Made by a program: the position numbers and the translations under genes. Of a stretch of 44,087 nucleotides of DNA, positions 1-44,087 are shown piece after piece. The notes beneath the pieces were generated by a model. The model was not told the DNA's origin. It was given only the letters and a program-made list of their open reading frames with translations, and ran no database searches. Position 1 is the first letter of the stretch; every line of letters begins with the position of its first letter. This stretch comes from Gemmatimonadota bacterium. Its GTDB lineage: Bacteria; JBHIER01; G020348925. The stretch covers positions 4,417,688 through 4,461,774 of the forward strand of contig CP070758.1 in NCBI GenBank assembly GCA_020348925.1, read 5' to 3'.

Positions 1-2
1 AT

Positions 3-2345
3 GTGTGCCAGGTGACCTTTGAGCGCGCCCTGAAAAATATGGAACACTATCCGGATTTCCTGTACGCACAAAGTCAGGCTCAGGCCTATGCCTGGATGGA
101 AGAACGCCATCCTGAGCTGTTTGAGAGAATAAGAAAACGAGTTGAGGAGGGAAGATGGATCATCGTCGGCGGAACGTGGGTCGAGCCTGACAACAACCTG
201 CCCAGCGGCGAATCACAGGTTCGACAGATTCTTTACGGCAAAAGGTATTTTAAAGAGAAATTCGGCTTTGATGTGAATATCGGGTGGATACCCGATTCCT
301 TCGGATATGCTTGGACCCTGCCCCAGATCTATCGAAAGTCCGGTTTCAAATACTTTGTTACCCAGAAACTGACCTGGAACGATACCAACGAGTTCCCATA
401 CAAAGTCTTCCACTGGCAAAGCCCCGACGGCAGCCGGCTCTTTTGCTATTTTCCCTACACATATACTCATGACCTGGGTCCGAGGCGCCTGGCCGAGCAA
501 TTTCTTGACTATCATAAACGCACCGGATTGAAGGATCAACTTGTCCTCTACGGGACAGGGGACCATGGCGGCGGACCGTCGGAGCAGATGATCGACCGGG
601 TCCAAACCCTCAATGAAATTGGCACGTTCCCCACCGTTCGCCAGGCGAACCCCCAGCGTTTCCTTGATAATCTTGAGCAACAGACGGAAGACCTTCCAGT
701 CTGCAATGATGAGCTATACCTTGAATACCACCGCGGTTGTTATACAACCCAGGCTCTCATCAAAGAGCGGAACCGGCGGTGTGAGATGCTTCTGGAGACA
801 GCGGAGAAACTTGCCTCGTTTTCGCAGTTACCATATCCCGCCGAGGATCTCGAGAAGGCCTGGAAAAAGACCCTCTTCAACCAATTTCACGACATCCTGC
901 CCGGGTCTTGCATCCCCCAGGTGGTGGTCGATGCCAACGTCGACTATGATTGGGTGGAGAAAAAACTGAATGGTATCATCTCAGGGTCTCTCGGGGATAT
1001 AGCCGGACGAATTCATATACACAGCAGAAAAGGAATCCCGGACCGGACGGATATGAAAGAGACGATGGAGATTCCTGTCGTTGTATTCAATCCCTTCTCA
1101 TGGTCTCGAAGCGATATTGTAAAAATTGTCCCTGACCTTTCTTCGCTGCAGAATTTCCATATATCCGATCAAAGTGGTATTGAATGTGTGCACCAGGAGT
1201 ATGGTGATACACTTCTCTTTTTTGCCAAGGATGTTCCACCTCTTGGATATAAGACCTATTGGATCCTGGCCCCCTCGGCTCGCACTCCTCATAACATAAC
1301 CAATGCGACTGGAAACAGTATTTCCAGTCAGTGGTTCCAACTTGACATCAATCCCCAAACGGGCAACTGGGCTAGATTGTATGACAGGAAAAGGCAGGTG
1401 GATGTTCTGGAGCCTGGCATGGCGGGAAACGTATTGCAGGCTTTTGAGGATGTCCCTGAAGCCTGGGATGCCTGGAATATCGGCTACACCGGAAGGAGTT
1501 GGAATATCGAAGATGTGGAAAGTATCGAAATCATCGAACAAGGTCCTCTCCGCGCCAGGATGCGTATCGTCCGGACCTTTGGAAAATCCCGTTTCATTCA
1601 GGATATCATTCTCTACAATGATATTGCCAGAATCGATGTTGAAAACCAGATCGACTGGCATGAAGATCATATCCTCTTAAAGGCCGCCTTTCCCGTCAAT
1701 GTGCGGAGCGACGTGGTCACCTGTGAAATACCCTATGGCACCATAGATCGGAAGACCATGCCTGTGACCTCTCAGGACAGTGCCAAATTTGAAATCTCGG
1801 CCCATAAGTGGATTGACATGTCCGATGGTTCATACGGTGTCGGGCTGTTGAACGATAGCAAATATGGCCATGATGTCAGGGGAAACATGATGCGCATCAC
1901 CCTGCTCCGATCCCCCAAGTGGCCGGATCCCGGGGCTGATATGGGGCATCATTCTTTCACCTATTCCCTCTATCCCCATGCCGGGGACTGGCGAGAAGCA
2001 CAGACCCACCGCCGTGGCTACGAACTGAACTGTCCGCTGATCGCTCGCATTGAATCACCCCACACAGGCGAATTGCCGCCTCAACACTCCTTCGTTTCAA
2101 TCGAACCGGAAAATGTCGTCCTGTCGGTCGCCAAGAAAGCCGAAGACAGTGAGAACCTCATCGTGAGATTCTACGAGCTGTGTGGAACGGAAACACGAGC
2201 CGAAATCTCTCTTCCCCTTTCGTTTCGGGGAGCTCATGAAACAGATCTCCTGGAAAATCTCGGGAGTGAGCTTGAGGTTAAGGGAAACACAATTTATGTT
2301 CCCACCAAACCCTATGAGATCAAAACGATAACCGTCGAGTTTTAA
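3..2345 (+). CDS. GH38 alpha-mannosidase (5'-truncated by window edge)
   Basis: GH38 motifs GGTWVEPDNNLPSGESQVRQ, WIPDSFGY, ELYLEYHRGCYT and NQFHDILPGS, plus C-terminal beta domains (LLNDSKYG, TLLRSP). The ORF is open at the window start. Confidence 0.93.
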   Translation: MCQVTFERALKNMEHYPDFLYAQSQAQAYAWMEERHPELFERIRKRVEEGRWIIVGGTWVEPDNNLPSGESQVRQILYGKRYFKEKFGFDVNIGWIPDSFGYAWTLPQIYRKSGFKYFVTQKLTWNDTNEFPYKVFHWQSPDGSRLFCYFPYTYTHDLGPRRLAEQFLDYHKRTGLKDQLVLYGTGDHGGGPSEQMIDRVQTLNEIGTFPTVRQANPQRFLDNLEQQTEDLPVCNDELYLEYHRGCYTTQALIKERNRRCEMLLETAEKLASFSQLPYPAEDLEKAWKKTLFNQFHDILPGSCIPQVVVDANVDYDWVEKKLNGIISGSLGDIAGRIHIHSRKGIPDRTDMKETMEIPVVVFNPFSWSRSDIVKIVPDLSSLQNFHISDQSGIECVHQEYGDTLLFFAKDVPPLGYKTYWILAPSARTPHNITNATGNSISSQWFQLDINPQTGNWARLYDRKRQVDVLEPGMAGNVLQAFEDVPEAWDAWNIGYTGRSWNIEDVESIEIIEQGPLRARMRIVRTFGKSRFIQDIILYNDIARIDVENQIDWHEDHILLKAAFPVNVRSDVVTCEIPYGTIDRKTMPVTSQDSAKFEISAHKWIDMSDGSYGVGLLNDSKYGHDVRGNMMRITLLRSPKWPDPGADMGHHSFTYSLYPHAGDWREAQTHRRGYELNCPLIARIESPHTGELPPQHSFVSIEPENVVLSVAKKAEDSENLIVRFYELCGTETRAEISLPLSFRGAHETDLLENLGSELEVKGNTIYVPTKPYEIKTITVEF

Positions 2346-2493
2346 AATGATTCCAATCTCAATAAAAAAACTTAAATCGATAGGATATTTTCTTGAAAGC
2401 GGAGCGCGATGAGAATATATTTGTTTCTGTTGCGATATTTTTTGAAAACTCCCAATGGATTCTCTGAAACCTGCATGATTGACTGAGTATATA

Positions 2494-3756
2494 ATGAGCA
2501 GAGAGAGAGACGAAGAATACATTGAGGCCAAGTGGAAACTGGAAATGCAACTCCAGGAGGCCACGTCAAAATTGGAGGAGATGGTCAGAAACTGGTCTGA
2601 CGAGCTGTTGAAAAAGCACCGGCTTTTAGCTGAGCAACAGGAGCGTGTCCGGGAAGCTTACGAAGCACTCCAGGAAAAAGACCAAAAGCTCGAGGAATCT
2701 GAGCGAAAGTACAGGGCCATCGTCGAGAGTGCGGGAGATGCCATCATCTCACTGGATGCCGAGAATACGGTACTCTCCTGGAACGAAGGCGCTCATGAGG
2801 TATTCGGCTATTCACAAGATGAGGCGATCGGTAAGAATATCGATGAGCTCCTCATCAAAGAGGATATTAGAGATGAAGCGCTTCAACTGACTCGCAAAGC
2901 CCACGGCGGCGAGAAGATCATGACCTTCGAATCCGTTCGGTATGCGAAGGATGGCAGACCCAAGAACGTCCTCATCACCGCGACACCCCTGAAGGATCCT
3001 CAAGGACGCACATATGCAATCTCCCTCATTTACAAGGATATTACACAACTGAAAATTGCGCAGCAGCGCCTCATCCAATCCGAGAAGCAGGCGGCTTTGG
3101 GTCTTATTGCGGGCAGTATCGGCCACGAGTTGAACAACGCTGTGGGTGAAATGCTCATCTACGCGAACCTGCTCAAGAAGAACCCGGAGGATGTCGAGCA
3201 GGTGAAGGAACTGATCGATACAATTGGTGAGATCGTGGAGAGGTGTTCCATCCACAGTCGCGACCTTCTGTCCCTTTCACGGCCGGCCGAACCTGAGATG
3301 AAAACCCTTTCTCTTGAGACAATCCTCGAGGATACAACCCAGACAATGGTCACGTGTGGTCTCCTGAAACGGTTCACCATTGTCCGAGACTATACTCCCA
3401 ATCTCCCATCGGTCCTCGGTGACAGGAATCAGATTGAGCAGATCATCAGAAATCTTGAGATCAATGGTGCTCACGCCATGGGTGATGAGGGAACGCTGAC
3501 GATAGGGACAAGATGTTCGAAGGACGGGCAGTTTGTCGAATTCCTCATCAAAGATACAGGCCACGGAATGTCGCAGGAGATCCGGGAGAAAATCTTCGAA
3601 CCCTTTTATACGACGAAATGCGACGGCGCAGGAACGGGATTAGGCATGCATGTTGTTAAAGGAATTGTGGAACAGCATAAGGGTTATATACGTATCGAAA
3701 GTGAGGTGGGCAAAGGGACGACAATGATTGTCGGCATTCCCACGAGGAAGAGATAA
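2494..3756 (+). CDS. Cytoplasmic PAS-domain sensor histidine kinase (coiled coil + PAS + HisKA + HATPase)
   Basis: PAS (AIVESAGDAII..WNEGA..FGY), H-box GSIGHELNN, N-box NLEINGAHAM, G1 DTGHGM, F-box IFEPFYTTK, G2 GTGLGM. Start taken as ATG 2494. Confidence 0.92.
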   Translation: MSRERDEEYIEAKWKLEMQLQEATSKLEEMVRNWSDELLKKHRLLAEQQERVREAYEALQEKDQKLEESERKYRAIVESAGDAIISLDAENTVLSWNEGAHEVFGYSQDEAIGKNIDELLIKEDIRDEALQLTRKAHGGEKIMTFESVRYAKDGRPKNVLITATPLKDPQGRTYAISLIYKDITQLKIAQQRLIQSEKQAALGLIAGSIGHELNNAVGEMLIYANLLKKNPEDVEQVKELIDTIGEIVERCSIHSRDLLSLSRPAEPEMKTLSLETILEDTTQTMVTCGLLKRFTIVRDYTPNLPSVLGDRNQIEQIIRNLEINGAHAMGDEGTLTIGTRCSKDGQFVEFLIKDTGHGMSQEIREKIFEPFYTTKCDGAGTGLGMHVVKGIVEQHKGYIRIESEVGKGTTMIVGIPTRKR

Positions 3757-3760
3757 ACGA

Positions 3761-5260
3761 ATGGAAATTATCTTAGCCGGGTATAATATCGATACGGACG
3801 TTTTGCATGAGATGATGGTGAAAGCCGGTGACCGTCAGGATGCGACGCCGGAGACGCTTTCGGCGGCCTACGCCCGCATCAGCCGAAGTCCAGAACCGGT
3901 CAACGAGCTCCGTCGTGCTGCTCGGGAAGAGGTGGAGAAATCCAGAAAATCCAACCGAAACATCATCTTCGGTATGGGCCATCATTCAGTGGCCGAGCAT
4001 GCCGTCTTCAACTTCGACATCATGGGCGTCTCCCGACTGGCCATCGAGGAGATCGAGAAGTTCCGTCTCAATTCCTACACCGAGAAATCGCAGCGCTATA
4101 TTACTCTCGGTGATGATTTTGTCATTCCCAAAGAGATACTCGACTCGCCGTTCAGAGACATTTTTGTGGACACTGTCAAAAGTCAAAACCGGCTCTATCA
4201 TAAATTGTACGAAACGCTAAAGACCCATGTGTTTGAAAAACATTCGGATATAGCTCAAGAGAAGAAGAACCGTTCAATCCTGGACGGTTGGGCCAAGGAG
4301 GATGCGCGCTACGTCACATCTTTGGCCACCGAAGGGCAATTGGGCGCAACCTTGAACGCCCGGAATCTGGAACTTCTCTTTCGGCGCTTCGCATCGCATG
4401 AACTTTCCGAGGTTCGGGAGATTGGCGAAAAGATGTTTCGCAAAGTGGAGAAGGTCGCACCTTCGATCATCCTCTTCACTGAAGCCAACGACCACGATCA
4501 GAAAACCTATCCAGCCCTCAGAAATCTCGCGGTAGAAAGAATGGAGAGGGATCATTCCGATTCCCAAAAATTTTTACCGGATGATGTCACCATGGTCAAT
4601 CACACCGCCGACGCGGACAACATCAGCGTCGCGACACTGCTACACACCTCCACGCATCAACCTTTTGCACAATGCCTTGACAGAACGAGGAAAATGAGCT
4701 TCGGTCAAAAGAGGGAAATGGTGAAGGCGGCGTGCCAGCATATGGAACTGTATGACAGCGCGCTGCGAGAATTCGAATACGTCGATGCGACCTTCGATCT
4801 CATCGTCTCCGCTTCCTGTTTTGCACAGTTGAAGCGCCATAGAATGGTTACTCTCACCTGTCAGGGATATGATCCGGAGTTACATGTAACCATCCCGGAG
4901 TCGATCACCGCCACAGGGATGGAAAAAGATTTTCTGGAACTTATTACAAAAACAGAGGATGTGTATAAAATAATTCATCGTCAATTACCCGCAATCGCTC
5001 CATACATTCTGACAAACGCCCATCGGAAACGTGTTTTGCTCAAGGTCAATGCCAGGGAGCTTTACCACATGTCGCGGCTCCGCCAGGACGCCACGGCCCA
5101 GTGGGACATTCGGCAGTTGACGGGCAGAATTGTAGCTCAGGCCAAGGATGTTATGCCTCTCACGCTTCTTATTGCCGGCGGCAAGGACGAGTACCCGCAA
5201 ATTTATGAAGACGTATACGGACATTCGCCAAAAGTCATGGAGGCGGAATTACCGACGTAG
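3761..5260 (+). CDS. thyX: FAD-dependent thymidylate synthase, tandem two-domain form
   Basis: GHHSVAEH, SYTEKSQRY, EDARY and NARNL in domain 1; QLKRHR, NAREL and AQWDIR in domain 2. About 500 aa, twice the usual ThyX length. Start ATG 3761. Confidence 0.88.
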   Translation: MEIILAGYNIDTDVLHEMMVKAGDRQDATPETLSAAYARISRSPEPVNELRRAAREEVEKSRKSNRNIIFGMGHHSVAEHAVFNFDIMGVSRLAIEEIEKFRLNSYTEKSQRYITLGDDFVIPKEILDSPFRDIFVDTVKSQNRLYHKLYETLKTHVFEKHSDIAQEKKNRSILDGWAKEDARYVTSLATEGQLGATLNARNLELLFRRFASHELSEVREIGEKMFRKVEKVAPSIILFTEANDHDQKTYPALRNLAVERMERDHSDSQKFLPDDVTMVNHTADADNISVATLLHTSTHQPFAQCLDRTRKMSFGQKREMVKAACQHMELYDSALREFEYVDATFDLIVSASCFAQLKRHRMVTLTCQGYDPELHVTIPESITATGMEKDFLELITKTEDVYKIIHRQLPAIAPYILTNAHRKRVLLKVNARELYHMSRLRQDATAQWDIRQLTGRIVAQAKDVMPLTLLIAGGKDEYPQIYEDVYGHSPKVMEAELPT

Positions 5261-5451
5261 ACTTTTTTTCTCTGCCCAATGTGAGGCGTCTCCGAATTAT
5301 ACGTCCTTTTCTGGGAAGAATGCAGAAAACGACCTCTGCAACGATGAAACCCTGCACTCCTCCTTTCTGACTCGTTGAATTCATTGAATAAATAAGCTGG
5401 CCCGGAGTGAAACGTTCTATCATTTTCGTTGTAACAACCTCGAAAAAACAC

Positions 5452-5480
5452 TTGCCAAGAAGGGGTCGGATAACTATTCT
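5452..5480 (+). promoter_or_regulatory. sigma70-type promoter
   Basis: TTGCCA(5452-5457)-N17-TATTCT(5475-5480). Confidence 0.5.
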
Positions 5481-5486
5481 TAATTT

Positions 5487-5600
5487 TATCGATGGCACAT
5501 AGCCCTTCGATAGGATTGAAAAAGGAGGTGATCCTATTCCGATTTGTTAAAATTCTCCTGTTTCTCAAGAATTCTTGAAGACAGGATCATTTATTCTTTA
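5487..5600 (+). ncRNA. Candidate small RNA with an extended SD (AAAGGAGGTGATCC) in a hairpin
   Basis: Follows a sigma70-like promoter. Hairpin ATAGGATTG/TGATCCTAT encloses AAAAAGGAGG. A second hairpin, TCCTGT..TCAAG/CTTGA..ACAGGA, is followed by a T-rich tract. No ATG follows the SD. Confidence 0.35.
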
Positions 5601-5854
5601 TCAGGAATATACTGCTCTGCGGGGGCAAGTATACCTATCCGCAGTCTTATGATGCCGTCCCCTGAAAGTGATGGAGGCGAACTTGCTCCCATTATCTCTA
5701 CATACTGACGACATGGAATTTACCTCGTGAGAGGTTTTTTTCTTTTTCCGCTGATATCTCTCAAAAGACATCTCCTGCCGGTATTTTTCGAACCGCATGA
5801 ATGGGGAACTTCGAAATATTTCAGACTACGATTCTATTATCGATGATATAAATA

Positions 5855-5896
5855 TTGACAGGTATATGGATTTATAGTATATTGCCGTTGTCAATA
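5855..5896 (+). promoter_or_regulatory. sigma70 promoter with flanking inverted repeat (putative TA autorepression operator)
   Basis: TTGACA(5855-5860)-N17-TATATT(5878-5883); inverted repeat TATTGACA(5853-5860)/TGTCAATA(5889-5896). Confidence 0.65.
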
Positions 5897-5913
5897 ATAA
5901 AGGAGATGGGAAA

Positions 5914-6009
5914 ATGGAAGTGGTCGTTTCCCCAATGTATTCTGAGTTCCGTGGGGCCTCTATGGGAAGGGACGGTCCTCTCCACCGCGAGGCAGGGGAT
6001 CGAGTATGA
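5914..6009 (+). pseudogene. Internally deleted AbrB/MazE-type antitoxin remnant (31 codons)
   Basis: MEVVVSP... start and ...FRGASMGRDGPLHREAGDRV* end resemble AbrB-type VapB termini. SD AAGGAG precedes it, and its stop overlaps the ATG of the PIN gene (GTATGA). Confidence 0.5.
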
Positions 6010-6373
6010 TTTCAATCGACTCTTTCGGCTGGGTCGAATTCTTCATCGAAGGCTCACGCGCAGACCAGTATGACCTTACTTTCAGATTTCCTATGATGTT
6101 CTGACTCCCAGTGTCGTTTTATACGAAGTTTACAAGAAATTCGCAAGAGAGAAAAACGAAGAAAAGGCATTCTTGGTCGCGGCTCAGATGCCAGAAACAA
6201 GGAGCGTTCATCTCAAGACTGAAACTGTTCTGTCAGCAGCTGATTTGAACCTCATGTACGAGCTTCCTCTGACAGATAGCAGTCTTTATGCGACGGTGCA
6301 AAAAGAACAATGTCCAGCCGTTACGTCCGATCCGCATTATGAAGGACAGGATGACGTTTTCCCTAATCAATAG
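6006..6373 (+). pseudogene. vapC: Frameshifted PIN-domain (VapC-like) toxin
   Basis: Frame A reads MISIDSFGWVEFFIEGSRADQY. After a one-base shift near 6070-6080 it reads YFQISYDVLTPSVVLYEVYKK...LSAADLNLMYELPLTDSSLYATVQKEQCPAVTSDPHY, with PIN acidic residues D5, E, D and SD. About 122 aa if repaired. Confidence 0.8.
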
Positions 6374-6417
6374 ACTGGACACGACTGCGGTATCTGAATT
6401 TTTCCCACAGGATCGCT

Positions 6418-7029
6418 ATGAACAAATCAGTAGAGGAGATTCTCGTTTTCCCGACCTCGTTATTCAAGGAGTTGGGTTATTTTCATGGATTCAGCCCTGA
6501 TGTTGAAAGATTCATTCAGCCCATAACGGATGCCGCCCGTTTTGTCCCCCGACCTCCGGCCGAGGAGGATCCCTCCCTGAAGCAGATTATTCCCTATGTC
6601 ATGATACGTCACAGGGACCATATTTTCCGGTATAAGCGAACCCGCAGAGGTGAGGAGGAGCGGCTTCATACCAAGTATTCGGTCGGCGTGGGCGGTCACA
6701 TCAATCCCTTTGACAAATTCGACCTGTTCGCCGCCACAAAGTCCGTTATCGAAATGGGTATGGAACGGGAAGTGGCTGAAGAAGTCATAATAGGTATACC
6801 CTACACCGCCCAGTGTGTGGGATTGTTGAATGACGATTCGAATGACGTCGGTAAAGTCCACTTCGGGATCGTCTATCAGCTCGATGTGGCTGAACCGAAA
6901 GTCGAAATTCGGGAAAGGGGGGCCTTCACCCAGGGAAGTTTCGTTCGGGCTGATGATCTCCGCCGCGATTTCGATTTCTTCGAGACGTGGTCTCAGATTT
7001 TGATCGAATCGTATGTATCGAAATCGTAA
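6418..7029 (+). CDS. NUDIX-family putative phosphoesterase (COG4112-like)
   Basis: AEEDPSLKQIIPY, EERLH.KYSVGVGGHIN, REVAEE Nudix-like box, NDDSNDVGKVHFG, ETWS. Confidence 0.85.
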   Translation: MNKSVEEILVFPTSLFKELGYFHGFSPDVERFIQPITDAARFVPRPPAEEDPSLKQIIPYVMIRHRDHIFRYKRTRRGEEERLHTKYSVGVGGHINPFDKFDLFAATKSVIEMGMEREVAEEVIIGIPYTAQCVGLLNDDSNDVGKVHFGIVYQLDVAEPKVEIRERGAFTQGSFVRADDLRRDFDFFETWSQILIESYVSKS

Positions 7030-7050
7030 CATTTACAGGGGAAATATGTT

Positions 7051-9774
7051 ATGAATCACTTTTCACATGTTCTCTTCTCTCTGCTTTCGATTGTTTTACT
7101 TTTTCAGAGCCCTCGGGTGAATGGTGTCGAGGATGAAGAAGTGAAAGGTGTTTCGGGGAAAAAGCTCGTCGAGGAAACCTGGATGAGCACCTTTGTGAAC
7201 GATGTTCAGGTCGGCTATTCCCACATGAAGACATACACCATCAAATACCATGGTCATGACGCGCTTCAGTTCGTATCCGACCGCTTGATGAGAGCCAAAA
7301 TTCGCGGCCACAAGTACGAAACATCCGGTTCGACAACGCTCATTGTCAGTCCCAAGTATGAACCCCTCTATTTCAAAGTGGTGAGAGGGTCCGGGCGACA
7401 CGAAATGTCTGCAGAGGGTTCCAGGGACGAAGATATGATGATTGCCGAGAAACACTCACCGTGGACGTCGAGTCAGGTGAACATTCCTCTGGAACCGAAC
7501 GTCTTTTTCCCGGGGCATGAGTTGAAAGCCATGGAGGACACCGAAATCGAGCTCGGGGTCAAGTATATTTTTAAAATTATTGATATTGAGGATCTTCAAG
7601 TGAAAGAGTGGCCGATGATGCTCCTGGAGCGCAGACCGTTTGAACCCGACAGCATTCTTATCTTTCCCGAGGCGGAGGGACCACTCCATGTCGAGAAATG
7701 GTCTGTGGGCGACAACATCATCCAGTATTGGAAAGACGGCACAGGAGCGACATGGCGGAGAGAGGAAGGAAATCAATTCAGCCTTCGAACGACCCAAGAG
7801 AAGGCGATCGATTTTGCTCCCGAACTGGATATCTGGGAGAACATCGCCTTCAAGAGTGACAAGGTGATTCTCAACTCGAAAAAGACATCTGAAATGAAGA
7901 TCCAGTTTAAAGTCAAAGGTATTGCCTGTGGAAATATCTTCGGGGAGGATGAAAGATTGCGCGTCGTTGAAACCACGGAGAAAGAGGACACCTGTATCGT
8001 TGTTGTCCATTCAACGGTTCCTGCTCTCAGTGAGAGTGCAGCCGTCGATCTCCCTGTCGATGAATCTGATTTTGAAGCGTATCTTGGGGCGACACCATAT
8101 ATTCAATCGGACGATACGACCATCGTAAACTTAGCCCAAGAGATTGTTGGGGAGGAGCGAAATGCCTACAAGGTTGCCGTGAAGCTGTGCGAATGGGTCC
8201 ACTTCAATATTGATTACCGTTTTCTGTTCTCCAATGTGACCGCCCGGGATGTCCTGAAAACCAAGTCCGGCGACTGCAGCGAGTTCTCCCTCCTGTACAC
8301 GGCTATGGCCAGAGCCGCAGGTGTTCCCACCAGAGAATGTCAGGGGATCGTTTACGGGAGTGACGGGAAGTTTTACCGCCACGCCTGGATCGAAAGTTGG
8401 GTCGGCGAGTGGGTCACCATGGACCCCACGTGGAACGAACTCATCGCCGATGCCACTCACCTCAAGTTTGGTGAAATGTACGAAAGTACGCCGAAGTCGA
8501 TTACACCCGTGGATATTCGAGTGTTGGATTATGCGTTTGAGACGGAGCGTCATACAGTGCGGATGAGTGACATTGACCTGAACCTTGGTTTCGATTATAA
8601 CGATTCCCTTTCGAAAAAATACAGTTCTCTAAAAAAGAAGCTGATTGAACTCAAAAAAAGTACTGGCAGTGGAACGACATCGATTGAGAGATTCAACGCC
8701 TATCGACAGGAATTGTCCGATTTTATTTCCAGATACTCCATGAGCATATCCGCGGTGAATGCACGACACGACATAGCAGAGACATACTTCTTCACAGAGG
8801 ACTATGACAAAGCCATCGCAGAATTGGAAGCCTTTATTGATGCCTACTATTATCTCAACGAAGAGCTGACAGGTTCTTCACTCCATAGAATCGGTGAGTG
8901 TTACCTTCGTATGAAGAGATACGACGAGGCTCTGAGTACATTCAGAGAAGTCAAGGAGCGGTACCCCCAGAGCAGAGCCGTTGACAACATGGTCATTGAC
9001 GTCGAAGAGATAGCCCATTACCTCTGGGACCGGAGCCGATACCCTGAGGCGATTGAACAATATGAGGAAATGATGAATCTCTTCCCGTCACGAAAGACAG
9101 TCTACCAGGAAAAATTGGCTGACATCTATTACAGTCAGGGAGAGTACGATAAGGCCCTTAACCAGTATGATGATATGATTGCCCTCTACCCTGATCGCAA
9201 AACGATTTACAATGAACAGATTGCCCTTCTCTATCGCCGTCTGGGTCGCATCGAAGATGCCGTCTCGAAATTTGAAGAAATGATTGAGCTCTTTCCTGAA
9301 AGAGAGATGATCTATCGGGAGCAGATTGCGGATACGTACAACAAGGCAAAACGTTTTGATGAAGCCGTCGTCACCTACGAAGAGCTTGCCAGACTTTTTC
9401 CTGAAAGGGAAACAATCTATTTTGGACAGATCGCCAAAATATTCCAGAACCAGGGGAATTATCAGAGAGCCATCACTCAGTACGAACAATTGGCGAAACT
9501 CCATCCCGTGAAGACTAAGATTTGCTATGAGCAGATTGCAAAACTGTATCTTGGGCAGCAGATGTACGCTGAAGCAATTGCCCAATACGAATATTTAATC
9601 GAGCTGTTTCCCGAGCGTAAGATGATCTATCAGGAACGCATAGCTTCCGTCTATGAGAAGGAACAAGCATACGATAAAGCCATATCTCAGTATCAGGAGC
9701 TCATCCGCAATTATCCCGAGCGGGAGAAAATATACACGGATAAAATCGAAAAGCTTTCACACCAGGAACCCTGA
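7051..9774 (+). CDS. Exported transglutaminase-like cysteine protease domain protein with C-terminal TPR-like repeats
   Basis: N-terminal signal peptide; triad motifs GDCSEF, HAW and MDPTW; C-terminal helical repeats. Confidence 0.85.
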   Translation: MNHFSHVLFSLLSIVLLFQSPRVNGVEDEEVKGVSGKKLVEETWMSTFVNDVQVGYSHMKTYTIKYHGHDALQFVSDRLMRAKIRGHKYETSGSTTLIVSPKYEPLYFKVVRGSGRHEMSAEGSRDEDMMIAEKHSPWTSSQVNIPLEPNVFFPGHELKAMEDTEIELGVKYIFKIIDIEDLQVKEWPMMLLERRPFEPDSILIFPEAEGPLHVEKWSVGDNIIQYWKDGTGATWRREEGNQFSLRTTQEKAIDFAPELDIWENIAFKSDKVILNSKKTSEMKIQFKVKGIACGNIFGEDERLRVVETTEKEDTCIVVVHSTVPALSESAAVDLPVDESDFEAYLGATPYIQSDDTTIVNLAQEIVGEERNAYKVAVKLCEWVHFNIDYRFLFSNVTARDVLKTKSGDCSEFSLLYTAMARAAGVPTRECQGIVYGSDGKFYRHAWIESWVGEWVTMDPTWNELIADATHLKFGEMYESTPKSITPVDIRVLDYAFETERHTVRMSDIDLNLGFDYNDSLSKKYSSLKKKLIELKKSTGSGTTSIERFNAYRQELSDFISRYSMSISAVNARHDIAETYFFTEDYDKAIAELEAFIDAYYYLNEELTGSSLHRIGECYLRMKRYDEALSTFREVKERYPQSRAVDNMVIDVEEIAHYLWDRSRYPEAIEQYEEMMNLFPSRKTVYQEKLADIYYSQGEYDKALNQYDDMIALYPDRKTIYNEQIALLYRRLGRIEDAVSKFEEMIELFPEREMIYREQIADTYNKAKRFDEAVVTYEELARLFPERETIYFGQIAKIFQNQGNYQRAITQYEQLAKLHPVKTKICYEQIAKLYLGQQMYAEAIAQYEYLIELFPERKMIYQERIASVYEKEQAYDKAISQYQELIRNYPEREKIYTDKIEKLSHQEP
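9004..9738 (+). repeat. Seven tandem ~35-aa TPR-like repeats (~105-nt period) within CDS
   Basis: Repeated E(Q/K/R)IA..Y...G.Y..AI..YE.L..LFP(E/D)R..IY. Confidence 0.8.
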
Positions 9775-9924
9775 TCCGCCTGGCGGATGGGCCTCTGCTT
9801 CGCACCGCAGCTGACTTGAAACTTCCTCTTCAAGTGCCCCAAACTTGAGATCTGAGTCCTGTATATGAAACCTCCGACGTGAACTTCGAGAACCGAGACA
9901 AAATTCAGCGATCTGCAATCATAT

Positions 9925-11160
9925 ATGGAAACAACAGTGAAACAGATACGTGACTGCATTAACGAATTGAAGGACGAAATCGTCGAGTTCACAAGCCGCA
10001 TGATCAGCATCCCGACCGTCAATCCACCAGGTAAAAATTATGGGGAGATCGTCCGGCTATTCAGTGAGAAGCTCTCGCGCATGGGGATCGACTGGCAGGA
10101 GATCCATGTCCCAAAGGAAAGATTGGGAGAGCTTGCACCCAAGGGAGAGGATCTGCCGAGATCCTCCATCGTGGGCCACTGGGGTGAGGGTGAAAAGGAG
10201 GTGCACCTTCACGGCCATTACGATGTCGTGCCGGCTGCCTCCGCCGAACAATTTCACCCTCGTGTATCAAACGGCAGATTGTACGGACGCGGAGCCGCTG
10301 ACATGAAGGGAGGGCTGGCCGTCATCCTGTTTACGCTTCAGACACTCATGAAGTGCGAAACAAAACTCAACGGTACTCTCTCGTTCTCCTTCACCCCGGA
10401 CGAAGAGACGGGAGGTACGGCAGGATTGAAGTACCTTCTTGATGAAGGACACATTAACCGGAACATAATGGGTGTCCTTGATCCCGAACCCTCCGGCGGT
10501 GATATCATAAACGGCAGCAGGGGGGCTCTCTCTTTTGATGTCGTTTTTAAGGGCAGGCCAAGCCACGTCATGCTACAACACTTGGGAGTGAACGCATTCG
10601 AAAAAATGATCGAGGTTGCCGATGCTTTCAAGGTTTTGAGGCAAGAGATAGAGGGCAGGAGGACGGCGTACAGAACAAAGCCTCCGGAGGCGAACCGTTC
10701 GACGCTACTGCTTGGTGGACTCAGTGGGGGTGGGACGAACTTCAATATTGTTCCGGACCGGGCCTTCTTTACCGTGGACCGAAGATTCAATCCGGAAGAG
10801 AAAATAGAGGATGTTAAGAAAGAGCTCGAGGAACGGTTGTCATTTTTTCGACAAGAGGGCATCGAAATCGAAACGCACGTCTTCCAGGAGGGCAGTGCAT
10901 CCTATACGAATGAAGATGAGCCCCTGTGTCAAATTCTATCACAGGTCGTAGGAAGCGTAAAAGGAAGGAAGCCTGAATTTTTTCTATGTCCGGGATTACT
11001 GGAAACTCGGTTTTTTGTGGAGACGGGAATTCCTGCTGTGATATTCGGACCTGGTCTTCTGGAGGAGGCTCACGGTCCGAATGAGTTCGTCTCAATTGAT
11101 GACATCTTTGACTGTATTGAGATTTTTGCTCTGACCGCTCTCGAGCTTTTGGGGAGGTAG
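9925..11160 (+). CDS. M20/ArgE/DapE-family metallo-amidohydrolase
   Basis: PTVNPPG, HGHYDVV, GRGAADMKGG, DEETGG, EPS, AHGPNE. Confidence 0.9.
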   Translation: METTVKQIRDCINELKDEIVEFTSRMISIPTVNPPGKNYGEIVRLFSEKLSRMGIDWQEIHVPKERLGELAPKGEDLPRSSIVGHWGEGEKEVHLHGHYDVVPAASAEQFHPRVSNGRLYGRGAADMKGGLAVILFTLQTLMKCETKLNGTLSFSFTPDEETGGTAGLKYLLDEGHINRNIMGVLDPEPSGGDIINGSRGALSFDVVFKGRPSHVMLQHLGVNAFEKMIEVADAFKVLRQEIEGRRTAYRTKPPEANRSTLLLGGLSGGGTNFNIVPDRAFFTVDRRFNPEEKIEDVKKELEERLSFFRQEGIEIETHVFQEGSASYTNEDEPLCQILSQVVGSVKGRKPEFFLCPGLLETRFFVETGIPAVIFGPGLLEEAHGPNEFVSIDDIFDCIEIFALTALELLGR

Positions 11161-11175
11161 GATCCCCCACTGAAA

Positions 11176-11595
11176 TTAGTGAAAACTGTCGACTGCTTTG
11201 CCGGACGAATCGAAAATCTCAAAGACCGTGTTCAACTTTGTAATCTGAAGATAATATTTCACTTTGTCCGACGGGCTGGCAAATTTCATATTGCCACCCA
11301 TGCGGCGAAGGGTAGTAAAACAGCCCATAATAACTCCGATTCCGGCACTGTTTATCCAAGTCACCTTCCCAAAGTCCATCACAATCTTCATGATCCCTTC
11401 GTTCATGAGCTGGCGCAGAGTATCGCATAATGTCGTTGTCTCATCCCCTCCCATAATTTTCCCCTCGGGATGGACAACGACGATGTCCTTTTCAATCCGC
11501 TCGACCATCTCGATGGATCCTGATGTCCCATTGCACTCAGGACTTTCAACTGAGTCTTTGGCCGCCTCTCCCTCTTGTCTCTTTTTAAACCACAT
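11176..11595 (-). CDS. STAS-domain anti-sigma factor antagonist
   Basis: GKIMGG, DFGKVTWINSAGIG (phospho-Ser motif), ITKLNTVFEIFDS; extra N-terminal extension. Confidence 0.88.
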   Translation of the reverse strand: MWFKKRQEGEAAKDSVESPECNGTSGSIEMVERIEKDIVVVHPEGKIMGGDETTTLCDTLRQLMNEGIMKIVMDFGKVTWINSAGIGVIMGCFTTLRRMGGNMKFASPSDKVKYYLQITKLNTVFEIFDSSGKAVDSFH

Positions 11596-11687
11596 GGAAT
11601 TCACTTCCAAATGTCAAGATTGAAAGTGTCATAAGGGCAAACGTTATGTCCCACGCCCTAATATTGCTGAAAGCCGGTAAGTGGTCA

Positions 11688-12029
11688 TTACTTCATAAAA
11701 CTGCCCACCGCTTTATCAGTGCTTTCGTACGTTTCAAAAATAGTAATCAGCTTGGTGATCATGAAAAGGCTCTGAATGCGATCGCTGACGTTTGCCAGTT
11801 TCATATCGCCCTCAGCGCTTTTCATTGTCGTCATGCTCCCCATCAGCACTCCCAGGCCGGAACTGTTGATCCACTTGACCCCGCCGAGGTCAATGACGAG
11901 TTTTTTATGGCCTTTCCCAACGATCTCTCGCACCTTATCATGCACGGCCGTTGTCTCAGGACCGCCCATCAAATTACCGCTCACACTGATAATGGCGACG
12001 TCTCCATCAAATTTTTCCTTAACCGACAT
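11688..12029 (-). CDS. STAS-domain anti-sigma factor antagonist
   Basis: GNLMGG, DLGGVKWINSSGLGVL, ITKLITIFETYE; SD GGAGG upstream. Confidence 0.92.
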   Translation of the reverse strand: MSVKEKFDGDVAIISVSGNLMGGPETTAVHDKVREIVGKGHKKLVIDLGGVKWINSSGLGVLMGSMTTMKSAEGDMKLANVSDRIQSLFMITKLITIFETYESTDKAVGSFMK

Positions 12030-12089
12030 GCGATCCTCCTTCCGTCTTACGTTTTTATTTTCCTCGAATTCAAACGTTCAAAGATGAAC

Positions 12090-12647
12090 TTATTTGCCCA
12101 ATAAAAATGTGATTCCTGCAAAGATTCCGAAATAGTCCGCTCCGTTTACGTGATATTTTGCCTCAGCGATGCCCTTCATGGTCGGTGAGAGTGGATATTC
12201 CAGGCCTCCTACAAAGTGTAACCCAAAATCAGTATCAGAGGCTGAATCATCGTAATTCTCGGTCTCCCACTTCGAACGACCGATTGTGAGTCCTAATCCC
12301 CCACCGGCATAAGGTTCGATTATTGATTTTGTCTTGAAAAAGTATTTGGCGGTAGCCCCTATGATAATTTCCGTCCAATTCCACTCCGCCTTACCGTACA
12401 GCGGAGTTCCAGAATCGTAGGATTTTCTCCAATAATCAATCAAGGCGCTCAAGTGTATATCTTTTGTGATCTGACCTAAATCCGCATGAACCCCAAGTCC
12501 GAAAGTGCTTTCAATGGGGTCCTCCGGCATGACAAGACCGATTTTTCCTCCGATGCTATACAACCCGATATTGCTCCCCGCCATAACAGCAGATCCAAAA
12601 GACAGGCTCAGTAGAACAACAACCGTACAAAAGAACAATACTCGCAT
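12090..12647 (-). CDS. Small outer-membrane beta-barrel protein (OmpA/OmpW-like, 8-strand)
   Basis: Signal peptide, alternating hydrophobic strands, PYAGGGLG motif, C-terminal strand. Confidence 0.8.
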   Translation of the reverse strand: MRVLFFCTVVVLLSLSFGSAVMAGSNIGLYSIGGKIGLVMPEDPIESTFGLGVHADLGQITKDIHLSALIDYWRKSYDSGTPLYGKAEWNWTEIIIGATAKYFFKTKSIIEPYAGGGLGLTIGRSKWETENYDDSASDTDFGLHFVGGLEYPLSPTMKGIAEAKYHVNGADYFGIFAGITFLLGK

Positions 12648-12708
12648 CGCCCCTCCTCGTGTTTAAACCATTGATGGTTATACAGGCAAATTGTAATAAC
12701 ACGTCATA

Positions 12709-12737
12709 AGTATAATTTGTCCTTGCAGTTCTGTCAA
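12709..12737 (-). promoter_or_regulatory. sigma70 promoter for OMP-STAS-STAS unit
   Basis: Minus strand TTGACA-N17-TATACT. Confidence 0.75.
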
Positions 12738-12854
12738 GGAAAAACTTTAAGACAGAAGGGGAAAGTGGATTCAACGGCCATGCTTCTCAATTTTAATACA
12801 GTGAGAGCGTTGTATCTTCGCTCCGCCTCCTCATGTGAATTTCAAGGATATACC

Positions 12855-13727
12855 TCACCACAGGGTAAGTGATGCCTGATGCGTCAATCCCAGAACGGAA
12901 TGTGAGGAGAAGGCGTAGTCCAAACGGTACCGACTGAAGTAGAATCCAATCCCAGTTGTGAAATCCGTAGGATTCGTCTGCAATCCGATTCGCAGAGCGA
13001 ATACGTTTGAGAATCGATACTCCTGACCAGCGTGAAATTGAACTCCGGACCTTGATTCCGACTGTACCTCAGCAGTGAGAATGAGTCTACCCGTGGAACT
13101 GCTCCGAAGCCCGATACTGATGAGATTCGGTATATGTTCATGGACTTTACCGATATGGGGATTGGTCACATTTGTGATAAAAAATCCTCCGTACAATTGG
13201 CGCCCTAATTCGAGGAGGCAGCCCAGATCGATCCCGTATGCGAAAGTTGAACCGTATCGGTCGATTGTGAGATTGAAGATCTTAAGCGTTGCTCCTAAAC
13301 AGAGTCCTCCTGAGAGTGTCCTGCTGTGACACAGACCGAAGGTATTTTCTCTGTAGACTTTTGTTCCGAATGTTTTCAGCCCTACCCCCCACCTGCCCCA
13401 TGGGGTAGGTTGTGTATATCCCGCAGAGCCGAGAGTTAGTTCTTTTATTCCGAACGGACGAGAGACAAAGGTGCTGAACATTCGTCCCGAAACTTGCTCC
13501 AAACCTGCCGGATTCCAAAAAAGAGCTTCAGGATCATCAGCCAATGCAACATAAGCCCCGCCCATTCCTGCCGGACGTGCTCCAATCATCATATGTTCGA
13601 AAGCACTCCAGCCGCATGAGGTGCATGATACGGTGAGGGTCATGACCAAAAGCGAGCGATAGGGCCCAAGGAAACCATGAATCATTAGCCTCATACCTTT
13701 CCGCTCAGCCGATATGAAAATGCTCAC
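12855..13727 (-). CDS. PorV/PorQ-like (FadL-like) outer-membrane barrel protein
   Basis: GARPAGMGGAYVALADDPEALFWNPAGL, ...ALRIG..., RLDYAF..H..LG.TH..SL. Exact start uncertain. Confidence 0.78.
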   Translation of the reverse strand: MSIFISAERKGMRLMIHGFLGPYRSLLVMTLTVSCTSCGWSAFEHMMIGARPAGMGGAYVALADDPEALFWNPAGLEQVSGRMFSTFVSRPFGIKELTLGSAGYTQPTPWGRWGVGLKTFGTKVYRENTFGLCHSRTLSGGLCLGATLKIFNLTIDRYGSTFAYGIDLGCLLELGRQLYGGFFITNVTNPHIGKVHEHIPNLISIGLRSSSTGRLILTAEVQSESRSGVQFHAGQEYRFSNVFALRIGLQTNPTDFTTGIGFYFSRYRLDYAFSSHSVLGLTHQASLTLW

Positions 13728-13884
13728 AGTATTGCTATGAATCAGGAATTTTGGGGTAGGCTTTCACTCCAAGGAGTTAAACGGTCACTCCGGTAATTCC
13801 TGTCTCTAAAATTCTCAAGCCTTACTGTATACGTTTTCCTGATGAAAAAAGACGAAACGCCTAACAATTCAAAACAGTTCGATG

Positions 13885-14757
13885 CTATTGAGGAACCATT
13901 TCTCGGTGTTGTTCCTGCATCTCCTGAATTCTGTTCTGTAATGTCTTCTGTTGTCTCTCTAGAGTCAACAATTCTGGGTCCGGTTCAATCTTTTCGCTCT
14001 TTTTGCTCTCAATGTTCCTTCGAATTACACCGGCTTTTTCCTGAATTCGGATGGCAATGATCCGAACTTTCGCCGGTTCTCCTCCAGTCCTCTGGAGGTC
14101 CAAGGCCAAGGCATCCAAGTCGGCAGCCCGCTGTTCCATTACGGCCTTTTTTACCGTCCAAATTTCTCTTTCGATCGATGATGATCCAACAGTCTGAGCC
14201 TCTGAGTGGATTTGAGTCCGAAGACCTTCGGCCTGATTCTTCAAATCAGTGGCAATGATGCGTATCTGTGTGGGCGTTTTAAAAACTTGACGCAATGTAT
14301 TGCCTAAATTTTCAATTTCATTGGCGTGATTCTCCAACATTTGGAGTATTTGGACTCGAGTTTTTTTCCTCTGGCTCTCCTCTTTTTGTAACTCAACGAT
14401 CCTTCCCTGAATCTCTTTCAATTTTTGCTGGAGATCCTTTATCGCCTGACTCAGTTCTTCGCGTCGACGCGTCCGACTTTCCGTTTGTCCCGCTTTAGGG
14501 GTACTAGACCCTTGCGCAGTCTGGGCCTGCTGAGGTTGCTCTTTCGTCGCCACGGGCGGTGGTGCTTTTGGCTCCTCTCTCGATTCTACAACAGGATTTG
14601 CTTCTGATTCTACAATTCCCACATACTCCTCGGATGTTTGAGAAACAGAAGAGAGTTTTTGTCTGCGACTCCACTCGCTTACGATCACAAAGGCGGCGAT
14701 CACAACAGTAATTCCGATAATGATTACTACTGTGTGTCTCTTACAAAAATTAACCAT
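13885..14757 (-). CDS. Hypothetical membrane-anchored coiled-coil protein
   Basis: N-terminal TM helix, P/Q/E-rich linker, long heptad-rich region; own sigma70 promoter. Confidence 0.75.
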   Translation of the reverse strand: MVNFCKRHTVVIIIGITVVIAAFVIVSEWSRRQKLSSVSQTSEEYVGIVESEANPVVESREEPKAPPPVATKEQPQQAQTAQGSSTPKAGQTESRTRRREELSQAIKDLQQKLKEIQGRIVELQKEESQRKKTRVQILQMLENHANEIENLGNTLRQVFKTPTQIRIIATDLKNQAEGLRTQIHSEAQTVGSSSIEREIWTVKKAVMEQRAADLDALALDLQRTGGEPAKVRIIAIRIQEKAGVIRRNIESKKSEKIEPDPELLTLERQQKTLQNRIQEMQEQHREMVPQ

Positions 14758-14837
14758 TCAGTTTAACCCTCTGTATAATCATGTTCCTGATTTCTACCAT
14801 GATCCCAAAATTTCTTAGGACATCTTCAATCGTCTAT

Positions 14838-14866
14838 AGTATAATACTTTCTTTGGAAAGAGTCAA
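14838..14866 (-). promoter_or_regulatory. sigma70 promoter
   Basis: Minus strand TTGACT-N17-TATACT. Confidence 0.7.
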
Positions 14867-14964
14867 CTCAAAAGGGAATTGAAACCGGTGGTGGGGCATC
14901 AATATTTTATCCGCATCCCTTTTTTGTGGGAAGGAATTCGTTGTTCGACCCATTATCGTAACCA

Positions 14965-16500
14965 CTAAGTGATAACCCTAAAAACATTTACATCGAATTT
15001 ATCGGGATGGAGACACTTTAAGATCGTACGCACAAATGTCCCTGTTTCAGCCTCTCTCTCGCTCAAGTCCACAGTTTTCCCTTTTATTTCATTACCGCTT
15101 TTATCAGCGATCACTTTCACGATAGGTCTATCTAAAAAGGTCGGATTTCCATGGGTCTGCACAACCACGGCCAATTCTCCACTGTCAAGAACAACGAATG
15201 ATCCAATAGGGTATAATCCGACCGCATTGATGAACAGCTTCATCAAGACCGGGTCAAAATCTTTTCCGCTTTTTTCTATCATTTCCAAAAGAACACAATC
15301 CGGCGTTTCCTTTTGAGATTGATCGGGTTGGGGTGTTGTTGCGACATCGAAATGATCGGCAATGGCGATAATTCTGCTGAAGAGATCGAGTTCCTTTCTC
15401 GGTGACAGGTTGGGATAGCCTGAGATGTCGAACTTCAAATGATGTTCCAAAATTGCCTTCATCGCCCTCACAGGAAGTTCTCCGAGACTCTTCATCTCCA
15501 TCAACATCTCGACACCGTACTGTGGGTGTTTCTCAGTCAGCTCTTTTCCCTCTTCTGAGGAGAGAGCGTCCTTTGAATCGAACTCCGTAGGATGAGGTAT
15601 TTTTCCTAAATCATGGAAAAGAGCCGCTAAGCCCAATTCTCGAAGGGCGTTCTTTTCCAATCCCACTTTCTGACCAAGGGCTACTGCCAAGATGCAGACA
15701 TTGACCGAATGATTTAGAATATATTTATCGTAGTGCTTCATCGTTGTCAAACCGATTAAATACGATTCGTCTTCCGCTATAAGATCAACAAGGGATTGGA
15801 CAAGCCGCTTGACTCTTCTTATGCCAATTTTCTGTTCCGATTTGCCCTTAAACATAATTCCCTTGAGATTGTAAATGCATTCGAAAAAGGTCTTCTTCGC
15901 CTGGCGACGAATCCCCATGAGATGCTCTTCCGCCGATCGTTTCGACGCAGCGGAGAACTTATGTATTGAGATCCGTTCGATATTCTCGGTTCTGAATTGA
16001 TTTTGAAATTCTTCAAAGGTGATATTTTGGCGCTCCTCATGGGCTAAAAGTTGAAGAAAGCAACCGAGCTCCTCTTTTGTCAAACCATAATCGAAAAAAA
16101 CCCCTTCAGTATTTCGTCTCTTCAGAGCGTCGATGATGAATTTCGTGTGCATGTAATTCTGAAACTCTGTTTTTATCTTGACCCGGTTGAAGAATAGGCA
16201 GTGCATGTAAACTTCAAGGGAGACAACATCCTCATTTTGAAAGAGTGACGCGAAGGTGGTCATTAATTTATCGATCTGTTTTTGAAATCCATCGTTGTCG
16301 GAATCATACAACTTTCTCGCCTTGATTGCCGTATGAAGCTGATTAATGAGAAGGTTCCCCTCTCTCAAATGTGCCTTTTCATCGAAATCAAGCAGGTCCA
16401 AATGTAAACCTCCTGCTTCGTACTGTTTCTGGTCGGTTTTTGCTATCATCGGATACTCCATCTCTCCTGGCGATATTGTGGGTGCGGTCTTCTCTTTCAT
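14965..16500 (-). CDS. HD-GYP domain protein (cyclic dinucleotide phosphodiesterase family)
   Basis: HSVNV, LFHDLGK, EHHLKFDISGYP, SRIIAIADHFD, FDP, GLYPIGS. Confidence 0.88.
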   Translation of the reverse strand: MKEKTAPTISPGEMEYPMIAKTDQKQYEAGGLHLDLLDFDEKAHLREGNLLINQLHTAIKARKLYDSDNDGFQKQIDKLMTTFASLFQNEDVVSLEVYMHCLFFNRVKIKTEFQNYMHTKFIIDALKRRNTEGVFFDYGLTKEELGCFLQLLAHEERQNITFEEFQNQFRTENIERISIHKFSAASKRSAEEHLMGIRRQAKKTFFECIYNLKGIMFKGKSEQKIGIRRVKRLVQSLVDLIAEDESYLIGLTTMKHYDKYILNHSVNVCILAVALGQKVGLEKNALRELGLAALFHDLGKIPHPTEFDSKDALSSEEGKELTEKHPQYGVEMLMEMKSLGELPVRAMKAILEHHLKFDISGYPNLSPRKELDLFSRIIAIADHFDVATTPQPDQSQKETPDCVLLEMIEKSGKDFDPVLMKLFINAVGLYPIGSFVVLDSGELAVVVQTHGNPTFLDRPIVKVIADKSGNEIKGKTVDLSEREAETGTFVRTILKCLHPDKFDVNVFRVIT

Positions 16501-16502
16501 GA

Positions 16503-18251
16503 TTATTGCTGAGCTTCCTGAAGTGCGGTCATACAGGCACTTTTTATCAGATACGAAGAATCATGGCTGTATTTATTCAAAAGGTGATAGGTTATATCAG
16601 AATAGTGTGGACCAAGGGCCAAAGCTGCACATATACGAGTTTCACTATGTCTTTTTCGATGGATAACGAACTTTTTCTTCATAAACGCCTCCAGAATTTG
16701 AACGCATTGTTGGGAACCGACGCTCCCCAGTATCGATAACAACGCTTTTTTCTCTCTGAAGCGCCTGGCATGGAACGTTTTTCTTCGGATGACATCTAAA
16801 AGGGGTTCAATATTATGGCCGTCACTAATGGACTCAAGGCTTTCGGCAGCCAACGCGCGAACCTCATGATCTTTATCCGTCAAGAAATCTATTAACACTT
16901 TTTGAGCCTTTTCATTTGCGATATGCTTCAAGGCCAGAATTGTTTCTTCCCTGACTCCCTTGAGATTGTGCTTTCTAAACGTTTGGAGAAGCTCAGGTCC
17001 ATTTTCATCCCCTGTTTTCCCCAAAACAGATACAAGTTGTCTGGCCACCGTCTCCGAGGCATTCTCAATGGGCCGAATCAAACGCGGTGCCTGTTCTCGT
17101 GCCAACGTCTCAAGCCCTTGACAGATCGTCGCTCGTATTTTCGAAGATTTGATCTCCTCAAGAAGGAAACATATCGAGCCGATCGCCGTGGGACGAAGTT
17201 CGGCAACGAACGTACAGAGATCATGGGATTCACAGGGAAGTTGAGCCTTCAAACCAAACCGGAATAAATTCATTTTCTCCCCCTCTGAGAACCCTCGTAA
17301 CAAGACTTCAGCAAACCGAGCTTTCGATGGAAAACTCCTTTCATGTTCCTCTGAAAATTTCGAAAGCTGCTTTATGATGACGTTCAAGGGAGCATAAACA
17401 CACTTGGTTAACAACTCATCAGAATACTCCTCCATGAGCTTAAATACCGGCATATATCGATCTTCATCATCTTCGAGGCGCAACACATCGAAAATAATAG
17501 CCACGAGTTCCTCCTCGGCATTGAAGCATTTACCGTGTTTCAATACTCCAAGAAGATCTTCGATTTCTTCGTCTTTAAATGCTTTCAATCGAGACAGAAT
17601 CATGGAATTGAGTCTTTGCTCCTTCAAATCAAAATCCGAAAGGCATTCTTCAATCCCTGATCGCCTCTCAAGAACAGCATCCGTTTCGTCCTGAGAATCA
17701 AACACAGATTTTTGAGAATCGAAATCGGAGAGAGCATGTTCAACACTTTCAATCTCTTGGTCTGGGATTTCATCGATAGCATAATAATGGATGTGGTCAA
17801 AATCTCTTGCCCAGAAAAGGCTCACAATATCTCTCTCCGTTTGAGGCAAACCGGCATTGATTTTTAAGGCCTCGAGAAAGCCTCTGATCTCCTGGTAGGT
17901 GAGTCCCTTTTCAAACCTGATTTCGCGGATGCCGTCATTGAAGAGCATAAAAATGAGACTGCTCCGCTTATCTTCCTCTCGATAGATAGATTCGCCTTGA
18001 AAGACTATTTCAGATTCGGTCAACCGAATATCCAGTTGATCGTAGACCTCGAAAAACTCGTCAAACGTTTTATTGAGATTGAGAAGGGTGTTCTGAAAAA
18101 GAGGGTGGTCCGGTGTATACGTCCTCATGGCAGAAAAGGCTTTGTACAACAGAAAAATAAGTACTTCGACACTTAACTCAACAGCCCCTACCTGTTTTTT
18201 CACCTTAAGCTGAGACGCCGGCACTGGCTTTTCCGCAACAATGTTGCTCAT
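16503..18251 (-). CDS. HEAT-repeat protein
   Basis: N-terminal TYTPDHP..LFNDGIREIRF.. domain, then HEAT-like repeats (VREETILAL, EVRALAAESL, TRICAALAL). Ends 2 nt before the HD-GYP gene. Confidence 0.82.
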   Translation of the reverse strand: MSNIVAEKPVPASQLKVKKQVGAVELSVEVLIFLLYKAFSAMRTYTPDHPLFQNTLLNLNKTFDEFFEVYDQLDIRLTESEIVFQGESIYREEDKRSSLIFMLFNDGIREIRFEKGLTYQEIRGFLEALKINAGLPQTERDIVSLFWARDFDHIHYYAIDEIPDQEIESVEHALSDFDSQKSVFDSQDETDAVLERRSGIEECLSDFDLKEQRLNSMILSRLKAFKDEEIEDLLGVLKHGKCFNAEEELVAIIFDVLRLEDDEDRYMPVFKLMEEYSDELLTKCVYAPLNVIIKQLSKFSEEHERSFPSKARFAEVLLRGFSEGEKMNLFRFGLKAQLPCESHDLCTFVAELRPTAIGSICFLLEEIKSSKIRATICQGLETLAREQAPRLIRPIENASETVARQLVSVLGKTGDENGPELLQTFRKHNLKGVREETILALKHIANEKAQKVLIDFLTDKDHEVRALAAESLESISDGHNIEPLLDVIRRKTFHARRFREKKALLSILGSVGSQQCVQILEAFMKKKFVIHRKRHSETRICAALALGPHYSDITYHLLNKYSHDSSYLIKSACMTALQEAQQ

Positions 18252-18410
18252 GGAATGAAGCCCTTTCTCATAGCTCGATATTCTCCCTACAATAAGGACA
18301 AGGGCATGAATTATCCCTTCTCCCTCATCAGACTCACACTAGGATTCCCCACTGAGAGAGTATTTTTGTACAACGTCCAAACGAATACTATCGTACTCTT
18401 TCTATTCAAT

Positions 18411-18428
18411 TTGCAATCTTCGTGCCAA
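18411..18428 (-). promoter_or_regulatory. sigma54 (-24/-12) promoter for HEAT + HD-GYP operon
   Basis: Minus strand TTGGCACGAAGATTGCAA matches consensus TGGCACG-N4-TTGC; AT-rich DNA upstream. Confidence 0.8.
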
Positions 18429-18832
18429 AGGGTGAAAGATCTTGTAAGTATTCTCCAAGTATCTCATCGATGCATTCTTATTGTCTTTTTATTAGAAAAG
18501 ACCGAATGTTTCTTGTCTCCTGTATGTTCGAACATGGCCGTTATGCAACTGATTTTATATTGAAATCAAAATATAACTTCTTGATTAGTAAAATATTAGT
18601 AGTGTGTACCTTTTTTTTACATCAAAAAGATGGCGGGGATTGTTTAACATTCGGGCTTGACATACGTGAGAGTAAAATTTCTTTTTTGTTATACAAGAGG
18701 GTTTGCAATTGAAATTCTTGTTGGAGAATGTTGAACACATTGTTCTGAAAAATGGGGGATATAACCCATGCAGAGCGTGATATAGTCTTTCGGGGGAATT
18801 GGAGCCTGGTACTGTTCTATGTGTCGGATAGT

Positions 18833-19420
18833 TTATTCGTTGAGATCGAGCGTTTTTCTACGTGCCCTAAGTTTTTCGACGATTTTCCTGCGGAGAATAC
18901 CGGCGTAACTCACTATTCGATTGTAATTCTTTACGACGGAGATGGCAAGAAGAACGACAAAGGCCCCGACTAGTATCCAGGTTGGTACGGGGACCAAAGC
19001 CCCAAAGGCCGCCAAAAGGTAGTATCTTGAACCTCTGCCCACAAAGATCGCCACGACGTACTTCAGTTTACTATAATTCGTCGTAATGGCCATAAAGCGG
19101 AAGGGATCGAAGGGAATGGGAGTGAAAGCGGCCGTGATCATACTGACGAAGGCGACCTTGTTGAAAAATTTTCTGAAACTTTGAAATGTCTTCGTCTCTT
19201 TAATACGAGCGACCTTCTTATATTTGAGAAGCTGGGAGAAAACGATATAGTCGATAAGCCCCGCCACGCATGAACCAGCGGCCCCTATGAGAGCCACGAT
19301 CCACGATGGATAATTTTGACCCATGTAAATGACGGTGGGTGGGGTGGGAAGAGGAAAAAACGTGCAGGCCACCATCATATAGAAGAAGTAATAGAGCAAA
19401 CCGTGTTCAGTCAGGTCCAT
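18833..19420 (-). CDS. DedA/VTT (YqaA-like) membrane protein
   Basis: FFPLPTP, AAFTPIPFDPF, GRGSRY; hydrophobic profile. Confidence 0.8.
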   Translation of the reverse strand: MDLTEHGLLYYFFYMMVACTFFPLPTPPTVIYMGQNYPSWIVALIGAAGSCVAGLIDYIVFSQLLKYKKVARIKETKTFQSFRKFFNKVAFVSMITAAFTPIPFDPFRFMAITTNYSKLKYVVAIFVGRGSRYYLLAAFGALVPVPTWILVGAFVVLLAISVVKNYNRIVSYAGILRRKIVEKLRARRKTLDLNE

Positions 19421-19478
19421 TCTCTATTTTTTCCCTGAGGTACTTATCGCGCTCCCCGTGATTTTTATCGAGGTATGT

Positions 19479-20642
19479 TTATGCCGAAAAGAGCTTCAAT
19501 ATTGTCGCCGGCTTCCTCGAAGGACGCAGAGCCTTGACCGGACAATGCTGGACGCAGCGCAGACACTTGGTGCACCGTGTATAATCGAACCTGGGATAAC
19601 TGTCAATGGTAACAGCACCTGTTGGACACGTCTCCACACACAGCCCACAAATATCACAGAGGTTTTTTGTGAGTTGAGGCTTCGTGACATAGATATCGGA
19701 GACACTCTTGAGAAAACCTCTGATGTCATAGTTGAACCGATTGAGGAGAAACGTTCCCAACCGGTACTGGTTAGCCGCCCAGACCTCAATCACCTTCGAA
19801 CCAAAAGAGCGTTTGAAGGCTCTGACAACGCTTTCCAGCTCTTCGCCCAGGATTTCTATCTCGTTGAGATCGTGAATCCCCAATCCCTGTTCGCCCGCCA
19901 GTTCCAGGTGTTTTACCTCCTGAGGTTGAAATCCCATGACATAGGACCCGACCGTGTCCACTGCCACGACATCTTCGCCGGCCAGGATGAGATTCATCTC
20001 CACCGGACTCCCGATGGTTGGCCCGAAGCCCTCCATGCCGACGACACCATCGACGATAACAAAGCCCGGCTTGGCAATGCGATTGAGATCAACAAGCGCT
20101 TGATGAAGTCCGCTCATATGCATTTTCCACTTCTCTCGCTGAGGCAGAACTCCCATCATGTTCTTCATTCCAATAGTAGTCGAAGTCGTCATGTGCGTCT
20201 TCAGCAACGGCAGACCTATGATGAGATCAGCTTCGAGGACCGTTCGGGCCACTCCCACCTCTTTGAGCGCTATGGCGTCATCGTTCTTGATGGTGACAAT
20301 TTCATCCTGATCGAGATCCATTACAGTGACATCTCCCAAAGCTTCCCGCAAACCCAGGGTGCGATAGATGTATTCCGTATCGTATTGATTGCCAGAGGCT
20401 TCAGCCACCGTCGGAACACCTCCAGCCTCTTTGACCAAAGCCACTGTGGCCTTTATCACTTCGATATTGGTCGTCGTGCCCACATGCGAGGGTTCCTCAC
20501 GAATAAAGTTGGGTTTGATGAGCACCTTGTCACCCTGAGAGATACGCGGTGCGAGTCCGCCCACAAGGTCGACCGCTTTCCGAACGGTTTCGTTAATGTC
20601 CTTTTCGATTCTTACAATTGAAACCGATGTTTTCTTACTCAT
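19479..20642 (-). CDS. DUF362 protein with C-terminal 2x[4Fe-4S] ferredoxin domain
   Basis: VLIKPN, LKTH..T.IGMKN.MG, DGVVGMEG.GP, VAVD; CxxCxxCxxxCP twice; SD GGAGGTGA before ATG 20642. Confidence 0.88.
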   Translation of the reverse strand: MSKKTSVSIVRIEKDINETVRKAVDLVGGLAPRISQGDKVLIKPNFIREEPSHVGTTTNIEVIKATVALVKEAGGVPTVAEASGNQYDTEYIYRTLGLREALGDVTVMDLDQDEIVTIKNDDAIALKEVGVARTVLEADLIIGLPLLKTHMTTSTTIGMKNMMGVLPQREKWKMHMSGLHQALVDLNRIAKPGFVIVDGVVGMEGFGPTIGSPVEMNLILAGEDVVAVDTVGSYVMGFQPQEVKHLELAGEQGLGIHDLNEIEILGEELESVVRAFKRSFGSKVIEVWAANQYRLGTFLLNRFNYDIRGFLKSVSDIYVTKPQLTKNLCDICGLCVETCPTGAVTIDSYPRFDYTRCTKCLRCVQHCPVKALRPSRKPATILKLFSA

Positions 20643-20668
20643 TTCACCTCCACACATTCAATCTGTAT

Positions 20669-21562
20669 TTAGATCTGAAAAGCTGCTCTCCTCTCCCACC
20701 ACTGCTCAATCCTCGCACCTAAAAAGGCACAGGCAACACCGATGGCAATTCCGGCTATCACATCGGCCACGTAATGGTACCGACCATACACGGTCGAGAC
20801 GGACATACACAGAAAAATCGGAAGAAGCGTGTAGAAAAGGTTTCGATACTCTGTGAATGTGCCCGTAAGTACAGCGAACGCCACCGTAATGTGGGAACTT
20901 GGGAATGCCCCACCAGGTATGGTGCCGTGTTGTTCGATCAGATTGGCGAGGTGATGAAAAAACCCTCCTTCTAAGGGAACGGTTTGAAGATGCTTGAGCG
21001 TTACCCACGGTCCCTCAGCCGGGAAAAGAATAAACCCGGCGAACGACAAATAAAAAGCGAAACCGGCTTTGAATAATAGACTTCGAAACAAACTCCTTTT
21101 TTTCGCAACAAAATAAACATACGCTCCGACCACGTAAAAAATAAAGTAATACGAAACGAAAGAGAGCTGCATAAACTCCGTCAGCCACGGATGAACCGTC
21201 TGCTCCAATAAAACCGTAGGGTGTGTCCCAAAGAGCCACTGATCGAAGGCAATGAAGGCACCATTGACCCAATCGTGACCGAGGATGCGGATGAGGCCCC
21301 CCATCTCCTCAAACATGGGAACGAAGAGGAAGAGCATGTACCAATCCCGGATGCCTGAGAGTATGCTCCATCCCGTTCTTCGTGTCGACCAAACCAAAAA
21401 GACCACCCCGCCAATCGTCACCAAGTGAGCCAGAATATAAAAGATCCAACCCTCCACCCTCTGGTGGAAAATAAGGATAAGGATACTCAAAACAAAAAGA
21501 TAACAAATGGTGAGGGCTTCCAAAGGACGGACTGCCCTCCACCGAGACCAGAGACTAATCAT
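20669..21562 (-). CDS. PAP2-family (AUR1/IPC-synthase-like) membrane phosphatase/phosphotransferase
   Basis: FPAEGP, AFPSSH, STVYGRYHYVADVIAG; multiple TMs. Confidence 0.88.
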   Translation of the reverse strand: MISLWSRWRAVRPLEALTICYLFVLSILILIFHQRVEGWIFYILAHLVTIGGVVFLVWSTRRTGWSILSGIRDWYMLFLFVPMFEEMGGLIRILGHDWVNGAFIAFDQWLFGTHPTVLLEQTVHPWLTEFMQLSFVSYYFIFYVVGAYVYFVAKKRSLFRSLLFKAGFAFYLSFAGFILFPAEGPWVTLKHLQTVPLEGGFFHHLANLIEQHGTIPGGAFPSSHITVAFAVLTGTFTEYRNLFYTLLPIFLCMSVSTVYGRYHYVADVIAGIAIGVACAFLGARIEQWWERRAAFQI

Positions 21563-21597
21563 AGACCTCCCAAGAAAGTGGTTTAAAAAGTCTTTTT

Positions 21598-21626
21598 AAG
21601 CTAAACGTTTCCCCATCTCATGTCAA
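21598..21626 (-). promoter_or_regulatory. sigma70-like promoter for PAP2-DUF362-DedA unit
   Basis: Minus strand TTGACA-N17-TAGCTT. Confidence 0.5.
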
Positions 21627-21706
21627 CATGTTTATCATGTTTCTGCGACCGCATACTCATTTTCACTCAATGATACGAGTCCGAGAACGTCATGAGAAAT
21701 TATGTG

Positions 21707-21735
21707 TTGACATTGAATGATTCGATATGTATACT
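21707..21735 (+). promoter_or_regulatory. Near-consensus sigma70 promoter
   Basis: TTGACA(21707-21712)-N17-TATACT(21730-21735). Confidence 0.8.
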
Positions 21736-21741
21736 AATTTC

Positions 21742-22030
21742 ACATCTCGGACATTCTGCGAATTGCCGAGATAAGGCCTTAGTTTGAAGTCCCGCACACC
21801 TCGGGATTCAACTGGAACAGGCAAGCGATCCGGGTCCCGATGGAAAATCGGCAGATTGCGAATGGCTATAAGCCTAATGAGGCCTTATGGAGAAATTGGC
21901 GACCAAAGGGAGCTCAGTGCTAACGCGTTGAAGCTGCAACCGGAAGTCTGTCAATGTGCTTCCGGACTCGAGCAGGGGGGAAGCCACCTCCTCGTTACAG
22001 CAAAAACGCCAAGCCCAGGATACCCCGTAA
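21742..22030 (+). ncRNA. Unidentified highly structured RNA / long leader upstream of dapL
   Basis: Nested stems ATCTCGG/CCGAGAT, ATAAGGCCT/AGGCCTTAT, TTGAAGTCCCG/CGGGATTCAA, GCGATC/GATTGC, CCGAT/ATCGG, TTGGCG/CGCCAA, CCGGAAG/CTTCCGG and AGGGGG/CCTCCT, directly after a consensus promoter. Confidence 0.55.
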
Positions 22031-22097
22031 TGACTCTCTCTTTCGAATGTTTTAAATTAACGATGTGCTTAGCAATCCCCAAGGAAAGGCGTTGCTT

Positions 22098-23276
22098 ATG
22101 AAAAACCCGAAGCTCTTCATCGGGGCGAAACGGCTGGCGCAGCTGCCGCCCTATCTTTTTGCTGAACTTGACAGAAAGAAACGGCAAGCCGTCCGGTCAG
22201 GGCGTGATGTTATCGATCTTGGAGTGGGTGATCCGGATATGGCCACACCCTCCCTCATCATTCAGCGCTTACGCCTTGAGGCTGCCCGAAAGGAAACGCA
22301 TAGATACCCATCGTACAACGGACTGCAGGAATTTCGGGAAGTCATCGCCGACTGGTTTGAGAGTCGATTCTCCGTTCCTCTCGATCCGAACCGTGAGGTA
22401 CTCGTATTGATCGGTTCCAAGGAAGGGCTCGGCCATCTTCCCTGGGCACTTCTCGACCCCGGTGAGACGGCCATTATCCCTAATCCGGCCTACCCCGTCT
22501 ATGAGAACGGAACCCTTTTGGCCGGAGGAAAACCTTTCAGGATTCCCCTGCTGGAAGAGGACAGGTATCTTCCGGATCTTGAGGCTATCGCTCCGAACAT
22601 GGCCGACGCGGCGAAGCTCCTCTATCTCAATTATCCCAACAATCCCACGGGCGCAGTAGCCGATGCCGATTTCTTTCAAAGTGTTGTCGACTGGGCGGTA
22701 CGGTACAATGTTGTCATCTGCCACGATGCTGCCTACACCGAGATTGCTTTTAATGGGTATCGTCCCCCCAGTCTCCTTTCAGTCGCCGGAGCAAAAAAGG
22801 TTGGAGTGGAGTTTCATTCTCTGTCAAAGACGTTCAATATGACTGGCTGGCGGGTCGGCTTCGCCGTCGGCAATGCTGACGTTATCAAAGCTTTAGGCGA
22901 AATCAAGAAAAACGTAGATTCCGGTGTCTTCGGTGCCGTCCAATACGCCGGAATCGAAGCTCTCGACCATTACTCGGAGCTGATTGACGATATTCGTATG
23001 GTCTATCAAGATCGCCGTGATGTGCTGGTGGAGGGACTTACGAGGCTTGGCTGGAAGTTACATAAAACAGAGGCGACCTTTTATGTGTGGGCGCGTCCTC
23101 CTGTGGAAAGGTCATCCACCCAATTGGCCGAACGACTCCTCGAGGAAACCGCCATAGCTGTCGCTCCCGGGGTTGGATTCGGCACCTTAGGTGAGGGGTA
23201 TATCCGGTTTTCCCTCACCAACGAAAAGAGCCGGATTGAGGAGGCGGTGGATCGAATAAAGAAAGTAGGATTTTAA
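22098..23276 (+). CDS. dapL: LL-diaminopimelate aminotransferase (class I PLP aminotransferase)
   Basis: LPPYLFA, DLGVGDPD, LIGSKEG, NYPNNPTGA, HDAAY, EFHSLSKTFNMTGWRVGF. DapL versus a close AlaC-like paralogue cannot be fully resolved. Confidence 0.75.
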   Translation: MKNPKLFIGAKRLAQLPPYLFAELDRKKRQAVRSGRDVIDLGVGDPDMATPSLIIQRLRLEAARKETHRYPSYNGLQEFREVIADWFESRFSVPLDPNREVLVLIGSKEGLGHLPWALLDPGETAIIPNPAYPVYENGTLLAGGKPFRIPLLEEDRYLPDLEAIAPNMADAAKLLYLNYPNNPTGAVADADFFQSVVDWAVRYNVVICHDAAYTEIAFNGYRPPSLLSVAGAKKVGVEFHSLSKTFNMTGWRVGFAVGNADVIKALGEIKKNVDSGVFGAVQYAGIEALDHYSELIDDIRMVYQDRRDVLVEGLTRLGWKLHKTEATFYVWARPPVERSSTQLAERLLEETAIAVAPGVGFGTLGEGYIRFSLTNEKSRIEEAVDRIKKVGF

Positions 23277-23324
23277 TGAAACAATTGCTTCCATTTTTCC
23301 GTCTCAAATAAAAAAAAGGGGATC

Positions 23325-24341
23325 ATGATGAGTTCGCGTTATATCGCTTTTATTACGGTTTCTATGCTGTTGTTGTTTCTCTTTCAGTCACCCTCCTCCT
23401 ACGCCGATCGCGAGGTGAAGGAGACAGAAGAGAAAGCTTTTAAAATGGAACCCGGAGGGACCATAAAGATTACGGCGGACGAGGGATACGTTCGCATCAG
23501 CTCCTGGGATCGGTCGGAAGTTGAGATACGGCTGACGAAATACGCCAGGGGCAAGAACAGGCGTGAAGCCGGGCGCCTTCTCGAGCAGATTGAGGTCGAT
23601 ATGGAACAGACTGGCAATCGCCTCATCATCCGAGAATTGGAGACTGACGATGAGTCATATTCTCTCATTGACCTCTTTGACCCCAACACGTGGAATAGGA
23701 TGGGTGGCCGCAGCACGTGGGTCAATTTTGATGTGACTGTACCCCGTGAGACCAATCTTGATATCATTACGGACGAAGGGGATATAATCATCTCCTCTGC
23801 CGATGGGAAAGTTGAGGTCGATACGGACGAAGGGAATATTGAATTGTATGAGATTCGATCTCATGAGATCTCCGTCATTACGGATGAAGGAGACATGCTG
23901 CTCGAGCATATTCGTGCACCCGCATCCGCATCATCGAGCCGTCTGTTGGTTGATACGGATGAAGGCAATACGGAGTTGGCGGACGTGGAGATCGAACGCG
24001 TAAAGATCGAAAGCGACGAGGGCAACGTTACGGCTGATATGCTCCGCTGTGAACGTTTTGATTTTTACTCCGATGAAGGCAGCATCGAGGCCGACCTGGC
24101 TATTCTTCCCGGAGGCGATTATCGCTGTCGGACCGATGAAGGCGAAATAATTCTTTTTCTCCCCCGCGATGCCTCATTCTCAATTACTGCCAGAAGTCAA
24201 GAGGGAGAGATTCGTTCAGATTTTCCCATTGAGGTCAAAGAAATCGGGGACGGCGAACGTATTGACGATGTGGTGGGAGACGGTGGTGCTGATATCTATC
24301 TCTTCGTCGACGAGGGAAGGATTCGGCTCCGCGAGAAATAA
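23325..24341 (+). CDS. Exported DUF4097-family beta-solenoid (putative adhesin) protein
   Basis: Signal peptide; V.VP.. motif followed by about 9 repeats of (T/S)DEG. Confidence 0.8.
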   Translation: MMSSRYIAFITVSMLLLFLFQSPSSYADREVKETEEKAFKMEPGGTIKITADEGYVRISSWDRSEVEIRLTKYARGKNRREAGRLLEQIEVDMEQTGNRLIIRELETDDESYSLIDLFDPNTWNRMGGRSTWVNFDVTVPRETNLDIITDEGDIIISSADGKVEVDTDEGNIELYEIRSHEISVITDEGDMLLEHIRAPASASSSRLLVDTDEGNTELADVEIERVKIESDEGNVTADMLRCERFDFYSDEGSIEADLAILPGGDYRCRTDEGEIILFLPRDASFSITARSQEGEIRSDFPIEVKEIGDGERIDDVVGDGGADIYLFVDEGRIRLREK

Positions 24342-24602
24342 TATTGTTGCCTCTGACATAATTCGTCGATACAGAACGCATACGAGCCTGTTTCATAAGG
24401 CAAGATCTAAAAATGTATGTCACCTTTTCGTGCCGATATGAAACCGTGTTGCTTGGAAATTCGAATTCCGAAATGCGAAGTTCCAGCACCATCACTCTTC
24501 ACTGGCTTTATGCTTTGTCGGTTTGCCCTTGCCGGGGCTTGGGAGGTGAGGTTTCGCCAATCAGGATAAAATAATCACTTTGCCTGGGAAAGGAGAAATA
24601 AG

Positions 24603-26162
24603 GTGTGTACAGAAAGAACACGAAAGCTCTCTCTCCTCCCTCTTCTTTTTGCTCTCGCTTGTATGTGCCTTCACTCATCGGCAACGTCTCAGACCGGATA
24701 CCAGGATACGCTCGGGGAGCGACAATATCGTTATCATGCTCGGGACATCGTCCGCTTTCTCGGGGATGTCCACATTGCCGAGGATGAGGAGATTGACGGG
24801 GACGTGGTGACCATCGGTGGATCGATCAAAGTGAGGGGACGGATCGACGGTGATGCCGTCGCCGTCTTTGGGTCCATTGTAATGGCTCCTTTCAGCACCG
24901 TCGAGGGCGACGCAGTGAGTGTCATCGGGCGCGTTCGCATGGCACAAGGTGCTGAGGTTTACGGTGACATTGTCGATGGAGGATGGAAATGGGGAGGACG
25001 GAGAGAGTATGAGTGGGACGATGAAGAGTGGGATTGGGATGATGAGGATTGGGATGATGAGTACCACTATCGTTATAAAAATTGGTCATGGTTCTCCAGG
25101 GAAAATATGTTCGATAATATTCGGTACAATCGTGTTGAGGGTCTGTTTCTGGGATGGGGATTTGGTGGCGATCGCTATGGAACATCAGGAATTCAATTTT
25201 TCGGTAATGGCGGTTACGGTTTCAAGAATGATGCCTGGCGTTACCAGTTGGGTTTAAGTCGATGGTGGGGTAACCAATACAGGATTGAGATAGGAGTGAA
25301 AGCCTATGATCTGACCGATTCCGACGACCGTTGGCTTATACCCACTCTGGAGAACAGTTTAGCAGCCTTCTTTTTCCGGGAGGACTTTCAAGACTACTTC
25401 CGCAGATACGGAGCAACGGCTTTTATCAAACAGAATATCACCCCTTATTTTCGTCTTTCTGCGGAGTACCGCGCCGATACATACGAAAATATGGAGCGGA
25501 AAGCAAACTGGGCGCTTTTCGGGGGTGACAAGATCTTTCGAACCAATCCTGACATTTTGCCTCCTGACGCCGAGGAAGATGAAATGCGCTCTATTATTGC
25601 CGGATTTGATGTGGATACGCGGGACGACTACGAGAGCCCTTCCCAGGGTTGGTTCGTCCGTGGCGAATACGAATACGCCGGTCGGAGTTTGCAAGGGGAT
25701 TTTGAGTTCGATCGGTTCATGACTGACATTCGGCGATATCAGCGAATCACTCGTGATGAGTACATCGATGCCAGAATACGAGTCGGGTCGGTGAAACGAA
25801 AAACGGATGTCATACCAAATAATAAGCTTTTCGATCTTGGTGGAATAGGCACACTCAGAGGTTTCCGATTTAAGGAATTTACCGATTTGACAAAGATGGT
25901 GCTGGGAAATCTTGAATACCGAATTCGGGGCGACAAGTTCGGTACCTTCGACAATTGGCTCTTTGAAGATTTTACAATTTCCTTTTTCGGAGATGCCGGC
26001 TGGGCCGGGCATACATTTGAAGACATAGACTTCGAAAATTTCAAAACAGATATCGGTGTCGGCTTATCTAATGACGATCAGGATTGGCGCATCGATTTTG
26101 CCAAGCGCTTAGACCGGAAGGAATCCGTCGTCGTCACCTTCCGTATCAATCGGACATTTTAA
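24603..26162 (+). CDS. BamA/TamA-like outer-membrane barrel with N-terminal bactofilin-like (V.GD) repeats
   Basis: Signal peptide; GDV..GG/V.GDAV repeats; RYNRVEGLFLG; LGGIGTLRGF.FKEF; F.DAG; terminal Phe. Confidence 0.78.
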   Translation: MCTERTRKLSLLPLLFALACMCLHSSATSQTGYQDTLGERQYRYHARDIVRFLGDVHIAEDEEIDGDVVTIGGSIKVRGRIDGDAVAVFGSIVMAPFSTVEGDAVSVIGRVRMAQGAEVYGDIVDGGWKWGGRREYEWDDEEWDWDDEDWDDEYHYRYKNWSWFSRENMFDNIRYNRVEGLFLGWGFGGDRYGTSGIQFFGNGGYGFKNDAWRYQLGLSRWWGNQYRIEIGVKAYDLTDSDDRWLIPTLENSLAAFFFREDFQDYFRRYGATAFIKQNITPYFRLSAEYRADTYENMERKANWALFGGDKIFRTNPDILPPDAEEDEMRSIIAGFDVDTRDDYESPSQGWFVRGEYEYAGRSLQGDFEFDRFMTDIRRYQRITRDEYIDARIRVGSVKRKTDVIPNNKLFDLGGIGTLRGFRFKEFTDLTKMVLGNLEYRIRGDKFGTFDNWLFEDFTISFFGDAGWAGHTFEDIDFENFKTDIGVGLSNDDQDWRIDFAKRLDRKESVVVTFRINRTF

Positions 26163-26647
26163 ATTAAGGATTCCTTGTAAAAGAACGTTGACAATAGAGG
26201 AGCGCCACAAGTAAGTGCTGCTTCCCATTGCTGTTGTCTGTTCGATCCGGAAAAAGCCCAACCGGACTGAATAAAGATTTTATCGCTTAACATCTTGTTT
26301 TCAAAGAAAAAACCCTTTAGGCTTCTACCCTTCATACCGCATTGGGTTCTCCTCAGTCATTCAGATTGCCTTTTATCGGCACTATTGTCCACATCTTCGA
26401 GCAGTTGGTCTGTTTCCCCGTGAGTCGGGTTGTTGTCGGGGAGTTGTTCGAAGAGTAATTCCTTCATTACGGATCTGGATTCCGAATATGTTTTTTCGAG
26501 CAAGATCCCTTTGATCGGCTCTGATCCCAGGTGGACTTCGCGTCCGATTTTTCTTGATTTTCGATCAATTTTATACTAAACTAACTGTTCATTTTATATT
26601 GATGAGGACCGTCCTGCCCCCATCCTCCTCAGAACGAAAGGATTTCT

Positions 26648-27916
26648 ATGATGATAGTAAACCCTTTTCGGGGAGTACGACCGATTCCGGGTAAGGTCAA
26701 AGAGATTGTATCTCCACCCTATGACGTACTCGATTCGGATGAAGCCAGAAAGGTTGCTAAAGATAATTCCCTCTCCTTTCTTCGGATCATCAAACCGGAG
26801 ATTGAATTCGATGTGTCCATCAATCCCTATGATGTTCAGGTGTATCAAAAAGGTGCGGAAAATCTCAACCGTCTCATCTCTCAGGGCATGCTGGTGCAGG
26901 ACGAAGAACCCCGCTATTACATATACAAGCTGCGGATGGGCCGACATCAGCAAGCAGGGCTGGTGGCCGTCGCCGGCATAGAGGATTATGAGCAGAATAG
27001 AATCAAAAAACATGAGCACACCCGCCCTGAAAAAGAGATAGATCGGGCCAACCATATCAACGAACTCAACGCTCAAACCGGTCCTGTTTTTTTAACATAT
27101 CGCTCTTCTGCAGGAATCGATGATCTCATTGAAAAAGCAATGGAAAGGGAGCCGGTCTACGATTTCATCGGTGATCACGATGTCCGACACACCTTCTACG
27201 TAATACATGAAGAGCAACGTATTCAAAGGATAAAGAGTGCGTTTTCTCGACTCAAAGCCCTCTACGTAGCTGATGGTCATCATCGCTCCGCTGCTGCTGT
27301 CAGGGTCCGCGATACAAGGATGACGAGCAATCCGAAACACACGGGACAGGAACCTTACAACTTTTTCCTTTCGGTTCTTTTTCCCCATAACCAACTTCGC
27401 ATTCTGGACTACAACCGTTTCGTGACGGATTTAGGAGGGATGTCGGTAAAACTGTTTCTGGAAAACATTGAGAAAGAGGGGAAGTTTGATCTGAAACCCT
27501 ATGCTCCGAGTCGGTCCAACGATGAGAGGTTCTTTCGACCCCGAAGGGAACACACCTTTGGGATGTACCTGGATGGTCAGTGGTACAGCCTGACAGCCGC
27601 TCCCGGGACCTTTGAGGCGAACGACCTTATCGATCGGCTGGATGTCTCGATTCTACAGAAAAATCTGTTGTCTCCTCTTTTGAGCGTTCAGGATCCCCGG
27701 ACGGACAAGCGGATTCATTTTGTTGGTGGAATCCGAGGGATGGAAGAACTGGAAAGACTCGTCGACAGTCAAGCTGATAGCGTGGCATTTTCCTTGTATC
27801 CAACTGGTATCGAACATCTGATGCAGGTGGCAGATGCCGGAAAGGTCATGCCTCCAAAATCGACCTGGTTCGAGCCCAAGTTGGGCAGTGGCATTATTCT
27901 CCATATGTTGAGTTGA
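26648..27916 (+). CDS. DUF1015 family protein
   Basis: SPPYDV, IKKHEHT, YVADGHHR, MPPKSTWFEPK; usual neighbour of serA/serC. Confidence 0.9.
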   Translation: MMIVNPFRGVRPIPGKVKEIVSPPYDVLDSDEARKVAKDNSLSFLRIIKPEIEFDVSINPYDVQVYQKGAENLNRLISQGMLVQDEEPRYYIYKLRMGRHQQAGLVAVAGIEDYEQNRIKKHEHTRPEKEIDRANHINELNAQTGPVFLTYRSSAGIDDLIEKAMEREPVYDFIGDHDVRHTFYVIHEEQRIQRIKSAFSRLKALYVADGHHRSAAAVRVRDTRMTSNPKHTGQEPYNFFLSVLFPHNQLRILDYNRFVTDLGGMSVKLFLENIEKEGKFDLKPYAPSRSNDERFFRPRREHTFGMYLDGQWYSLTAAPGTFEANDLIDRLDVSILQKNLLSPLLSVQDPRTDKRIHFVGGIRGMEELERLVDSQADSVAFSLYPTGIEHLMQVADAGKVMPPKSTWFEPKLGSGIILHMLS

Positions 27917-27954
27917 ACCTGAGAACAGACGGACAGGATGAAAGGAAGGATAGT

Positions 27955-28839
27955 ATGAAAATTCTCATTTCCGACGCTTTTGATCCTTCATTACCCCAGC
28001 GACTGAAGGCGTTTGGTGATGTAACCGATGATACATCGCAATTGCCGGAGGCCGATGTCGTACTCGTACGGAGTAAGACAAAATGCACCAAGGAGTATAT
28101 TGAGCGGGCACCCAACCTGAAGCTCATCATTCGCGGTGGCGTTGGTCTCGATAACGTGGATTTGGAATACGCCACATCGAAGGGTATCGAAGTTCGAAAC
28201 ACACCCGAAGCCTCGAGTGTGGCGGTGGCCGAACTGGCCTTTGCACTGATGCTGGCTGTATCCAACAGGATTGTGGAAGCCCACAACAGTATGGTCACGG
28301 GTGAGTGGGCGAAAAAACAGATGAAGCGGTCGGAGCTGATGGGCAAGACTCTGGGACTTATCGGTGTCGGCCGTATCGGAACCGTGGTGGCGAACAGGGC
28401 CCGTGCTTTCGGCATGTACGTTATCGGTTACGACTGTTACGTCGAGTATTCCGATCTCGTCGAGCTCAAATCCCTGGATGAGGTCCTCGCCAGTTCGGAT
28501 TACATCTCGCTCCACGTTCCATTATGCCTGGATACTGAGGGCATGATCAACAAGGAAACCATCGCCAAAATGAAGGACGGGGTAATCATCATCAATACCG
28601 GTCGGGGCAAGTGTGTGGTGGAGGATGATCTGGCTGCGGCACTGGAGAGCGGAAAAGTGCGGGCCTATGCCACCGATGTGTGGTACTCGGATCCACCAGC
28701 GGAGGATTGCCCGCTCCTGAAGGCGCCCAATGTTATCATGACGCCGCATATCGGTGCCTCGACGAAGGAGAACCTCCTTCGAATCGGAGACCAGATCGTT
28801 GAAATATTAAAGGAGCATCAACAGAAACAAGGAGCTTAG
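27955..28839 (+). CDS. serA: D-3-phosphoglycerate dehydrogenase, short form without ACT domain
   Basis: RGGVGLDNVD, VAELA, GKTLGLIGVGRIG, SLHVP, INTGRG, TPHIGAST; adjacent to serC. Confidence 0.82.
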   Translation: MKILISDAFDPSLPQRLKAFGDVTDDTSQLPEADVVLVRSKTKCTKEYIERAPNLKLIIRGGVGLDNVDLEYATSKGIEVRNTPEASSVAVAELAFALMLAVSNRIVEAHNSMVTGEWAKKQMKRSELMGKTLGLIGVGRIGTVVANRARAFGMYVIGYDCYVEYSDLVELKSLDEVLASSDYISLHVPLCLDTEGMINKETIAKMKDGVIIINTGRGKCVVEDDLAAALESGKVRAYATDVWYSDPPAEDCPLLKAPNVIMTPHIGASTKENLLRIGDQIVEILKEHQQKQGA

Positions 28840-28841
28840 AA

Positions 28842-29930
28842 ATGGCCACACGAATTTGGAACTTCAATCCGGGTCCTGCCACCCTTCCTCTTCCTGTTCT
28901 GGAAAAAATCAAAGAGGAGATACCCGATTACGGCGGGACCGGTATGGCTGTGATGGAACTCAGTCATCGGTCGAAGCCATACGCTGCGATCCATGCGGAG
29001 ACCAAGAACCTTCTGGTCCAACTCCTCGGAATCCCGGAGAATTTCAGCATACTTTTTTTGCAGGGAGGTGCCAGTCTGCAGTTCGCCATGGTTCCCATGA
29101 ACCTCTTGGGTAACGGGAAATCAGCCGATTACGTCATTACCGGAGCGTGGTCCAAAAAGGCCCTGAAGGAAGCGAAAATTCTCGGTTCCGCGAAAGTGGC
29201 CGGTTCCTCCGAGGATACGAATTTCAACAGAATCCCGGAGCAGAGCGAGTTGACGCTGGATCCGGATACGGTTTATGTCCACATCACGTCCAATAACACA
29301 ATTGCCGGGACGCAGTGGATGACGTTTCCTGATACCGGCGATATCCCTATCGTTTCGGACATGTCCAGCGATATTCTCTCCCGACAGTTGGATTTCAGTC
29401 GGTTCGGACTTATCTACGCCGGTGCTCAGAAAAACCTCGGTCCGTCCGGAGTCACGGTGGTCATTATCCGGAACGATCTGGCGGAACAGAGCAGAGAGGA
29501 TATTCCTACCTTACTCAGGTATGCCACCCATGTGGATAAGGATTCGCTTTTCAACACGCCGCCCACCTTTGCCATTTACATCGTCAAGCTTGTCCTGGAA
29601 TGGATGAAGGATCAGGGGGGGCTTGAGGCTGTTGAAAAGATAAACCAAGAAAAGGGGAAGCTCCTTTACAATACCATAGACGTCCATAATGAGTTCTATC
29701 GCGGAACGGTAGAACCCGATAGTAGGTCCCTGATGAACGCCACCTTTCGGCTGCCTACCGAGGAGCTTGAGGGTAAATTCATCGCGGAAGGACTGGAAAG
29801 CGGGTTTGGCGGATTGAAGGGACATCGCTCCGTCGGCGGTATTCGTGTCTCAATGTATAATGCCATGCCGCTTGAAGGCATTAAAGCCCTGACCGATTTC
29901 ATGGTCAACTTTGTAAAGAATAACGGGTAA
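28842..29930 (+). CDS. serC: Phosphoserine aminotransferase
   Basis: NFNPGP, MELSHRS, LQGGASLQF, DMSSDI, YAGAQKNLGPSG, NTPP, KGHRSVGGIRVSMYNA. Confidence 0.96.
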   Translation: MATRIWNFNPGPATLPLPVLEKIKEEIPDYGGTGMAVMELSHRSKPYAAIHAETKNLLVQLLGIPENFSILFLQGGASLQFAMVPMNLLGNGKSADYVITGAWSKKALKEAKILGSAKVAGSSEDTNFNRIPEQSELTLDPDTVYVHITSNNTIAGTQWMTFPDTGDIPIVSDMSSDILSRQLDFSRFGLIYAGAQKNLGPSGVTVVIIRNDLAEQSREDIPTLLRYATHVDKDSLFNTPPTFAIYIVKLVLEWMKDQGGLEAVEKINQEKGKLLYNTIDVHNEFYRGTVEPDSRSLMNATFRLPTEELEGKFIAEGLESGFGGLKGHRSVGGIRVSMYNAMPLEGIKALTDFMVNFVKNNG

Positions 29931-29976
29931 CTAACATCTTCGAATCCATCCACAACACCAAATAAACCGAACCTAT

Positions 29977-30004
29977 TTGGGGGAAAGGATATCCTTTCCC
30001 CCAA
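29977..30004. repeat. Perfect 28-bp palindrome after serC (likely terminator or stabilising stem)
   Basis: TTGGGGGAAAGGAT|ATCCTTTCCCCCAA. Confidence 0.7.
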
Positions 30005-30078
30005 GAACAATAAACCTCGAACATTATGAACTACCAAGATCAATTGCCTGGAATAATCTTATGTGGGACTGACCAAAC

Positions 30079-31203
30079 ATGAAGCATCGTCTCGTCGCAC
30101 TGGATTGGATGCGTGGCATTGTCATGATTCTGATGGCTCTTGACCACGCATCGGCAGCCTTCAACAAAGGCCGGCTTGTCACCGACTCATTCTTTCTGTA
30201 TCAGGTCGGCATGGCTCTCCGCGACGCTCAGTTCTGGACCCGTTGGATCACCCATATTTGTGCACCGACCTTCCTTTTTCTGGCAGGGACTGCCCTGGCC
30301 CTGAGTATTGAACGGCGAGTCAAGGCCGGGGAGAATCCTTGGATTATTGACCGACATCTCCTTATACGGGGTTTCATTATCGCCATATTTGATATTGCAC
30401 TTATTTCCTGGTTTTGGTATCCGGGATCAGTTCTCCTGCAAGTCCTTTATGCCATAGGTCTTTCGATTATTCTCATGATCCCACTTCGACGGTTATCAAG
30501 CCGCTGGCTTCTTGGTATAGGCATCGGTTATTTCCTTCTCAACGATTTGCTTATAGGTCTTGTTCTGAGCATAACCGAGAATCAGCTCACTGTAGTTGGA
30601 GGACTTTTCCTCCACGGTGGAATATTCTCAGGACTCATAATTGGTTATCCTCTATTTCCCTGGCTTGCTATGATGATAGTGGGCTGGGTTTTCGGAAGGT
30701 ATTTGATTGGGATGCGGGAGGTGGAATCACCCCGTTGGTCACCCAAGAAAGTACTTGTGTTGAGTGGCCTGGCGGCTTTGGGTCTGTTCGTAATAGTCAG
30801 AGGATTAAACAGCTATGGAAATATGCTGCTTCTTCGCGAGGACGATTCCCTTATCCAGTGGCTGCATGTGAGTAAATATCCGCCGAGTTTATCTTTTGCT
30901 GCACTGGAAATCGGGCTGATGTGCATCATCCTCGGTCTGTTAGTGAAACTTCAGGGTAAAATTGGTGAGAACGTAAGGCGAAACAATCCAATCCTCGTTT
31001 TTGGACAGACGGCGTTGTTTTTCTACTTACTTCATATCGTCATTCTGGAACTGTCAGCGCATGCGTTGGGTATGCATATGAAAATGGGATTGGGAGCCAC
31101 GTATGTGGCGACCGGGGCGGTTTTGATTCTGCTTTATCCCCTTTGTCGCTGGTATCGAAGTTACAAAACTGCACATCCCCGTTCTTGGGTGAGATATATA
31201 TAG
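30079..31203 (+). CDS. DUF1624 / HGSNAT-like membrane acyltransferase domain protein
   Basis: LDWMRGIVMILMALDH, TRWITHICAPTF, SKYPPSL, GQTALFFYLLH. Confidence 0.85.
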   Translation: MKHRLVALDWMRGIVMILMALDHASAAFNKGRLVTDSFFLYQVGMALRDAQFWTRWITHICAPTFLFLAGTALALSIERRVKAGENPWIIDRHLLIRGFIIAIFDIALISWFWYPGSVLLQVLYAIGLSIILMIPLRRLSSRWLLGIGIGYFLLNDLLIGLVLSITENQLTVVGGLFLHGGIFSGLIIGYPLFPWLAMMIVGWVFGRYLIGMREVESPRWSPKKVLVLSGLAALGLFVIVRGLNSYGNMLLLREDDSLIQWLHVSKYPPSLSFAALEIGLMCIILGLLVKLQGKIGENVRRNNPILVFGQTALFFYLLHIVILELSAHALGMHMKMGLGATYVATGAVLILLYPLCRWYRSYKTAHPRSWVRYI

Positions 31204-31255
31204 TGAGGGACAATTCATGAATCTCCCCTATAGTCTTTGTCACTTATTTCTCCCT

Positions 31256-32860
31256 TTAAACACTGTATTTCGATAGAAGCTCTCGAAACCTTGGATCGCC
31301 ATGAATCGATTCCAAATCAGGATTGGTTTTGATGAATTCAATTATATTCATCACCCCCGTTTCGAGGGCTGCTTCCAAAAAAGTGAATGCATCTTCCTTT
31401 TTCCCCAGTAGTGCATATGTACCTGCGCAGTTATGAAGAGCAAGCCCGTCATTTGGATCTATCTCCATCACTCTCTTTATCGCGTCCAGGGCTTTCTTAC
31501 TCTCACCCTTTCTCGCATACGTTTCAGCCATTCGACTCAGTGTTATTACATCGTTTGGATTCACTTCAATTTTACGTGCTCCGAGTTCAATGATCTTATT
31601 TTCTGCTTCCTGAGCAGCTTTTACATCTCCTTTTATTTGATACGTGAGACGGAGCCATTCCCATGGTTCTTCACTATATGGCTTGATTGATGCACAAACT
31701 TTATAGCAGTTAATACCAGCATCATAATCTTTAAGGATGTTCGACATGACACCCAACCAGTAATAAGCAGGATAAAAATCTTTTTTATAACGAATCACTT
31801 TTTCAAAACATTTTTTTGCTTGTTCATATCTCTTTTGATGAAAGTAAATCATGCCGATACCGTATTGAGCCTCGATTAAATCAGGATCGAGGCTCAGGGC
31901 TTTTTCATTCATTTACATCATTTTTTCCAGCCAGGCACGATCGCCACTATAGAAGAGATAATTGAAGGAATACGCTTCAGCCAAGGCTATATATGCCAGA
32001 GAGAAATCAGAATCGATTGATAAGGCGTGTTCAAACATCTGAATAGCTGTAAGACGATCCCTGTGCCCACGCCGCAATAGGAATTCACTGCCACGCATAT
32101 AAAAATCATAGGCCCGCAGATCATCCGTTGGCTTTTTCGCCAGAGACTGCTTTTCGGATTCGGTGAGGGAGACCTTTAACGCTTCGGCGATGTTCTCGGA
32201 GACCTCCATCTGAACGTCAAAAATATCCTCGATAAGCCGGTCGTATCTTTCGGCCCAAACCTGGAAACCGCTTCTCACATCAATCAATTGTGCCGTTATA
32301 CGCATCTTGTTGGCACCTTTGCGAACACTTCCTTCAAGAATGTACTGTACTCTGAGGGTCTCACCAACCTGTCGGGTGTTGACTTCTTTGTTGCGGTATG
32401 GTAAAATATCAGAGCGAGGAATCACTTTGATCCCTTGAATCTTCGATAAATCGATAATGAGATCTTCGGTCATACCTGCACAAAAGTATTCATTCTCTTT
32501 ATCGGAGCTCATATTTTCAAAATAGAGGACAGCCAAAGACTTTTTTTCAACTTTAGGTGACTTTTTTGGTGGATGTACCTTCAATTGATCAATAATCTCT
32601 TTCGCGGAAGCCATACGATTGTTGGAATCTTTTTGTAAAATTTTTGAAGTAAGTTCGATAATGTTATCAGGAACGTCAGATCGAAATCCCTGAATGGCTT
32701 TGGGTTCATCATTTAATATTGAATAGATAATAGCCGCTTCATACTCTCCTTGAAACGGAAGTTGCCCCGTAAGCATTTCGTACAACAGAACACCGAACGA
32801 CCAGAGATCTGTACGATGATCCACTTCTGAAGCTTGAATCTGTTCCGGAGACATATAACT
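31256..32860 (-). pseudogene. Ser/Thr protein kinase with TolB-like and TPR domains; in-frame TAA at 31913-31915; 5' part lost in gap
   Basis: Kinase subdomains YMSPEQ and DLWSFGVLLYEMLTG; LAVLYFEN..G.TEDLI..L TolB-like domain. The frame reads ...LEKMM*MNEKAL..., with the TPRs continuing in the same frame. Confidence 0.8.
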
Positions 32861-32960
32861 NNNNNNNNNNNNNNNNNNNNNNNNNNNNNNNNNNNNNNNN
32901 NNNNNNNNNNNNNNNNNNNNNNNNNNNNNNNNNNNNNNNNNNNNNNNNNNNNNNNNNNNN
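32861..32960. other. Scaffold gap (100 N, true size unknown)
   Basis: Run of exactly 100 N; CDSs on both sides lack their 5' ends. Confidence 0.99.
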
Positions 32961-33118
32961 ATCCGGGTGCCGATGCACGCTACAGCTATTCCGTAACAGT
33001 GCTGGGTGCTACGTTCACGGCCACGGCCACAGAGCTTGCTGATGCTGACGGGGATGGGGTTGCGAACGAGGCGCTGACCATGGATCAGGACGGCGTCGAG
33101 GGTGGCGATTGGTACTAA
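32961..33118 (+). CDS. C-terminal fragment of a probable type IV pilin
   Basis: ARYSYSV....FTATAT..DADGDG....LTMDQ is typical of short type IVa pilin C-termini; followed by a terminator and pilD. Confidence 0.6.
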
Positions 33119-33144
33119 TCGAAAATTCCTCACAGGCTTGATGG

Positions 33145-33179
33145 AATGGGCAGAGGTTTTCTCCTCTGCCCATTTTTTT
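33145..33179 (+). terminator. Rho-independent terminator
   Basis: AATGGGCAGAGG-loop-CCTCTGCCCATT followed by a T run. Confidence 0.9.
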
Positions 33180-33388
33180 AGATAAAATCCTTGTTTTTCC
33201 CCGGTTCTTGAGTTAAACTAAGTAGATTTTACAATACCTGTGAAGACTACTCTTACGGTGAGACCCTTCAGGTGCCGTGGGCTCGGCAGGATGGTTCTTG
33301 TTGAAAAGACTGTATCCGATGAAGAGTGCTGGTAGCTGAATGAACCTCAGTTTCACAGGGTCTTTTTCGAAAACGGATGGGGTGGATT

Positions 33389-34180
33389 ATGGATGCGTTC
33401 ATGTATTTCTTGATCTTTTGTCTCGGTCTGGCGATTGGCAGTTTTCTCAACGTATGTATCTATCGGATTCCAGCACAAAAGTCCCTCATTCGGCCGGGAT
33501 CGCACTGCTGTCACTGTGAGGCACCGATTCGACCATACGACAATATTCCTCTTGTGAGCTTTCTTATACTTGGCGGGAGGTGCCGCCGGTGTCGGGCGAA
33601 AATCTCCATCCGATATCCGGCGGTTGAACTGATGACGGCGCTCCTGTTTGTGGCTCTTTTCCGCGCATACGGCCCCTCGCTTCAATTCCTGATCTATGGT
33701 CCGCTCATGGCTGCGCTTCTCGTCATAACGCTCATCGATTTGAATCAATACATTATTCCCGATAGGATCACCATACCTGGTGCTCTCGTCGGTCTTCTCT
33801 GTTCCCCCCTCAACGCTCAGCTGGGTTCTGGGGTGAAGGGCGTTTTCGCGTCGCTCATCGGATTTTTCATCGGCGGGATTCTTTTTTTCCTGATAGCCCT
33901 TTTGGGAAGTGCCGTCTTCAAGAAGGAGAGCATGGGGGGTGGTGATATTAAATTAGCCGCCATGCTTGGGACTTTTCTCGGATGGAAGGGAGCCCTATTT
34001 TCTTTTTTTCTCGCATTTTTTTCAGGGGCGCTTATTGGGGCGATCGTTTTACTGGTGTCGTCGCACAGGAGCAATACGCGGGTCCCCTTCGGACCATTTT
34101 TAGCCCTCGGCGCTGCATGCTATGTATTCTTCGGGGAACTGATACTCGAAACCTATTGGGGGTATGTTTCCGGCCCGTAG
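33389..34180 (+). CDS. pilD: Prepilin peptidase / N-methyltransferase (A24)
   Basis: GSFLNVCIYRIP, CxxC..DNIP..GRCxxC, IDL...IPD, MGGGDIKL, PFGPFL. Confidence 0.95.
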   Translation: MDAFMYFLIFCLGLAIGSFLNVCIYRIPAQKSLIRPGSHCCHCEAPIRPYDNIPLVSFLILGGRCRRCRAKISIRYPAVELMTALLFVALFRAYGPSLQFLIYGPLMAALLVITLIDLNQYIIPDRITIPGALVGLLCSPLNAQLGSGVKGVFASLIGFFIGGILFFLIALLGSAVFKKESMGGGDIKLAAMLGTFLGWKGALFSFFLAFFSGALIGAIVLLVSSHRSNTRVPFGPFLALGAACYVFFGELILETYWGYVSGP

Positions 34181-34280
34181 TCTCACAGGAAGGGATGCGG
34201 TATTCTCGGAGCGACGAGCCGATGTGAGTTTCGCTTCATTTTCTTTTTAATGTTTTGATCAAGGAACGGCATTCATTCTC

Positions 34281-35951
34281 GTGAAACAGTGGGAAAGAAA
34301 AGTGGGCACAGGTGCAAGCTTGAAGATACTCCTTGCCGGATTGCTCTTGATTCTGATGGTATCAGTGATCCTTCTTTCGTGCGTTCCCCCCATCAGCAAA
34401 GATGCCCTCGTTCATCATCTTGCTGTCCCCAAATTGTATCTGGAACATGGGGGTATGTACGAGATTCCACATTGTATACACTCCTATTTTCCAATGAATG
34501 TTGATCTCATGTATATCATTCCTCTGTACTTTGGAAATGACGTCATCCCCAAGTTTGTCCATTTTTTCTTCGGCTTGCTTACGGCTTGGCTTCTGTTCGA
34601 TTACGTGCGACGTCGGATGAATACGATATATGGACTTCTTGGGGCTCTTTTCTTTCTTTCGATTCCCATTATTGTCAAGCTCTCAATAACGGTCTACGTT
34701 GATCTTGGTCTGACGTTCTTTTCCACGGCGTCCCTTCTCTTTCTCCTGAAATGGTTGGAAAACCAGTCTTCTCAGAAGTACCTCATTCTTTCTGCCGTTT
34801 TTTGCGGTTTAGCGATGGGGACGAAGTACAATGGCTTGATCATATGTTTGCTTCTCACATTTTTTGTACCGCTCTTCTCCTTGCGATATACCCAGGAGAG
34901 AAAAGCTGTGCTTGCGAAGAGCATCAGTAATGGTTTTCTTTTTATGATGGTCGCGTTCATCGTTTTTTCGCCCTGGATGCTGAGGAACTTTCTCTGGACG
35001 CACAACCCGGTCTTTCCAATGTATGATCGAATCTTCAATCCCGAAAGCACGCTTATTCAGAAATCTCAGTATCTCTTTGAATTTCGGCGCTACATGTATC
35101 ACGAGACGTGGTGGCACATTGCTCTCATTCCACTGCGAATTTTCTTCCAGGGCCAGGATGGCAATCCCCAGTTTTTTGATGGAGTATTGAATCCGTTTCT
35201 GTTGCTCTTACCGCTGTGTGCCTTTTTCCGGCGGAGAACGGATTCACCGGTCATAAGGAGAGAGAAGAATATTCTGTTCGCTTTCTCGCTTTTATTTTTC
35301 GCCTTTGCCTTTTTTGGGAGAGATCTCAGAATCCGATACCTCTCAGTTATCATTCCTCCGTTGGTTATTTTATCCATGTACGGTATTGAAAAACTCTTAA
35401 ACCTCAGTGCATCGATCCCTTGTTTGATACTCCGCCGAGTGGGATTGATCGGAGTGACCATTCTACTGAGTATCGCCCTGGGGTTGAACGCGCGTTATGT
35501 GGCGAGCCAATATGCGTATGTGGCTCCTTTCGAATATCTCCAGGGATCTATCGGGCGGGATGAGTATATTGCAAGGTATCGATCGGAATACCCGGCCCTC
35601 ATGTACGTGAACACTCATCTCCCGCAAGACTCCCGTATACTCTTTCTCTTTGTAGGAAAAAGAGGCTATTATTGCGACAGGAACTACGTTTTTGACATGG
35701 ATTTGTATAGGGAGAGTCTATTGGGCGATATAGTGAGGGGTTCGAAGAGTCCTGAAACCGTGCAACAGGGCTTGAAGCGCCTCGGCATCACGCATCTGCT
35801 CTTCAATTATGACATCTTCAAAGATTGGGCCCAGACCGTCTTTTCCGACAATGAACAACAATTACTGCGTGATTTTTTCAACACATACGGAGAAGTGCTC
35901 TTTGATGAACGAGGATATGGTCTTGTTCGTGTGACGGACCCCTTCCACTAA
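34281..35951 (+). CDS. GT-C fold (ArnT/PMT-like) lipid-carrier-dependent glycosyltransferase
   Basis: PP...DALVHHL.VPK, YVDL, GLAMGTKY, PW.LRN...T.NPVFP, RYL; many TMs. Confidence 0.8.
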   Translation: MKQWERKVGTGASLKILLAGLLLILMVSVILLSCVPPISKDALVHHLAVPKLYLEHGGMYEIPHCIHSYFPMNVDLMYIIPLYFGNDVIPKFVHFFFGLLTAWLLFDYVRRRMNTIYGLLGALFFLSIPIIVKLSITVYVDLGLTFFSTASLLFLLKWLENQSSQKYLILSAVFCGLAMGTKYNGLIICLLLTFFVPLFSLRYTQERKAVLAKSISNGFLFMMVAFIVFSPWMLRNFLWTHNPVFPMYDRIFNPESTLIQKSQYLFEFRRYMYHETWWHIALIPLRIFFQGQDGNPQFFDGVLNPFLLLLPLCAFFRRRTDSPVIRREKNILFAFSLLFFAFAFFGRDLRIRYLSVIIPPLVILSMYGIEKLLNLSASIPCLILRRVGLIGVTILLSIALGLNARYVASQYAYVAPFEYLQGSIGRDEYIARYRSEYPALMYVNTHLPQDSRILFLFVGKRGYYCDRNYVFDMDLYRESLLGDIVRGSKSPETVQQGLKRLGITHLLFNYDIFKDWAQTVFSDNEQQLLRDFFNTYGEVLFDERGYGLVRVTDPFH

Positions 35952-36078
35952 ACTCTCCCTCCGCTCCCACAATCGTTTCAAAACTCCGCGTGCCTCTTTC
36001 TTCCCTCCAGCCTGATATCCCACTCGTAGGAATCGTTAAAAATTGGTTGGAAGATTTCACCCATCCGCGGGGAATAAT

Positions 36079-36090
36079 TGGGGAAATACC
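36079..36090 (+). promoter_or_regulatory. Candidate enhancer (bEBP) site, copy 1
   Basis: TGGGGAAATACC; its AAATACC starts 167 nt before the -24 GG at 36251, and a near-identical word lies 168 nt before the -24 at 38749. Confidence 0.4.
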
Positions 36091-36248
36091 CCTTTTTTAC
36101 ATTTTCGGTTGCGGCGTTTTGGGAAAACGAGCCCTGGTGTCGTAAGTCAAATCCTGTTGAATTTTTAGAACATAGTATGTTTTAATAACTTATCTAAACA
36201 TTGAACATCAATGTTTGAGGTCCAAGGAAATGTCATTTTTTTTATTTT

Positions 36249-36265
36249 TTGGCATGGTATTCGCG
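36249..36265 (+). promoter_or_regulatory. sigma54-type promoter
   Basis: TTGGCATGGTATTCGCG (GG-N10-GC). Confidence 0.6.
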
Positions 36266-36321
36266 TTCTCTTGGAACAATGAAGATCAAGTAAGCTCTTT
36301 ATGGGAATGAACTGCGAAGAT

Positions 36322-36472
36322 GCCGATAAGGGTAAATCCCGGGAAACCGGGGGGGGGGCACAAAGCTGCGGATCAAAAGACAGTGGTGTTGGTCATATGC
36401 AGACCGAGTGTGCGATCATTGATCTGTTCCGAACAGACAGACACTGACTGGTCACGATAGCCGGACTGCCAA
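36322..36472 (+). ncRNA. c-di-GMP-I (GEMM) riboswitch, variant with poly-G and long P3
   Basis: GGTAAA-TCCCGG-GAAA-CCGG..GCACAAAGCTGCGG...GATAGCCGGACTGCC; G20 and C92 equivalents present. Confidence 0.82.
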
Positions 36473-36603
36473 TGCTACCTGCAATTCTCGGTGGGTCTAT
36501 CTTTTTGTACGAAGGGTCATGGGGGAGGTAGAGGACTCTCGCTGCATTCGACTCCGAGTCTGAAAGAGTCGTGTTGTGAGGGTGCGAGCAAGGAGGTACC
36601 GAA

Positions 36604-37146
36604 ATGATCCGGATTGTTATTGAGGACAAAAGGGAATCCATATTTTATGCTGTTGCTTTGGGATGTGTGCTCCTCTTAGCCGTAGGAGTGACTCTGATGT
36701 ACTGGACCGAACACGATCTTCGGGATATCAGCGAAGCAGGGGATGGGGAACCGGTCACGGTATTTGGGGCAGCGGAGGAGATGCAGCCAATGCGTTCTCG
36801 AGGTGCTGGTCGTGACACACCGGGGAAAGCGATTTCTTTAACCGATTCCTTTTCTGAAAAAGAGACTGATACTCGATCGTTATGGTTTTTCGGTACCATC
36901 GTTTGTACCCTGATCGTTCTTTTTATCTTGACGTTTCGCTACTACTCTCATCGTGAGGTGAAAGAGGCGGAAGATAGGTGGCGGAGAGCCATGAGAAATT
37001 TTATGGCCCGAATGGAAGAGGAACGCGTGCATTCTGAGGATGAGAAACTTCTCCCGGATACAATTTGGTCGCGAATTCTGAAGGGTGAAGAGATTGAGAC
37101 TTCAGGGATGGAAAGAATTGCCATCAACAATCGGAGGAATACGTAA
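36604..37146 (+). CDS. Hypothetical two-TM membrane protein
   Basis: SD AAGGAGGT; two hydrophobic helices; co-oriented with the following HD protein. Confidence 0.7.
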   Translation: MIRIVIEDKRESIFYAVALGCVLLLAVGVTLMYWTEHDLRDISEAGDGEPVTVFGAAEEMQPMRSRGAGRDTPGKAISLTDSFSEKETDTRSLWFFGTIVCTLIVLFILTFRYYSHREVKEAEDRWRRAMRNFMARMEEERVHSEDEKLLPDTIWSRILKGEEIETSGMERIAINNRRNT

Positions 37147-37181
37147 CAGTGGTATGCTTGTGTAAAAGGAGGTGATTTGAT

Positions 37182-38264
37182 ATGGAGAGACTGAAAATTT
37201 TTGTCCTCCGTAATTTTGAAAAAATTCTCGTTACCTGTTTGCTTCTCATTGTGGTTGCGACCCATCTGTTTGTCGTGCACAAGATGGTTTTTCTGAACAT
37301 CTTCTTCCTGCCAGTCCTTGTTTCCGGTTTTGTACTCGGACGGAAAGGGGCAATCCTGACCAGTTTGCTCTCAATTGCACTTGTCGTATATGTCTCGGTT
37401 ATTTATCCCCAAACGTTTCAAGCGAGGGGTCTGGCCACATCGAGTGGAAATATCGATGTCGTTATGGGATTGATACTGTGGGGAGGTTTTCTTACGCTGG
37501 CCGGATATGTGGTGGGGACATTATACGAGCAGAAGGAGAAAAAGGTCCATGAGCTCCGCAGGGCGTACACAGGCATTTTGGAGATATTGACCAAATATCT
37601 GGAGTCGGCCGATCGCTACACAAAGGGTCATTCCTTGAGAGTGGCGGATACCTCCACGGATATCGCTGCTGCCATGAATCTCCCTGAGCATGAAATCGAG
37701 AACGTTCGCGTTGCGGCGCTTCTGCACGACGTCGGAAAGATCGAAATCAGTACGGATATTATTCACAAAGCCGCCAGTTTGACCGAAAGGGAGCGGAAAA
37801 TCATCGAAAGCCATTCGGAGGGTGGAGCCAGAATTCTGGATTCAATGGGAGTCGTGTTGAAGGAGTCCATTCCCATTGTTTTAGCCCATCACCACTACTA
37901 CCGGGACGTCGATTCGACGACAGGCAGCGGTCGAGATCAAATTCCATTGGGGGCGAGAATCATCGCCGTGGCCGATGCTTTCGATGCCATGGTGACGGAT
38001 CGACCGTATCGCCGGGGTAAGCCCGGATGGTTGGCCCTGGAGGAGATCGAACGCTGTGCCGGCGATCAATTTGATCCGGATGTGGTGAGGGCCTTCAAGT
38101 CGGTCTTTCCGGAGATCATGGAAGTAGAAACAGGTGGTACGGAAGCAGTGTGTCCCATGATGGGGGATGTGGAGAGGGAAAAACGCGGCAAGAGACCTCT
38201 CAGGAAAACCACGGAATTACAGCATGTGATTGAAGAACGTGCCAAAATCTCACGTCCGGCTTGA
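37182..38264 (+). CDS. Membrane-bound HD-GYP-like phosphohydrolase (GYP loop absent)
   Basis: About 4 TMs; YTKGHSLRVA, LLHDVGK, AHHH, IPLGARIIAVADAFDAM, DRPYR, QFDP; strong SD AAAGGAGGTGA. Confidence 0.88.
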   Translation: MERLKIFVLRNFEKILVTCLLLIVVATHLFVVHKMVFLNIFFLPVLVSGFVLGRKGAILTSLLSIALVVYVSVIYPQTFQARGLATSSGNIDVVMGLILWGGFLTLAGYVVGTLYEQKEKKVHELRRAYTGILEILTKYLESADRYTKGHSLRVADTSTDIAAAMNLPEHEIENVRVAALLHDVGKIEISTDIIHKAASLTERERKIIESHSEGGARILDSMGVVLKESIPIVLAHHHYYRDVDSTTGSGRDQIPLGARIIAVADAFDAMVTDRPYRRGKPGWLALEEIERCAGDQFDPDVVRAFKSVFPEIMEVETGGTEAVCPMMGDVEREKRGKRPLRKTTELQHVIEERAKISRPA

Positions 38265-38574
38265 AATGAGGCGAGGTCGCTGTCTCACGGTCGAGATGAT
38301 CGCCTTCGGCTCAGGCCTCAGAGTATCCGCTTGCACGCCTCGCCACGGAAAAGGGCCTCATCCTGACAGAAACGACGAAACGGTCCCGAACCGATGCCGG
38401 TCCGGGATCCCGGTCCGTGGGGAAGTTGATGTTCCGAAACAAACAGAGGCTGGGGCCACGTTTGGTATTGTCCCTGAAGATCAGCGAGCCGTACATTTTT
38501 GAAGTGCGTGACCGGTCGAATATTCTGATGATATGGACCGGGCCTGAGGCAGAACTCCCAAACAAGGACCAAAA

Positions 38575-38587
38575 TGGGGCAAATACC
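38575..38587 (+). promoter_or_regulatory. Candidate enhancer (bEBP) site, copy 2
   Basis: TGGGGCAAATACC, 168 nt before -24 GG, followed by an AT-rich tract (38655-38702). Confidence 0.4.
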
Positions 38588-38746
38588 TTACTTTCGATCC
38601 CTTCCTTGATCCAGACCTTTCTCCAGACCTTTCCAAAAAAAGGAGTTTCAGATTAATATTTTATTTCAATAATATATTAAATATTAAATACTTAAATTAA
38701 TTCATCGAGGTTTCTAAGCGGACTATTCGAGTTATCGTAAGCAATT

Positions 38747-38763
38747 TTGGTACGGTTTTCGCA
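38747..38763 (+). promoter_or_regulatory. sigma54-type promoter
   Basis: TTGGTACGGTTTTCGCA (GG-N10-GC). Confidence 0.6.
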
Positions 38764-38825
38764 CTATGATTTAAGTAAAATATGTCGTCTCCCTGCGAAG
38801 AGAAATTCAGTCTGCAGGAGAGAAT

Positions 38826-38927
38826 TGCTCGAAAAGGTAAACCTCGGGAAACCGAGGGGCACAAAGCTGCGGGTCTAAAAACGGTGTGATGGTTTACTCC
38901 CGTTCATGATAGCCGGGCTACCGAAGC
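38826..38927 (+). ncRNA. c-di-GMP-I (GEMM) riboswitch, canonical
   Basis: GGTAAA-CCTCGG-GAAA-CCGAGG-GGCACAAAGCTGCGGGTCTAA...ATGATAGCCGGGCTACCGAA; P1 TGCTCG/CGAAGCA; G20 and C92 present. Confidence 0.93.
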
Positions 38928-38960
38928 ACACAAGGTGATCTTGGGTAGTCCGGTTTTTTT
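38913..38960 (+). terminator. Riboswitch terminator overlapping aptamer 3' end (predicted ON switch)
   Basis: CCGGGCTACC...GGTAGTCCGG followed by T7. Confidence 0.85.
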
Positions 38961-38983
38961 ATGGTTACCAGAGGATAGAATGG

Positions 38984-39403
38984 ATGATGCAGAGACCCGA
39001 AAAAAACAGAAGAAGGAATAAAGGAATGAGGGCGCGCCACCTTTTTGGTCAAAAAGGCTTTACCTTGGTGGAAGTGATGGTAGCCATGTTCATTTTCGGG
39101 ATTTTGGCTACTGGAATAACAACATTAATGGCGGTGCTCATTCAAAACAACGATTTCAGCCGATGCATGACTGAGGCAACCACTCTGGCTGAAAGTAAAC
39201 TGGAAGTCCTTCGAAACGTGGGTTACATGAACATTCCCGCAGGGTGGGGATCGGATGAGCCATCTCCTGACTATTTCAGGTCGTGGATCGTTGAAGAGAA
39301 TGTTCCACAATCCGGGATGAAGCAGATAACGGTAGCGGTGAGTTGGTACAACTCAAAAGGACAGACACATAGTGTGAAAATCTACACAATTTTACACCGG
39401 TAA
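38984..39403 (+). CDS. pilV: PilV-like minor type IV pilin
   Basis: Class III signal QKG|FTLVE, ATTLAESKLE.L, R.W.V, ITVAVSW. Start may be 39026. Confidence 0.8.
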   Translation: MMQRPEKNRRRNKGMRARHLFGQKGFTLVEVMVAMFIFGILATGITTLMAVLIQNNDFSRCMTEATTLAESKLEVLRNVGYMNIPAGWGSDEPSPDYFRSWIVEENVPQSGMKQITVAVSWYNSKGQTHSVKIYTILHR

Positions 39404-39421
39404 TTCTTGCGGAGCACGAAA

Positions 39422-40258
39422 ATGTTTTCGACCATTCGTTTCCATGAAAAGGGTGCATCGATCATAGAATTATTGATTTGTCTTGTCATTGCAAGCGTTC
39501 TGGTGACGTTCATGACTCGATTCTTTGTAGCCCAGAACCGGATATCCCATATCGAGGAACAAGTGAGTTTCATGCAGGAGAATGTACGATTGGCTATGGA
39601 GATCATTACGCGTGATGTGATGAATGCAGGGACCGGTATCCCATCTGGTGAAGGAGTCTTTCCCTTGATCCCGGGTGATGGGGCGTCCGGCAGTTCTGAT
39701 TCACTCGTCATCATGGCCAATTTTGATTATCAGTATACAGAGTTGTTTGAGGACGAGCAAGTGGATCAAACGATACATGTGATGAATGCGACCGGATTTT
39801 ACGTGGGTGGGTTACTGTACATTGAAGATTTTGATGGTGGAGCGTTTCATACGATAACAAGTATTACGTTGGACACACCAAAGGAGGATCAAATTACCGT
39901 TTCTCAACCATTGAATCGGCCCTTTCAAAAGGATGATACAGTAGTCTCGCCGATTGCGAGAGTGAGTTATGGGCTCACTTGGACTGAACAGGGTCGTCCG
40001 AGTTTGGTACGTACGGTCAAAGGCTCAGGGGCGAAGGTGTTAGCTGAGAACATTGAAGATCTTCAGTTTTCATTCATCATGTCTGATGGGTCGGAGACTT
40101 CTCAACCTGCGGATATGACGGAAGTGCGGCTGGTAAAAATCCAGATGACGGCCCGTACGGAAAAAGCGGATTGTGAATTTGTTGATGACGGGTATCGTCG
40201 TCGGACGTTGGAATCTATAGTCCAACCGAGGAACTTGGATCTGCAATGTCATAAGTGA
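39422..40258 (+). CDS. pilW: PilW-like minor type IV pilin
   Basis: EKG|ASIIE, QENVRLAME.ITRDV.NAG, LAENIEDLQF, final PRN. Confidence 0.8.
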   Translation: MFSTIRFHEKGASIIELLICLVIASVLVTFMTRFFVAQNRISHIEEQVSFMQENVRLAMEIITRDVMNAGTGIPSGEGVFPLIPGDGASGSSDSLVIMANFDYQYTELFEDEQVDQTIHVMNATGFYVGGLLYIEDFDGGAFHTITSITLDTPKEDQITVSQPLNRPFQKDDTVVSPIARVSYGLTWTEQGRPSLVRTVKGSGAKVLAENIEDLQFSFIMSDGSETSQPADMTEVRLVKIQMTARTEKADCEFVDDGYRRRTLESIVQPRNLDLQCHK

Positions 40259-40284
40259 AGTTTAAACATCAAGGGGGTGTGTTG

Positions 40285-41571
40285 ATGTTAAAAAACAGAG
40301 TCGGAAACGAGCAAGGTGGAGTGCTGTTCATAGCAGCTTTTGCCACACTGATCATTCTCGTGTGCGGTCTGACGACGTATTACATGGCTACGACCGAATT
40401 GACCGCTTCCAGTGCAAGGTACGAAAAAGCGAAGGCTCACTATCTGGCCGAAGCCGGTGTTCAACGGGCCATTTCTGAGTTGACTTCAGGGATGAACGAC
40501 GGCTGGGATGATGAGTTGATCGGTGCTGATGGCGAACTGGGCACGTGTGACGATGGTATTTTAAGTTTCGGGGCACAGGTTGACTGTTATGTGGATGATA
40601 CCGATTCCCAGATACTGAACGATACCTATTCTCAGACACAAGAGGTGCCAATGAATCAGACACCATGTGATTATTTGGTGGGTCACTACAGTGTACGATT
40701 AAGTGATGGCCGACCTGAGGATGAACGGAACGAGCCGTGCAACAGGGTGATTGTCAGATCGGTCGGGACTTCTGGGAATAATGTTAAAAAAGTGATCGAA
40801 TCAGAATTTGAGACATTTAGCCTCATACGATCACCCTCCACGGCGTTCATTATTCCGGGAGCAGATACGACCGCATACCCCGATGCGGATTACAGCGGTC
40901 AATCCTGGGTCATTGATGGAAGCGATACGAACCCAGGGCTTGATCCCAATGATCCGAGTGATGATGTCCCCGTTTACAATTCCGCTGTTTTCGGGATAGG
41001 TGTGAATGCAAATCCACAATCATTTATTGATAACTTGAGGGACAATCAAAGGGATCAGATACGAGGGGCTGGATTCGATAGCTCATCAGTCCCGCCAACA
41101 CCCAGTATTGGCCAGCTGGACGTGAAGCTTAATTTGGATGAGACCGCCAGTAACATGATGAAGATAGCGGACCAGACTGTAGCCCCGGGAACATATTCTA
41201 CTTTTACAGGATTTGGAAGCCCCAGTGACTACCAGGTCACCGTCTGTGACGGGGATCTGCATCTCAGCGGACAGATACAGGGGTATGGTGTCCTGGTGGT
41301 TACAGGAGACTTTAAAATGTCCGGTTCAGGAACCTGGAACGGTTACATTATTGTCCAGGGTGATGTAGAATTTGCCGGAGGAGGAGATCAGTTTCTCCTC
41401 TATGGTTCGGTCATGTGTGGAACATCCTCAGGCTTGGGATGTTCCACCAAGTTTTCGATCAAAGGGAACGCCGATCTGTATTACTCCTCCTCGGAGATTG
41501 AGAAAGCGCGAGAAGGTGCAAAAGGCGTGGTGCAGAAATCCTGGCGGTCGAAACCAGCAAAGGAGTTATGA
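40285..41571 (+). CDS. pilX: PilX-like pilus assembly protein (paralogue 1)
   Basis: NEQG|GVLF without E5, AHYLAEAGV.RA, IVRSVG, C-terminal G.L.V.GD beta-helix, terminal SWR. Confidence 0.8.
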   Translation: MLKNRVGNEQGGVLFIAAFATLIILVCGLTTYYMATTELTASSARYEKAKAHYLAEAGVQRAISELTSGMNDGWDDELIGADGELGTCDDGILSFGAQVDCYVDDTDSQILNDTYSQTQEVPMNQTPCDYLVGHYSVRLSDGRPEDERNEPCNRVIVRSVGTSGNNVKKVIESEFETFSLIRSPSTAFIIPGADTTAYPDADYSGQSWVIDGSDTNPGLDPNDPSDDVPVYNSAVFGIGVNANPQSFIDNLRDNQRDQIRGAGFDSSSVPPTPSIGQLDVKLNLDETASNMMKIADQTVAPGTYSTFTGFGSPSDYQVTVCDGDLHLSGQIQGYGVLVVTGDFKMSGSGTWNGYIIVQGDVEFAGGGDQFLLYGSVMCGTSSGLGCSTKFSIKGNADLYYSSSEIEKAREGAKGVVQKSWRSKPAKEL

Positions 41572-41655
41572 TCATGTTTGGTGGAATTCATTTTTAAGAG
41601 AGTTACTGTATTCTCTGCGCTCCGTCCGTTCGGAGTTGCGGATGAGAAGGGTGGA

Positions 41656-41745
41656 GAAATAGATACATCGAGAAACCGTGGGACAGAACGCTGCGGAATT
41701 CAAAACGGTTGCGTGTGTGAGGTTCAGACAGCCGAACCGCCGAAG
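41656..41745 (+). ncRNA. Degenerate c-di-GMP-I riboswitch copy
   Basis: Colinear with the 38831-38926 aptamer (GAAA-CCG.GG, GCTGCGG, AAAACGG, GTTCA, GA.AGCCG, CCGAAG), but binding-pocket words are altered (GGTAAA to AGATA, ACAAA to AGAAC). Confidence 0.65.
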
Positions 41746-41779
41746 TGTTTCGAGGACACTTCGGTCGTTCGGCTTTTTT
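41730..41779 (+). terminator. Strong Rho-independent terminator (former riboswitch expression platform)
   Basis: AGCCGAAC.GCCGAAGTGTTT/GGACACTTCGGT.GTTCGGCT followed by a T run. Confidence 0.88.
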
Positions 41780-42160
41780 CTTGTCAGAGCCGTAGGCTTT
41801 GGTGCGATCACTGGAATATGCTTTCAATTTTTATCCAGGATTGTGGATGCCGCACTCCCTGCTGGTGCTCATCACATGCATCCTCTCTTGTGACCGTTGG
41901 GCGGAATCCGGTTGTGTATACACTGTCTCTTCAGGTCCCTGGCGAAGGAGCGCTGCACTTTGGGATACAGGGAGGCTGATGCGTCCGGTGTGGCGCGAGT
42001 CGGGGGGTGGAATCGTGCGGTTTCTGTCTGCAAAATGCGAGAATATATCGTCTGTTTGGTTCGGAAAGTTCCTCTTCCTCAAGTCTATGAACTTGATTAT
42101 GCTCTTGAAATATAAGCGGATAGGCTGTTTCGTTTTCCAAAGCATTCGAACCGCTTTTTT

Positions 42161-42177
42161 TGGGCATGCACTTTGCG
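42161..42177 (+). promoter_or_regulatory. sigma54-type promoter for pilX paralogue 2
   Basis: TGGGCATGCACTTTGCG (GG-N10-GC, TTGC at -12). Confidence 0.6.
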
Positions 42178-42273
42178 TTATGACACAGGAGAGAACGTAA
42201 CATCTGAGGCATGGGGAAACATCGAAGTTGTTACGGGTAGAGACAGACATTTTTACACGAGAGGGGGACAAAA

Positions 42274-43539
42274 ATGCCTTGGACTTTATATCGAAGGGAG
42301 TTGCAAAAACTCCGGCGGAGTGAAAAGGGTAGCGTTCTCTTGTTGGTGCTCTTCTGGGGCCTCATGATTTCGGTTCTCGGTGTCACGGCGTACTATGTGG
42401 CCAACACCGAGATTACGCAGTCCAGTAAGAAATACGAGATGGCCAAGGCCCTCTATTTGGCCGAAGGCGGTCTGGAGAGAGCGATTGTTGAGCTGAAGCT
42501 TGGGATCCGCAACGGATGGGACGATGAGATTGCGGGAGCGGACGGCGATTTGGGAACGGAGGATGACGGCATTCTGAGCTTTGGTGATCAAGTCAATTGT
42601 TACTCGCACGGCTATGGTGATGACTACGATCAGGGAGGGGTCGATTACTGGAATCGGTTCCTGGGGCATTACGATGTGAGGATCGTCGACGGCAGGAGGC
42701 CGGGCGAATCGCCGGAAAAGTGTAATCGGGTCATTGTGGGTTCCGATGGGGTCTCGACGAAAAACTTTGAACGGCGCGTGGAGGCGGAAGTGGAACTGTG
42801 GGAGCTCAAGCTTCCCGAAGCCCTCGTTTACATTGACGGGGGGACGGTCGATGCCAAATTCGATGGGAACGCCTTCCTTTTGGACGGCAAGGATACGAGT
42901 CCGGACGGTTCTCCGGGAGCCGGACCGAATGTCCCCGCGATTCTCGTCTCCAGTTGGCAGGATGCGAACACGATTAAGGAAGGAGTCTTTGATTATCAAT
43001 GTGATAAGATATTGGGCGTGGGCAATCTGTACGGACACGATCCGTGCGATCCCAGTGTCGCCGATCTGGGTGGGTGGAATCCGAATGATTTCAACCCGAA
43101 CAGGTTCAGGACCAAGGATCTTCCCAAGCTGGAAGAGATGGTGAATCACAGGATTCCTGGTGGAACCTACGCCGGGCAGTACACCATCGGTGCCCCTGAC
43201 GAGTATTTGATTACGAAAGCGACAGGAAGCCTCCATATTACCGGCCCCCTGACCGGCTATGGTGTGTTGATCGTTGATGGAGATTTTATCGTGACGGGTA
43301 TGGCGCGATGGGACGGTCTCATCATCGTGAAGAACGAGGCGCGGATGTCCGGAGGCGGCTGCCAATTTCATCTCTACGGGACGCTCATCATACTGAATGA
43401 ATCGGGTTTGGACAATGCCCAGGAGTTTCAGTTTTCCGGCCAGTCCGACGGCTTCTTCTGTAGAGAAAACATTGTCAGGATCCAAGATAGTGTCCAGACG
43501 CTGGTGGTCAACACCTGGCGACAGTCATCAGGGCTGTAG
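42274..43539 (+). CDS. PilX-like protein (paralogue 2)
   Basis: SEKG|SVLL, ALYLAEGGLERA, shared GWDDE..GADG.LGT.DDGILSFG.QV.CY, G.GVLIVDGD, terminal TWR. Confidence 0.8.
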   Translation: MPWTLYRRELQKLRRSEKGSVLLLVLFWGLMISVLGVTAYYVANTEITQSSKKYEMAKALYLAEGGLERAIVELKLGIRNGWDDEIAGADGDLGTEDDGILSFGDQVNCYSHGYGDDYDQGGVDYWNRFLGHYDVRIVDGRRPGESPEKCNRVIVGSDGVSTKNFERRVEAEVELWELKLPEALVYIDGGTVDAKFDGNAFLLDGKDTSPDGSPGAGPNVPAILVSSWQDANTIKEGVFDYQCDKILGVGNLYGHDPCDPSVADLGGWNPNDFNPNRFRTKDLPKLEEMVNHRIPGGTYAGQYTIGAPDEYLITKATGSLHITGPLTGYGVLIVDGDFIVTGMARWDGLIIVKNEARMSGGGCQFHLYGTLIILNESGLDNAQEFQFSGQSDGFFCRENIVRIQDSVQTLVVNTWRQSSGL

Positions 43540-43873
43540 ACAATTTCTTTTCAGGCGTGTGCGCATGAAGTTTTGAATAACAGAGTGCATGCGTTCCGCG
43601 CCCCCTGCTGGTGAACTCATAAACATGGGAAGCCGTTTCCTTCTACGGGCGGCAGAGCTATGATGCTGTCTGCCGAATAACCCAGAACGGGCAAAAAACC
43701 ATTTTCAAGGCATCCGTCACTCTCTTCCCAGTAAAATTCTTGGGAACATGGCAATCACTTTTTTTTCAATCCAGGGAAGTACTACAACTCCACAAAACAA
43801 TTGAAGATTATGAAAAGTGGGACGGTACACTTTGACTGTGGTCCCAGGAAATTTCCACCGGTACGGTCCTTTT

Positions 43874-43890
43874 TTGGTATGATATTAGCG
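43874..43890 (+). promoter_or_regulatory. sigma54-type promoter (weaker match)
   Basis: TTGGTATGATATTAGCG (GG-N10-GC). Confidence 0.45.
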
Positions 43891-43930
43891 TGACGGTATG
43901 CCTGCCTAAACGTGTCTTCGTCGATCGACA

Positions 43931-43986
43931 AAGGGAAACCTCGGGAGACCGGGCTGTTGAGGGAAATCCCTCGGTGGTTCGGCTTT
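43931..43986 (+). ncRNA. c-di-GMP-I riboswitch remnant with deleted core
   Basis: AAGGGAAACCTCGGGAGA-CCG-GGCT joins the P2 5' half directly to the aptamer 3' tail and terminator stem. Confidence 0.55.
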
Positions 43987-44042
43987 CGTGTCGATGCCGT
44001 GAACGGTTTCGCCGAGTGCACTCTACAAGAGAAAGAAGGATA

Positions 44043-44087
44043 ATGCATTCCAAAGCCCAGGAGTGTTTTCATTCCAAAAAAAGTGAG
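44043..44087 (+). CDS. Start of a CDS truncated by window end (possibly another prepilin-like/PilX protein)
   Basis: SD AAGAAGGA, then MHSKAQECFHSKKSE, open to the edge. The basic leader ending ..KSE resembles the RRSE(KG) leader of paralogue 2. Confidence 0.45.
   Translation, partial: MHSKAQECFHSKKSE

Follow-up and report, generated by a model that had tools for sequence, protein, structure and literature searches.

The window, by which we mean the whole stretch of 44,087 nucleotides analysed, contains a type IV pilus minor-pilin cluster flanked by a prepilin peptidase gene on one side and by pilM/N/O/secretin genes on the other. Pfam searches identified PilD-type peptidase, N_methyl pilins, PilM, PilN, PilO, and secretin at the locus. 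The context described in the first-pass annotation of this DNA, an HD-GYP-like gene and PilV/W/X-like sets, was borne out by Pfam and NCBIfam.

36604..37146, + strand: membrane protein of 180 aa, family unassigned, first gene after cassette 1
37182..38264, + strand: HD-GYP-like membrane protein with an HD_5 domain (Pfam, E 1e-27), HD kept and GYP replaced
38984..39403, + strand: small minor pilin of set 1, PilV/GspI-like (Pfam N_methyl, 38.5 bits)
39407..40258, + strand: medium minor pilin of set 1, PilW/GspJ-like (N_methyl, 18.6 bits, under the cut-off of 21.2)
40255..41571, + strand: large PilX-like minor pilin of set 1 (PilX_N, 19.2 bits, under the cut-off of 25.5)
42274..43539, + strand: PilX paralogue of 421 aa

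The 180-aa membrane protein gave no family in the Pfam search, and its sole NCBIfam match was of the signal-peptide type (19 bits). The translation of the HD-GYP-like protein contained HDVGK, and GSGRDQIP occupied the position at which we assume a GYP motif would stand; its score with the NCBIfam c-di-GMP phosphodiesterase model was 110 bits (cut-off 400). The set 1 PilV/GspI-like pilin matched the NCBIfam prepilin domain (34.1 bits; cut-off 16.3), and the Atlas clusters nearest to the set 1 PilX-like pilin bear PilX_N (score 0.98). Identities between set 1 and set 2 were 52% for the PilV/GspI-like, 67% for the PilW/GspJ-like, and 49% for the PilX pilins. The 421-aa paralogue, which matched nothing in the Pfam and NCBIfam searches, was 38–44% identical to the PilX proteins of both sets (38% to that of set 1).

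The window was searched with the Rfam c-di-GMP-I model (RF01051) at the gathering threshold (35 bits). Both elements regarded earlier as intact, one canonical and one structurally modified, exceeded it. A further intact cassette, the fifth, was found 1.6 kb past the window end, ahead of the second pilV/W/X set, which brings the Rfam c-di-GMP-I members at the array to three copies (cassettes 1, 2, and 5).

36321..36473, + strand: GEMM-I aptamer of cassette 1, its P1b hairpin extended by 68 nt (RF01051, 37.2 bits)
38826..38925, + strand: cassette 2 aptamer, canonical full-length c-di-GMP-I riboswitch (RF01051, 73.6 bits, E 1e-12)
G000:C1:4463382-4463471: cassette 5 aptamer (RF01051, 80.8 bits)
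36456..36507, + strand: weak ON-type terminator of cassette 1, its 5′ arm being the aptamer 3′ strand (hairpin of -11.8 kcal/mol, then UUUUUG)
38913..38961, + strand: ON-type terminator of cassette 2, its 5′ arm being the aptamer 3′ strand (hairpin of -23.9 kcal/mol, then U7)

Cassettes 1 and 5 were 73% identical over 146 nt from the promoter into the aptamer, and their promoter and leader aligned with z 8.2 (0 of 500 shuffles). The earlier claim of a duplicated promoter-riboswitch unit was thus supported, and the unit includes the terminator as well. Such paralogous cassettes are not independent observations. Cassette 5 was identical in contigs of a second study, and the cassette 1 G-run differed by 1 nt in length in one metagenome contig. 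The cassette 1 aptamer scored 47.2 bits on a covariance model of the aptamers of this genome; its orthologue in G001, the sole genome of the same family, also has an insert (~65 nt) and scored 48.2 bits on that model. Cassettes 1 and 2 look alive. Cassette 1 may nevertheless be impaired, because it barely passed RF01051, has four additional G within a G10 run at the junction, is changed in the tetraloop-receptor region, and possesses a weak terminator.

Folding was then used to assign switch polarity. Cassettes 1 and 2 use the 3′ strand of the aptamer as the terminator 5′ arm, and therefore ligand binding is expected to block termination. The free minimum-energy fold of the cassette 2 leader (-55.0 kcal/mol) contained the terminator, which was absent once the aptamer was enforced (-27.6 kcal/mol); the cassette 1 terminator likewise disappeared from the fold when the aptamer was locked. 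In eight of ten leaders, among them those of cassettes 1 and 2, the terminator (-11.8 to -28.2 kcal/mol) required the aptamer 3′ strand and was lost upon locking, and one leader fell into no clear polarity class. In cassette 5, a terminator of -20.6 kcal/mol formed only with the aptamer locked; otherwise, an antiterminator of roughly 20 bp was formed. Since enforcing the aptamer cost 15–27 kcal/mol relative to the terminator and antiterminator folds, function would need kinetic control, which folding programs leave out. The elements at 36321 and 38826 are accordingly predicted by folding to be ON switches and the fifth cassette an OFF switch. The earlier proposal that alternative tip sets are expressed under different c-di-GMP regimes does emerge from these predictions, but only via cassette 5, which is predicted to be OFF and lies beyond the window.

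A less favoured but serious possibility is that all live cassettes share one polarity, the extra segment of cassette 5 being a scar without effect and c-di-GMP co-inducing both pilin sets. The polarity assignment is purely thermodynamic, relatives with a cassette 5-type platform were not found, and cassette 5 was the only OFF-type case among the ten leaders, all of which would suit this possibility. However, the extra segment forms ~20 bp with the 3′ strand of the aptamer, overlapping the terminator 5′ arm in the classic layout of Cd1 (PMC9262584), and locking the aptamer produced a complete hairpin followed by U6. Opposite polarities are hence the preferred reading.

The promoters and upstream boxes within the window are as follows.

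36080..36090, + strand: conserved upstream box GGGGAAATACC, candidate enhancer site, 171 nt before the cassette 1 -24 element
36250..36265, + strand: sigma-54-type promoter of cassette 1, TGGCATGGTATTCGCG, GG-N10-GC, 71 nt upstream of the aptamer
38577..38587, + strand: conserved upstream box GGGCAAATACC, 172 nt before the cassette 2 -24 element
38748..38763, + strand: sigma-54-type promoter of cassette 2, TGGTACGGTTTTCGCA, GG-N10-GC, 78 nt upstream of the aptamer
42162..42177, + strand: sigma-54-type promoter without riboswitch, GGGCATGCACTTTGCG, GG-N10-GC with canonical TTGC, 97 nt before the PilX paralogue
43875..43890, + strand: sigma-54-type promoter of cassette 4, TGGTATGATATTAGCG, GG-N10-GC

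The four GG-N10-GC sites of the first-pass annotation are present where it had placed them, and three stand 55–78 nt ahead of an aptamer or relic, in agreement with its view that three elements lie just downstream of a promoter. Using a sigma-54 consensus and allowing up to 4 mismatches, we found 4961 sites genome-wide; this corresponds to an expectation of about 8 per 7.8 kb when both strands are counted, so the raw count of four is not above chance. The sites exceed chance by position and homology instead: all four are on the + strand and in spacers, and a GG-N10-GC site is found at -57 to -78 of five of the ten GEMM-I aptamers of the genome. The cassette 1 promoter was homologous to that of cassette 4 (z 5.7, 0 of 500 shuffles), and the cassette 2 promoter, which has 2 mismatches to the consensus, to the one ahead of G001 pilin set A (z 9.1). 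Similarity of the 42162 promoter to the other cassettes was not significant in alignments against shuffles. Unlike the promoter-riboswitch-pilX module proposed earlier, the PilX paralogue at 42274 is preceded by a sigma-54-like promoter and by no riboswitch. The upstream box also occurs in cassette 5, 165 nt ahead of its promoter, and in two G001 cassettes, at about -190; with 40 matches genome-wide it is not specific alone, and we regard it as a candidate enhancer site.

It is unlikely, in our judgement, that transcription starts from other promoters or read-through and that the GG-N10-GC motif was kept through cassette duplication only. The chance-level density of consensus-like sites would fit this, as would the -12 element (TCGC or TAGC, not TTGC, in three of four sites), a sigma-70-like pattern overlapping the cassette 5 site, and the lack of activator genes within the window, the only candidate sigma-54 activators being elsewhere in the genome. 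On the other hand, among 80 loci examined in a pattern scan of other genomes, seven unrelated ones had a bona fide GEMM-I element (56–79 bits) after a canonical TGGCAY-N4-TTTGC site at the same spacing, in Desulfobacterota-type, Poribacteria, and Spirochaetes records, that is, in three other phyla. The comparison with related genomes proposed earlier gave the same picture: a site equivalent to the cassette 1 promoter, TGGCATGGGTTTTGCT, precedes GEMM-I in G001, metagenome contig L028 has an equivalent arrangement, and in both the flanks have diverged around conserved GG and GC blocks. The spacing also recurs at two other GEMM-I sites of this genome, which has one rpoN gene and 24 strong matches among 26 to activator domains. 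Moreover, a further sigma-54/GEMM-I cassette, at 345 kb, is immediately preceded by a sensor-less activator gene, and no sigma-70-type match common to the cassettes was found. Transcription is therefore predicted to start from the GG-N10-GC sites.

As for the ligand, in all three intact copies the equivalent of Vc2 G20 is G, the intercalating position is occupied by A, and the 3′ tail contains CC; in cassette 2, model positions 11 and 38 retain G and A, respectively, and the CC is also kept. These residues, the 10 GGDEF-domain matches in the genome, and the position of cassette 1 upstream of an HD-GYP-like gene point to c-di-GMP. Sensing of 3′3′-cGAMP or another dinucleotide seems rather improbable on these grounds, although PMC9262584 describes Geobacter GEMM-I aptamers, including one before pilM, that sense cGAMP, and treats the G20 position as a selectivity factor, neither a hard filter nor proof of c-di-GMP specificity.

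Elements 3 and 4 present a different state.

41652..41744, + strand: relic aptamer of cassette 3, point-decayed GEMM-I without promoter (own model, 22.8 bits, E 8e-4)
41730..41780, + strand: strong intrinsic terminator, remnant of cassette 3 (69-nt stretch of -32.1 kcal/mol; hairpin, then U6)
43923..44016, + strand: cassette 4 relic, the 5′ part of an aptamer joined to a terminator-type hairpin at 43949-43982 (16.7 bits, E 0.028)

A permissive Rfam scan of 35900-44087 (E≤10) gave no GEMM match at 41656 or 43931; of the hits anticipated from RF01051, the two full ones were thus obtained and the two partial or weak ones were not. Homology to the intact copies was nevertheless evident in local alignments against the cassette references with 300 dinucleotide shuffles per comparison: against the 38826 cassette, z was 10.7 for 41572-41800 and 10.2 for 43866-44043, each score being reached by 0 of 300 shuffles, while three control spacers against three reference cassettes gave z of -1.0 to 3.4 (highest for 38265-38560 against cassette 1, reached by 2 of 300). 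Our own covariance model, for which 9 aptamers from this genome were used, has 22 modelled pairs. Together with Rfam it upheld the four earlier descriptions (canonical, modified, point-decayed, and core-deleted).

In the cassette 3 relic, 11 of 22 pairs are non-canonical, the tetraloop hairpin having lost 3 of its 6, and the junction consensus GGUAAAC is altered. The element was correctly described as lacking a promoter of its own, and its pre-aptamer leader resembled none of the other leaders (z about 0). The cassette 3 terminator was homologous to the cassette 2 terminator region (z 3.7, 4 of 500 shuffles) and probably marks the end of the set 1 operon. The cassette 4 relic lacks 32 of 90 model positions, namely the whole P2 helix and pocket, and with them the ligand-binding core; its hairpin is similar to the cassette 5 terminator (z 3.3, 5 of 500 shuffles), and the U-tract is degraded, the tail being CTTTCGTG. 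The gene downstream is a frameshifted NHL-repeat lipoprotein gene rather than the pilX paralogue assumed before. Since the core is deleted and the gene frameshifted, both appear to be decaying. That all four elements are working sensors, with 3 and 4 binding c-di-GMP with changed affinity or another ligand, is very improbable: element 3 still has the blocks GCUGCGG and CCGAA as well as an ON-type terminator and is identical in a contig of the second study, but its broken pairs and junction, its missing promoter, a spacer without counterpart in G001, the absent core and frameshifted gene of element 4, and the failure of Rfam to find either all contradict it. Judged by their sequences, elements 3 and 4 have lost their function and are relics, dead rather than retuned, and the statement that each copy was retuned is not supported.

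Two contigs cover the region ahead of a pilV-like gene, and each has an aptamer and an ON-type terminator; the aptamer is complete in L028 (79.4 bits), and L027 begins within the aptamer 3′ strand. In G001, 41 nt separate the two PilX genes, and the whole spacer with cassette 3 and the 42162 promoter is absent. Neither of the two G001 pilin sets has an intact riboswitch, one retaining a relic; the lineage can therefore dispense with riboswitch control of these pilin operons.

Here, we propose as the likely model that duplicated sigma-54/GEMM-I modules act as two-input gates over the minor-pilin cluster, with cassettes 1 and 2 ON, cassette 5 OFF, and cassettes 3 and 4 decayed. Every transcription unit would be headed by a module comprising a sigma-54 promoter, a leader of ~45–65 nt, a GEMM-I aptamer, and an intrinsic terminator. 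In a live module, an enhancer-binding protein would open the promoter, and c-di-GMP would then decide the passage of RNA polymerase through the leader terminator. Ligand binding in cassettes 1 and 2 would hold the aptamer 3′ strand and prevent termination, and c-di-GMP would induce the HD-GYP-like operon, possibly forming a feedback loop, and set 1. Cassette 3 would have lost its promoter and aptamer fold and kept its terminator, ending the set 1 operon and insulating the next gene, the PilX paralogue, which may have acquired a sigma-54 promoter without riboswitch. Cassette 4 would have retained its promoter ahead of the NHL gene, and the additional antiterminator segment of cassette 5 would turn the switch before set 2 OFF. 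The predicted physiological outcome would be expression of set 1 and the HD-GYP-like gene when c-di-GMP is high and of set 2 when it is low, with the extra PilX paralogue unaffected by c-di-GMP.

The ON design of cassettes 1 and 2 matches the pilM architecture published in PMC9262584, and the OFF design of cassette 5, in the order aptamer, antiterminator, terminator, matches that of Cd1. The locus is a new variation on an already known kind of control, and the mechanism itself is not new.

Two GEMM-I aptamers in the window scored above the RF01051 gathering threshold (35 bits) in the Rfam search. The copy at 38826-38925 (c2) scored 73.6 bits with the whole model covered, and the copy at 36321-36473 (c1) scored 37.2 bits with a 68-nt insertion in the P1b hairpin. 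A further copy, c5, which lies 1.6 kb past the window in the same genome (G000:C1:4463382-4463471), scored 80.8 bits, also above the cut-off. We also trained our own covariance model on nine further aptamers of this genome, among them the 38826 copy and c5, whose scores are therefore inflated by construction; the 36321 copy scored 47.2 bits with it. c1, c2, and c5 all have the hairpin with the GAAA tetraloop and the conserved nucleotides of the junctions. The ligand contacts, in Vc2 numbering, are G20, A47, and C92, and the alignments indicated that all three copies keep the equivalent residues, namely, G at model position 11, A at position 38, and CC in the 3' tail. Because these residues are retained, the alignments point to c-di-GMP as the ligand of the intact copies, and ten GGDEF-domain matches were found in the genome. 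The position equivalent to Vc2 G20 is described as contributing to selectivity without acting as a strict filter (PMC9262584). The c-di-GMP-I-GGC variant was considered for c1 (32.4 bits against a cut-off of 59) and for the aptamer of the metagenome contig L028 (60.2 bits), and both were kept out of this class because the variant position is A in each of them instead of G. The c1 junction after the first hairpin contains a G10 homopolymer (window 36340-36349; positions 1028-1037 of L010, the stretch of this genome reaching past the window), where the other copies are 4 G shorter. This run was 1 nt shorter in one metagenome contig, and contigs end there; it could be slippage-prone or merely difficult to assemble.

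The sigma-54 consensus is TGGCAC-N5-TTGC-like, with GG at -24 and GC at -12 separated by 10 nt. The four GG-N10-GC sites claimed in the first-pass annotation were all present where it had placed them. They showed two to four mismatches against the 12 specified consensus positions; three had TCGC or TAGC at -12, and the site at 42162-42177 was the only one with the canonical TTGC. Genome-wide, 4961 sites were found within four mismatches of TGGCACG-N4-TTGCW, from which about eight are expected arithmetically per 7.8 kb on both strands, and the number of such sites in the locus was not above this chance expectation. Hence, we gave the site count alone little weight and relied on position and conservation. 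Each of the four sites falls in a spacer and on the coding strand, three of them 55-78 nt 5' of an aptamer or relic, and a GG-N10-GC site was found at -57 to -78 in five of the ten GEMM-I aptamers of the genome. c1 and c5 shared 73% identity across 146 nt from the promoter on (promoter and leader, z 8.2), and the c1 and c4 promoters aligned with z 5.7. The c5 promoter is TGGCATAGTTTTCGCG, followed by GEMM-I and then by a terminator. In G001, the only same-family genome among the 40 relatives searched, TGGCATGGGTTTTGCT stands 5' of the c1 copy, and one pilin set is preceded by a promoter homologous to that of c2 (z 9.1). The genome encodes a single RpoN (Sigma54_DBD, 204 bits), and 24 of 26 Sigma54_activat matches to enhancer-binding ATPases were strong. 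On the basis of their placement and conservation, we consider it very probable that the GG-N10-GC sites are sigma-54 promoters. Counts for the pattern GGYAYRNNNTTNGCR (58 matches in the genome, five in this 11 kb) were dropped as evidence, since the pattern was built from the tested sites themselves and is circular.

The genes in and next to the array are as follows.

33377-34180, prepilin peptidase, upstream of the array
34281-35951, PMT-type glycosyltransferase, upstream of the array
36604-37146, 180-aa membrane protein of no known family, first gene after c1
37182-38264, HD_5-domain protein, second gene after c1
38984-41571, small, medium, and large pseudopilin-type proteins (139, 283, and 438 aa; set 1), after c2
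42274-43539, 421-aa protein, 38-44% identical to the large pilins

The HD_5 protein matched HD_5 with 97.4 bits (E 1e-27, cut-off 27.2) and contains HDVGK. The GYP motif is HHExxDGxGYP; the corresponding region of this protein is HHHYYRDVDSTTGSGRDQIP, where GSGRDQIP occupies the GYP position and the motif is absent, and the score with the NCBIfam c-di-GMP phosphodiesterase model was 110 bits against a cut-off of 400. The protein is thus HD-GYP-like at most, as the HD part is kept and the GYP part replaced. A second HD_5 (HD-GYP-like) protein of 511 aa is encoded about 20 kb upstream of the cassettes (window 14965-16500, -); it is adjoined by a 582-aa HEAT-repeat protein (16503-18251, -), and two adjacent ORFs of equal length (290 aa) with no Pfam family are located at 12855-13727 (-) and 13885-14757 (-).

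A second set of pilin-like genes (set 2) lies 3' of c5 and encodes proteins of 132, 275, and 411 aa, which are 52, 67, and 49% identical to their set 1 counterparts, respectively. The N_methyl scores were 38.5 bits for the 139-aa protein and 37.5 bits for the 132-aa protein, and that of the 283-aa protein (18.6 bits) was below the cut-off of 21.2. The set 1 large protein gave 19.2 bits with PilX_N (cut-off 25.5), and PilX_N occurred in 11-79% of the members of its atlas neighbours; a PDB profile search with the PilX alignment yielded no matches. The naming as PilV, PilW, and PilX-like proteins rests on prepilin motifs, size, order, and the sub-threshold PilX_N score, with which the language-model atlas neighbours agree. 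Beyond set 2, a terminator-like hairpin is followed by pilM, pilN, pilO, a SPOR protein, and a secretin, and pilM has its own terminator-like hairpin and spacer in front. The 421-aa PilX-like paralogue lacks a riboswitch and has its own sigma-54-like site (42162-42177). The two large pilin genes of G001 follow each other directly at a distance of 41 nt, so the 702-nt spacer before the 421-aa gene is lineage-specific, whichever the direction of change. A tblastn search for coding relics of 11 locus proteins in the spacers 38265-38745, 41572-42273, and 43540-44095 and two others gave a best E value of 0.07. Another PilX-like locus, at 2.906 Mb, was regarded as unrelated to the cassettes: it has no GEMM-I (best score 10 bits) and no such promoter.

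The other two elements of the window, at 41652 (element 3) and 43923 (element 4), proved to be decayed copies. Alignment to the 38826 cassette gave z = 10.7 for 41572-41800 and z = 10.2 for 43866-44043, and none of 300 dinucleotide shuffles reached the score in either case, which rules out that they align no better than shuffled sequence. Three control spacers gave z values of -1.0 to 3.4 against three reference cassettes. The first-pass annotation had expected two full and two weak Rfam hits; the full matches were obtained (73.6 and 37.2 bits), and the weak ones were not, there being no Rfam GEMM match to elements 3 and 4 in 35900-44087 at E<=10. With our own model, 41652-41744 reached 22.8 bits (E 8e-4), and 11 of its 22 modelled pairs were non-canonical; 43923-44016 reached 16.7 bits (E 0.028), and 32 of the 90 positions of the model were missing or replaced. 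Judged by the Rfam and own-model scores, the description of the four copies in the first-pass annotation as canonical, structurally modified, point-decayed, and core-deleted was accurate. As sequences, elements 3 and 4 are relics of RF01051, not members. A further own-model match at 42058-42150 (14.3 bits, E 0.12) was taken as noise.

Element 3 starts 81 nt past the stop codon of the set 1 large pilin. That it has no promoter of its own, as had been noticed at first reading, was borne out, and a suspected vestigial -24 element at 41578 was rejected, since the pre-aptamer leader gave z values of -0.4 to 0.1 against the other leaders, like shuffles. The element keeps a hairpin and U6; the 69-nt stretch holding the hairpin folds at -32.1 kcal/mol, and its 5' arm is the former aptamer 3' strand. 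Because the aptamer cannot fold, the hairpin would act as a constitutive terminator, and we read it from the folding as the putative terminator of the set 1 operon. Element 4 retains the promoter, the 5' flank, and the first hairpin strand, which is joined directly to a 15-bp hairpin resembling the c5 terminator (z 3.3, 5 of 500 shuffles). The fusion point lies within a short CCGGG repeat, and the U-tract has decayed to CUUUCGUG. The window ends within this leader, and the next gene encodes an NHL-repeat lipoprotein (L010 8784-10105; G000:C1:4461783-4463104), which is in two frames split at a G6 run near L010 9085. Independent short contigs of two runs contained no indel at the G6 run; thus, the frameshift is likely genuine and the gene is probably a genuine pseudogene. 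Element 4 and the broken gene behind it look like a unit that is decaying. In G001, a comparable relic stands before one pilin set, with the promoter kept and only the 3' half of a c5-like aptamer remaining (z 8.2; 12.7 bits). Element 3 and c5 were identical in contigs from a second study.

To predict polarity, the ten GEMM-I leaders of the genome were folded both freely and with the aptamer unavailable. In eight of them, including c1 and c2, a hairpin of -11.8 to -28.2 kcal/mol preceded the U-tract with the aptamer 3' strand as its 5' arm, and it was gone once the aptamer was locked. In c5, a segment downstream of the aptamer is complementary to the aptamer 3' strand for about 20 bp and shares bases with the 5' arm of a distinct terminator; this terminator (-20.6 kcal/mol, with U6) formed when the aptamer was enforced, and an antiterminator formed instead in the free fold. 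The tenth leader (G000:C1:526582-526659, -, at 526 kb) showed a terminator in both states. Constrained and free folding thus predicted c1 and c2 to be of the ON type, in which the ligand prevents termination, and c5 to be of the OFF type, in which it promotes termination. The aptamer-enforced folds were 15-27 kcal/mol less stable than their competitors, so the decision must be kinetic, as is also described for the pilM riboswitch (PMC9262584). The predicted control would always require a sigma-54 activator, after which c-di-GMP would switch the HD-GYP-like operon and set 1 on and set 2 off.

No activator gene is encoded within the window. Two sensor-less activators of the genome, which consist of AAA+ and HTH only, are mutual closest paralogues with 59% identity. 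One (G000:C1:345116-346159, -) lies directly 5' of another sigma-54/GEMM-I cassette at 345 kb, and the other (G000:C1:4477585-4478655, +) lies 16 kb past the window end. These two are candidates for the activator. A third short sensor-less activator (G000:C1:1967535-1968704, +) is located 3.6 kb from the aptamer at 1.972 Mb, and GGDEF genes occur about 6 kb or nearer to the activators at 345116 and 4477585. The box GGGSAAATRYC was found 165-172 nt 5' of the -24 element in c1, c2, and c5 and at about -190 in two G001 cassettes, that is, in two genera (window 36080 and 38577; L010 10151; about 870 and 6275 in L023, the G001 locus). The motif is not specific, with 40 genome matches of which only three lie in this locus, and its use as a regulon marker was dropped given these 40 matches; by its position, the box is a candidate enhancer. 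A box-like TTGGGGCAAATGAC also stands just 5' of pilM (L010 13298).

The same coupling was then sought in other genomes. Six metagenome contigs encode a relative of the large pilin; two of them reach informatively upstream, and the module was present in both. In L028, TGGCATGGATTTCGCG stands about 165 nt 5' of a complete GEMM-I aptamer with a 91-nt P1b extension (79.4 bits, own model), which is followed by an ON-type terminator and, 3' of it, by pilV-like and PilX-like genes. The second contig, L027, opens inside the 3' strand of the aptamer; an ON-type terminator comes next, and pilV/W/X-like genes follow. In the G001 orthologue of c1 (L023 1143-1294), the 3' tail has UU instead of CC (region of Vc2 C92) and several pairs are non-canonical; this copy may have a changed ligand specificity or be in decay. 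Species-representative genomes were scanned with a loose pattern, and 80 loci were examined among the matches listed, which implies no frequency. GEMM-I (56-79 bits, own model) was found 3' of a canonical TGGCAY-N4-TTTGC site in seven of these 80 loci, labelled Desulfobacterales, Desulfobulbaceae, delta/Deltaproteobacteria, Candidatus Poribacteria, and Spirochaetes; the other 73 of the 80 examined among the matches listed were without GEMM-I, and the pattern matches were mostly due to chance. In the seven loci (L034, L041, L044, L049, L067, L097, and L108), the site lies about 55-70 nt 5' of the aptamer, and the next ORF, where the locus reaches it, looks like one for a secreted or lipoprotein-type product, not a pilin. 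On this sequence evidence, the sigma-54/GEMM-I coupling is widespread and found in three other phyla. No paper describing it was found in the literature searched, which did not extend to supplementary files, and a literature search for riboswitch relics yielded nothing relevant.

Here, we propose, as a tentative model that we hold to be somewhat doubtful, that c-di-GMP might select pilus-tip composition through two PilV/W/X-type operons under common sigma-54 activation and GEMM-I riboswitches of opposite polarity. Low c-di-GMP would lead to set 2, and high c-di-GMP would lead to set 1 together with the HD-GYP-like feedback enzyme. The third PilX paralogue would be uncoupled from the signal, with the dead riboswitch serving as an insulating terminator and a plain sigma-54 promoter in front. 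The relics would record the wiring and unwiring of the switch by cassette duplication, platform inversion, and decay. Sigma-54 control of initiation and riboswitch control of elongation would form one portable module, and the locus displays its life cycle as intact, modified, bare-terminator, and gutted copies, which makes it a compact case for riboswitch loss and terminator reuse. If the opposite polarities are true, a single second messenger would swap pilus-tip sets, a new way to choose between paralogous minor-pilin clusters. GEMM-I aptamers, ON and OFF platforms, riboswitch-controlled pilus genes, and sigma-54 pilin promoters are known already. What is new is that one locus combines these parts, that intact, modified, terminator-only, and gutted copies stand side by side in it, and that opposite polarities are predicted before two paralogous minor-pilin sets.

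The type example of RF01051 is Vc2 of Vibrio cholerae. c1, c2, and c5 match the full model of this family; here, they are serial in one 10-kb locus behind sigma-54-type promoters, the locus adds two dead copies, and c1 has the 68-nt P1b extension and the G10 run. In Clostridioides difficile, pilA1 is preceded by the class II c-di-GMP riboswitch Cdi2_4. As is predicted here, c-di-GMP induces pilus genes via a leader riboswitch in that system, which differs in its aptamer class, its control of the major pilin, its single copy, and its lack of a sigma-54 promoter. PilR/sigma-54-dependent pilin promoters of Pseudomonas, Myxococcus, and Geobacter have -24/-12 elements and need an enhancer-binding ATPase. 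The present locus likewise has -24/-12-type promoters before pilins, but a riboswitch-terminator follows as a second checkpoint. Myxococcus xanthus possesses three alternative minor-pilin clusters; these resemble the PilV/W/X-type sets described here in being paralogous and possibly encoding alternative tips, whereas the choice here is predicted to be made by riboswitches of opposite polarity.

The pilM riboswitch of Geobacter metallireducens is a GEMM-I type riboswitch that responds to cGAMP and acts as a transcriptional ON switch (PMC9262584). It resembles c1 and c2 in preceding type IV pilus genes and in having a terminator that uses the aptamer 3' strand, which makes aptamer and terminator mutually exclusive (PMC9262584). 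In contrast to that system, the selectivity position is G here, predicting c-di-GMP, and minor-pilin sets, not pilM, would be controlled. The Cd1 riboswitch of the C. difficile flgB operon is presented in the same paper as a c-di-GMP-I OFF switch (PMC9262584). It is like c5 in that the aptamer and the terminator can coexist and an antiterminator arises by pairing between the 3' strand of the former and the 5' arm of the latter. Unlike Cd1, c5 heads a minor-pilin operon and not flagellar genes, and paralogues of the predicted ON type are found in the same locus.
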